DNA of 64,000 nt from Lytechinus pictus (Eukaryota): the NCBI RefSeq assembly GCF_037042905.1, contig NC_087247.1:21948001-22012000 (forward strand), given 5' to 3'. Positions 1 to 64,000 of this stretch are shown piece after piece. Numbering within the stretch: the stretch's first letter is position 1; every line of letters begins with the position of its first letter. The notes under the pieces are model-generated. The model did not search any database, was not told the DNA's origin, and saw only the letters and a program-made list of their open reading frames with translations. The translations under genes were made by a program, and so were the position numbers.

Positions 1-1389
1 AAAATTTAAGTAAACGATATGAACTTAAAACTTATATCTGTTTTGGAGTTTATATAATAATAAGTTATCCCTGATAATATTTCAAAGTTTTGCAAAATTC
101 TACCTCATGCAAAGATAACAAAGGAAAATTAATTTCTCTCATTGTTTACGTGGTATGAGGACAGTTATGGAATCCTAGTTTGGTATGAATAAGTCCACTA
201 CATGTCAACGTCATGTTTGGTATTTCAACGGATGTAATCCATCAGAGAGGGTTTCAGGAATTGACGCAAGTCAGTGATATCATCTGTGAAGTGCCAGAAG
301 GAGGCTAATGAAGAAGTTGAAGAAAACTTGAGTTTTGCCAAAGGAAATTGAAAATTCCTCCATATTCGAAATCTTCCACAATAAACAAAAATCAATTGGT
401 CATTCTATAAAGTATCTCTATGTTTTCCCCTTTAGCTGTTTTTTTTTTTCTTTTAAGTGTTTGTATAAAATTTCAACTGATTTCTTGTCATTTCGATGAT
501 AATTAGACCATGGGGGAGGGGATGGTAAAATAAAAAAATACATGCTAAATATATAATTGATTTTATTTTTTTTTTCAAATTTTATCATGGACTTACAGAT
601 ATGCTTAAATAAAAAAAAATTGCAACTTTTATGTTCAGAAAAAAACTTGTATTCCAAGTTTCCACACTGCATTTTGCCACAACACAAATTACATATAGAA
701 TAAATATAATGATATATTGGTTAATGTCCTTATGGCTCCAATGGCTGCCATGATACAGGTTAGCATTTGGATGTGTGTCTCCGTCTGAGAGGTATGTAGA
801 GTGTCTGAAGAGTCTTCAGTGAGGCATCTACAATGTGGGAAGGAGATAAGACAGACGCCATTCTAGATAATGTGTAGTGCCATATCAAGCTACACATTAC
901 TTTCCAGAGTTTCTCGTTCATCAGTGCAATATATAGATCTGGAATTCTGCTTGATGTGCTGTTTGTAGTCGGCTTGAGAAATCTGATGCTCTTCTACTAA
1001 GAATTTGAGGGGTACTTGGAGTATTGCTTAATTTAGAAAATGAAATTTAATGACATTACCTCTTGAATCTAATGCAAAAGGTCCCAAATATTTCACAATT
1101 TTTTTCATATCCATTTGAATTTTTCCTAACAAGCAGATAAGTTTTCTTCTATAGTTGACTTTGCTAGTTACAAGAACAATATTAAGATATATAGAAGAGG
1201 GAATGTGAAAGAAGATTTTAGATGTTGAATTTTATTGAGCCGTTTTTCTATTTTTTTCACAGGGGAATATTTTTTTACATGCCATAGAGTTTGCTCAATG
1301 GAGTAACAACATTTACCTTTGTTGTTCATTGGTACATATTTGAACTTGCTAAAATAAAGATTTCCTTTCTATTCTTGACCAATCTTTAG

Positions 1390-1668
1390 TACTCCCTTCA
1401 GACTGACATGTCACGGCGCCAGCTGGAGTACGAAGCCCGCCAGCTTAGAGAGTTGATGCAAGAGAGACTGGGATCTATGGAGGACATCGCAGCAAGGCAT
1501 CGGATGCGCATGCAGAGGCTAAGTGCAATTGAATATGAGCTCAGGCAGGTTCAAGAACAACAGCAACATCAACAACAGCAGCAACATCAACAACAGCAGC
1601 AACAACATCAACAGCAGCAACTACAACAACAGCAACTTTTAGCCCAAGTATGGGAGCAGGGTGCACAG
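1390..1668 (+). CDS. APC: APC exon: coiled coil YSLQTDMSRRQLEYEARQ followed by a poly-Q tract
   Basis: Acceptor ctttag|TAC at 1389/1390 and donor CAG|gtatga at 1668/1669. Matches vertebrate FSLQTDMTRRQLEYEARQ. Confidence 0.93.
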
Positions 1669-4600
1669 GTATGAAGCCTTTTGTCTGTCTTCTTTTCTGT
1701 TCCCAGATAAAATGAAATTGCTTTAAAAGTTTCTTTGGATTGGTTTGAACCTGTATCCCTTACGATTTGCTAAAGGGTTTTTGGATTTTGTCTGAATTAT
1801 TAATATATTAGCAGATTTCAAAGTCCTTAGCAATTTTTCAGGAAAAAAAGGTTTTTGAAAGAACTTATATTAGTATAGCATTTGTTTTTATGTATACATG
1901 TATGGAGGTGCATTCACAAATTACTTGTTTGTGATAATATGAAGTATCTAAAGGGTAGAGTCCAAAGATGATGTATTATCAGTGAGATATCAATGTCAAA
2001 AAATATAAAAGCATTGTTGCTGCATGACTAATGTTTTTATTTATTATATATGTCATTGTCTGACTTATCTTGGTTACTCTAGAATAAAACATACAAATGC
2101 ATTGAGATGTTTGTTTGGTATTTTTTTTTTGTCATTTAGGCTTCCCTCTCTGATGATGCTCTGAGGTTAGTGTACAGTCAGAGCCTGAATGCAGCCGGTG
2201 GAGGTACAAACAGCAAGCGATCATCAGCAAGTTCACATGATTCAAACTCCCATGGTAGCCCTGCATCACATCGACGAGCAGCCAGTCTGGTCATCGATGC
2301 CAAAACAGACTTCGGTCTCAGTGGTTCTCCACCAAATGGTCTAAGACCAAATCCTACCTCTTCCACACAAACTGCTACAGACAGCCCCTATATACACCTG
2401 TCAAACGATGGATCGGTGCAAGCAGGTGGCATGCAACAGCCACCATTGCAGCAGAAACAACCGCTACAACAGCAGCAAACGGGAACAGGTATTGCTCCGC
2501 CGTGTCCACCAACCTTCTTCCATGGAGCATGGCCCTTTCTCAACAACCTGCATGCGGGTGCTAATCTGAATGGGGATACGATGGAACAGGTCTTGGGAAA
2601 AATTCCTTTTGGTGTTGCTGGAGGTGGTGGTGGTGGTGGTGGGAGTGGTCCAGGGAGTGGTAATGGTGAGCAGGAAACATCTAGTGTTATGAGTTTTGGA
2701 TCATCATCCTGTTCTGGTACAGGTCCAAGGAAGAGTTCTACTGCTGGTGCTAACAACCAACAACTCGGAGTCAAGGTAAAAACTTTGAAGCATGTTCTCT
2801 CAGGATATTTTGATCATGATTATTCTACTTCGCAGTATTGCTAATTTCTTTTAGATTCATGACTTTTTTCATCGAAATTCATTATTTTTCTTCTATTTAA
2901 GTTAAAAAGCAGGAAATGTTACCTACGTTTAGGTTTGTTAAAGGAATACTTACATGTAAATTTCTTTTAATGGTATTTGCTGTGAAATTTACAACGAAAA
3001 AACTAGAATTGGTTGTTTTTCACTGTTATATAAATGTAAACCTCTCAGTACTTATTATGTGCATAAAAACATTAATATAAACAGATGATTCTCAGTTATG
3101 ATGTCCTATTATTCCTTTTCTCATTGGTAAACTATAATCTTTTTTGTATTAATCTTGGGGGTTGTACTTGATAAATATATTTTTATTTCTGACAACTTGT
3201 ACATTTGCTAGTAGAATTGTTGTATTCCTAATTTTATATCATTTTTTTCAAAGTGTGCTTTTATTATATTAAATCTTTTTAATATGTGCTACATTTGTAG
3301 AAATAAATGAATTAAATTGAAATCAATTAAATGTTTTTATTTTCCATTTCTTCCTTTAGGTTGGGTTTGTGTACTCTCTACTCTCCATGTTAGGTTCGCA
3401 TGACAGGGATGACATGGCAAGCACGCTACTCATGATGTCCAGGTCTGCCGATAGTTGTCTAGCTATGAGGCAGTCTGGTAAGGAATTTAAAACATTTCAA
3501 GTTATATCTGTATTCTGTAAGCTTGATGCATGGGTGTTGATCAAGGGTAAAATGGTGTCAGCAAGAAAGGAGTTTCAATGGGGCACACATATAACCTCGC
3601 TGAACTGAAGACCAGAAAATTGCAAATTTGGCATTGGTCTACATTTCAGCTCTAATTGTTTTTTTAATAAAGATGATAAGCAAATGAGATTGATTGTATG
3701 TTTCATGAATTAATAATTAGAAGTGGTGGCAACTTCATTTGTTTGGTATTTTCCTAGGTTCAAGATCTTGATAATATTATTAGAATAACCAGTTGATGGC
3801 ACTTCATAATTGTTGCTTTCATACACTCGGCCATTAATCTGCATATTCTACAAAAATTGTTGTGTTATATTATTACTGACCATTTTTTTTTCTAAATGTA
3901 CATTTGTCTTAGTGAGCTAAATATATTATAAGGTACATATATATCATTTTTGTTAAAGGAAATATTATTATCCTTGTCATTTATGAGGAAGTTTCTGTGC
4001 TATATCATTTTCCTTGATTCCTCACCAGGTTGTATACCCCTCTTAATCCATATCCTGCATGGAACGGACCAGGAGTCTGTGCTGGGTAACTTCAGGGGGA
4101 GTCAGAAGGCAAGGGACTGTGCCAGCACAGCCCTTCATAACATTGTACATCTCAACCCTGATGAGAAGCGACGTAAGCAGGAGGGGCGTGTCCTTCGTCT
4201 CCTTGAACAAATCAGGTCCTACTGTGACACCCTTGTGGAGACCGAAAATAAGGAGAGTGGTGAGTCTGGTAGCTTTCACATTTTATGTTCTAGAAGAGTT
4301 CAAATCCAAATTAGAAAGGTTTGGGAAAATATAAACAATGTATAGAAATAATTCAAAAAAACAGTCTGACATCTTCTTTACAATGTCATTTTTATGTTAA
4401 CCAGTGTTTTTTTTTTTTCTGCACTGAACTTAGAATTAACTGATGTGGACTAATGAGCTATTCAGCAAAGTTGCAACCATATACTTCAAACGGCTTTATA
4501 ATTATTTCGTAATCGATAAAAATAGAAACATGCTCACCTACAAACTTTTTACAACAATCCTTTTTTTGCATGTTTATTCTTAAATGTATTGCAATTATTT

Positions 4601-7600
4601 GGTTTTTTTTGTTTTTATACATGACCACTTTTTATTTTAATTTCCATTTCTTATATTGTCAACTTTGGCATCAAGAAATTCTATGTTACCTTAGTTCAAA
4701 ATTGTGTTTTCTGTTGCAAACTGCTTCCCAGGTCAATGTGCTGCTACGCAAAAATTCTTATGAAAACTGAAGAGAGAAAAGAATGTGGAAACTAATTTTA
4801 CGTATGGGATAAATATCAATGGCCATCACATGCTTTATGGGGCGAGCATGATGGACCTATTGCGGAAAGAGTCACTTTTAAACACAACTTAAGAAACGAA
4901 GTGCCAGTCCTTGATATGCATGTTTCATTGGTTGAAAATAAATTTTTGGCAAAGTTTGATTTGTTCGAGTTGCAGTTGATTATAACTCTTTCCGTAAAGA
5001 GTTGCTGTACCCGAGTTTCCTTTCTAATAAGCATAATGTTATATGTGTTTTATGGCAGCATCAAGTCAGAGTGCTCTACCAATAGATCACAATCCTGGTC
5101 CTGCTATGGCTGCTCTCATGAAGCTCTCATTTGATGAGGAGCATCGCAGTGCAATATGCCACCTAGGTAAGGGTTTAATCTACAACACAACTCTATCTAA
5201 CGTGTGAGTCAAAAAAATGCTTGACACCTCACAAATCCCCAATTTTAGGGGAAAATATGTCAGAGACACGTAATTATTATACATGGCCTGAAAGATATGT
5301 TCTCCCAATTAATTTGATACCTCATTTATGTGGTATGTGTTAACTTTTGGCTGATCAGGAGGTATTCTTTGTAGTGGTGTAAATTTTGATTTGCACCAAA
5401 GTAAGGCATGACTGCATAGAACAAATCCAGATGACAGATGTCACTGATGTCATAATCCTACAAGGGTTGCATTAAAATCCATTTCAAAATACTTTCTCAG
5501 TAATCTACATTATAATTGTTTAATAAAAACTTTTTAGTATCAATTCTCAAGTAAATTTCAATAAAAAAGGATTGCAAATATGTAGGATTATGACATCAAA
5601 AGTTCATTTATTGCATTTCTGCCTTAATTTGGCACAAATCAAAATTTACATCACTGCAAAGAATACCTATTGAATATCCAAGTGTGAAGACATACCACAT
5701 TAATATGGTATCAAGATATTTGGGAGAAGATACTCTTTCCAGTCATATATAATGGTTTTGCATTCATGACACATTTTCTTCTTAAATTGGAGATTTGTGA
5801 GGTGTCATGTTTTTTTTTACTCACACCGTAGGAGTTCATCTCTAGCTACAACACTCGTACTTACTGTATAATTCTAGTACTCTCACACTGGTGAAATGGA
5901 ACCCTGATCAACAAAAGCTATTGTGTTATTCCCAATGACAACCCATCGGTCGGTCTTTAAATCATTTACATCAGTGTGACTGTAGCATTCAAATATGGAA
6001 GATAAATATTGTTCATATAAATTGTAACCATATGTGGTAAATAAGTGATGGCTGTAGTCAATATAAAATTAGAACTGAAATGGAAAATTTCAGATGGCTA
6101 TATTTGTCTTTAGTGATACCATTGTATGGTGTTCAATTTCATTCCCTGATTTATATAATAATTTATGATGGAAAAGTCTTATGTCATATTTTATCTGTGC
6201 ACTTATTATACAAATGCGCATAGTTAAGTAGCTGGAATTAGAATATTTCTCTTGTGCCTTTGCATTGTGACATAGCTGTATCACTATACAGGTAGATCCT
6301 ATGTCAATATTGATCAAGTCAATATTTGTTTTATGAATGATGAAATGTCAAAGGTCAGTCTGCTGTGACATAAGCACTTTTTCAGAGTTTTATGAATGGT
6401 TTATATGATATTTTTGAAAACAATAGATTTATGCAGCTGTTTTTTTACTATTTCTATCAATATCTGACTACTAGCTGCATGATTTTTGTAAAATTTTTTA
6501 CTCTAAATGGACAATTGAAAGTAAATCTATTATATGTTCTCTTATTTACAGGTGGCCTTCATGCAATAGCTGAACTCTTGCAAGTAGATTATGAGGTTCA
6601 CGGAAGCAGCAACGACCAGTACACAGTCACTCTGAGACGGTATGCAGGGATGGCCCTTACTAACCTGACCTTTGGGGATGTCACCAACAAAGCCCTTCTC
6701 TGCTCTATGAAAGGATGTATGAAAGCCCTGGTGGCCCTCCTTAGTGCAGAGAGTGAGGACCTAAGACAAGTAGCAGCTAGTGTTTTGAGGAACCTCTCCT
6801 GGAGGGCAGATATGGCCAGCAAGAAGGCTCTAAGGGAAGCTGGAGCAGTTGTCGCATTAATGACTTGTTCTCTGGAAGTCAAAAAGGAATCAACACTGAA
6901 GAGCGTTTTAAGTGCATTATGGAACCTTTCAGCACACTGTACTGAGAACAAGGCGGACATTTGTGCCGTCAATGGTGCTCTTGAGTTTCTGGTGGGCTCT
7001 TTAACTTATAGAAGTCCAACACGGAACTCGGCTGTTGTTGAAAACGGTGGTGGTATTCTAAGGAATGTTTCTAGCCACATCGCAACAAGTGAAAAGTACA
7101 GGCAGCTTTTAAGAAAGCACAACTGTCTTCAAATATTACTTCATCACCTGAAGTCTTCAAGCCTTACCATTGTCAGCAATGCATGTGGGACATTGTGGAA
7201 CCTGTCTGCCAGGAACAAGGCTGATCAGGATCTCTTATGGGAATTAGGTGCAGTCAGTATGCTCAAGAATCTTATCAACTCCAAGCATAAAATGATTGCA
7301 ATGGGAAGTTCAGCTGCACTAAGGAATCTGATGGCATCGCGACCTGATGTCTTGACCACAGCGGATGGCCAGAAGGAAGGCACTCCAGGACTCCATGTCA
7401 GGAAACAACGAGCGCTCCAAGCAGAGATTGATAAGAATCTGAAGGACACATATGCTGAGATGGAAGGTAGAACTGATCAACATGGCTTACTTCAAAGCCA
7501 ACAACGTGCCTCTCTCAGGAATCGAGGCCATAGATCTCGGCAGCAGCATGGTCCCGACTATTCGCCAGTTCCGCAGCGAATCCCCATCTGGAATCCCAAT

Positions 7601-10600
7601 GCCACCCCTTTACCAGATTCTCTCATGAATAGCCAGCAGAGAGCGCCTTCACCAAGCAATAGACTTCATGGAAATGTTGTGAATTCTCCTGAAACTCGTG
7701 ATGATCACTCCTTCCAAGAAGGGAAGACAAAAGAAAGTGAAGGTCAAATCACCACAAGTCAGCCTGGATCTGTCGAGAATAGTCCTGGGAAACCACATGG
7801 AGGAAGCAGGATAGCACAGGTAATGAAACTTCCTTCGACATAGCCAAAGTTCAACCATTCCTTATCTAAATACTCTATCTTCAAATTAAAACATTAGGAG
7901 AATTTCTTATTGAATATCTGAATCCATCTTAATGAATAATTTATAATAACAAATCAAATACGAAGCAGCATCGTTAGAATTCAAAAACTTGTCTCCAAAA
8001 GCTCCTAAATATCTATGGTCAATGTACAGAGCTTATGCTAATTACAGAATTGAAATTGAATTAATTCCTGGAATGCACCAAGTGCTGGAAGTAGCAGCTG
8101 GAGCTGAGGGTAATAGTAATAGAGCTCCTCTGAATAGATTTAAATAGATGGTGCTATAGAAATGGAAAAATAACCCTCTACCTCTCATTGAAAACAAGAG
8201 TAAGAAGCAGCATGACCATGACATCCTCATGATTTGAATTTTTTTCATTGATGATTATTTCAGAAGGCAAGAATGCATCTATTATTGATTTTCTTTTGTA
8301 TAATAATACTGGTATTAAATATTTGAACATAAAGTCAGTGTAATAGTAAATTGAAGTAGGTTTGATATGAATATTTATTTTTCCTTTTCAATATTTGTTT
8401 TATCTTGAATACAGATCATGCAAGAAGTAGCTCAAGCTGGTCTTCCAAATGACTCAAGCCAGGGCAGTGAGAGTCCACGTCGAGAGTCACTTGAAAGCAG
8501 GCTCCAGTCTAGAAATGGCCACCAACAAAAACCAACATGTCCTCGCTCAAGCTCTTTCACCCATATGCCACCAGAGGGTTCCAATCTTTCAAGTCGTTCC
8601 AACTCATACTCCTTTGGCTTTGATGGAGGGCAGGGCCTTGTCGCTAGGCGATCATCTACAGAAAGCATAAACAGTATTTCTAGCGATATTTTCCCAGCTG
8701 GTATCCATGAACGATTGGCGCAAAATCGATCTCAGATGGATCACTCTCAATCAGCGGACAGCTCTCTCAACATGCATGGGACTGGAAGGAACCTTCAGAA
8801 CAATGCATTGGTGCACTCTGCAGATGAGGCTTTTGGTACAAACATGGACTCTACAACAAACTATAGTTTAAAGTATTCTGAGGAAGATCTTCCACCAGGG
8901 ATACATAGCCCAAAGAGAACACCTCCCGAAGAGCATGGATGTAAAGAGGAAAACTCACAGCAAAGCAGCGGTGATGGAGAGCAGAATGAAGAGAATTCAT
9001 CCCAGCCATGTCAAAAGTGCAATTCACCACATAGACCTCGCGAAGGATTGGCCACAGGTAACTCTTACATGTCCAGTCAACACCAGGGAATATTTCCACA
9101 ACAGTATTCAGACCAGTCAGTATCTTCTCATCACAATGTCCTAGATACAATCCAAGGATCAAGTATGTACTCGAACATGGATAACAGTGAACCTTTCACA
9201 CAAGATGATGAGAGGCCAACTGATTTTTCTCAAAGATATGCAAATGATATGTCACATGGAGAGGATGCAGAAAGTTTTGGGTTTGTCCAGACAACTTTAG
9301 AGACCAACACAGGTGGGACTGTTTATATGAGTAGCGAGGAGCCAGAGGTGCGTGATAGTAGCTACAATGTTTCATCGAATCAAGAGATTCCATCAAGTTT
9401 GGTGTCTCAGTTTGGATCAGAGCATGGAGGATCACGACATTCGGTTGCATCAAGCCATCATGAGGAAGAAGAGTCACAACCATGCAGTCATGATGACAAC
9501 ACAAAGACATACTGTGTAGAAGGAACCCCCGGCCCAATTTCAAGATGTTCCTCACTCAGTTCACTTGATTTAAATGAGCTGAACGAGGATGAGAAAAGTA
9601 AAGATGACAGTGCTCATTCACCTGGTGATGACCTACAAACCACTACACCTCCAAATGAGCCAACCCCTGTAAAAATGACAAATAAGCAAGTTTTGCTGCA
9701 GCTCCCATCGGACGTTCACCACCATGATGAAGTCCAAGAAACTCCTCTGGTCTTTAGCCGATGCAGTTCAGTGTGTTCACTCAGTAGTGATGATGTGCCA
9801 GATATATGCGATGATGTAAGCTCAATTTATACCAACAGTCGTGCAGCTAGTGGTTTTGTGAGTCCGAGTGAATTACCAGATAGCCCCAGTGATACAATGC
9901 CACCCAGTCCTAGAAGAACATCGCAGGGTAATGTCAAGGAAGATATTCAAAATGCTCCTAAGCTTCCTGAAATGGAAGAAAAGCCCACAATGTATGCAAC
10001 TGAAGGAACACCCATTGACAATTCCTGTGCTACAAGCCTGAGTGCTTTGACAATTGACGGCGATGTCAAAGCTACAGTTGCAAAACGTCTCTTACCACCT
10101 GAAGGGAATGAGGGAAGTGAAGATGCTGGCAGTAAAGACAAAGAGAATGCAGATGAAAAGAACGTTGAACCAAGTGGGAATGACTTTTCAGAACAAGAGC
10201 AGAGTCTGTTAGATGAATGTATTAATGCAGCATTGCCAGTGAGAAGAAAGGGAATACCAAAGCCATCAAAATCTAAAAGCAAGAGAGATGTTACCAGCAA
10301 GAAGATACCTGTGAGTCAAAAGCCGTCAACTAGTAAGCACGTCAGTTTTGAGAAGTCAAATTCTGCTCAATCCACTGCCCTGCAGGATGTATCAAAGCCA
10401 TTTTGCACAGAGGACACTCCAGTGAACTTTTCTGCTGCTACTTCGCTCAGTGATCTAAGCATAGAAGACATTGAGATCGAGAGTTCATCAGATGGGAAAC
10501 TTATGATTACAAATCCAGACAGAAGTGCCATGGAGAAACCTAGTGGTATTGAATCAGATAATCAAGTGCAAACTTCAGGGGATCTTCTACATTACATGGA

Positions 10601-13600
10601 TGATGCCAGGTCTGAAACTAACTCTGTCACAAAGGAGGCAGAGGATTCCATGTTACAGGAGTGTATTAACTCTGCCATCCCAAGATCCAAATCTAGCAAG
10701 CCTCGTACATCACTACTTGCCAAACACAGATCACCCCGACACATTGGAAAGTTTAGATCACCGAAGGGAGTTGCACCTCGAAAGAGATTGCCAAGTACAG
10801 ATGTGCGTCACAAGAGTCCATCTCCCATCCCTGAGATGAGCTCAGATACCAGATCTACTTCAAGCCAAGAACGAGGGCAAGACTGGGTGAACAATCCGTC
10901 ACCTCCTCCTGATACTGTTACAACCTACTGCATGGAAGGAACACCAGGAATATCCAATGCTACATCCTTAAGTGACCTTACTTCTCCCATTGATTCCGAA
11001 GATGTCAATGGAAACATCACTTCTCAAAATTTACCTCAGAACAGAAGTACCTTAGGTGTTGGAGTCAGCATGGGGAGTACTCCATCTGATACACCCCGTG
11101 TTTTTGCAGTTGAAGGCACACCTATCAATTTTTCATGTAATGGTTCGCTAAGCTCATTAAGCTGTGATGAGGATGCCGACCTTGCTGAAGCTAAAGCTCA
11201 AATGAAAGAAGTTAGTAAAAGGAAACAAGCAGATGGAGGTTCAAGTAGACAGCAGACAATGATTCCCAAGCAGAGAACATCCTTCTCAAATCCCATTGAA
11301 CAGGTTCATAGTCCTGATAAAAAGTATTACAGCATGAATGATTATCATAATGCAGATGCTGCTAAGAGTGCAATGTCTCCTCTGGACTCTCCAAGAGTGT
11401 TTGCTGTGGAAGGTACCCCTGGTGTTATATCCAGGGCAGATTCACTCAGTTCTCTCAGTTGTGATGAAGAGGATGCATCACCACAACAAGCAGATGAACG
11501 TGGAACGGTAGAAAAAAGTGCAAAAGAGAGACTCGCTGAAAAGACACGGACGTCCAGGATAAGTGGTAACAGAATGAATCATCTTGGTGAAAGTTCTATG
11601 GCTATGAGGAGACTGAGCTCGGAGGAGGCACCTCTAAGCTACGCCGTTGAAGACACACCAACTTGCTTTTCCCACAATTCAAGTTTGAGTGCATTGAGTG
11701 ACAATGATGAAGAAGAGCGACCAGATCTCACTGAACAGTGGCAGGATGAAGAAAGTCAACAACAAAGGTCGACTGAGAGTGCCAATGGAATCAACAAGGA
11801 TTCCAGGAGAGTGTTTGCAACAGAGGACACCCCTGTTTGTTTTTCAAGAAACAGTTCTCTTAGTTCTTTGGATGCAGAATCTGATGGAGATGCTGCTAGT
11901 GAGCAGGCTTTGCTGGATGAGTGCATCATATCTGGCATGCCGCAATCAAAAGGCAAGAAACCTGTTAAGAAAATAAATGGCAAGGTCATTTCAGGTGGTC
12001 CATCTATGGAAGATGATGAAAGTTCTGCTACCATCAAGGAAAATGAATCAAAACCTGTTAGAAGGGGACCAAGAATCAGCAAACCATCAGATAGTGTGGA
12101 GGAGAAATCTGTAACTGAGGAAGAGGATGGCCCCAAAGGAATTAAAGGTGGGAAAAAGGTGTACCGAAGTCCCATTACTGGCAAAATACGATCTATCACA
12201 CCACCAAAGAGTGTTATGGCCCCAAAAAGTCCTGCAGCAACTAGAGGTGGCCTTGCTAAAGGAAGTCCCACTACATCAAGAGGAAGGGGTGCTATTCGAG
12301 GTGCCAGAGGTGGCCTTACTCGCAGTGCTTCTACAACTCCACCAAGGAGTGCAACCCCAACTGGTAGAGGAACCCCTCCTAGGACTACCACACCTCCTCG
12401 TACAACATCACCTATGACAGCAGGGAGGACCACTACGCCTCCAAGAACCACTTCACCAAGATCTGGAACTCCACCAAGGCTCACACCTTCACCAAAAGGA
12501 CCTAATGGAAATAAGAATATTACCCCTGTAAGAAATACTACAAATTCAGCCCGTAGCATCACACCACCAAGGCCGGTAAGGAAATCCTCCCTTGATTCTC
12601 AAAAAGATGGAGATGCCAAGAGTGAAACTTCTTCACGTAGGTCTTCAAAAGAAAGCATCAGCAATATCCCCAAACCTAGACAGATAAAAAACCCTAGCAA
12701 AACCTCTCCTAGCAGTTCAACCTCACCAAAGCCACCAACTGGTCGTGGCTCTCCTGCTGGAAAACCTCCACTCAGCACAAGTAGATCAGCAAGTCCAAAA
12801 TCAAAGATGCCGGTGCCTTCAAGATCAAACAGCCCTTCTACAAAGACAACTGGTTCTGTTGGCACTCCAAGAAAACCTGTGAACAAAAGCCCATCTACCA
12901 ACAAACCTGTCGATGACTCTACATTGGGTGATGAAGAATTGACATCACAAATGAAAAGCATTAGCTTAGAAAGTGATGGAGGTTCACCTGATTTAGACGA
13001 TGGTGATCGACCAGTGCTGCTCAAACAATCAACATTTACAAAAGATAGTGCATCACTCCCTGAACAAACTCCTGAAATGAATCCATTAAGTGGAGACGAG
13101 AAGGTTCTGTCTCCAGTGCAATCAGAAGAGGCTCCATCAGTGACTGAAAGTGAATCCAGTTTATCTATGTCTAAAGGTGGATGGAGAAAGACGAGCAGTG
13201 GTATCCAGGGGTCGCAAGAGGGTCAAAAGTCTTCCACTGGAAACAAAACAGTCAGTAAACCCACTGGTGTCTCAAAAATCACTCCAAAGAGGACTAATTC
13301 CCCAGGTCTTAGGTCACCTGCTACTAGATCTTCTTCCCCAGGTCAAAGGACAAATGCACCTGCAAAAAGGTCAGAGTCACCATCTAGAGTGTCTACTACA
13401 TCTCAAAGATCAGAATCTCCTTCCAGAGCATCAACAACCTCACAAAGCTCAGTGTCTAAGCAGAGGACCATCCCACAAACAAAGGGACCAGGGTCTACAC
13501 AAAGAAATAACTCTGCAACTTCCAAGATCAACTCAGGACTTCAGAAATCTGGAGGTCTGAGCAAAAGATCATCATCGCCATCAGGTGTGAAAACAAATCC

Positions 13601-15446
13601 AAATGTTAATGGAAATCGTTCCAGTACACCGCCAAAGTCGGCTGCCAGTAGACAAAATACAAGACCAGCAAAGCCTGGGAATACAGGAGTCAGAACAGGT
13701 CCTCAAACTACTAGGGCAGCATCTGCTAGTCCTAAACCCTCAGGTGCCTCTACAAGAGCATTACACAACAAACCAGCAAGTAGGCCTTCATCAGCTGAAG
13801 GACCAAGATCACCCGCTGTAAATAAATCATCTTCTGAGGAGACACCTTCACCACAAACACCATCAAAATTTGGTACATTCACTAAAAAGAAGGGCCAGTC
13901 GAGTATTGAAATCAGTAGCAAGAAAGAAAAGGGAGCATCTGGGGTGAGTGATAATGTGACTAAAAGTGATCTTTCGTCTGATGAACAACAAAATTCACAA
14001 CTGAAAGCTAAGGATCTTTGCAAAGAACTTAACATACCCGTGAAAAACTGTGGAGGTAAAATTGTGTCTCCAACACGTGAAACTGCAGAAGGTGATGGTG
14101 TTTGGATGAAAAGGCCTGAAGATGAGGTAAAGGACTGTGCATCCATCAGTATCAACTCTTCATCACGTCATAGTAGCTCATACAGTTTGAGTAGTATTTC
14201 TACCAATCATCAAGTTGGTAGCCTTTCTCGACAGAAATCAGCCCAGCCTGAATTACCTAGCTCAAATAAGTCACCAGCAGTCAATGCAAAGAGAAATATT
14301 TTTCCATCACTTAATAAAAACTCAAATTCCAAATCATCTAGTAAATCTAGTTTAGACTCATCAAAAAGTGGAGGTAAATCAACACCTAAATTAACATCTA
14401 AACAGAAGCATGAATCTGAAGAAAAAAATGAAGGGAAAAAGGAGAAAAAGGCAGATAAGAAGCGATTCTCTTTTCTCAAGTTGAAGATTGGTGGAAAGAA
14501 ATCGGATAGTGATAGTGAAGGAAAGGAAAAGAGCAAAGGGTTTTTCTCCAAGAAGGAAAAAAAGTCACCAAAAAAATTGAAGGTTCAGACCAAAGGCAAG
14601 ACAGAATCAGAGTCGTCCGCTGAGCAGGTCCTCCCCAGTCCTCCTCTGGCTGAACTAGAACCTGATCTTAACATTAGTGGGGCTGATCTCAGCTTTGACA
14701 GGCATCTGGATGAGCTAGAGGCTTGGAATAGTGACAATGATATTGACAAAGAAGAGATGCCTGATGAGTTTGTTGAATGGGATAGTGGTAGCGATATCAT
14801 GAAAGAAGAGATGCCAGAGGAATTCATTGAAAGCTGTTCAGAAGTAGATACTGATCCTGCTACTCCAATGAGTCCCGGTGTTACAACTGGATCAGTAGGA
14901 GGTGATATACAGATTGACCCAAACGGACAGCGGGGAGACTTCTCCCCACACTCTCAAACTGGTAGCCTTTCCCCAAACGGACTATCGGGGGACTGTATGT
15001 CCCCCGTAGATGAGGATGGTAATTCCATTGAAGCCGATGAGCAGTATTTTTACTGTGAAAATCGACTGAACTCTTTCATTCGTCTTGACGACAATAAAAG
15101 CGAAACAAGCGACACATTTCTTGAAGGAGAGTTGAGCATGCGTCGAAATGTCCAGAACCAGCGCAGCCGTAGCTTGTCAGATACTACCGTTGATCAATCA
15201 CCACATCGCCCTCAGAGATTGAAACTTCCCCAGAAACCATTCGGTATCCATCAGAATGACACCTCTCCTTCTTCCAACAATGTTGTACCTGTTTTGGTGT
15301 CACCCTATAACTATAGCCCAAATCCAAATCGGAAAGGCGAGATAGACACCAACTGTTCCGGGATGGGGTTTCACAAAGATGACAGTAGTCGAAGTAGTTC
15401 AGAGGTGGTTAGTCCCACTGGATCTACCAGAGTAACTACTGTTTAG
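1390..15446 (+). CDS. APC: Adenomatous polyposis coli protein, 5'-partial spliced CDS: join(1390..1668,2140..2775,3360..3477,4029..4259,5059..5166,6552..7819,8415..15446)
   Basis: Exons sum to 9672 nt (3223 aa + stop) with GT-AG introns and matching phases 0,0,1,1,1,0. Recognisable APC motifs: SLQTDMSRRQLEYEARQ, VYSLLSMLG.HD.DDM, MKLSFDEEHR, armadillo repeats (RRYAGMALTNLTFGD, LKSVLSALWNLSAHCTENKADIC), 15-aa and 20-aa beta-catenin repeats, SAMP-like repeats, basic domain and C-terminal PDZ ligand VTTV. Confidence 0.97.
2140..2775 (+). CDS. APC: APC exon: low-complexity linker ending SSVMSFGSS...QQLGVK
   Basis: Acceptor catttag|GCT and donor AAG|gtaaaa; open frame; the end matches vertebrate HLGTK|VEMVY. 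Confidence 0.88.
3360..3477 (+). CDS. APC: APC exon (VGFVYSLLSMLGSHDRDDMASTLLMMSRSADSCLAMRQS)
   Basis: Acceptor cctttag|GTT and donor G|gtaagg; conserved pre-armadillo segment. Confidence 0.95.
4029..4259 (+). CDS. APC: APC exon (GCIPLLIHILHG...RVLRLLEQIRSYC)
   Basis: Acceptor caccag|GT and donor G|gtgagt; conserved APC sequence. Confidence 0.95.
5059..5166 (+). CDS. APC: APC exon (PGPAMAALMKLSFDEEHRSAICHL); this frame is absent from the ORF track
   Basis: Acceptor ggcag|CA and donor G|gtaagg; hand translation gives MKLSFDEEHR, the start of the armadillo region. Confidence 0.93.
5200..5828. mobile_element. Palindromic MITE, Tc1/mariner-like, in an APC intron
   Basis: GTGTGAGTCAAAAAAATGCTTGACACCTCACAAATC... 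is mirrored by ...GATTTGTGAGGTGTCATGTTTTTTTTTACTCACACCG. The imperfect inverted arms run more than 200 bp, with TA on both flanks. Confidence 0.8.
6552..7819 (+). CDS. APC: APC exon encoding most of the armadillo repeat domain
   Basis: Acceptor tttacag|GT and donor CAG|gtaatg; GLHAIAELLQVD...SAALRNLMA is near-identical to vertebrate APC. Confidence 0.97.
8415..15446 (+). CDS. APC: APC giant terminal coding exon (15-aa and 20-aa repeats, CID, SAMP-like repeats, basic domain, PDZ ligand)
   Basis: Acceptor atacag|ATC; 7032-nt open frame ending TRVTTV-TAG. Contains NYSLKYSEE, repeated E(G/D)TP..(F)S..SSLSSL, SPSELPDSP, KGIKGGKKVY and RPVLLKQSTF. Confidence 0.97.
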   Translation: MMQEVAQAGLPNDSSQGSESPRRESLESRLQSRNGHQQKPTCPRSSSFTHMPPEGSNLSSRSNSYSFGFDGGQGLVARRSSTESINSISSDIFPAGIHERLAQNRSQMDHSQSADSSLNMHGTGRNLQNNALVHSADEAFGTNMDSTTNYSLKYSEEDLPPGIHSPKRTPPEEHGCKEENSQQSSGDGEQNEENSSQPCQKCNSPHRPREGLATGNSYMSSQHQGIFPQQYSDQSVSSHHNVLDTIQGSSMYSNMDNSEPFTQDDERPTDFSQRYANDMSHGEDAESFGFVQTTLETNTGGTVYMSSEEPEVRDSSYNVSSNQEIPSSLVSQFGSEHGGSRHSVASSHHEEEESQPCSHDDNTKTYCVEGTPGPISRCSSLSSLDLNELNEDEKSKDDSAHSPGDDLQTTTPPNEPTPVKMTNKQVLLQLPSDVHHHDEVQETPLVFSRCSSVCSLSSDDVPDICDDVSSIYTNSRAASGFVSPSELPDSPSDTMPPSPRRTSQGNVKEDIQNAPKLPEMEEKPTMYATEGTPIDNSCATSLSALTIDGDVKATVAKRLLPPEGNEGSEDAGSKDKENADEKNVEPSGNDFSEQEQSLLDECINAALPVRRKGIPKPSKSKSKRDVTSKKIPVSQKPSTSKHVSFEKSNSAQSTALQDVSKPFCTEDTPVNFSAATSLSDLSIEDIEIESSSDGKLMITNPDRSAMEKPSGIESDNQVQTSGDLLHYMDDARSETNSVTKEAEDSMLQECINSAIPRSKSSKPRTSLLAKHRSPRHIGKFRSPKGVAPRKRLPSTDVRHKSPSPIPEMSSDTRSTSSQERGQDWVNNPSPPPDTVTTYCMEGTPGISNATSLSDLTSPIDSEDVNGNITSQNLPQNRSTLGVGVSMGSTPSDTPRVFAVEGTPINFSCNGSLSSLSCDEDADLAEAKAQMKEVSKRKQADGGSSRQQTMIPKQRTSFSNPIEQVHSPDKKYYSMNDYHNADAAKSAMSPLDSPRVFAVEGTPGVISRADSLSSLSCDEEDASPQQADERGTVEKSAKERLAEKTRTSRISGNRMNHLGESSMAMRRLSSEEAPLSYAVEDTPTCFSHNSSLSALSDNDEEERPDLTEQWQDEESQQQRSTESANGINKDSRRVFATEDTPVCFSRNSSLSSLDAESDGDAASEQALLDECIISGMPQSKGKKPVKKINGKVISGGPSMEDDESSATIKENESKPVRRGPRISKPSDSVEEKSVTEEEDGPKGIKGGKKVYRSPITGKIRSITPPKSVMAPKSPAATRGGLAKGSPTTSRGRGAIRGARGGLTRSASTTPPRSATPTGRGTPPRTTTPPRTTSPMTAGRTTTPPRTTSPRSGTPPRLTPSPKGPNGNKNITPVRNTTNSARSITPPRPVRKSSLDSQKDGDAKSETSSRRSSKESISNIPKPRQIKNPSKTSPSSSTSPKPPTGRGSPAGKPPLSTSRSASPKSKMPVPSRSNSPSTKTTGSVGTPRKPVNKSPSTNKPVDDSTLGDEELTSQMKSISLESDGGSPDLDDGDRPVLLKQSTFTKDSASLPEQTPEMNPLSGDEKVLSPVQSEEAPSVTESESSLSMSKGGWRKTSSGIQGSQEGQKSSTGNKTVSKPTGVSKITPKRTNSPGLRSPATRSSSPGQRTNAPAKRSESPSRVSTTSQRSESPSRASTTSQSSVSKQRTIPQTKGPGSTQRNNSATSKINSGLQKSGGLSKRSSSPSGVKTNPNVNGNRSSTPPKSAASRQNTRPAKPGNTGVRTGPQTTRAASASPKPSGASTRALHNKPASRPSSAEGPRSPAVNKSSSEETPSPQTPSKFGTFTKKKGQSSIEISSKKEKGASGVSDNVTKSDLSSDEQQNSQLKAKDLCKELNIPVKNCGGKIVSPTRETAEGDGVWMKRPEDEVKDCASISINSSSRHSSSYSLSSISTNHQVGSLSRQKSAQPELPSSNKSPAVNAKRNIFPSLNKNSNSKSSSKSSLDSSKSGGKSTPKLTSKQKHESEEKNEGKKEKKADKKRFSFLKLKIGGKKSDSDSEGKEKSKGFFSKKEKKSPKKLKVQTKGKTESESSAEQVLPSPPLAELEPDLNISGADLSFDRHLDELEAWNSDNDIDKEEMPDEFVEWDSGSDIMKEEMPEEFIESCSEVDTDPATPMSPGVTTGSVGGDIQIDPNGQRGDFSPHSQTGSLSPNGLSGDCMSPVDEDGNSIEADEQYFYCENRLNSFIRLDDNKSETSDTFLEGELSMRRNVQNQRSRSLSDTTVDQSPHRPQRLKLPQKPFGIHQNDTSPSSNNVVPVLVSPYNYSPNPNRKGEIDTNCSGMGFHKDDSSRSSSEVVSPTGSTRVTTV

Positions 15447-16370
15447 AACAACTTATCTTTATTCATATTTCATATTTTTGACATCCCATTTATTGTTTGA
15501 TCTTTTTAAAAAATTATTTTTCTGATATGTTGAGAGTTGATTAATGATGCAGTTTAGCAGCTGATTAGCCTGAAAATCACTCAACTTAAATAGTAAAATG
15601 CATGAAACTGATTATTCTATTCTGGAGTAAAATTTTAAGAAAAGAATAACAATTTAGTATGGAACATGTGGTCTGATATCTGATTCTCTTAGCGAGTATG
15701 TGTTGCTAGTTTTCATAGGGCAGTAAATTTTTATATTCTGCTTATTTTTTCCTTCCATTGTACTTGTGAAGATTCTTCTCAAATATTCACATTAGAGTAG
15801 TTCAAACTTAATATTTATTGCCAATTTGAAATGGTTAATAATTATTGATTATGTGAATTCATGTATCAAAAATCATGATTATTTCTGTATTCTCATTATC
15901 AGTTGATGTATTTAATGTCTCTTTAATTAATGTACGAACTATGAGAAGAGAAAATAGCCTTTCATTCATAGTCATGGTCTCTTAAAGCAAAATTTGTTCT
16001 CAAAACATTTCTGCATGTACGGTAATTGTAGATTATTTTACAGTAGTGTTCTACAGTGGTTTGATAGTGTGATACTCACAAATCTCTAGCACTCCAAGTA
16101 TCATGAATATTTCAAAATATTGTTAAAAAATACACTTTATAGATTATCTCAAACTTTGCATTTCTATTTTATTATTTAAGACAATTTTTTTTAACTTGAG
16201 GTTGAAAAACAGGTTTTATAGAAACGTTTTTAGTTTATTTTGAAAAGCATTATCATAATGAAAGACTTGCATGTTAGTTACAATCTTGCAGCTTGCATTA
16301 TTTCTACCATTACATGTTATAGTGACACAGTTTATTACTTCATAAGTGCAAGTAATTACAAAATTGTTTC

Positions 16371-16376
16371 AATAAA
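16371..16376 (+). promoter_or_regulatory. Candidate APC polyadenylation signal (alternatives at 17886 and 19705)
   Basis: AATAAA hexamers downstream of the stop in AT-rich, UTR-like sequence; which one is used cannot be determined. Confidence 0.3.
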
Positions 16377-16549
16377 GGAGGAAGGAGGATGAACTGTACG
16401 CAAACATACTTGTGCAATGAAAAAATAGTGTTGATTTGCTACATTATTTTTGAAAGCATATCTCTGTACATTTTGTACCAAGTAACTTATTGTGTTTAAA
16501 TATCATGATAGTATTATATCTGTCAATTATTTGATTAGTGGATTGCTAT

Positions 16550-16783
16550 CAGGCATGGGGATCAGGGGAAGGGGGGGCCAATGGTTAGACACTGTTTCTA
16601 CCTCCATTATGCTGATAGACAACCTCTTTTTTGGCAGTGAAGTGGAAATTGTTTTTTTTTTTTTTTTTTAACTAGTCAATATTTTGTTGTTGTTTCGCAT
16701 GTCAGAAATGTCTGCAAAACAAAACTTATAGAAATTCTCTGACCTCCCCCCCCCCTATTATGAAATCTTGGATCCACCCATGA
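16550..16783. mobile_element. Degenerate hAT-like MITE in the APC 3' region
   Basis: Decayed CAGG..GGATC left end and TGGATCCACCCATG right end, with subterminal G and C runs; no clear TSD. Confidence 0.35.
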
Positions 16784-17025
16784 TTGCAAGGTTTTCAGTC
16801 TATCGTCAATCGCTACTTATTTAATACTTTATTTCTAGGCATTCAATTTGTCGCTCGGTATTCACTTTTCTATTGTATGCATATTTTACAATATTCTTGC
16901 AAAATACTTTGTGGTATTCCTGTTTACAAACTTAGATAAAAGGCAGAGTACATAATATTATTGGATATTCATATATCTGATCTTGTTTATTATATTCAGG
17001 GGAATGTTCTAATTCAAGTTGTAGT

Positions 17026-17673
17026 CAGGGATGTGTTAGAAAGGAAAGGAATGTACTAGCCTGCATAACCCCAAGTGACGAGCCGACGGCAAGATAATGT
17101 GTTGCAAACAGGTGTTTCAACAATGCCACTCGGGTGTTTTCAATAATAGGAATATTTTTATTTTTGGTATAGTTTCTTGGAGCAACAAAGTTAAGTCAGA
17201 TTTCAATTGGCTTGTCCATTTCTTAATGATGCATTAGTACATTTTGTGGGCATGACGGGTATCAGCGAACAAAAATAACCATAATTCGAGTAATATTAAA
17301 AGTTAATTATCTCAGATTCATGCAAGAACACGCATTAATTATTATACAAAATATGTTCATAATTATAAATCTTTCATGAGTGAGCTCTGAAATGCGCAAA
17401 TATCACGAGGGCTTTTATTTTTGTTGTCCATAACTTATTTGAAATTTGCCAAATTAATTGATCCAAAACAATCCTTCTACAGACATAAGTAGTAAATACT
17501 GATATTTCGTTTCTGCAGAAGCCAGCCGGCTCCGAAAGGTTAAAAATCGGCACGCCACATGGGATATCAAACCCCCTTTTAAAATGCTTTGTCAGTGATT
17601 GGAATGATTTTGTATTCCTATAGATTTTCAAATATATTGTGCTTTAGTTTTCTACCTTCCTAACACACCCCTG
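17026..17673. mobile_element. Non-autonomous TIR element with a 7-bp TSD (P-element-like or hAT-like)
   Basis: TIRs CAGGGATGTGTTAGAAAGG / CCTTCCTAACACACCCCTG, flanked by the direct repeat TTGTAGT (17019-17025 and 17674-17680). Confidence 0.8.
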
Positions 17674-18665
17674 TTGTAGTCAACACATTTATATTTTTTT
17701 TTTGACTAAATTTTTGATAGATGACAATCTGATTGTCCCAGTAAAATTTGGTTCAATTTAGTTTCATTGTGTTCTGTGTGACTTATGAGCTGTATTCATT
17801 ATTTCATTTGTCCAAATATTTATTTTAGAAATATCCCCACATGTTTCTTTCAGCAATACTTAAATATTACCCATATTACATAAAAAATAAAGAAACATTT
17901 CCTTTGTTTAGATTACATTTCACATGTTATAGGATTTATTTCCATACAGGGCACATTTTTTATTTTTTTTTAAATTCTTTGTAATGGTCAATATGCAATG
18001 TCAGTGTGAATTTACCCCCAACTTATTATGAACGGATTATCACGTGCTATACAATTTCTTGCCTGATTATCATGTTTCTTACAAATAATGCACTTCTTGT
18101 TCAGAAGATATTTAAACTTGGCTAGTAGAGTAATAATTTCTATGTGTACGTCATAGTTGTCCATTTGCATTTTCTTATCAACTGGTATTAAGACTTTAGT
18201 ACTTTCTTGCAACATTTTAGGTATGTGGTAATTGACAATGGTCAGTAATAAGCCTGAGTGGTTATTTTGCTTGGGACATGTTCATTGGTTCTTTACATGT
18301 ATGTTTATTACAATGTTTATATTTCCCTTGATTAAAAAATTCTACTGTACTTTTTTTCTCTCCCATATATATATATATATGTCATTACAATGAAAATCTT
18401 AGTTGAAACTCTCGTTTGCCTTTCATTATGTAAGAGACTTTCTACATATCAGTGTCCTGGGCAATATTTCTTGTAAATTGTCTCCAATGACAATGCTGTA
18501 GCCACACCAATGAAACTGACTCAAAACTGACTGATGATATTCCATTTATAAAGTAACATAATAGCTTTGATCAGTCTGGAGACGTTGGTTTGACTGTAGC
18601 CTCAGTTTTCATTTACCCATTATTTTTCAACCAACCAGAGCTAAAGATTTCACAGAAATCATCAG

Positions 18666-18822
18666 GGCTCCGTAACACAAAGGTTGGCGTTTAATCGGTA
18701 AAATGAAGTGGCCTATCAAGATCATCGTTGCATGCACATTTTGCTCCGTTGACTGACTAGGAACCAATCTGAATTGTTCTTTCAAATTAACGATTAATCG
18801 CTAATCTTTGTGTTATGGAGCC
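18666..18822. mobile_element. PIF/Harbinger-like MITE
   Basis: About 32-bp TIRs GGCTCCGTAACACAAAGGTTGGCG / CGCTAATCTTTGTGTTATGGAGCC with a CAG 3-bp TSD. Confidence 0.8.
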
Positions 18823-19759
18823 CAGTGATCTGACAACTGTTATGAAAAAATATCCTAAATTTGTATTCTTTTTAGTCAGCTTATTTAAATTAATTCATTA
18901 GTAGAAACAACCATGAAGTGCATTTTAATGAGGCAATGTGTTCAATGCAATCCTGTGCATGTTTGGTGCTTATTATTTCATTAAGAATGTTTGGTAATTA
19001 ATGTGAAATAGATTGAGAATTGTTATTTTGACTTGGGAAAGACTGCTGAATTCTATTAAGTTCCCACCAAAATCTGACTTGCCAGTAAATGGAGAAAGAA
19101 ACGGTGAACCGTTGAATGAAAAAGCTAGAAGGAAAACACTGTGTAGGTATATGATCATGTATTGCTGCAAAATATTTTCTTCTGTGTTTGAATGTAGAAT
19201 TGTGAAGAAAGTAAATTGTAGTTTTATCAACTTTTTCATTATATAAATGTTAGAAGAAAAATATGTGTTCAAGGTTCAATTGTGACATTTTGCTCAGGAT
19301 GGCCTGAAATCCTTGTAGCAAAAAATGCATAAGAAAAGTTTTATTACTTCATGGAAATAAGATTATTAAAATATCAAATGTATGAGAGTGAGATTTACCT
19401 TTGTAAATTTAGAGATATTTTGTAACCAAAGACAAACAGTTCTTTAGAAATTGTAGAAAAAAAGTTAGGTTACTTTGTTAAAAAAGTAATTATTCTATTG
19501 ATCATGGAAGACAAAAAAAATGTGCAAATATAATGTCGTGTTCAAATATGTAATACATTACAAAAATAATTCATAAAGATGATTTTATATTTACAGTACT
19601 CTGTATTTAAACATGTCCATGGATGTAAAGAGAATGTTAAAATGTAAAGAAAAGGTAAAACGTGTTTGGCCGTTTGTTGATGTATAAAATGAGAGGAAAG
19701 AGAAAATAAAGATAAAGTGATTCAGATTTAAAGATCATCTTGACTTTCTTGTGCTTAAA

Positions 19760-20352
19760 AAAAGTCAAGCCCACCCAATAAAAAGATTGATTTGAATCAA
19801 TTGAGAAAAATCAAACGAGCATAATGCTGAAAATTTTATCAAAATCAGAGGTAAGATAAGAAAAATATGACATGTTAAAGTTTTGCTCGTTTCACAAAAC
19901 AGTTATATGAACAATTCATTTATAGGCAATTGAAAGAGTCAATGATGTCCCTCACTATTATGTTTTTATTTTTTTAATTATACAAAATTTCAAATTTTAC
20001 AGATTGACAATACAGACCAACTTGACTGAACCTCAATATGTTATTACAATGGTAATTCTACATATTCAGGAGGAATAAAACTCTTTTTTTTCATATAACA
20101 ATGAGGAATATTAAACTATTTCATATTTCATATAATGAAATACAAAAGAAATAGTGAGTGGATGATGTCATCCGTCCCCTCATTTGCATTACGACCAGGA
20201 TGTGCAGATAATTTATTTAAAATTAAGCGAAACTTTGAAATGTCATAACTTTGTTATTTTACATCTGAATTTGATGAAATATTTAGTGCTATGCTTGTTG
20301 GAATTTTATCTTTCTATTCAAATCAACTTTCTGTTGGAATGGACTTGTCCTT
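19760..20352. mobile_element. Kolobok-like (TTAA) palindromic MITE, same family as 44054-44650 in the opposite orientation
   Basis: Ends AAGTCAAGCCCACCC / TGGACTTGTCCT with long imperfect inverted arms; alignable by eye to the 44-kb copy. Confidence 0.75.
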
Positions 20353-20587
20353 TGAATGTTGTCAGTTTTGTTAATAGACACAGGACCATCATCATTCAAT
20401 AGATTAACAAGATTAATTAATGCATATATATAATTATAAGCATAAGCAGTTAAGGGGAGGTAAAAAGGGGAATACAACACAATAATTTAATATGTGAAGG
20501 TAAGAGATGATGAATATGAAAAGGGAAGATTGAGAGGGGTATATAAAAGGAGGTCAAAGTAGGTAGAGAAATAGAGATGGATGGTAA

Positions 20588-20944
20588 AGGCGCTGTCACA
20601 TCATTCCATGTTTAGCCTTGCGGATGACTTTTTCTACCCGCAGGTCGCCCCCGCATTGACAGTATCTAATGATAATAACAACGGTATATTTACCCAGGGT
20701 AGCCACTTCAGTTCCGAAAACTGTTCTCCCAGTGGGCCCTGCTATTATTATTACCTGGCTAAGCTAGGCTACCTATTCAGGTGCACACAGCTTTTTGAGG
20801 AATTACTTCTCGCACGCAGTTGCCTGCGGAACACACGTAAATCTGATTTGCACGCAGGAAAGTTTGAACATGCTCAAAACTTTGTTGCGGGTGAATTGCT
20901 GGCAATCATCCGCAAGGCTTGCACGGAACAATGTGACAGGGCCT
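20588..20944. mobile_element. Harbinger/Tourist-like MITE carrying a nested SINE-related fragment (~20665-20808)
   Basis: TIRs AGGCGCTGTCACATCATTCC..GCCTTGCGGATGA / TCATCCGCAAGGC..GGAACAATGTGACAGGGCCT with TAA/TTA flanks. The insert shares TTCAGGTGC.CACAGC.TTTTGAGGAATTACT with the SINE at 45.6 kb. Confidence 0.7.
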
Positions 20945-20946
20945 TT

Positions 20947-21660
20947 AGATACTATGTATATCACAGAAAAAGAAAGATTGGGTATAGAAGGTCATAGTAG
21001 TAGGAGAGAGGGATGGTGAGATACTATGTATATTACAGAGCCGAGAAAGTAGGATAGGGTATAGAAGGTCATAGTAGTAGGAGAGAGAGGGATGGTGAGA
21101 TACTATGTATATCACAGAGAAAGTAGGATAGGGTATAGAAGGTCATAGTAGTAGGAAAGAGGGATGTGAGATACTATGTATATCACAGAAAAAGAAAGAT
21201 TGGGTATAGAAGGTCATAGTAGTAGGAGAGAGGGATGGTGAGATACTATGTATATTACAGAGAAAGTAGGATAGGGTATAGAAGGTCATAGTAGTAGGAG
21301 AGAGAGGGATGGTGAGATACTATGTATATCACAGAGAAAGTAGGATAGGGTATAGAAGGTCATAGTAGTAGGAAAGAGGGATGTGAGATACTATGTATAT
21401 CACAGAGAAAGTAGGATAGGGTATAAAAGGTCATAGTAGTAGGAGAGAGGGATGGTGAGATACTATGTATATCAAAGAGAAAGTAGGATAGGGTATAGAA
21501 GGTCATAGTAGTGGGAGAGAGAGGGATGGTGAGATACTATGTATATCAAAGAGAAAGTAGGATAGGGTAAAGAAGGTATGTCATAGTAGAAAGAGAGAGG
21601 GATGGTGAGATACTATGTTTATAATCAAAGAGAAAGTAGGAAAGGGGAGAAAAGGTCAAA
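20947..21660. repeat. Purine-skewed minisatellite, ~72-bp unit, ~10 copies
   Basis: Unit GAGATACTATGTATATCACAGAGAAAGTAGGATAGGGTATAGAAGGTCATAGTAGTAGGAGAGAGGGATGGT recurs at 21018, 21097, 21168, 21240, 21314, 21385, 21457, 21531 and 21607. Confidence 0.95.
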
Positions 21661-21730
21661 GAAGGGAGAGAAAGAGAGAGAAGAATATTAAAGGGAAAGA
21701 GGTGTAGGGTCAAGAAAAAGGTCAAAGGTT

Positions 21731-24243
21731 TGTTGCGCAATATTACACTATATTGCGCAATATTGTGAAACAATCCATTTCATCATGTAGGGTCCATTAG
21801 TTCTTTGCTGGGTATTGCGCAATACTATACCATATTGCGCAATATTGCGCAACACTCCATTTCACCATATAGGGTCCATTAATTCTTTGCTGGGTATTGC
21901 GCAATATTGCGAAACACTCCATTTCATCATGTAGGGTCCATTAGTTCTTTGCTGGGTATTGCGCAATACTATACCATATTGCACAACACTCCATTTCCAT
22001 TGGAGTGTTGCGCAATATTGCGCAATATGGTATAGTATTGCGCAATACCCATCAAAGAACTAATGGACCCTACATGATGAAATGGAGTGTTGCGCAATAT
22101 GCGATATTGCGATACACTCCATTTCATCATGTAGGGTCCATTAGTTCTTTGCTGGGTATTGCGCAATACTATACCATATTGCACAACACTCCATTTCCAT
22201 TGGAGTGTTGCGCAATATTGCGCAATATGGTATAGTATTGCGCAATACCCATCAAAGAACTAATGGACCCTACATGATGAAATGGAGTGTTGCGCAATAT
22301 GGTGTAGTATTGCGCAATATTACGCAATACCCAGCAAACCACTAATGGACCCTATATGATGAAATGGAGAGTTGCGCAATATGGTATAGTATTGCGCAAT
22401 ATTGCGCAACACTCCATTTCACCATATAGGGTCCATTAATTCTTTGCTGGGTATTGCGCAATACTATACCATATTGCGCAACTCTCCATTTCATCATATA
22501 GGGTCCATTAGTGGTTTGCTGGGTATTGCGTAATATTGCGCAATACTACACCATATTGCGCAACACTCCATTTCATCATGTAGGGTCCATTAGTTCTTTG
22601 ATGGGTATTGCGCAATACTATTCCATATTGCGCAACTCTCCATTTCATCATATAGGGTCCATTTAGTGGTTTGCTGGGTATTGCGTAATATTGCGCAATA
22701 CTACACCATATTGCGCAACACTCCATTTCATCATGTAGGGTCCATTAGTTCTTTGATGGGTATTGCGCAATACTATACCATATTGTGCAATATTGCGCAA
22801 CTCTCCATTTCATCATATAGGGTCCATTAGTGGTTTGCTGGGTATTGCGTAATATCGCGCAATACTACACTATATTGCGCAATATTACGAAACACTCCAT
22901 TTCATCATGTAGGGTCCATTAGTTCTTTGATGGGTATTGCGCAATACTATATCATATTGCGCAATATTGCGCAACACTCCACTTCACCATATAGGGTCCA
23001 TTAATTCTTTGCTGTGTATTGCGCAATACTATACCATATTGCGCAACTCTCCATTTCATCATATAGGGTCCATTAGTGGTTTGCTGGGTATTGCGTAATA
23101 TTGCGCAATACTACACCATATTGCGCAACACTCCATTTCATCATGTAGGGTCCATTAGTTCTTTGATGGGTATTGCGCAATATATACCATATTGCGCAAT
23201 ATTGCGCAACACTCCATTTCACCATATAGGGTCCATTAATTCTTTGCTGGGTATTGCGCAATACTATACCATATTGCGCAACACTATACCATATTGCGCA
23301 ACTCTCCATTTCATCATATATAGGGTCCATTTAGTGGTTTGCTGGGTATTGCGTAATATTGCGCAATACTACACCATATTGCGCAACACTCCATTTCATC
23401 ATGTAGGGTCCATTAGTTCTTTGATGGGTATTGCGCAATACTATACCATATTGTGCAATATTGCGCAACTCTCCATTTCATCATATAGGGTCCATTAGTG
23501 GTTTGCTGGGTATTGCGTAATATCGCGCAATACTACACTATATTGCGCAATATTACGAAACACTCCATTTCATCATGTAGGGTCCATTAGTTCTTTGATG
23601 GGTATTGCGCAATACTATATCATATTGCGCAATATTGCGCAACACTCCACTTCACCATATAGGGTCCATTAATTCTTTGCTGTGTATTGCGCAATACTAT
23701 ACCATATTGCGCAACTCTCCATTTCATCATATAGGGTCCATTAGTGGTTTGCTGGGTATTGCGTAATATTGCGCAATACTACACCATATTGCGCAACACT
23801 CCATTTCATCATGTAGGGTCCATTAGTTCTTTGATGGGTATTGCGCAATACTATACCATATTGCGCAATATTGCGCAACACTCCATTTCACCATATAGGG
23901 TCCATTAATTCTTTGCTGGGTATTGCGCAATACTATACCATATTGCGCAACACTATACCATATTGCGCAACTCTCCATTTCATCATATAGGGTACATTAG
24001 TGGTTTGCTGGGTATTGCGCAATACTACACTATATTGCGCAATATTGCGAAACACTCCATTTCATCATGTAGGGTCCATTAGTTCTTTGATGGGTATTGC
24101 GCAATACTATACCATATTGCGCAACACTCCACTTCACCATATAGGGTCCATTAGTGGTTTGCTGGGTATTGCGTAATATTGCGCAATACTACACTATATT
24201 GCGCAATATTGCGCAACACTCCATTTTATCATGTAGGGTCCAT
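21731..24243. repeat. Satellite of ~70-90-bp units built on (ATATTGCGCA)n, with internal inversions and a 668-bp higher-order duplication
   Basis: Unit ACTCCATTTCATCATGTAGGGTCCATTAGTTCTTTGATGGGTATTGCGCAATACTATACCATATTGCGCA, roughly 30 copies. Inverted units lie at ~22001-22100 and ~22201-22400. Confidence 0.95.
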
Positions 24244-24249
24244 CGGTTG

Positions 24250-24602
24250 TTACCCCAAATTAAATGCAACAACCCAATTCATAGAAATAACCAATAAGAG
24301 AGAAAGAACTAGGGATGAGGTACACCCCTAAATTAAATGTAACAACCCAATTCAGAGAATAACCGAAAAAAAGAACTTGGGATGAGGGATACCCCCAAAT
24401 TAAATGTAACAACCCAATTCAGAGAACAATCAATAAGAAAGAAAGAACTATGGATGAGAAACACCCCAAAATTAAATGTAACAACCCAATTCATTGAAAT
24501 AACCAAAAAGAAAGAAAGAACTTGGGATGTGTAACACCCCCAAAATTAAATGCAACAACCCACTTCAGAGAATAATCAATAAGAAAGAAAGAACTAGGGA
24601 GG
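24250..24602. repeat. Diverged minisatellite, ~70-bp unit, ~5 copies
   Basis: CCCCAAATTAAATG(C/T)AACAACCCAATTCAGAGAATAA...AAGAACT.GGGATGAG repeated in tandem. Confidence 0.85.
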
Positions 24603-25342
24603 AGAGGTAAATGACCTGGATGGTTAAGTATAATGAAGAATCCGGGTGAAGAATGCACAACAAAAGACAAGATCATTTTTTAGGGGTGGGCAGGATTGTC
24701 TATTCAATTTGAACATAATCTAAAGGTAAACAATAAATAACATGCAACCTAACTAAAATGGAATAACCCAATTCATAAACTAACCAATGAGAAAGAAAGA
24801 ATAAGGGATGAGGATAGGTAAATGACCTGGATGGTTGAGCAATGTTTAACAAAGGAACCAGATGTGAGGATGGAATAAATGAGCACATCTGAATAGGAAA
24901 GGAATGAAGATGACTACAATAGTAGAACAATGACTGATGTGATGAGAAGAACAGAAGTATCTAATGAAACTGAAATGAAGAACATCCCAAACTGAAGTGA
25001 AAAGAATACCTAACAAAACCAAATAGAGAAGTTCAACAAAGGAAAACCTAACGGAACAAATGGCCATCCTATAATACTAAATGCTTCACCGGTTATATTC
25101 AGTAGTGTGCAATACAGAATCAGGATATCGTTCAATGAATTGGCCTTCTAGGGAGTTGGGCTAGTACACAATGTCTCAGGTTTTACTGGGATATTCCATT
25201 GGATCATGTAGGGTCCATTGGTTGACCAATAACATATATTTCTATAGGTTAATATTGCACAATAACTCGTGCCGTGGGATCTGAATTATTCTTACATGTG
25301 ACTTTTATCACGCTGAAGAGTGGGTTTGCTCTGAATAAATTA

Positions 25343-25637
25343 CATCATCATCATCACCACCATCGCTACTACTACCATCACCATCATCCTCATCACCACA
25401 CCACCATCGCTACCACAACCATTATCATCACACCACCATCGCTACCACAACCATCATAATCACTATCATCATTATCACCATCATCATCCTCATCACAACA
25501 CCACCATCGCTACCACAACCATCATAATCACTATCATCATCATCACCATCATCATCACCATCATTACCACCATCACCATCATCATCATAATCATCATCAT
25601 CATCATAATCATCATCATCACAATAATCATTATCACT
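25343..25637. repeat. (CAT/CAC)n microsatellite
   Basis: Directly visible trinucleotide repeat. Confidence 0.95.
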
Positions 25638-28197
25638 TAGTCTCATGTAGATACATACTATTGAACATCTGCCTAAATATACTCACACACAAATGAATTA
25701 GAAGAAGTTACGTTTTTGTAAAAAAAATTGTTATTTATACATCACAAATTTCAATTAACACGGACTCTGACAGCCATCAAAATTAAATTACTTAAAATAT
25801 TCAATCCTTTTTTTATATGTCAAAAAAAGGTTTCCCTACATTTGAAATTATAAATTTTCAATATTCTCTCATAATAGGTTGAGGGGGTAGGATTATGCAC
25901 CCCCCCCCCCAGGTATCAGGGTAAGTAATATGAAATTTCATAATTATGCACAAACTGTGCATTCTCTAAATTTAAATAATCACAGAATATGGGATTGATC
26001 ATGTGCATTATACAATTATTCTATGATTTGTATTGAATCATAAGTTTATGGGGCACCAATTGTACTTGAGAATGCGTGACTTTTGATTTGTTTATATTGC
26101 ACATCAAAATATCTTTTCTAAGAATCTCTATATTATTCTAACATAGGCTGGGACAACATGAACATGAACATGAACATTTGTACTGTCTATTGTACAACAT
26201 TAAGAATAAATCATGATTAATGGTGTTAATAAACTTGGACATATTACATAAGGAGCATCATGTCTGATTATTTTCAGAGAAATTCATTATTTCAATGAAA
26301 TAGACCATTAAATTGTGCACACTTGATTTCAAGAGTGTACATGTATTTTCCCTTAATATGAAGTACATATTTGTATTAATGACAAATCTCTTGCATATTC
26401 AGAACACGGAAAATACTTGTTTAGGGTGCTTTTTGAAACCCCATGGTCACGCGTGGTATCCATTCGTCAATGGAAGAGCTCCATTAGATAAAAGTAGCAA
26501 TCAATTGCAATGGCTGTTAAATCAAGATCATTGATACACATGCATTTTGTTCAAACAGTGACCAATCAGAATTATATCAAATTTGCAAGTGATCCCAAAT
26601 CTTTGTCATACAAAAAAATAGAAGTGATTTTTTTTGTTACATTACTTAGAGTTAATCTTAAAATTGATTGTACAGGTAGTTTGCATGTTACGGGAACTGC
26701 TCCCTACAATTCTAGTTTGTTCTGAAAAGTAACTACCTTGCGCTTGTTATACCAGTCAACAAGCTTTTGGTAATTTTCCTTTAGTAGGTGTTTCAAACTG
26801 CACTTCATTTCAGGTATAAAGAAATCATAGATAACTCATGTGCATGAAACAAACAAGTGGCCTAGGTAGATTATTGGAAACACATTTGTAAGAAATTCTT
26901 GTGTTTTTGACAGTTTGTGTGACTTCAGGGAAAATAATTCAAACCAGCAATCATAATGACTTCAGAATACTATATCAAAGATTAAGTTAAGTGACCTACC
27001 ATTCTCAAAACAATAATAACTTGCCATGAAAAGAAGCAAAAATTGTAAGGGGTGCACCTTCGGTAGTCTTGCTACATTATGTGATTCAGCATGGGCGTAG
27101 CGATGACTTTGAAACAACTAAGATGAATGATTTTTCGCCAAAAAAAACAACATTCATTTTTTTATAAAACACTGACCTCATATGACCTTTAACCTTCACC
27201 AGGTGATCTGAAACTTCATTCATCTATTCGCCAATACAAAAATAGGTAAGTCTTATGAGACTTTGAATAACTTCAAAACATGTAACCAGACAATCACATT
27301 GTGGGTGATGTGCGTGCAGCTTTTCATCATGATCAGGAGACACAACATGAATATAATGTACATATAATACGTGTCATGCAACCCTCTTCCAACTGATTTC
27401 CATCTGACACTTTAACCTAGCTGCCATCCAGCTGGTGCTCTTCTAGATGTGTTTGCTCGCTGTTGCTCTTAAGGCGGGGCATCTTCCATTTGGCTGAGGG
27501 ACTACTAAATCCTGTCTTGCCCTTCTTGATGGAGTTTGGTCCCATTGAGGAGGGCGTTCCCCTGAGTTTGAAATAGAATAAGATTAACACTTCAAGTTAG
27601 TTCATCTATTACAAAATAGCAGATTACATAGTATTCATTTTACACTTTAACATGAAATAATAATTTGGAACCTACAATATAGGAAGGTCCCTATTACATG
27701 AAAACAAAAAACTCTAGACAGTTAGAGCAAGAGATATAATGCTATGGTCGCAAATATCTTGACGAAACAGTACAAATGATTTTTATACATGGAAATAAAT
27801 GGTATGAAATCATTCATAATGTTCGTAAAGGTATTTGTGAGCGTAGCAAAAACTCTCACACACACATTCAAAGCTCAAATTCAAAAAAGAAATTAACAAG
27901 AAAGGTAGAAAAACAAGTGATATAAAAAGTTCTAAAAGAATCACGTATTAAGCCATGGATGCCATCTTTACAAAGATAAATAATTTATACATTACTTAAA
28001 TCTCATAATTGTAGTACTAGATCTTATATTGCACTTCTTATTATTGAATATGAATAACTTGTCTGCCGACACTACTCCAGATTGAAAACTAGCACATCAA
28101 TGATGTGGAGCTCATCCAGCATCTCGCAACAAAATATAACACAATCTTTAATTTCAGCCCAGTTGACACTGTAGTGAATTATATTGGTGACATAAAT

Positions 28198-29600
28198 TAA
28201 GGAAACAAAAGTATATGAGGCCCTCAGATGGAACAAAAAAAATCAAAATCAGTCAACAAATAAATAAGAAGCATTTTTTATTAGTTTTGAAAAATATGCA
28301 TAAATTAGCATATTTAATGAGTTTCCAAATTTTGTGTAGAAATTTAGTATCCCCACCTGGAGCTATCATATAAAGCAAACAAAATTGAAATTGACCAACA
28401 AATGAAGGAGATTTTTTTTTTTCTATTCATGAATAAATTTTGCAAAAATTAGCAATTTTCTAGTCAAAATTTCAAAATTCTGAGTGGAAATTTGGTGACC
28501 CTCAGGTAGCTCTACCAGATGGATGAAAAAAAAATTAAAATTGGTCAACAAACAGAGGAAGCGTTTTTTATCATTATGAATAAATTTCGCATTAATTAGC
28601 ATAAAAAATTTTCTAGTCAAAATTTCAAAATTCTGTGTACAAGTTTGGTGAACTTCATGCAACTATACCAGATGGAAGAAAAAAAACTCAAAATCAGTCA
28701 ACAAATAAAGAAGAAAAAGCATTTTATTTGAATTTTTATGCATTAATTAATTTCACATAAATTAGAATAAAAAAAATTCTCGTCAAAATTCTAAAATTCT
28801 GTGAAGAATTTTGGTGAACCTCATGAAGCTCTACCAGATGGAAGCAAAAAAATAAAAATCGGTCAACAAATAAAAAAGCAGTTTTTGTGAATTTTGAAAA
28901 ATGTGCATAAATTAGCATATTTAATGAGTTACAAAATTCTTTTTAGAAGTGTTGAATGCCCACCTAGTTCTGTCATATAAAGCAAACAGAATTGAAATCT
29001 AACTTGAAATGACGAAAAAGATTTTGAAATTCGATCAACAAATAAGAAGAGGCATTTTCTGTGATTTATGACTAAATTTTGCATAAAATAGCATAATTTT
29101 CTACTCGAAATTTCAAACTCTGTGTAGAAGTTTGGTGAACCTCATGAAGCTCTACCAGATGGAAGGAAAAATCAAAATCGGTCAACAAATAAAGAAGCAT
29201 TTTATGAGAATTTTTAAGAATATGCATTAATTAATTTTGCAAATATTAGCATAACATTGTTTCTAGTCATAATTTCAAATTTTTTTGTAAAAGTTAAGTG
29301 AACCTCATGAAGCTCTACCAGATGTAAGCAAAAAAATAAAAAGTGGTCAACAAAACAAAGAAGCCTTTTTTTTTTTTTTTTTAAATGCACATAAATTAGC
29401 ATATTTAATGAGTTTCAAAATTCTGTGTAGAAGTTTTGAATCCCCCACCTAGTGCTATCATATTTTTATAAAGCAAACAGAATTGAAATCGGACTTGATA
29501 TGACAAAGAAGAAGCATTTTGCAATTGTGGACGACGACAGACGACGGACGCCACGCCAAGGCATAATCTCATCTGGCCCTTAGGGCCTGATGAGCTAAAA
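28198..29600 (-). mobile_element. HINE/DINE-1/Pearl-like non-autonomous Helentron-type element with ~155-165-bp central tandem repeats
   Basis: The minus strand begins TTTTTAGCTCATCAGGCCCTAAGGGCCAGATGAG (hairpin), then a GTCC/GTC microsatellite, then 8-9 diverged tandem core repeats (GGTGAACCTCATGAAGCTCTACCAGATGG on +). This is the known architecture of such elements. Confidence 0.75.
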
Positions 29601-31242
29601 AGGGACCTCTAGAGTTATTTACATTAGATTATTCAAATCATTCACTGCACAAAAGTCAAGATAACAAACCTGTAAAGAGCTTTACATCTCCTAAAAACTC
29701 TGAAACCCATTGATTTTTCAATTAAAAGTCTGTAAAACCCCCACTTGGGAGAAAAGAATTGGCCCTCGGAGCTTGGGACAAATTAATGCAATGTAAATAT
29801 TTTGCACCTATGTGTGAACTCGGGAAGGAGAAGGGGAGGGGAGAGGAGAAGAGGAAGAAAAGCATGATATTCGAAACTGGCTAGAATGTTGGGAATTTTT
29901 TGGGGATCATATATATAGACTGACAGGAGAATGATGAAAGTATTTCTCATTCATATTTTCTTATATAATTTGTTTACATCAGCTTGCTTTTGGTGTAGAC
30001 TTGGGCTAAGGTAAGTAAGATTTTAAAGTCCAAAAAAATCATTCATTGTTTCTCAGAGGGTATAGTCAGATAGAGCGCATTATGTGATAGGGCTTATAAA
30101 AGTGATAATAAATGTCAGGATACAAAGAGATACAAAGAGATAAACAAAGTTTTGACATCAACTTACATCACTTTCAGCTGTAAAGGCTTTAGCTGCTGTT
30201 CCACCAAGTTTCAAGATCTTTTCTCCTTCTTCTAAGGCTCCTTTAGTTTCTAGGCACAAAGAAGAAAGGATCACAATAGATAGATGGCAATAACGACGAT
30301 CAATTTTCGCACTAGTTTACACCCAGCCTACACTAGTATCCACCCACTGATAGATGACCCTATTTGCACTTTCTAAATAGAGATAACTGGCTTTCCTTAC
30401 ATTATTTGTTACATATGCATTCAAAATATTGTATACTTTATCGACATTGTGATTATTTGGGGAAATGTGACTGATTTTAAGGAGAAATAAACAAACCATT
30501 TACCCCCCCCCCCCTAAAAAAAGGAAGATTGATGATGATTATCCCAAACCAAACAATTTCTCTTCTTATGAGGCTTTATTATATTTTGCTGTGTCATAAG
30601 AAGCCCCGGCTATTTTTTTCTTCTTGTTGTTTCAATTTAAATTCTGTTTACATTTCATAGAAGCTTCAGTTTTCTATTATAAGTTCTTGTCACTTTTTAG
30701 AAGTACTTTTGTTGAAATAAATGTTGCATTTCATCACATTTCTTTCTCTGTATTTGATTTTGTTTATGTTTATTATAATGTATACTTGGTATTCATTCAA
30801 CTTCCAACAATGTTTTGTTTAGCCTTAGGCCTACTTTGTTTTTGCTCTTTACACATTTCTTTATTTTCTTTAATTTCATTCTTCTTTATAATTTTCCTTT
30901 CCATGCCATTGTTACACCTCTTTCTCTAATTCCATAAATTCTTCATATGGAATAATATGTTTTTCATCCTCATGCTCCTAAAATAATTTTCACGTTCACA
31001 TTACTCTCCATTCTCAATCAACAACCATCATAAACTATAGGATTCAAACAGTATGCAATATAGAAGCAGTGAGATTCAAGGCATTTTCTGATACTGTATT
31101 CTCATTTCAATTAAGTATATTTTTATTTGTTTCCTTTTTATAAATCTTCTTTTCAAGAAACTTATTTGTATTATATTTTGTGCAAAATTTAATATTCAAA
31201 CAATTCAACATATCGAATGAGACAGAAAAAAATTAAACCTTA

Positions 31243-34200
31243 TAGTCTAGGAGATAGGGGGCTTTATTCAGAATTTTTGGTGGGGAAGGTTTGACAAGCT
31301 TATCCGGGGTAAAACTGATTCCAAAAATGTCACTCTTATTGACCGTACTCACGCCATTTTGGTCATTTTGGCCAAATTTTGACCAAAATTGACCATTTTG
31401 ACCACTCTTTGGAAAATGGTCCCTTAACAGACTGCTTTTGTAGCCACATGCAATTAAAAGGGTCTATCTTAAGTAAAAATGCACACAAATTTCAGATAAA
31501 GTGCTTTCATTTGCCAAATCACAATAGCAGTGGTCATTTTGGCCATAATTTGGACAAAAATGACAATTTTCATGATTTTTTGGCCGAAATGTGTTACAAA
31601 TATTGATCAGAGCTACGACTGGATGTTTTTAAGAAATCCACATTTATTTTCAAAATGTGCGCTGGATCATAACCATCAACCTCATGTAATTTATCCATCA
31701 GTTTTGACCTATGAGGGTCATTTTGGGTACTTTAGACATAACTGACCATTCGCGCAGTTTTGCATTATTAACTGCTCAAATAGGCAGGAAATTGAGGTCT
31801 TTAGCATGTTTTATTTCTTCCCTTATAAAATGAGAATGCATTTAAATGTCCTACTTGTGTAGAATTTTATGCTGATTCCTAATATATCAGTCTTAATGAC
31901 CCTATTTAACAGTTTAAGGTCATTTTGGCCACTTATGGCCCTTAAAATGACCAATGGCATCAGTTCAATTTATCCAAAAAAACTTTGAATGTTACCAGAA
32001 TCGTTACAAGGGCATACTGTGACACCTAACATTGGTGTATTAATCCTTTAAATTTAACATCTCAAACGTATTTTGACCTCATGCAATTTATTCCATCAGT
32101 TTTGACCTATGAGGGTCTTTGGCGTACTTTAGACACAACTGACCATTCGCGCAGTTTTGCATATAATAAACTGCACATAGACAGGAATTTGAGGTCTTCA
32201 GCGTGTTTTATCTTCTTCCCATATAAAATGGAAATGCATTCAAAGGTTCATCTTATGTAAAATGTGATGCTGATTCCAAATATATCAGTCTTAATGACCC
32301 TATTTAACATCTTAAGGTTATTTTGGCCACTTATGGCCCTTAAAATGACCAAATGGCATCAGTTCAATTTATCCAAAAAAACTTTGAATGTTACCAGAAT
32401 CGTTACAAGGGCATACTGTGACACCTAACATATTGGTGTATTAATCCTTGAAATTTAACATCTCAAACGTATTTTGACCTCATGCAATTTATTCCATCAG
32501 TTTTGACCTATGAGGGTCATTTGGCGTACTTTAGACACAACTGACCATTCACGCAGTTTTGCATAATAAACTGCACATAGGTCTTCAGCATGTTTTATCT
32601 TCTTCCATATAAAATTGAAATGCATTCAAAAGTCCATCTTGTGTAAGTTTGATGCTGATTCCAAATATATCAGTCCTTATGACCCTATTCAACAGCTTAA
32701 GGTCATTTTGGCCAATTATGGTCCTTAAAATGGCCAATAACATCAGTTCAATTTATCCAGAAATACTTCGAATGTTACCAGAATCTTAACAAGGGTGTGC
32801 TGTAATACCCAACACTGGTGAATGAATCCTTAAAATTGAGCACCCCCAAAGTTGACTACCTTGGTCATTTTGGCCACCTTGACCCCCCCCCCCCCCCCCC
32901 CCCCCCCGGCCAGCCCTGCTAATTGTGTATGTTAATTCAGGTTATATCGAACATGGTGAGGAGAAATTTTGGATTGCGTTAATATTAGCATCAATTATTG
33001 TTAAATGGGGAAGTTTGAAAGCTTCTTGGTGGAAATCAATGAAATTATTCCACACAGACCAGTGTTATTGGTATAACTATTGGACCCTCTGGTCATTTTG
33101 ACCACGTTTCTCTCAATATTGACCAGTGACCATGGACCCTAGGAATCTCCAATTAGTGGAGGGATCAGCTAAGAGAGAGACCACACATGCTTTGATGAGT
33201 CAAAAAGGGCTCAAATGCTGGTCAGTATCATTATCAGCATGAGCTACCAATAATCGGTGAAGAGTGTTGATAATTGTGATAAAATCCTTTACATCGAGCA
33301 TACATAAGGTTGTTTGACCATGCACCGTGGTCATTTACATGATTTTAGCCACCTTGACCACACAGTAAATATTTATGTAAACTTCACATATATGGGGCAG
33401 CAAATTCAGGAATGAGACATTTTAGCATCATTTACATGTTATGTTAAGACACTTTTCTAGATTAATGTAGATTAATGATTCCAAATATATTAGTCTCAAT
33501 GACCATTTATGAGCTAGTGGTCATTTTGGTCGCTTTTGGTCCCGAAAATGACCAATCACATTTGCATGTATCAAAGAGGATTCAAATGTTGTTGTCGCTC
33601 CGTATTGTTAATAAGATGTATTATATCAATTATTGATTTCAATATGATATGACTAATAGCACATTATCAAAATTTTGAAACCAATTTGGCAATTTTGACT
33701 ATTTATTGCATGTATGACTTTTGTAAATAAACATGACAGGAGCAATTGTGGAAATGCGTTCAATCCCTTTCGATTGGAAATATCACAAGCTCACCTTGAG
33801 TAAAAAATTGTGCCAAATACCTCACCACTGTGTAATATGGCCCAAGTGGTCATTGAGTAGCCATAACATCATTCCCTCCTTTTTAATTTAAATATACAGA
33901 TAAATATATTCTAGAGGAAGGCACTAATCCTGAATTCAAAGGTGCGTCATTACAAAGCTATTGGTCAAAGTGAATTTCACGAATAGATTTGACCATGATG
34001 CATTTTTATTACCTTTGCCATTTTGTATAATGTTTCACAAACCTCACATTGGCATGATTGGTAAAGTTGAAAGTGGAAAATTTGCCCTAAATTGTTAAAG
34101 AGTGACCAAATTCGGCACAGATAATAATTTCATATAGAGAATGTGTTTTATTACCCAGTACGTCTTCAAAAGAAGGGTAAATTTGCTGCTCACCAATCAT

Positions 34201-37101
34201 GCCAATGTGAGGTTTGTGAAGCACTGTACAAGAAAAAACAAAGATGGTAAAAATGAATGATAGTCAAAACTCTTTGTGAACTTCACTGTGACATATTTTG
34301 CTTTGTAATGATTCTCAGTACAACTTGACTTTAAAGAAGGAACATAATGCTGGCTATTTAGGAACATACAGTGATCAAAGGGGCCACAGTAGACAGTCAC
34401 ATGATATTTGGCACAATTTTTACTCAAGGTGATCCTTTAATATTTCCCATCAAAAGGGATTGAACGCATTTCATCATGTTCATAGACCTACAATTGCTGC
34501 TAAGTCATGTTTATTTCAAAATTCACACATTGGATAAACGGTCAAAGTAACCAAAATGGTCACATTTTGATTATGTACTATTAGTAATATCATATTGAAT
34601 TAAATAATCTGTCACTGATTATGATTGATACAACAAATCTTACAAAAATATAGAGCAAGAACATTGGAATACTTTTGATACATGTAATTGTCATTGCTAA
34701 TTGTAGGGACCAAAAGTGAAAATGACCACTAAGTAGTCATTAAGACTGATATATTCTAAATCATTGTATTAATCTGGTGCAGAAAGTTTTTGTAATATGT
34801 CCTATCTAACATCATTCTTGAATTCGTTCCCATGAATTACAAAATGGTCAATGTGCCTGAAATCATGAAAATGACCAAAGTGCATGGTCAAACAACCTTA
34901 TATATACTTGATGTAAAGGTTTTTATCACATTCATTAAACTCTTGATTATTGGTGTAGTGGCTCACGCTGAAAATTATATTACGCAACATTTGAGCCCTT
35001 TTTAAATCAAATAATGTGTGGTCACTAGAAATTATTGAGGAAAAGTGATCAAAATTACCACAAATTCCAATAGTTCGGCCAATAACACTGATTCATATGG
35101 AATCATTGCATTGATTTTCACCCAAAAGCTTTCAAACTTTTCCCATTTAACAATAATTGATGCTAATATTAACACAATCCTGAATTGTCTCCTCACTATG
35201 TTCACGAAAGGCTAATTTAGTATACACATTGGGCAGGGGACAATCTGGCCAAAATGACCAAGGTTGTCAAAATATTTTTGGGACACTCAATTTAAATGAT
35301 TAATACACCAGTGTTAGGTGTCACAGCACACCCTTGTAACGATTATAGTAACATTCAAAGTATTTTTGGATAAATTGAAGTATTGAACAGATGGTATTAG
35401 TCATTTGGGGGCCAAAAAGTGGCCAAAATGACCATGGGGTCCTTAAGACTGACATATTGGGAATCAGCATGAAATTCTACACAAGAACGACCTATGCATC
35501 ATTCCCATTTTATAAAGGAGGAAGATAAAGCACACTGAAGACCTCAAATTCCTGCCGATTTGCACAGTTATTATGCAAAATTGCACGAATGGTCAGTTAC
35601 CCAAAATGGCCCTCATAGGTCAAAAGTATAAACTAATGATATAAATTCCATGAGGTCAAAATACTTTTGAAATGTTCATTTCAAAGGATTAATACACCAA
35701 TGTTAGATGTCACTTAGATGTCACAGCACATCCTGGTAACGATTCTGGTAACATTGAGGTCTTTTGGATAAATTGAACTGATGTTATTTGTCATTTTTAT
35801 GGCCATAAGTGGCCAAAATGACAATAAGGTGTTCAATAGGGTCATTGAGGCTGATATATTTAGAATCAGCATAATATTCTATACAAGATGGACATTTGCA
35901 TTCCCATTTTATAAGGGAAGAAGATAAAACACGCTGAAGACCTCAAATTCCTGCCTATGTGCGAATGGTCAGTTATGTCTAAAGTACCCCCAAATGACCC
36001 TCATAGGTCAAAACTGATGGAATGAGGTCAAAATAATTTTGAGATGTTCAATTTAAAGGATTAACACACCCCAATGTTAGGTGTCGCAACACACCCTTGT
36101 AACGATTCTGGTAACGTTCGAAGTATTTGGGGTAAAATGAACTGTATATGTGCACTTTATTATGCAAAACGTCGTGAATGGTCAGTTATGTATAAAGTAC
36201 CCCCAAATGACCCTCATAGGTCAAAACTGATGGAATGAATTACATAAGGTCAAAATACTTTGTGAGATGTTCAACTTAAAGGATTAACACACCAATGTTG
36301 GCATGATTAGGTGTCGCAGCACACTTGTAATGGTTCTGGTAACGTTCAAAGTATTTGGGGGTAAAATTAACTGATGTCATTGGCCATTTTAAGAGCCATA
36401 AGTGGTCAAAATGACCACAAGCTATTAAATAAGTTTATTATGACTGATATATTTGGAATCAGCATAAAATTCTACACAAGTAGGACATTTAAATGCATTC
36501 TCATTTTATAAGGGAAGAAGATAAAACATGCTAAAGACCTCAATTTCCTGCCTATTTAAACAGTTAATAATGCAAACTGCGCGAATGGTGAGTTATGTCT
36601 AAAGTACCCAAAATGACCCTCATAGGTCAAAACTGACGGAATAAATTACATGAGGTTGATGGTTATGAATTAGCGCACATTTTGAAAATAGATGTGGATT
36701 TCTAAAAAACATCCAGTCGTAGCTCTGATCAATATTTGTAACACATTTCGGCCAAAAAAATCATGAAAATTGTCATTTTTGGCCAAATTATGGCCAAGAT
36801 GACCACTGCTATTGCGATTTGGCAAATGAAAGCACTTTATCTGAAATTTGTGTGCATTTTTACTTAAGATATACCCTTTTAATTGCATGTGGCTACAAAA
36901 GCAGTCTGTTAAAGGACCATTTTCCAAAGAGTGGTCAAAATTGTCATTTTTGGTCAAAATTTGGCCAAAATGACCAAAAATGGCGTGAGTACGGTCAATA
37001 AGAGTGACATTTTTGGAATCAGCGCACAATTTTACCCCGGATAAGCTTGTCAAACCTTCCACACCAAAAATTCTGAATAAAGCCCCCTATCTCCTAGACT
37101 A
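31243..37101. mobile_element. 5.86-kb non-autonomous foldback DNA transposon (TAG...CTA ends, TTA TSD; Academ-like or Harbinger-like)
   Basis: TAGTCTAGGAGATAGGGGGCTTTATTCAGAATTTTTGGTG at 31243 is the reverse complement of the end at 37101. TTA lies at 31240-31242 and 37102-37104. Inverted homology continues to ~34062/34192. Confidence 0.92.
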
Positions 37102-39130
37102 TTAAAGATTAACCGTTGTCATGAACACATTCATGTCCAGAAAGAGTATCCTTGCCCAAATAATATGATGCTATTTTCATGTGGGATATGTTCATTGCCT
37201 GGCATGGATAACCAGTAGGAAATCTTTGCTGAGTTGTAAAATTAGATTTTACATCACATCCTGATTACCGGGTATCAAAGCATTTGCAATGTAAAAATTA
37301 TTTAGAATTATTTGGGAGAAGTTACATTTTAATAGTTGTGTGTTCATGATGTGTTTTGTCAGTAACTTTGTGATTTTTTAGGTGAAATTTTTTAATGACT
37401 CACTCGGGACATCAAAATAGCATATAAGATAAGATATAAGATATTTTTAAATTCTACAACTTGAGAAATAATAATACATTGTATAGCGCACTTTCCATCT
37501 TGATTAGATGCTCAAAGTCAAGGCGCTTCAGAGCAGAACAAAACAAAAAACTATTTACATATAATACATGTCTGAACTATAAGTCAATGTCTATCAAAAA
37601 TCAATCTTGAATCATATTATCTTTAAAACAGGTTTGACAATTGATTTTTTTTTTCTCCAAAGAACGTTTCACATGTAATATGATTTAATGATGTAATATG
37701 AATAAGCATGTCACATGAATAACAGTCCACACGAATAGCAAATAAAATATGAAGCTGACAAATGGAACAGCATGCATGGGAACATGAGTGTCATATGTGA
37801 CAATGAATTTCACATCTAAACATTTGTAAATATGAAGATAAAATACACATAGAAGATATTAATACACATGACTGAAAAAAGGAGTGAGAAAAGGGTCAGG
37901 TGACTGTGCATTGCAACAGAAGCAGCAGGAATCTATCTGTTATAGCAACAATAACTAAACACATTCTCAAAGCAAACTTTTTTTTTTTTAATCTTCAATT
38001 TATGTGAACAAATGAATATTTTCATACATGATAACAAAAATACATGTACACAGCCCTTCAAAAGCTTGGGAATACCTGTATCTAAATCATTGAAGCACTA
38101 TAAACTACATCATAGCAAAGAAAATTGCTCAGGTACATGCAGCGCAACTATGACCTTTGACCTGCAGGCAAGATTTTGTAAGAAATCTTGTTTGAATCAC
38201 TTTTCTTGGCCCAAATAGAAATCCTAATGTCAGGTTTGCTACTGAAAATGTAAAAGCAAAAAAAAAAACAGTAATAAAAATGCTGCTGGAGGAAATCTAT
38301 TCCAATTTTACATAAAATAATTTTAAAACTCTATTTCTTTTTGTGATTGAAACTGAAGATATTTCCCTCGGTATTAAAATAGTCAATCACTAAGACAAAC
38401 TACACAGATCTTATCAAAGAGATCAGATGCAGTTTAAGTTCAATTTTGATAATAAAAACAGTAGCGCAGAATGCTAAGATTATTACACCTGTACTACCTG
38501 CAGTATTAACATGTAAACATGTAGATATGTTTTTAATTGCTAAAAGGAAACTCAATAAACTTTTGCTACCATTACTTTATATGGTAAAACTCAGGGTTAT
38601 TTCTTTTCCTCATTTTACCCTGTACAAGAACTCTCATAGAAATAGACTTAGAAATTGATTCTTCGGCATTTGTTTCTTCTCACTACTATCTCATGCTGAG
38701 TTTTCATAATAATACATGGCCCAGCATTTGGGCCCGGCCTTTGGACAGCCTCTGACAGGCTTTCAGGCATTTTACAGGTCTGCTGGTCAAAGGTGGTAAC
38801 GGCCATACCTGATCAAATTTTGATGCAGTCAGGTTTAAAATACTCCTAGATGGTTGAAATCATTGACAAACTTTCATGATCATAGGATGCAATACTGGTA
38901 AATAAACTAAAATCTACCAATTCTATCAATATTAAAGGTGTTCCTAATCATAAGGGGAGTGTATAGTATCAAAAAAAAAAATTCCTTCAGTTAACAAAGA
39001 TTTTATTTTGCACACCTCGCAAAGTACATGTCATTTCAAAGTGTGAAACAGTAATATAGCATAAGTACAGAACCAAATTATTTTCCTTCCCATTTCTTCT
39101 GTTTGAATTTTAGTCTGTCAATATTATATA

Positions 39131-39340
39131 CAGTGGTGCTAAAAAGTTAGTGAACCCCACTAGAAAATGCACTCTTTTATGCTGAGCTGAGCATAGACAA
39201 CAACACTACAATGTCCGGCGAGCCCAGATAAAAAAACTCTGTTGAATGTAATATTTTAAATGTCTAAAAGAAGGCATAATTTGAACACTTTCAAATATAT
39301 TCATTTTCTGGTGGGGTTCACTAACTTCTCAGCACCACGG
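39131..39340. mobile_element. Tc1/mariner-type MITE
   Basis: TA|CAGTGGTGCTAAAAAGTTAGTGAACCCCAC ... GTGGGGTTCACTAACTTCTCAGCACCACGG|TA. Confidence 0.88.
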
Positions 39341-41654
39341 TACATACATGCAAGTACATATATACAAATAAAATCTTACGTAACGGTAATATAGAAATAC
39401 AACATAAATATTTCAAATATAAATATCAAAATAGGCAAGATAACTGTCTATATACAATAAGGGTTATGTCAAATAGTAACACGAAACAATTCAATAGAAA
39501 CTACACTTAAATGTATACTTATGAACATCTTCAATGGGAATATCAAAAAGGGCAGAACACTGGGGATGGATCCATGCCTTGTAATAATCACATCTCACCC
39601 ACTTGATCATCATTGATCAACATACATTCTGGATATACATACAACTCATCCTCTACTATTGTACTCTTCTCACTTCACTTAATACCACTCTTGTTCTTCT
39701 TTCTCTCAATCCCTACCTCTCTTTCTTACTTCTCTTTCGCTTTCCACTCATAAATTTCTCTAATCCACTCTAACTTCTATTTCATTCTTATCTCCAGTGT
39801 TTTAAATATCCTCTCTCCAAGTTCTTGCTGTCTTTTTTATTGCTCCTTTTCAAATTCCTTCCTTCTCTCCGTTTCAACTCTCTTGTGGTCACGCTCCTCC
39901 TTTCACTGTTTTCCCTCTCCTCTGCTCCACAGCATATCTGATAAACGCCTCTCCACTAATTGCCTCAGGCAGATGTCTTTTTCATCTCCTTTGATTCGCG
40001 AATTAAATCATATAAACAAGGTATTCTTCTACCAACGTCGAGATGAACATCTTGTTTAGAGGTCTCTCTAGACATGGAGCTACACCATGGATACAAGAGG
40101 GATCCATGGTGCTACCAACTCCATATTCCCGATGGGGCTGACAATGAAGACGGTGCATCATTGTCAGGTTCATCGGGTTGAGATGACCTCATGTCATCAT
40201 CCTCGGGAATGAACGCATCATTCCAGGATGATGGAATTTCTCTTCCTGGGGTATCCTATCCATACGATCGACAAAGCAATACAGGTCCGCTGGGCAAAGT
40301 AGATCTTAACTGAATGCTTTGTAAATTGATAGATTCCTGCAGCTTGAAAGAAGCAGCAATTGTTGGCTTTCACAGGAGCTCCTGCCAAGCGCTCACAAAC
40401 GTGTTAGAGAATGTTGTTCTTGTGATGTATTCACTGGGATTACAGTAATGGAACAGCTCCTCTGCTCTGTTCGACGATGCCTTCAGAGATTGGAACACCG
40501 ACACATCACACTGCTGGATGATGTGCGTCGCATTGGGAGGAAATCAGTCCAAAAGAATCTAATTGGCCTCACAACGCTTGGCTACCGCCAGGGTCTGATG
40601 TGCTAAAAGGCCATCAATGAGCAGGGGCACTGAAAGGGTCACTCTCATCTGGACCAGATAGGGCTGGAAAAGATTAGCAATGAAACCATTAAAGGCTTTA
40701 CTATCCATCCAGCCTTTTGGTCCTAGCAAAGAAAGAGCCCCTTGGAACTCATTGGTATGCTGTTCCATCACCCTGGTATCCAATCACTAGTGGCAAAAAA
40801 ACTGCCACCCGCGCATGCTGTTACAAGCACATTTACCTGCCCTTTGTCAGCCTCCTTAAACTGCTAAACTACCCACTCTCCTTTAAGGGACAAGACCAAG
40901 TCCGATGCTCTACCACCAAGGAGGAAGCCTGATTTGTCAGCATTGAACAGCAGATCCAGCTCCTCAGGAATGCTTCTTGCATTGTGTGCTTCTAAGAATT
41001 CCTCCAATTCTTGCAACCCATCTGTGAATGGAGGAGAAACAAAAATGTATTGGGAATGGCATCACTTATTACATTTTGTCCAAATTTATTTGAGTAATAT
41101 ATTGGTTGTATTTAATAGGCAATTAATGAAAATCTTGATGAAATGTATGGGCAAAATGTCATATTCATGGAAACTGACTCATTTCCTAGGAGAATTAAAA
41201 TATTGATGGAAGAAGAAGAGGAGGGCATATAAGCAACATGTTGCTTAGTAAAGGAATACATATTACACCAATTTTAACTTGAAATATACATGATTGTGAA
41301 GACATACCTGTTTATTTGATTCTTGGTAACTTCTGTACACTCCTTTCCAATTGATTGTGGCTTGCAGAATACTAATTTAGGATGCTCGGCATGAAAACGG
41401 TTCCACCTACATCCCCAAGTTGCTACTCCACAAAAAGGGGTTCGACCTGCCATCTATGTAAAACATTTTCTTCATGACCTGATTAGGAAGGAGAGGGGCA
41501 AAGATTATGATTTATTCTCTATGTTTTTTTATTGGAGTCAATATCATTTGTAATTTTCTTGAAAGATCATAGAAAGTGATAAATGTTAAATATTAACCAT
41601 TAGTTAATTCATGTATGAGCTATAGAGTAATTTATATACTTATACCATTATTAA

Positions 41655-43519
41655 AGGTGTACTCTGAGCTGAATATATCTAACAATGAAGTAAAATCCAC
41701 AGAGCAAAATGCTGAAAATGTCATCAAAGTTTGATAACAATAACTTTAAATTTTAAAGTTTTATTTATTTATTTATTTATTACGTCTTATTTTACCAGGG
41801 TGACTCTGTCAGTGGTTCAAACACTGTTATACTTAGAGGCCCTGGAATACAATAACAAAAAATACATTAGAAAACAATTACAGAACATGCACATAAAACT
41901 TATTGTCATCTACATATAGTTCAGTGGAGTGGAATCAGCAACCACATGGTGTCAGGCACGTGAAATTGTTTATTGGTATACTAAAGTTGGTTAGAAATAT
42001 ATATATGTAAGATATATTTTACTGTATTAGGTGAGTTAGTCATTTACTAAAGGAATTTCATGAGGGGTGTTACCTAGTTTTGGGTCACTTTCCAGAATCT
42101 TGCAGTAAATGTGTGTTTAGAAGGTGCCTGCCTTACATCATGCGGTAAACGATTCCACTCCACTGCACCAACATGGGAAAAAGCTTGTTTGCCAGAATTT
42201 GTCCTTGCTTTTGGTATCAAAAGTCCATCAGTTATTGCAGCTCTGGTTCTGTAACTATGAATAGAATTCGCTTTGTCAAATAAATTGGTCAGGTAATTTG
42301 GTGCCTGACCATTTATAGCTTTGTATACTAGCTTACATCTTTGCATTTTCCACTGATTTTCAATTGATGTCCAGTTCAACTGACTCAAAACATAATCTGT
42401 GGAAGTACGTGTACCAACTCCAAGGACAATTCGTGCCATTCTTTTATGTTGTTTCACAAGCGACTCTTTGGTCGCAATTGCACAATTTGACCAAGCAGTG
42501 CTGGAGTAGTCGAACAATGGCAATACCAGAGCATTTGCTAGCATATTGATACTATCTAGTGGTAAAAATTGTTTCAATCTTCTCAATAGAGCTAATCTAG
42601 GTCCAATTGTTTTACTAACATGTTGTAAGTGATCCTTCCAATTTAGGGCAGGATCTAATATTACACCTAAGTATTTGTAGCTGTCTACTTGCAGTACTAC
42701 ATGATTGTCCAAATGTAATGAAAGGGGTCTGTTCGTACTTGCTAATTTCTGGGGTGTTCCAAAAATCATAAATTGTGTCTTAGTGGGGTCTAATCTTAGT
42801 CCATTATTATTAACCCAGTTACTGATGTGTTTCAAATCTTCGTTAAGTACAGTTTCGAGATCTTCAATTTTCTTTGCACTGTAAAAGATAATAGTATCGT
42901 CAGCGTACATCATCACACTACTTTTTGAGGTAACTTTAGGAAGGTCGTTCACCATAATCGAGAATAGGAGGGATCCGAGTATTGATCCCTGCGGTACCCC
43001 GGTTACTATAGTACCCCATGTGGACTCGGCATCCCTTACAGTTAAGCAATATTTTGAGGGAAAAAAGTTATATTCGGATCATGAATATTCATTAGGTGGG
43101 CTGATGATGTCACATCCTCACTTTCCTTTTTCTTATGTTATTACATAAATGTCCTTTTTATCATATGGCAAGTGTGAATGATATATCTTCCTTATAATGA
43201 AATAATTTGCAGCAATGAATATCTAATGCACTATTAAATCAGTTGTTAATCCTTTTTTCTTTTAGTTCTTGATGGAAAAAATTGAATAAACCTAATTTCA
43301 TACAATAAAATACCAAAGAACAAGTGGGGATACCATATCATCAGTTTGCTCATTGAATAATCATGAAGACATGCCCAGAACTGTTTCACCAAAAGAATGC
43401 AAATCTTCAAAATGCCTTCACTTTGTTATTCCTTGTCCAATTTCGATCATATTTTCAGTGCTTTGTCTGATTTTTCTTTATATGTTCAAATTGTGTTATC
43501 TTCAGCCTCGAGTACCCCT
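41655..43519. mobile_element. Kolobok-like MITE split by the LINE insertion
   Basis: TTAA|AGGTGTACTCTGAGCTGAA ... TTCAGCCTCGAGTACCCCT|TCAA; the halves (41655-41760 and ~43043-43519) flank the LINE. Confidence 0.65.
41761..43042 (-). mobile_element. 5'-truncated non-LTR retrotransposon (CR1-group, Crack/L2-like): RT C-terminal half, 3' UTR and (TAAA)n tail
   Basis: Uninterrupted frame GVPQGSILGSLLFSIMVNDL...MYADDT...YKYLGVILD...WNRLP to the stop at 42074. The 3' end reads CCAGGGC...CCCTGGTAAAATAAGACG(TAAA)n. Confidence 0.92.
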
Positions 43520-43559
43520 TCAATCTAATGAGTTTTCTAACTTCATGTCTATTTATCAT

Positions 43560-43962
43560 TACTATAGATGTCATTAGTTGCATTATTGTAATTATTAGCA
43601 GTATTACAGATTATAGATCATTGTAATTATCATGGTATTATAATTTTTTTATTAACAATGATATCATTGCTGTTATTATTATTATCATTATTAATAAATT
43701 ATTATTATTATCAAATTATTACTATCATTATCATAANNNNNNNNNNNNNNNNNNNNNNNNNNNNNNNNNNNNNNNNNNNNNNNNNNNNNNNNNNNNNNNN
43801 NNNNNNNNNNNNNNNNNNNNNNNNNNNNNNNNNNNNNNNNNNNNNNNNNNNNNNNNNNNNNNNNNNNNNNNNNNNNNNNNNNGATTATGATGATTGCTAT
43901 TATAATCATTATCATTATTATTCTAATTATCATATTATTATATTATAATTATAATACTATAA
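43560..43962. repeat. (ATT/ATC)n microsatellite surrounding an N run (43737-43881)
   Basis: Directly visible. Confidence 0.9.
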
Positions 43963-44053
43963 TAAGCAGCAGTGGCTCAGTAACCTTTAACAATATTACC
44001 AGAATTACAATATTGTCATGATTATTACTGTTGTCCCTTTTCATGGCTTTTAA

Positions 44054-44650
44054 AGGACAAGTCCACCCTGGGCAACAAAAAGTTGGTTTGAATAAAAAGA
44101 GAAAAATCCAACAAGCATAATACTAAAAATTTCATCAAAATCGGATGTAAAATATGAAAGTTATGACATTTTAAAGTTTTGCTTAATATCACAAAACAGT
44201 TATATGCACATCCAGGTGGGTATGCAAATGAGGAGACTGATGATGTCATTCACTCACTATTTCTTTTGTATTTTATAATATGAAATAGGGAATATTCTAT
44301 TTTTTCTCCTCATTGTCAAGTGAAACAACAATTAATTCCTCCCTGAACAAATGGAATGAGCATTGTTTAATACTATATGACTCAGGCAAGTTGGTCCTTA
44401 TTGTCAAATCTGTAAAAAGTGAAATAATGTATAATTCAAACAATAAAAAACAAAAAAAATAGTGAGTGAGGGACACCATCGACTTTCTCATTTGAGTTGT
44501 GCATATCACTGTTTTGTGAAAATTAGCAAAACTTTAAAGTGTCATAACTTTCTTATTTTACATCCGATTTTGATGAAATTTTCAGCGTTTTGCTAGTTGG
44601 ATTTTTCTCTATTTATTCAAATTAACATTTTTCTGGGGTGGACTTGACTT
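44054..44650. mobile_element. Kolobok-like palindromic MITE with TTAA TSD
   Basis: TTAA|AGGACAAGTCCACCC ... GGGTGGACTTGACTT|TTAA, with inverted arms over 150 bp. Confidence 0.85.
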
Positions 44651-45279
44651 TTAAAAGAAGAAAATACTTTTTTTCTTAATTACAATCAAGAAGTACTATG
44701 AAGAAGTATTTTGCTTACGGATTGGGTATCTCCTCTAGTCTGACCAAAACTGATTCTTCCCAGTTTTCCACAGTCCAGACCACAATCTCCTCTTCCTCCT
44801 TCTTCATCAGGTAAGGTAACAGACTAAATTTGGCCATGACTGGTGCTTTTCTCGAGAACTTATCCCACACTATTTCTGATTGATAGCTCTCCAAAGCGAA
44901 TTATTTGCAATGCCGAGTTGATGTCTTCTTGCCTTCATTTCAGCGTAGGGGCATGATCTAAGGGTGAAATCACATTTATATTCAATAAATTTAAAAGTAT
45001 AGAGTATTTATCAAAAATTAATATTTTACTAGAACAAACAGACTAGACTATCATGTTGACATCAACTACTTCAGACTAATGACATATTCATCTGTCGGTC
45101 ATTATCTTAACTTTTAACCTCACCATCATGTTAGTTCACCAACTTCATTTTAATTGTTTCCTTCATTATTACAGTTATTATTTAACCGTCAACATTTTCC
45201 TTCAGAACATCTTCACCATTACCATCTTCAGAACTATAATGATACAAACTTGAGAACCAATAGTCAGTGAAATCACAAC

Positions 45280-47365
45280 CAGCTACCACTATCATCACCA
45301 TCACTATCATCATCACAGCCATCATTCATCCTTACCATACTCTCAATCATTATTATCATCATCATCACCACCAATACGTCACGGTCATTGTTATCACAAA
45401 TGTGATAATAACATGATAATCATTAAGATTGTTAATCATCACTACCAACACACCAATTATTATCACTATCTACAAATCATTAACATCACAACCTAACAAC
45501 GACCACCATCATCATCAATCATCATCATCGTCATCATCATCATCATCACTATAGGATATTGTATTGCGCACATATCCACCCAGTTAGGTGCACAACGCGC
45601 TCCTATATTATCCCGGCGAAGCTCAGCAACCAGTTCAGGTGCTCACAGCGTTTTGAGGAATTACTATGCCATGGATTGGATTCAAACTCACAGTCCTGTT
45701 TCAAAGTCTGGAGATTAATCCACTGGGCCACAACGTTTCATATCAAATAATCATCATCATCATCATTAGTCACTAGTCATCATCATCATTTACATCCTGA
45801 TATTATTCATTTGGAATATCATCATCACCATCCCCCTAATTTCTTAATGACAGTCGTCATCAACTCATTATCACCATCATTAACATCATTGACATCACTC
45901 ATATCATTGTCATCACCATCACCTGCCCACCATAACTATTCCACCATTACTAATATCATCAATTTATCATTATCATTTACATTATTACCATTTTTTTTAA
46001 ACTACACCACAGCCATGCATGATCATCAATCATCAGTAATCGTTATCAGTGTCATCATCATCATTAGACCCGGGAGGAAAAGCTCGGAATCATTGAAGCA
46101 TTCAATCAGTTAACCATCAGTCAGCAACAGGCTTCTACTTTTTACACTAATCGAATGTTGATTACTGATTAATAAGAAATATGAGAGTACATGGCTGTAA
46201 TCTTTGAAAAATGAGAATGCAAAATAACAAATGAAATTTATCCCAAAATTCTATGAATTCCAAACATTGTAACTCTTTCAAGACAAAACATTAGACAATG
46301 AGGTAGAGCTGTACCAGCGGCTGTGCATCATTCATCTGTATTGATGTGCAAGTAAATGGGCGCTGTACTGGGACACTCGACTGAGTCAGCTTCGAGTCAG
46401 CTCACTCATTACGCGTGACCACCTGTTAAGAAGGTAAACTTTTTTGTGATTTCTGATTATCCAGGAATCTGGATTGTTCTAACCATTCGATCGTTTACCC
46501 TGTCATACAATCCAATGTCAAAAAGAGTATTTATCCCAGGCCCAGGACTAATAATCATCAATCACTATCATCATCATTCTCCCCAATTATCATCATCATG
46601 GATCCCCATCATCATCACAATCATCATCATTATCATCATCAATTATACTCATAACCAGCAGCAGCAGCATCATCATCATCAAGATCATTCACTTATTTTA
46701 GATCATCATCACCATCCGTAACATTATATTATCACCATCTACAAAGTCATTTACTTCATAACCCATCATCATAATTAGGATGATGATGTCTGATTATTAC
46801 GAATACGATCATGATTGATGATAATGATGATCACGATGATAATGAATGATTGTTCATCATCATCATGATGAAAAACAACATTTATTTTGATGATAAATGA
46901 TTGATGATGATGATCATAATCATTTAGATCACAACATTATTAATTTAGATTATCATCACCACAATCCCCACTGGCTCATAAATTATCAATCGATAATTAT
47001 CATCAAAATCCATCATATACTCATATTACCTTGTTCATTAAGTGATAGACATGCAGGAATAACCGTCGTTTCTGGGGATTTATTCAACAATTTCTGACAT
47101 TTTACTATCATCCCCATTCTTGAGTTAACACAGTTCAGCGTAACAACCAAAACAGAGACTGAAGCTTTTAGTCTAATTAAATGAGTGATCCAGACAATCA
47201 TCATCTTCATGATCATGTCGTCATCATGGTCATGAAGACATGATCATCAGAAAATGGAAATCATCATATTATTTAAAAAATATCATCATCATCATCATCA
47301 GACATCATCATCAATTTATCATCACCATCACCATTTAGATCAATACATCATTCATTAATCACCAC
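45280..47365. repeat. Patchy degenerate (CAT)n low-complexity region
   Basis: Multiple CAT/ATC tracts interspersed with unique sequence. Confidence 0.8.
45557..45735 (-). mobile_element. tRNA-derived SINE, internally deleted
   Basis: Minus strand shows A-box TGGCCCAGTGG, anticodon-like arm GACTTTGAAAC, B-box GTTTGAATCC and an L2-like 3' end TGCGCAATACAA. Confidence 0.7.
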
Positions 47366-48556
47366 GCTACCCTTTAAGTTTTGTGTGTTTGTGATCGACA
47401 CGAGAGTAATTCTGGGGATAGGGAAAACTTTACTGACATGGGAGCACACGAGTGGGACTTACCTCGTAAAAATGTCTGCAACAGTGTGCCAGTGGCTAGT
47501 ATTTTGTTGTTTTATGAGCGTACCTTTGTCACATCATCATGAATCAAGAATGATCGGCGGCGAAACGATTTACAGCTGCAGTGAATTTCTCCAGGGCTAT
47601 GGATAGAACTTCTAACATTTTGTTACGCCTTAATTCGTAACGTCTTTCTACTACGTTACACTTCTCCGACTCCACCCGACCCTAGACCCTCGACCGGTAC
47701 CCACACACACACCCTCCTCAATTAACCATGTACCACCAGAATCGACCACCACACCCCCTCCCGACCCCTCCGAGTTACCCCCCCCCCCCCAACTCTCTTT
47801 ATAAATCTTACGATTATTTTCTTCCGTTCCGATCCATTAATTCTTATTCTTAATTTATTAGTGTATTGATATACATTAACAGAAGAGAGTGCAATATATG
47901 ATATGGTGTTGTCTGGTGTTTTAAAGAAATAAATGAGAAACACTCAAACGAACGAGGTTCAATTTTTATTTGTATTTAATGTTAATTCTGGTAAATACTT
48001 CGGTAATTAACAATAATAGGCTGCTCCTTCATCACTATGGCCTTATTCTAAAATGTTAAGTAATTAAGCTTCGTCCATAGAAAATATCATAGCCAAGCGT
48101 TTTGGAACCCTGTGTATGATGATGTTTATGAAGAGATGAGATACATGACTAGGGAGATCGATGCTTGAATGGTATTGTTATACATCCGAATATCTGTATC
48201 AAACGAAAATTAAAAAATATATATATATAGAACATGTAATCTCGACCCCCTTCCACACCCCAGCACTTGAAGCTTTATCTATAGATGAAGATAAGTAATT
48301 TTGAATTTTTAACAATGCACAAGAAAAAAAAATGACTTATATACATCAGCTCACAGTCCCATGCGCAATTATTAGGCCTCTTTTATAGCAATATGAGATA
48401 TCACTGTTATAAAACCATTTCACAAAAAGTGTGTGTATGAATAACTTACGTGGCAACTTGGAATCAAAGCTTGCAACAAAATAATGATTCAGCTGACATT
48501 CTTAATGCTCATTTTAATCAATGAATTTACAGTTGCATAATCGTGAATTTCTTCAT

Positions 48557-51500
48557 TCATCTGCTTTAAATTTCAACACAAAACATATTTTTTAATTGCT
48601 TGCAAAGTCGGTACTTTTGAAAAGTATGTCCCATTATCAATGAAAACAGGTATTTTGATGGGGGGGGGGGTAAGACGACCTTAATTTTATAGTGATCTTT
48701 TCTCGATTGAAGTACAAACGAAGGTGAACGAAGGTGACACTGAGACCTCACTTTTTAATAACATTCTTTCTTCTTTATTTCTTTCTTTCTTCCTCTCCCT
48801 TCTCTCTCCTCCCCCCTCCCCCACCACCCTTCCAATTTTGAACGATCATGTGGATGGTCACTCCCCCCCCCCCTTTAACATCACCCCTGAACAAAGGAAG
48901 ACCTACCCTTGAACGCATGATTTTCTTCGTGCTTTCATCCTCATCTGGCGTAATCTTTGGTCATTTAAACTCTCTTCCTCTGAACTAGCATTGTTTGGCT
49001 ATGTAAATAATTGATAGAGGAAACGACGATAACGCCGAGCAGGCAATGTACTGTGACTAATTGTGAGTATATACAGTCAACAAGAATATTTTTTTACACT
49101 AAAACTGCCATATTTATATGTCATTGAAAGAGAGGTTCACCATTTATGACAAAAAGATTGTTATTAAAAATACCAGAAAAACAGTAACAAATATTGGTCA
49201 ATATCCATTTAAGATAACGAAAGTTATTAGAATTTTATTACAGTTTTTATTTGTGACGTCATATTTTACGAGCGGCTGCACCATACGTTATGTAATAAAA
49301 ATCCATAAATTTCTTTTTTTTTTTCTTAAATGGATTATGATGTATAAAATTCTTCCATGAGCGGGTGTGAAATGATTTGTCTGTTGATATACTAAAGGTA
49401 TAATAAAACCATTTCACTTTTCGAGAAAGTGACTTATCATTTTTTTTTAATTCAAAATACATGGGAAGCTGCCCGCATTATGACATCACAAGTCAAAAAA
49501 ATTAAAATTCGAATAACTTTTTAAATCTTTGATGGATTTTCCTCAAACTTTTACCGATATTTTTATATTATTTCTGCTATTTTTACAATAACACTTATTT
49601 GTCAGGCCGAACTTCCCCTTTAATGACAATTTTTTTTTCATACTTTTGCCCCAATGGGCAAGTTTATTTACAAAAAAAGAACACGTTTACAGAAGTCAAA
49701 TTTTAATGACATAATTGGTAATAAACCTTACTTTCGCATGCAAAGTGACACTGCATTATCAGATTCTGCATGCAAAGTGCAAGAAAAACGTTTAATCTGT
49801 AGGCTAAAGATAAATGGCTGATTTCACTGAGCCGAGTGATAATTATCATTTCCAATCAATGCCCATATTATATTTTTTTTAAAGCAGACTTACAGGTTCA
49901 GATCGAGGCTGTATTTTCTTGCCGTGAAACTTCTTGATCAGCATCTGTTCTTGAACTAGTTTTACAGCATCACGCATGCGCTCCTTGATCGGGTCAACAT
50001 GACTCGACTGAAGCTCTGATTCCGCCTCTTTGATTCGTCGCTTTCGTTCCTCCACGCATGCGTTGTCTGCAAGTTGACTGTTTCGACTAGTTTGCGGTTT
50101 GGGGAGGGTTGGAAAAAAGTTATCAATATTATAAAACATCATGTAAAGATAAAAAGATATACTTTCAAAGCAAAATAAAGCAACAACAAATATACTACAT
50201 GCTGCTGATACTACTACTATTACTACTCCTACCACTCCTACTACTCCTACTACTACTACTTGTACTACTACTACTACTACTACTACTTCTTCTACTACTA
50301 CTCCTNNNNNNNNNNNNNNNNNNNNNNNNNNNNNNNNNNNNNNNNNNNNNNNNNNNNNNNNNNNNNNNNNNNNNNNNNNNNNNNNNNNNNNNNNNNNNNN
50401 NNNNNNNNNNNNNNNNNNNNNNNNNNNNNNNNNNNNNNNNNNNNACTACTANNNNNNNNNNNNNNNNNNNNNNNNNNNNNNNNNNNNNNNNNNNNNNNNN
50501 NNNNNNNNNNNNNNNNNNNNNNNNNNNNNNNNNNNNNNNNNNNNNNNNNNNNNNNNNNNNNNNNNNNNNNNNNNNNNNNNNNNNNNNNNNNNNNNNNNNN
50601 NNNNNNNNNNNNNNNNNNNNNNNNNNNNNNNNNNNNNNNNNNNNNNNNNNNNNNNNNNNNNNNNNNNNNNNNNNNNNNNNNNACTACTACCTCTACAACT
50701 TTTACTACTACTACTACTACTTCTTCTACTACTACTACTACTACCTCTACATCTACTTCTACTACTACTTCTATACTACTACTACTCTACTAGTATACAA
50801 TTCTTATATATTTCGCACAACAGGGCTGAGTTGTGTAAAATATACTTACCAATGTAGAAGTTCTCCCAGAGCTTCCCCCATCATGACCTCAGTCCTTGCC
50901 CGACATGTTTCCTCCTCTTCTGCTTCAGCTAACTATGACAAGTGACCAAACAAGAAAGAGATAGAAAAAAAATGTTGCTGAAGAAGTATGGAAGTACAGT
51001 AATGAATAAAGTAGTTTTAGGTATAGGTCTAACACAATCTTATGTAGATGTGAAACGATTGAGACGTGTAACTTAAAGAGGCAAACATTTTGAAAGGGAA
51101 TTGTATTGTATTGTATTTATTTTCCGTCAATTAAAAATAATAACAATGATATATATATTTACAATTACAAAGAAATGATCAGTAAAAATACGGAGGGAAT
51201 GCCCTACTCAGCGTTGATAACATATCAACGCTGTTTTACAGGGGGGTCCCTTACATAAATATACATGTACACATATAATACAGGAAATGAAAAACTCGGT
51301 TGACTTAAGATTAAAACATTGACAAAATGTAAAAAAGTTAGGAAGAAACATATTTACAATACATACAAAAGATAACAAAGTAAGAATTAGGGATATATTT
51401 GGAATAACAACGTGTACGGGGAATCGGTCGGGCGAATTATCCAGAAATAAATTTGCTTATTTTACCTTTTCCCTTTAAAATTAAAATACAATTTCGTGAT

Positions 51501-54500
51501 AATTTGGTTATTTGGATGTTTTACCACTTTGCTTTTATTTCCTTTTTCATTTCTTTTTTTATCCTCGGTGTGACCGTTTTATGGGGAGGGGGACAACTAG
51601 TCCTACAACCCCTATAAGCCAGTGATTAACAATTTATTATTTAGTCTGGGTATCTTTTTCTAGTACATAGAACACATTGTAATGATAATCTTTTTAATGA
51701 AATAAAAGCGATGTGCGTTATGCTTGTTCAGAACACCACTTTAGAGGCAGTCGAAAGGCACGTCCTAACTGTGGACCGGATAATAATGTGAAAATCAACG
51801 CTCCAAAAAGGTGAGTGCGAGGGGGAAGGCTTTCGATGTTTCATCAAATTGAATCTAAAAGAAGTCGTCTCTTTCTTCGCTAGTTCATTTATCAGCTCCA
51901 CTTCACTTGACTTTTTTGTGATTATGAAAATTGGAAAGAAATTGTTAACGCGCAAAAAAAATTTAAGAAAGAGGGAATGACAATGATTTCTCTTTTCGCG
52001 CGAAGTGCGGAAGCTAAAACGTCTGCATTCTTGAGGTAGTTTTAAAACCCTTCCTTGGTAAGATCAGATTTGCTTTCAAACAAATTTCGCAACGTTAAAT
52101 ATATTTCAATCGCAAACTAGAGAGTACGGGTACGCATGGAGAAGATATTCCTTCCCTCGCATAGCGTTGTGGCTCTGAAGTATCAGGGGCAGATGTTTCA
52201 TTAAACTATGCAGGTATATCTTTAGTGCCTTCACCCGCTCTATTTCAGTTATTTTTGTTAGATTATACAATTTGATTACGAGGGAAATAGAGCTAAAAAA
52301 ACTGGAATGGATGATGCAAAGAGGGTGATTATCCCTTCTCACGCGAAGCGCGGAAACCTCTATGATTTATCGAAATTTGAAAAAAAATAGGAAGATGTGT
52401 AATTTCTTTCACTCATATCAAGCGCTTCCTTTTGTATGAATAAGAAATCATTAGTGACATTCAAATTTCAAATTAAGGGCGCAAGACAAGAGATGGGTGT
52501 GAAAGAATATGGAATGAACTGTCATCAAATTAAACAGAAGTCTTTAAGTACGACATGAGTTTTATGCCCACCTCTTTTCAAATGAGTAACCTGCCTGTCC
52601 CGAAATATTGTTGTCTAGTAGTGAGCTGAAAAGCGGTATATACCCTATGGGGAGTTGTGACAGATATATGGCAGAAATAACCTGTTACGACCAGAAGGGC
52701 GGTTATTCTACTCTATAAAATCTCCAGATGTACTTGTATACTGCTTGGTAACAAGAAATACACTAGTTAGAAGCCAAAGGCGGAGAGGGGTGGGGAACCA
52801 GGCTAGAGAAATGGTGTGGGAAACAAAGGGAAATAAATAATGTAATTTTTTTATCGAGAAGAGAGAAATCATAATTTATATATGAAATTAGGAGGAGAGC
52901 GAAAACGTCTCGTTTCGGTTTTTATTTAAGTAGGAAAACTCACAGAGCTACCTTTCTTCCATTTTCTCCTTTCACCCTTCTTTTTCTCCTCTCCTCCCTT
53001 TTTTATTCTCTTAGGGTGCGTTTTATGGTCGGGGTGGGGCGACCGCCCCCTTGGCCGTACGCCTGTTGAAAAGAACACCCACATTCTCTCCTTGACCCCC
53101 CACCCCCATCTCTCTCTCTCCCTCTCTTTCTCTCTGTCCATCTCTTTCTCTCTCCATCCTTTTTTCCTGAAGACCTCAATCCTTCTGCATAAACTTACCT
53201 GTACAGTGGCAAAGGTTCTAGTAAGTTCATCCTGCATCATATCCTTGGAATCCATTGCTTTATCGTGTACGGGGTCGCTCTTTTTCTCATCTACAAATTT
53301 CTCAATTTCCTGAAGACGCCTTCGACGTTCATTTTCTTCCTGTCACAAAGATGAATAATGCCAAAAATAAATTATAAATATTTTCTTGTACTGTTATGAT
53401 GATATTCTAAATATTTATTATTTTTATTATTATTTTACATTGCCCCGGTAATCAGTTCGTTTGGGGTCAAGCACCGTTCCATTTAAAAACTGACCAAGAA
53501 TCAGATCAGATGTGATAAAGAAAAGCAGTAACGTGCAGATGGGGGGGGGGGCTTAGGGCGCTTACTCCCCCCAAAAAAAATCACAACCAAGAAAAAAGAA
53601 GAAAAAAAAGGGAAAGAACAGGAAAGAGAGAAGGGTAAAATATGATTAATTTTCTGAATATTGGGTCAAAATCTATCACAAAATTTGATTTTTTTTTATT
53701 TATGTCGAAATTAGGTATTTGCCCGATACGTCATATCTGGCCCTTCAATATTTTGCTTATTACGTAACTGAAGAAAAGATGATCAAATCTGAACCTTTCT
53801 GGGTCACATCTAGCCCATTCCGTGCCATTTCTAAACAGAAGTGTGGTCCTTACAAAATAATTTTTTGCGCGTCAATTTAACCCTGGAATGTGGAGTGTAT
53901 AAATTAAAAGATATCCTTCTCTTTCATTGAATTAAGTATAAGCTCCGTACGAAGACGGGGCTGAAATAAATTGTTATATTCCGATCTTATTGGTCCTCTG
54001 CACGGAAATCTTTAGTAAAAGGCGAAAGATTTGTGCGTGATGCAGTGAACCCACGGATGCTAAACGAAGAAAGGGAAATCAAGATGTAAATTTAAAATAA
54101 GTATTTAGTTGATGGTTGATGAAGCTAATTTAAGATACGAATCCAAAACCCATTGGTCTTATCTCGTCATAAAAGGTAATATATATGAAATTTAAAAAGT
54201 ACATATTTTTGTAGGCTTGTATGTTTTGAAATAGGCGTACACAAATATTTCCCCCATTTTGATTAGTTCGTCGAATCATTATGCATTCATTTTGACTCGT
54301 AAAGGCCGCGGTTTGCTTTATGTTCACCAGTCTGGTGAAGGAACGCATTCTAAGACGCTTGCTTTATTCTTATTCTAATTAGGAGAACATCGTTGAGTCT
54401 AGGTAAGGTTTGAACACTAACCATAATCTCAATCGTCTTCAAATATCTACATTTTGATTTCTTGATGTTCATTCAGTGTCCGTGGGTTCACTGCATTGCG

Positions 54501-57500
54501 CACAAATCTTTCGCCTTTTACTAAAGATTTCCGTGCAGAGGACCAATACGATCGGAAATTAACAATTTTTTCTGCCTCGTCTTCGAATGAGGCTTGCAAC
54601 ATTCATGCAAGGAAAGACATTTGAAAACAAAAATAGTTAACATAATCAAACTTTCATATTTCTTTGTGATTATCTTTAAAATTGTCAAATTATCATATTG
54701 TTTTAAAAATCATAAATTGTGATAAGATTGAGATATTCGTCATCCAAGCTGGTTGCTTCGCACACATCTGACTAGGTATAACTCGAAAAATAGAATAAAG
54801 CTGAAAAATATATTAAATTGGAAAGTAAAGGCAAAGCGGCTTTTATTTCTAATTCAATATTTTTCAGCGTTATTCTAAATTCATATAAAGACACCGGACA
54901 ATGCACAGTTTTACTATAGTGAAATGCCCAACAAGAAGTCAATGACGGGCGGTATGCGAATGGGGGAAGTGCAGCATGGCGTCGCACATTATTTTTTTTT
55001 AAGATCTCATTTGAATTATAATTATTATAAGATTTTGTTTTTAATAATTTTCCCAATAAGGTAAAATCTGGTATGACCTTTCGTTGATCTCTCACGTCAA
55101 AACGACAAATCAGAAATTAATTGCTAAGTTCCGATCCCTGAATACCTCTACAGGTAAAACTTTAGTAATGGGAGAAAAAAAATGAGCGTTTCATGTTTTG
55201 GAGGTGGCGGTGCAGTTCCTCTTATTGTTAATTATTCTCGTCATATCCTTCTATAAGCCTTCTTACCAAAGCATGAACTTTCATGAGATGTGTGGTGCGT
55301 TTGAACGAAAGAACAAAATCATCCTTGAGCTCACGATAAAGATCGTCCACTCCGTGTTCGACTTCGTCGTGAACTTCTTCGAGGTCGTGGAAAGCTCCCA
55401 TGAGTTCGGTCTCGACATAACGTCGTGCTTTGGCCACGTTCGACATCGTCTTGACTTCGGTCAGTAGGGTTTTGTCAGCTTCAGCCTTCAATATAAAATA
55501 GATTTAACCACTTACCGTGATTATGTTAAAAAGATACCATATTTTATACGAGGTATTTATGTAAGGTATTGCTGATCGAACTGGAATCATCGTAATTTAA
55601 CATTAATATTTTTTTATTTTCTTCATTATTATTTTAATTCATTCCTAAACATGTGTAATTGCCATTGTTGGAATATAAGGATTCAATGAAGAGTTTCGTA
55701 ATTGTCAAATGTGGAAAATAATTCATGAACAAAAATCCAAAGAAAGAGTGAAGGTGACTCTCTCATTAGCATATCACCGTGCTGTGCATATAGCTGCCTT
55801 GTGAAAAATAAGCGATTCTGCTATAACTTTCTTATTTTACCACCGATTAGATGAAGTGTTCAGTATTATGTCCGTTTGATTTTTTCCCTTTTCATTAATA
55901 TTCACTTTTTCTTGCCTTTTAATGGCGTCCTTTTTTTACCGTCATCCGTACATCCGTTATTTAAAATGATATAGTTCTGTTCGCAAAATCAGAATTGAAT
56001 GTTATGCTGCAGTCACATATCCCCTACGGCGGCCGTAAGGCGAGTCGAAAACAGCCGTTTTATTCATTTTTATTCAAACCACCTGTGTACCTGGGACAAG
56101 AAAAATGTTAAAACGGCTGTTTTCGACTCACCGTACGGCCGCCGTTGGGGGAAATGTGAATGCGCCATTACCTTATCAAAATCTGTGAGGTCTTCCATTC
56201 GTCGCATTCGCCATTCTCGCTCTGTATTTTCAGTCTCCTCCATAGACTTCAGATGATCAGTATGAAGGAGTTGATCTAAAACAGTATCAAGTTTCTCTTC
56301 CACTTTCGTGATAATCTCTTTTTCCTTTTTCTTCTCTGTTTTCTGAAATAAAACGTAAAACATTTACTTTTATTTTAAATATATGAAATAAAAATTTTCA
56401 TGTGTAAACCAGTATTTGCATCCATGTTTTGAAACAATATGAAGATAATGTTTTAAAAAGCGTAAAATTTTTATTATTTTTAGAAGATTATACAACATAA
56501 GACCCGTTGCATTAAACTTTTGCCATGAAAAAAATCTGGCAAATAACAAAAACTCTGGCAAACAAAATTATGCCATTGAAACTTACGTATTAAAAAAACT
56601 CTGCCCCGTCCCCCAAAAAAATCAAGAGTTTTTCTTTCATGCAAAAGGCCCCTGGTAGATTCCCCCCCATGAGAAGAAAGTTTAATACTAAAACAAATGA
56701 ACATTCCGCTTAAATTGCACTTAAACATTATAAGATTCAAAGTAGCTGACCGAAGGATTAAACCATTGTTTAATGTATTTGTTATATCCAATTTTATCTA
56801 AATAGTAGGGATGTTTATCTTCACCACTTATTGCCAAATAGGAATGAATAATTACCTTTGATTTATGAACAATGGATTTGAGTTCTTTATTCACTGGACT
56901 CAAAACTGCGCTTGCGCGTCTCATGTCACGTGATTCTTTCTTGATACGCCTTTCTTGTTCAGTATCAACGGCCCTGGTAAGATCAGAGAGGAGTGCATGG
57001 AAGACGAAAGAAAAGAGGATGCGAAAGTGAATGATTAAAATAAAATAAATTATTCTTTTTTCTTCCATGCACATTCAATATATTCAGACGTGGAAGCCGT
57101 CCTATTTTGTTTTGATTTTTTTCCACCCCAGGAAAGTATAGGCCTATTCGCCTACGCATGACCCCTTTAACGACTTTGCCTCTTTGTGCACACAGATTGT
57201 GACAAAAAAAATATGTAAGCCCACCCCCCCCCCCCGGCATCCATCAAGTTCATCAACATTATTCTTCACTTTTACGTGAAATTAAACATGGGCTGAATTC
57301 ATCCTCTCTCCCACATTTCACCATCTCAAACTTGATGCATGTCGGATATGGCGTTATTTTCATACCAGTGACTCCATTATTTTCTGCTGCGTATTCTTGG
57401 TGACAAGCTTTGCTTCTTCGGGGTCCTAAGAAATCTGTCATAAGTACATCATTTTTATCTTCCATCTCAACGCTGATTTTCTTTTGTACTCGTTTGTGTT

Positions 57501-59325
57501 TTTTTGATATATCAATAAAACTAGAACATTTGATTTGATTTGATTTATCTATTTCCACATTCCAATAACAAAAGTATATACAAGTGTAATCATTGTTTCT
57601 TAGCATAACATAATAATAAGCAAATGACATAATGAATAACATATGCATATATACATTCTAACAATCTAATTGAAATATATTTATACCTGATACATTTCTT
57701 TTTTTTTATTATTAAAACAAATAGCATTTTGAAATGTGGGAGACATCTTAAGCTTAGAGCTTGAAATTGATAAAGGCCTCAAAAGGAAAGGGGAAGGAAA
57801 ACCAGACAAACAGTGCATCATGAACTTGTGACTCATCTAACAACTCCACTTTCGGGGTTAGTCAGATTGCTATGGATGGAGGGGAAAATGGAAGAGAAGG
57901 CCGGAATTTTTACAAGGTGTAACATGGTAATAACTCCCAATCATAGCCTGCTAGATCGGTCCATCTACTTGATATAGGGAGGACGCCCTCTTCCGTATAG
58001 ATGACTGTACAACATTCGAAAATAGAGAGGCACATTCCCCATTTCTTCCCCCCCCCCCTCGGAATCGTATCCAATTGCTCCCATTTTTTTCCAAGGCAAT
58101 TTAACCATTATTCATAATTAAATTTCACCTTTTTAAATTCTAAATAGGGCCCCGTTGCAAAGAGTACCTTTATAATAACTTTGCCATGCAGCGGATACTT
58201 GCATATAGCATCCTCGATTTTGATTGGCTGTTGATCAGCATTACCATGGTAGTTACCATTGAATGGCAAAGTTATCATAATGGTACTTTTATGCAACGGG
58301 CCCCAGAATTTCTACTCACTGATTGACAGCTTGGATGGTAAGTTTCCTGGTGGTATGTTCCATTGCTAGGGGGTCGGATCCGACATCGACGTCCTTATCA
58401 CGAGATGGATCGACTCCACCGACCTCCCAGTGATTACCGTCATAGAAATGATGATCTTGATTCGTCTGAACAGAGCGACGTTGGGTTGGTAACTATAATG
58501 GGTGTATCAGTTGGAAAAAGGTTCGGACATCTCATAAAAGGGACTGTCACTCTTGAACGTTTTAGCCATCGTACCTCTGCTGAGTACTTCGTCTAGCAAG
58601 TCATCGATTTCAAGAATTGCTTTTTGTTCACCACACAAAGTATAATTATGAAGAAATAATTTTCTTTTAAATGGATTAAGACAACAACTTGCCGTGGACT
58701 ATACGTACAGTGCATGGTTAAAACGTTCAGATGTGACGCCCCAACTACTTTAACTCACCGAAGACAAGGAAAGGTGTGAGTAGATTGGCAGACAAAATTC
58801 AGGCCTATTATAATACTCGGACAACTCAACTTGACATTCGAATTTTAAAAAAATCAATCAAAATGATTATGATCAATCATCTAGATACCGAGATTAATGT
58901 TAACCAGAAGGGCAGCGCTACATGGAGCAGTGGACACCTCCCTCCTGTAAATGATTATTTAATTAGTGAATGAAAGAATCTTTTAAAAAAGGAGACCAAA
59001 ACACGAAGAAAAATGAAGAAAATATTAAGAAAATATCAAAAGAATCTGGCTCGTGCACTTTTTCACCCTTGCATTAGAGAGAAAGAAAAAAAAAAAAGTT
59101 TAATGTCGCCTTGCCCCTATCAAACTTTCATGACACAGCCCCCGATAAAAGAACTACCATAGAACATACCTCATACATTCCCTTTTTGCGAGGAAGCCGG
59201 TGTTTGAGGTGTCTCTTGATGACTTTCTCCCGGACCTCATCGGCCTGGCTCATCATGAATACCTTTTCATTCTTCTCCTCATCGTACTGGAAATCGCTCG
59301 TGTTTGACCCCTTAGCCTTGAGGAC
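48557..59325 (-). CDS. Uncharacterised ~450-aa charged alpha-helical protein, 5' end unresolved: complement(join(48557..48560,48907..48998,49894..50086,50850..50932,53199..53339,55267..55485,56172..56342,56856..56973,58320..58492,59170..59325))
   Basis: Nine internal exons each have an AG acceptor and GT donor and chain without stops (phases 0,2,0,0,0,0,2,0,2). The terminal NAGNAG acceptor gives an immediate TGA, and AATAAA lies at 47970-47965. A possible start is ATGATG at 59256. Confidence 0.8.
48907..48998 (-). CDS. Exon of the uncharacterised gene (PNNASSEEESLNDQRLRQMRMKARRKSCVQ)
   Basis: Acceptor acatag|CCA and donor GG|gtaggt. Confidence 0.72.
49129..49619. mobile_element. Kolobok-like MITE, older copy
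   Basis: AGAGAGGTTCACC..TGACAAAAAG / CTTATTTGTCAGGCCGAACTTCCCCT|TTAA, with imperfect inverted arms. Confidence 0.55.
49894..50086 (-). CDS. Exon of the uncharacterised gene (RNSQLADNACVEERKRRIKEAE...QPRSEP)
   Basis: Acceptor aactag|T and donor CCT|gtaagt. Confidence 0.8.
50192..50792. repeat. (ACT)n microsatellite containing N runs (50306-50444 and 50452-50682)
   Basis: Directly visible. Confidence 0.9.
50850..50932 (-). CDS. Exon of the uncharacterised gene (LAEAEEEETCRARTEVMMGEALGELLH)
   Basis: Acceptor tcatag|TTA and donor TG|gtaagt. Confidence 0.8.
53199..53339 (-). CDS. Exon of the uncharacterised gene (EENERRRRLQEIEKF...TFATVQ)
   Basis: Acceptor tgacag|GAA and donor CAG|gtaagt. Confidence 0.82.
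53526..53770. mobile_element. hAT-type MITE with a perfect 8-bp TSD
   Basis: AAGAAAAG|CAGTAACGT ... ACGTAACTG|AAGAAAAG. Confidence 0.8.
53918..54616. mobile_element. Long-inverted-repeat non-autonomous element, ends uncertain
   Basis: TTCCGATCTTATTGGTCCTCTGCACGGAAATCTTTAGTAAAAGGCGAAAGATTTGTGCG..GCAGTGAACCCACGGA is mirrored at 54478-54557; weaker pairing extends both outwards and inwards. Confidence 0.8.
55267..55485 (-). CDS. Exon of the uncharacterised gene (AEADKTLLTEVK...HLMKVHAL)
   Basis: Acceptor ttgaag|GCT and donor TTG|gtaaga. Confidence 0.8.
56005..56167. mobile_element. PIF/Harbinger (Tourist-like) MITE with TTA TSD
   Basis: About 58-bp TIRs (TCACATATCCCCTACGGCGGCCGTAAGGCGAGTCGAAAACAGCCGTTTTA and its complement); TTA at 56002-56004 and 56168-56170. 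Confidence 0.88.
56172..56342 (-). CDS. Exon of the uncharacterised gene (KTEKKKEKE...EREWRMRRMEDLTDFDK)
   Basis: Acceptor tttcag|AAA and donor AAG|gtaatg. Confidence 0.8.
56856..56973 (-). CDS. Exon of the uncharacterised gene (AVDTEQERRIKKESRDMRRASAVLSPVNKELKSIVHKSK)
   Basis: Acceptor taccag|G and donor AAG|gtaatt. Confidence 0.78.
58147..58303. mobile_element. Harbinger-like MITE immediately downstream of an exon donor
   Basis: GGGCCCCGTTGCAAAGAGTACC..ATAACTTTGCCAT / ATGGCAAAGTTAT..GGTACTTTTATGCAACGGGCCC. Confidence 0.8.
58320..58492 (-). CDS. Exon of the uncharacterised gene (LPTQRRSV...MEHTTRKLTIQAVN)
   Basis: Acceptor ttatag|TTA and donor CA|gtgagt. Confidence 0.72.
59170..59325 (-). 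CDS. Exon of the uncharacterised gene (VLKAKGSNTSDFQYDEEKNEKVFMMSQADEVREKVIKRHLKHRLPRKKGMYE)
   Basis: Acceptor tttag|GTC and donor GAG|gtatgt; 156 nt open. Confidence 0.75.
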
Positions 59326-60965
59326 CTAAATTGGCAGGTTAGATGCATGAAAGAGGGAAAGGGATACAAGAGTTGAAAGAAAAACAAGAGAAGTCAACAC
59401 AGCAACAATAATAGGCCAACAATCAGTGACATATAAAGTGAGGCACAATATTCTGAGAGTAAATACATTTGAATCAAGAATATAAGGGGAAATTTATTCA
59501 TTTTCTTTTTAAGTCGCAAGCAAGTAACAATTTGAAATTTGTAAAATAAAATTTCATTTCTGTAACAGCTTTTTACTCTTTGATTACCTTTGATTTTCTT
59601 CTTTATTTTTAGCTAGGTCGTGGAACTTTTTTTCGGGGGGATATTCATTTTTAGACGATAATTAGCTAAGAAATCCCGTGATGTTTGTGAGTTTTCTATC
59701 GAGTATTAATGCCCTCTGTTAGATAAGCGTCACCTGAGTTGAAAAGTGAAATTTATTTTGGTCCAACAATATAGGGGTGGAAGGGCATTTATACCCCTCC
59801 TCCTCCCGAAATGTTGAAAATCTACCAAAAAATTGTATCAGATCCTTCGATGAATTTATTATATCCACAAACGCCATCGTGACTAATTCTCTCCCGCAAG
59901 TACATCAGGCAAGATCAGGCAAGATGCGTAATTTTTTTTTTAAAAGAAACTCGAAAGCGAGGAAGAGAGAACCAATCGACCGAAACTGTCATTGGGGCGT
60001 TTTTGAATTTTCCAAAGTGAAATTGAAATACCTTTGGTGAATGTTGTGAAAATGTTCAGTTAAAAAAAATCTAAATTTCGGGGGGGGGGTGGCAACTGCA
60101 TATATGCAGCTGATCAAGTCTACTATATTACTTCATAAAAAATAACCAAATTAATGGTCAATAAAAAAATGACTTAGTGGCCTCGGATATTCTTGCCTTT
60201 ATTTTCAGCATTTTTAAGATATAATCTGACTAGTTCCCCTCTCCGTTTGCCACGATGCTAGATTCCGAGTGCTGGTTCAAAGATCCAAATTATGGTTTGG
60301 GTAAAGGATTCAATGCTGATTGGATTCGTGATTCCAGTTGCCGTGCATATTCGTCGGCGATCATCCGAACCGTCGTAGCACACATACGACGGTGCAGCAA
60401 ACCCATTGTCCGAGTAGATTTTCACACATTAATTTAGAAGCCAATGGAATAATGAATTGTGCCAAGGCTTTTTTAATCACGCCCTCTATCTCTGCTAAGT
60501 ACTCAGAGAAATGATGTTGAAATTTAAAAAAAACATGCTCAATTTTATTTTATGTGTGTGTGTGCTCATAGTTCATGTTAAGTTTAGTTTTGTTTTGGGG
60601 GTTTAGTATAATATTCATGCTTTCCTAATATCAAAGTCAAAATTAAGCACTCTAACTGATTTTACTATCACAGAGTACAATACGCATATTTCCTGTTCAT
60701 CTGTTAAAAAAAATGTTCAGAAAAATGGTAAGAGCATGAAAATTGGCATAGGGGAAGAGTGTAAACCGTACTAAACATTTTTTTAGCAGGGGTACGGGTG
60801 CCAACATGAGGTCCCTTGGTGTAGCAACGGTTGTTTAGTATCATAATCACCTTAGCAACCAGTCAGTATATGATCTGATATACACTCTATATACCACATT
60901 TCGAGTTCCAAAGATCCTATCCTTTATAACCCAGCAATATTTCCAACCAAACATGCATACTAGCA

Positions 60966-60978
60966 GTTGCTAAGCAAC
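60966..60978. promoter_or_regulatory. X-box (RFX-type) motif GTTGCTAAGCAAC with nearby half sites
   Basis: Near-palindromic match to the X-box consensus; further TAGCAAC half sites at ~60822 and ~60853. It may simply be part of an old repeat. Confidence 0.3.
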
Positions 60979-63351
60979 ATGGTTTCCTTAGCAGCCAGTT
61001 TGTATATAGTCTAGCCTTTTTGGATTATTCTAAAATAATGTATAAATATAGTAAATTACTGTATTGGCGTGGATTTTAAATTTAAAAAAGGTTTAGGCTA
61101 ATACTATAGGCTAATACTATTAGTGAATTTCTAATATTAAAGATTGACTAATTGAATGAAAATAGATCTATCGCCGGTAAACAATGATCAAAATGAACTT
61201 ACAGTAACAAGAGGGCTGTGAGCCCCCCCCCCCCCCCCTCATTTTTTGTCAATAAAGACGTACAACAAAGTAAACCAATTATCATCTTACTGTGATTTTT
61301 TTTTGCATGTCAGCCCCCCCCCCTTCCGTTTCGTCCCTATAAAAACCGTTCTGCAGCCCCTTGAAACAAACTTGAGAAATAGACCTACACAAAAAATACT
61401 AATCACAATTTTCTTTCTTACCGAATTTCCGTGTTGCCCGTCCGACGCCATCAATATTATTATTGGTCACTTCTTTTACATTCAAATTGTACCTTTTTTT
61501 ACTCCTGTTTTCAACCCATTTGTATGGATGGATTTATTTTTATTTAGTTCGTTGTCAGGGGTATGTAATGAAGCTGGAACTCGGACGTACGTCCAAAATA
61601 AGCTGAGCCATCGCACTGCGCATATCCATTGCCTTATTTGGAATGCGCGCCCATTTGCTTTTGTTGCATCATCAAGAGCGTAGAATGAAGACTTTATTAT
61701 GGATTTGACGTCACTATAAAATTATGAGCTGAACTAGGATATAGCTATAAATATAGTATAATCGTTTGTTAGAGGTGGAATTTATTCTTTTATGTGATAT
61801 AAAGAGGAAAAAGGGACACTCTAAAGAGGGAAAATGTGGGCTTGCTTGCAATATTGGGTTATGTGGGGCGAATTTAATGACCTGCACCTGTTAAAGAATT
61901 TGGAAAAATTATGAATTATCGGCATTTAAAAATGATGTGATGTCATTATACATCAGAATGGAAACAATCTCTTCCATTGCAAGGTATAGCGATTAAAGCT
62001 ATTTTCAACCTCGAACTGGTTGGATTTGTCAGTTTGACTCTATAATAATAATAAAAATGCTGAGATTATATAGGCATCACCGTTCTGCATTTTTATTTTC
62101 CTATTAATAATTCAGAGTTATAAAAGCGTTACCATGGTGAAGCCTGTGTGTCTTCAGAAAAAAGTGGTAATAGAATCTTATTTCGTGTTACTGATCTCAT
62201 CTGGTAGAAATAAATACTAGTACATTAATGGAGCGGGCAGCGGGGCAAGTCGTGCCACTTAACAAAACATAAACTTTTTTAAAACGTATGGCAGTGTATC
62301 CTATTGCCGGACACCTTTATTTCAGTGCTTTAAAAATGACAACTATAGAGGAAATACAATCAAGAAAAATTCGCACTTGCTATTCCAAATATTATGAAAA
62401 TTATTAATATGATAAAATTATTTTATATTTACCAACCATTTTCTTTGCATCGCACTTGCCGCATACCCCTCCACGAAAAACAATTATTTTCGTGCGCGAC
62501 AAATTACATCATGATTCCGGACGCGCGCCGGACGGGTAAAGATATCCTTGATTATAATGATGTAAGAATACATTTCTGTGATTTTTTTCTTCTTATATCA
62601 TATCATGAATAAATTCTAACTTTTTGTTTGCTTTTTTTATATCGAATTTGAGCAGATGTTGGTAATAAATTCGTGTTTGATAACTTAATTTATTTTTTAT
62701 TTTTTGGTTAACTGCATGTTTCATGGCACTTTCCAGTGCTCGTTCGTATCGTGACGCTCATCAAGTTCTATCGATGCGCAGCCGATCGTCGACGGCTCTA
62801 CTCACGGTAAACCTCGCGCACGGTACCTTGAGAACTAGCCTTCGACGATCACCCACAATACACCTCACCTCATCATTCGATCGAAGGAGCCGACGAGATT
62901 GAAATTCGGCAAATCAGGCCCATATTTCCGTTAGAAAATATATCAATTCATTCAATTGTTAATGCAAAACTATGTTATATGATATTTTAAGCATTTTCTG
63001 TCATTTTAGAGATAAATAAGGAAGAAATTTGATTTTTTCGCCTTGTTTTTGCAATCTTGTTCTATGTATTGATCTGTGAAAATGAATTGCGGAAGTCTTA
63101 CGGTACGAAATTGTTTTCGAACGCATTTATATGCGCGTCCGGAATCACAATAGTGTCCGGTAATACAATACTTGACTATACTCCTTTGAGTTTGATTAAA
63201 ATTAATACCACATAAGCGACGTATTCCTGTTTACTCGTTGAACAGTTTGACATGGTTCTATTCATTTTGGTTGCATTATAAATATCTAGGACATTATTTG
63301 CCCCAACTACCATTGATGATTAATGGGAATATTTTGCATTTATGATTTACA

Positions 63352-63593
63352 ACCGAAGTGTGACGTCAGTTGCCATGGTGTCATGGCGGGCTGGTTCTAA
63401 ACAAAGTCGCAGCTGACGACCGTCTGTACAAATGCAAATAACTTTGGCTCGTCTGAAAAACAGGTTGCAAGCGATCAAATTCCGATAGCAGCCATTTTCT
63501 CCTATGAGAAACACACGCTTTCATTCGGCGGGTTCATTTTTGTTTAGAACCAGGCCGCCATGACACCATGGAAACTGACGTCATCGCTTCGGT
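63352..63593. mobile_element. MITE with ~54-bp TIRs, each carrying TGACGTCA
   Basis: ACCGAAGTGTGACGTCAGTTGCCATGGTGTCATGGCGGGCTGGTTCTAAACAAA is mirrored at 63539-63593. Confidence 0.85.
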
Positions 63594-64000
63594 ACTCTAT
63601 TAATAGGCTGTATATATTAAGATCAATACATACATGGATGATCGATTGCATACTGCAGATATATTTTTCTTGCTTATTTTATTGTCATGATGATGGTTGC
63701 CATGCATACATGTAGCTCAGCTCAGCGCTCGTACTGCGCATGTCCATTACCTTTGAACGCTCGTATGCCGTATCAAAAGCGTAGAATGACGTCATATACA
63801 GGGTACACATCACAAGTTTTGACGGGCCGGCTATACGCTAGATGATATAGCTTGATATATTTTGTGGTCGATAAGTGAAAGGAAAATTAACTGAGATTTT
63901 ACAGTTAGTAGAAAGGGGGATTTGCATTCAATGTTTGGTTATAAGAGGAATTTACCGAGTTTTCCTTGCTAAAGAAATAAAATCAGAATCGTGAGGAATT

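What the first reader, a model, noticed from the sequence alone, without database searches (positions are those of the whole stretch)
31243..37101. Giant 5.86-kb foldback element: ~2.8-kb arms, ~130-bp spacer, no coding capacity
Seen: the whole element is an imperfect palindrome (arms 31243-~34062 and ~34192-37101) with TAG...CTA termini and an exact TTA 3-bp TSD, so it inserted as one unit. No transposase ORF is present. Established: YR..YR termini with 3-4-bp TSDs and long TIRs describe Academ elements, TWA TSDs describe PIF/Harbinger, and modular foldbacks are known as Drosophila FB and sea urchin TU elements. Inference: a possibly undescribed non-autonomous foldback family, mobilised in trans, able to form a kb-scale cruciform or dsRNA.
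Basis: partly seen in the sequence, partly recalled or inferred. Interest (0 to 1): 0.7.

Follow-up and report, generated by a model that had tools for sequence, protein, structure and literature searches.

The report
Non-coding foldback transposon, 3-bp footprint
This 5.86-kb mirror-image stretch is one copy of a young family of about 75 protein-less "jumping genes" that insert as whole units and duplicate three bases of the target. It is a solid new example of a known kind of element, and the enzyme that moves it was not found.

Summary
Window 31243-37101 is an imperfect whole-element palindrome with TAG...CTA ends, a TTA duplication on both sides, and no ORF over 130 aa or Pfam hit.

It is not an assembly artefact. 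The genome holds about 149 such ends, or about 75 copies, mostly 5.5-6 kb. In 14 of 16 copies with both ends read, a perfect 3-bp target duplication flanks the element. The two arms keep their differences from copy to copy, so the element moves as one unit.

The TSDs vary (TTA, CTA, TAG, CTT, ATC, TCC, GAC...). They do not follow the TTA/TAA rule of PIF/Harbinger.

Each arm has a 436-bp terminal domain, about 2.6 tandem units of ~398 bp, and an inner domain. Each arm carries five copies of a ~75-bp module containing a GGTCATTTT...AAAATGACC palindrome. These are the likely transposase-binding sites.

No autonomous partner was found. Every longer copy examined holds only nested Gypsy or LINE elements or non-coding DNA.

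The superfamily is open. AcademX-like is my best guess (about 0.4). I could not reproduce that tie.

The scan has already reported several foldback families in this genome. This is a new member of a known kind.

The parts
31240..31242 (.). Left target-site duplication, TTA
   Evidence: Read directly. It matches 37102-37104. A 3-bp TSD is perfect in 14 of 16 copies.
31243..37101 (.). Whole foldback element, 5859 bp, ends TAGTCTAGGAG...CTCCTAGACTA
   Evidence: Self-alignment. The same ends occur in all other copies. It is colinear at 95% with the copies on C11 and C6 through the centre.
31243..31678 (+). Left terminal domain. Its first 72 bp occur only at the ends. The first binding-type module lies at 31315-31395.
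   Evidence: Unit map and module alignment. It is 96-97% identical to the right terminal domain.
31679..32852 (+). Left tandem-repeat domain: a partial unit, two full ~398-bp units (31815-32212 and 32213-32599), then a partial unit
   Evidence: Direct-repeat families D1-D8 and D15, with spacing of 385-402 bp. BLAST of the unit against the element.
32883..32907 (+). C25 homopolymer at the inner edge of the left repeat domain. There is no mirror G-run in the right arm.
   Evidence: Tandem Repeats Finder and homopolymer scan.
32908..34062 (+). Left inner domain, with a degenerate module at 33476-33590
   Evidence: It is 74-82% complementary to 34192-35265. Module hit.
34063..34191 (.). Central unpaired spacer, 129 bp
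   Evidence: It is the gap between the innermost inverted matches, 33947-34062 and 34192-34311. It is conserved in the C11 copy.
34192..35265 (-). Right inner domain, with a degenerate module at 34660-34763
35266..36656 (-). Right tandem-repeat domain: full and partial ~398-bp units in inverted orientation
   Evidence: Direct-repeat families D9-D19 and unit map.
36657..37101 (-). Right terminal domain, with a module at 36943-37035
37102..37104 (.). Right target-site duplication, TTA
   Evidence: Read directly.

Best explanation
The stretch is one copy of a young, non-autonomous class II (cut-and-paste, TIR) transposon family whose master copy was already a ~5.9-kb imperfect foldback.

Shown:
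- The genome holds about 75 copies.
- Insertion makes a 3-bp target duplication with no fixed sequence.
- The whole palindrome moves as one unit.
- The element does not code for protein.
- Each arm carries five copies of a ~75-bp module, the first 72 bp from the end. The module reads CTGATTCCAAATATATCAG, then TGACC, then a GGTCATTTT-N15-17-AAAATGACC palindrome.

Inferred:
- A transposase supplied in trans binds these iterated palindromic modules as a dimer or multimer.
- It pairs the two ends, cuts at TAG/CTA, and integrates with a 3-bp stagger.
- The arms grew by tandem amplification of a ~398-bp unit that contains a module.

The transposase source is not identified. My best guess is an AcademX-type enzyme, at about 0.4. 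The rest of the probability is shared by PIF/Harbinger, CMC, Zator and an undescribed superfamily. The element lies between genes, about 15.8 kb downstream of the last APC exon. Nothing shows a host function.
For: The palindrome and its exact ends are confirmed.

Copy number:
- The terminal 25-mer with up to 2 mismatches gives 75 forward and 74 reverse hits, against 0 for the reversed control.
- The exact terminal 14-mer gives 100 hits against 4 for the control.
- The terminal 458 bp matches 40 scored places at 90-98% identity on at least 15 contigs.

TSDs: perfect 3-bp TSDs in 14 of 16 copies, namely TTA, CTA, TAA, TAG, CTT, ATA, AAA, ATC, TAC, TCC, GAC, GTC, TTT and ATA.

Movement as a unit:
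- In a tree of the terminal 560 bp, arms group by homologous arm across copies. Examples are ours_L with C6b_R, ours_R with C6b_L, C7_L with C6a_L, and C7_R with C6a_R. Three of these groupings have support of 95/80 or better.
- Our copy is colinear at 95% with the C11 copy through the spacer.

No coding capacity.

Module:
- Ten copies align, and the invariant columns lie in the module.
- The local palindromes fold with z-scores of -2.3 to -4.4.
- GGTCATTTT occurs 18 times in the element and 0 times in the other 58 kb of the window. TGACC occurs at 11.9 per kb against 1.5 per kb.

Academ lean:
- AcademX makes 3-4-bp TSDs (PMC10045372).
- A second foldback family of this genome (L059) has ends TAGTCCGGG... 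and a 3-bp TSD. It shares TAGTC and 10 of the first 14 bases with ours.
Against: - No autonomous partner was found. Longer copies hold only Gypsy or LINE elements or non-coding DNA.
- None of the top 150 DDE_Tnp_4 hits or the 12 Transposase_21 hits lies within a listed pair of ends.
- Pfam XPG_I, XPG_N and XPG_I_2 scans gave only host-like exons and a tandem pair of ASTE1-like genes. The Academ nuclease reported in earlier notes was therefore not reproduced.
- Academ and Zator transposase cores have no Pfam model (PMC5751038). Their absence here cannot be judged.
- The match to the second family (7 of the first 11 bases) fails Repbase's rule for placing non-autonomous elements in the same superfamily, which allows at most 1 mismatch in positions 1-11 (PMC4455052).
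- That second family uses different internal motifs.
- Binding of a transposase to the modules is inferred only.
Confidence: 0.85

Rival explanations
1. It is a PIF/Harbinger-derived foldback, a giant Tourist-like element moved by one of the genome's many Harbinger transposases.
For: - This copy's TSD is TTA.
- The TSD length is 3 bp.
- 13 of the 14 perfect TSDs have A or T in the middle.
- Harbinger is by far the most abundant 3-bp-TSD superfamily here, with at least 150 DDE_Tnp_4 hits out of 402 candidates.
Against: - PIF/Harbinger TSDs are TTA or TAA, with 14-25-bp TIRs (PMC2213677). Only 2 of 14 TSDs here fit; the others include CTT, ATC, TCC, GAC and GTC.
- No Harbinger hit lies between a pair of family ends. 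The one neighbour, at C20:802008, lies outside the copy next to it.
Confidence: 0.12
2. It is a CMC (CACTA/Chapaev) non-autonomous element with iterated subterminal repeats.
For: - The TSD is 3 bp with no fixed sequence.
- It has arrays of subterminal repeats.
- Transposase_21 genes with open frames of 650-914 aa exist in the genome.
Against: - The ends are TAG...CTA, not CAC...GTG.
- No Transposase_21 hit lies near any family end.
Confidence: 0.1
3. It belongs to Zator or to a not yet described superfamily that makes 3-bp TSDs. The partner is either lost from this assembly or invisible to Pfam.
For: - Zator makes 3-bp TSDs (PMC10045372).
- Zator and Academ cores lack Pfam models (PMC5751038), so my scans cannot see them.
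- No partner of any kind was found.
Against: - The ISAzo13 profile gave nothing, though its controls also gave nothing, so this is weak.
Confidence: 0.3
4. It is an assembly artefact or a local inverted duplication, not a mobile element.
For: Long palindromes are a known failure mode of assemblers. No reads could be laid on the stretch.
Against: - The same structure with the same ends occurs at dozens of loci on at least 15 contigs.
- Each locus has its own 3-bp TSD and unrelated flanks.
Confidence: 0.01

Closest known systems
Foldback elements with modular arms: Drosophila FB, D. virilis Tetris, sea-urchin TU (PMC4079207)
   Same: - Long inverted arms built of an outer flanking domain, a tandem-repeat domain and an inner part.
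- No coding capacity.
- The partner is unknown in most copies.
- Tetris has the same three-part arm plan (an outer flanking domain of up to 866 bp, then ~220-bp tandem repeats) and also seeded a satellite.
   Different: - Those elements make 8-10-bp TSDs and are placed in Mutator. This family makes 3-bp TSDs.
- The unit here is ~398 bp.
- The arms here meet at a 129-bp spacer, so nearly the whole element is the palindrome.
AcademX DNA transposons (Kapitonov and Jurka 2010; Kojima 2020, as cited in PMC10045372)
   Same: - TSDs of 3-4 bp.
- YR...YR ends (TA...TA here).
   Different: - No Academ transposase or XPG nuclease was found with these ends or anywhere in the genome by Pfam XPG scans.
- I did not find foldback derivatives of Academ described in the papers searched.
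The 4.7-kb foldback family of the same genome
   Same: - A whole-element palindrome with no coding capacity.
- A 3-bp TSD (CAT).
- Its end starts TAGTC, and 10 of its first 14 bases equal ours.
   Different: - No other sequence similarity, and different repeated motifs.
- It is much younger and more numerous, at 99-100% identity with 919 candidates.
- It fails Repbase's positions 1-11 rule, with 7 of 11 matching.
PIF/Harbinger Tourist-like elements
   Same: A 3-bp TSD. This copy's TSD is TTA.
   Different: The family's TSDs are not TTA/TAA. The arms are kilobases long rather than 14-25 bp. The ends do not begin with G.

Membership tests
Class II TIR (cut-and-paste) transposon, non-autonomous | Terminal inverted repeats with the same ends in many dispersed copies | tested here: met
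   About 149 ends, against 0 for the control. Ends are identical in all copies read.
Class II TIR (cut-and-paste) transposon, non-autonomous | Target-site duplication of constant length flanking each copy | tested here: met
   A perfect 3-bp TSD in 14 of 16 copies. The chance value is 1 in 64 per copy.
Class II TIR (cut-and-paste) transposon, non-autonomous | No transposase gene in the element | tested here: met
   The largest ORF is 130 aa and there is no Pfam hit. Extra DNA in longer copies is Gypsy, LINE or non-coding.
Foldback-type elements (structural class) | Very long inverted arms with internal tandem repeats, able to fold back on themselves | tested here: met
   Arms of about 2.8 kb, ~398-bp tandem units, and a 129-bp spacer.
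Mutator/Foldback superfamily | TSD of 8-10 bp | tested here: not met
   The TSD is 3 bp. The 8-10-bp value is from PMC4079207.
PIF/Harbinger | 3-bp TSD of sequence TTA or TAA | tested here: not met
   The length fits, but only 2 of 14 TSDs are TTA or TAA. The criterion is from PMC2213677.
PIF/Harbinger | A partner encoding a DDE_Tnp_4 transposase with the same ends | tested here: not met
   None of the 150 scored hits lies inside a listed pair of ends. The neighbour on C20 lies outside its copy. Only 150 of 402 candidates were scored.
CMC (CACTA/Chapaev) | Ends 5'-CAC...GTG-3' | tested here: not met
   The ends are TAGTC...GACTA. That CMC ends begin with CAC is from my own knowledge.
CMC (CACTA/Chapaev) | TSD of 2-3 bp without a fixed sequence | tested here: met
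AcademX | TSD of 3 or 4 bp | tested here: met
   The TSD is 3 bp. The criterion is from PMC10045372.
AcademX | An autonomous partner encoding an Academ DDE transposase and an XPG-type nuclease | tested here: inconclusive
   XPG_I, XPG_N and XPG_I_2 scans found only host-like exons and a tandem ASTE1-like pair. The Academ core has no Pfam model (PMC5751038). Earlier notes report such elements in this genome, but I could not locate them.
AcademX | Repbase rule for non-autonomous elements: same TSD length, and positions 1-11 of the end equal to a classified element with at most 1 mismatch | tested here: not met
   Against the only candidate at hand (L059), 7 of 11 positions match. The rule is from PMC4455052. 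L059's own Academ status was not verified.
Zator | 3-bp TSD, and a transposase related to ISAzo13/TP36 | tested here: inconclusive
   The TSD fits. PF07592 found nothing, but its controls also found nothing.

The most novel reading that the evidence does not exclude
This family, together with the 4.7-kb TAGTCC family and other palindrome-armed elements noted in this genome, may form a lineage of foldback derivatives within a 3-bp-TSD superfamily, either AcademX or an undescribed one. I found foldbacks described only for the Mutator and P superfamilies. In this lineage, arrays of short palindromic binding modules would have replaced all coding sequence. Half-elements could also seed multi-kb tandem arrays.
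Probability: 0.3. Interest if true: 0.45.

Novelty: new member of a known kind. Interest (0 to 1): 0.3.

Why it matters
Most foldback transposons studied belong to Mutator, with P as the known exception. A well-documented foldback family with 3-bp TSDs widens the set of transposases that can move kilobase-scale palindromes.

The family is also a clean system for study. It has about 75 young copies, defined ends, and five conserved palindromic modules per arm. That makes it suitable for asking how such elements are recognised and how they avoid being destroyed as hairpins.

Long palindromes of this kind also break chromosomes and confuse assemblers, so an annotated family helps curation of this genome. 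On its own it is an ordinary repeat. It touches no gene, and the scan has already described several foldback families here.

Tried and rejected
1. Autonomous partner among long copies. Pairs of 6.5-20.4 kb (C2, C6b, C3, C3c, C6c, C8, C7b, C16, C9) hold Gypsy pol/gag, LINE EN/RT or non-coding DNA only.

2. Ends with a different interior. L007, L012, L020 and L028 diverge 565-715 bp from the end, but their interiors are unrelated to each other. These are separate nested insertions.

3. Places that match the exact terminal 14-mer but were not in the 25-mer listing. Seven are diverged family ends and three are chance matches. One, at C3:7362619, keeps only 19 bp of the end with nothing behind it.

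4. Coordinates of Pfam hits against coordinates of ends. I did this for Harbinger, CACTA, XPG_I, XPG_N, XPG_I_2 and ISAzo13, with no association.

5. The 729-aa XPG_N ORF at C2:66.70M. It is one of a tandem pair of ASTE1-like host genes, not a transposon gene.

6. It is not among the 40 scored hits out of 919 candidates.

7. Dyad-symmetric target sites. Flanks show 55 of 192 symmetric matches, against a mean of 3.2 per 12 for mismatched pairs of flanks. Only the C6c copy sits in a palindrome.

8. Nested ends. The first 72 bp of the element are not repeated inside the units. Only the subterminal module is repeated.

There is therefore no test of an empty site, of long-read support for this copy, or of RNA.

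10. The papers on Academ (Kojima 2020) and on superfamily catalytic domains (Yuan and Wessler 2011) are not held.

After that I fetched only small stretches.
Full report
OBSERVATION

A self-comparison of window 30000-38500 shows that 31243-37101 is one imperfect palindrome.
- The outer 940 bp of the arms (31243-32184 against 36142-37101) align at 91% over 965 positions, with blocks at 96-97%.
- A middle zone made of ~398-bp tandem units pairs at 76-85%.
- The inner zone pairs at 74-82%, down to 33947-34062 against 34192-34311.
- This leaves a 129-bp spacer at 34063-34191.

The ends read TAGTCTAGGAG... and ...CTCCTAGACTA. TTA stands on both sides, at 31240-31242 and 37102-37104. The largest ORF is 130 aa, and none of the five ORFs of 60 aa or more matches Pfam at E<=1.

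A MOBILE FAMILY, NOT AN ARTEFACT

The window is G000:C3:21948001-22012000 of an 812-Mb assembly. Earlier notes of this scan call it the sea urchin Lytechinus pictus. I did not verify the species.
- The terminal 458 bp match 40 scored places at 90-98% identity on at least 15 contigs, out of 275 candidates.
- The terminal 25-mer with up to 2 mismatches occurs 75 times forward and 74 times reverse, and never as the reversed control.
- The exact 14-mer occurs 100 times against 4 for the control.
- That gives about 75 copies.

Ends pair up mostly at 5.5-6.0 kb. Deleted copies are 1.5-5 kb and longer ones 6.5-20 kb.

In 14 of 16 copies with both ends read, the three bases outside the ends are a perfect direct repeat. 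They are TTA, CTA, TAA, TAG, CTT, ATA, AAA, ATC, TAC, TCC, GAC, GTC, TTT and ATA. The flanks are otherwise unrelated. This excludes misassembly and a merely local inverted duplication.

IT MOVES AS A WHOLE

In a maximum-likelihood tree of the first 560 bp of 18 arms, arms group by homologous arm across copies and not by copy. The groupings are ours_L with C6b_R, ours_R with C6b_L, C3b_L with C4_R, C7_L with C6a_L, and C7_R with C6a_R. Three of these have support of 95/80 or better.

Our copy is colinear with the C11 copy at 95% from position 1 to 4178, through the spacer. It is colinear with the C6b copy in reverse orientation at 95%.

The left/right differences were therefore already present in the master element and are inherited. 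The 5.9-kb foldback is the transposing unit. Terminal domains differ by about 3% between copies and whole elements by about 5%, so the family is young but not brand new.

ANATOMY

Each arm has three parts:
- a 436-bp terminal domain;
- a tandem-repeat domain, which on the left is a partial unit, two full units at 31815-32212 and 32213-32599, then another partial unit;
- an inner domain of about 1.15 kb.

A C25 run at 32883-32907 has no mirror in the right arm.

A ~75-bp module is present five times per arm. The first copy is 72 bp from the end, one sits in each unit, and one sits in the inner domain. It holds nearly all the invariant columns in an alignment of the ten copies. The module reads CTGATTCCAAATATATCAG, then TGACC, then a local palindrome GGTCATTTT-N15-17-AAAATGACC. 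That palindrome folds better than shuffled sequence, with z-scores of -2.3 to -4.4.

GGTCATTTT occurs 18 times in the element, largely oriented with respect to the nearer end. It occurs 0 times in the other 58 kb of the window. TGACC is eight-fold enriched. The outermost 72 bp are not repeated inside, so there are no nested ends.

I read the modules as iterated transposase-binding sites. That is an inference from position, iteration, symmetry and conservation.

WHICH TRANSPOSASE

No copy examined encodes one. Extra DNA in long copies is a Gypsy pol/gag (C2, C7b), LINE endonuclease or RT (C6b, C3, C6c), or non-coding sequence (C8, C3c, C16, C9).

Ends whose interior differs from ours 565-715 bp in (L007, L012, L020, L028) have interiors unrelated to each other.

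Of eleven exact 14-mer sites that were not in the 25-mer listing, seven are diverged family ends, three are chance matches, and one keeps only 19 bp of the end.

Whole-genome Pfam scans gave:
- at least 150 DDE_Tnp_4 hits;
- 12 Transposase_21 hits;
- four XPG_I hits and seven XPG_N hits that look like host exons;
- nothing for XPG_I_2;
- nothing for ISAzo13.

None lies inside a listed pair of ends. The single long XPG_N open frame (729 aa, C2:66.70M) is one of two tandem ASTE1-like genes.

These scans have limits.
- Only the best candidates are scored.
- Academ, Zator, Sola, Kolobok and others have no Pfam model for their catalytic core (PMC5751038).

SUPERFAMILY REASONING

A 3-bp TSD narrows the field to PIF/Harbinger, CMC (CACTA/Chapaev), AcademX and Zator. 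The TSD lengths for AcademX and Zator come from PMC10045372.
- Harbinger requires TTA or TAA (PMC2213677). Only 2 of the 14 perfect TSDs fit, although 13 of 14 have A or T in the middle.
- CMC ends begin with CAC (my own knowledge). These begin with TAG.
- Mutator-type foldbacks make 8-10-bp TSDs (PMC4079207).

I fetched it (L059). Its ends read TAGTCCGGGTTATAA... and its TSD is 3 bp, CAT. It shares TAGTC and 10 of the first 14 bases with ours. There is no other similarity, and its repeated motifs differ.

The shared TAGTC start has a chance value of about 1 in 1000 for one comparison. It is a pointer towards a common superfamily. It fails Repbase's rule of at most 1 mismatch in positions 1-11 (PMC4455052).

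My estimates are AcademX-like about 0.4, Zator or undescribed about 0.3, Harbinger about 0.12, and CMC about 0.1.

FUNCTION AND CONTEXT

The element lies about 15.8 kb downstream of the large last exon of an APC homologue (8418-15446 on the + strand; APC_r, SAMP and 15-aa repeats). It is 2.4 kb upstream of a stretch that another note calls a pogo-type pseudogene.

I saw no sign that it sits in a transcript. Hairpin RNA, small RNAs, empty alleles and long-read support for this particular copy all remain untested. Target sites show no general dyad symmetry.

VERDICT

This is a new member of a known kind. The scan has already reported several foldback families in this genome, including one with the same TAGTC start.

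Noticed in passing
G000:C8:40248388-40280750, C8:24429729-24438105 and C37:501205-517898 (loci L039, L040): One arm of the element (about 2.3 kb, ending at the true terminus) plus about 6 kb of other DNA forms an 8.3-kb unit. The unit is repeated head to tail at least 5, 2 and 3 times at three places. The two C8 arrays are 99.7-99.96% identical in opposite orientation. The 6-kb part holds two ~780-bp direct repeats at 93% identity, 4.4 kb apart, which may be LTRs. This looks like a macrosatellite born from half a foldback element.
   Followed up: partly
Loci L002, L007, L012, L020, L028, L030; the equivalent of window 31808-32033: Nested insertions or breaks cluster 565-790 bp from the element's ends. 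Six of eight breakpoints seen in the first 1.96 kb of 28 arms fall in this 225-bp zone. The C6b copy carries LINE pieces in both arms, both pointing inward, at sites roughly 80-100 bp apart in arm coordinates (my estimate from the coordinates).
   Followed up: partly
L038 (G000:C6:10072541-10080450): This copy inserted at the exact centre of a 12+12-bp perfect palindrome (AAGTGAAGAGAG-GTC-CTCTCTTCACTT), probably the middle of another hairpin element. Other copies show no such symmetry.
   Followed up: yes
G000:C3:7362619-7362632 (L045, L056): The first 19 bp of the family's end (TAGTCTAGGAGATAGGGGG) stand alone. There is no further homology, no inverted partner and no long ORF within 10 kb. 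It may be a remnant of a deleted or rearranged copy.
   Followed up: partly
window 6392-7843 and 8418-15446 (+): These are two large exons of an APC (adenomatous polyposis coli) homologue. One is 483 aa with Armadillo repeats. The other is a 2342-aa last exon with APC 20-aa repeats, a SAMP motif and the 15-aa motif.
   Followed up: no
G000:C2:66699862-66707237 (L058): A tandem pair of intron-less ASTE1-like genes of 729-732 aa (XPG_N plus XPG_I_2), 70% identical to each other. One of them has an in-frame TGA.
   Followed up: partly
G000:C3:49577344-49592781: A copy of the 4.7-kb TAGTCC foldback family lies only 4.3 kb from a copy of this family.
   Followed up: no
window 42074-42955 (-): A 293-aa ORF with the C-terminal half of a reverse-transcriptase domain lies inside the stretch that another note calls a pogo-type pseudogene.
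   Followed up: no
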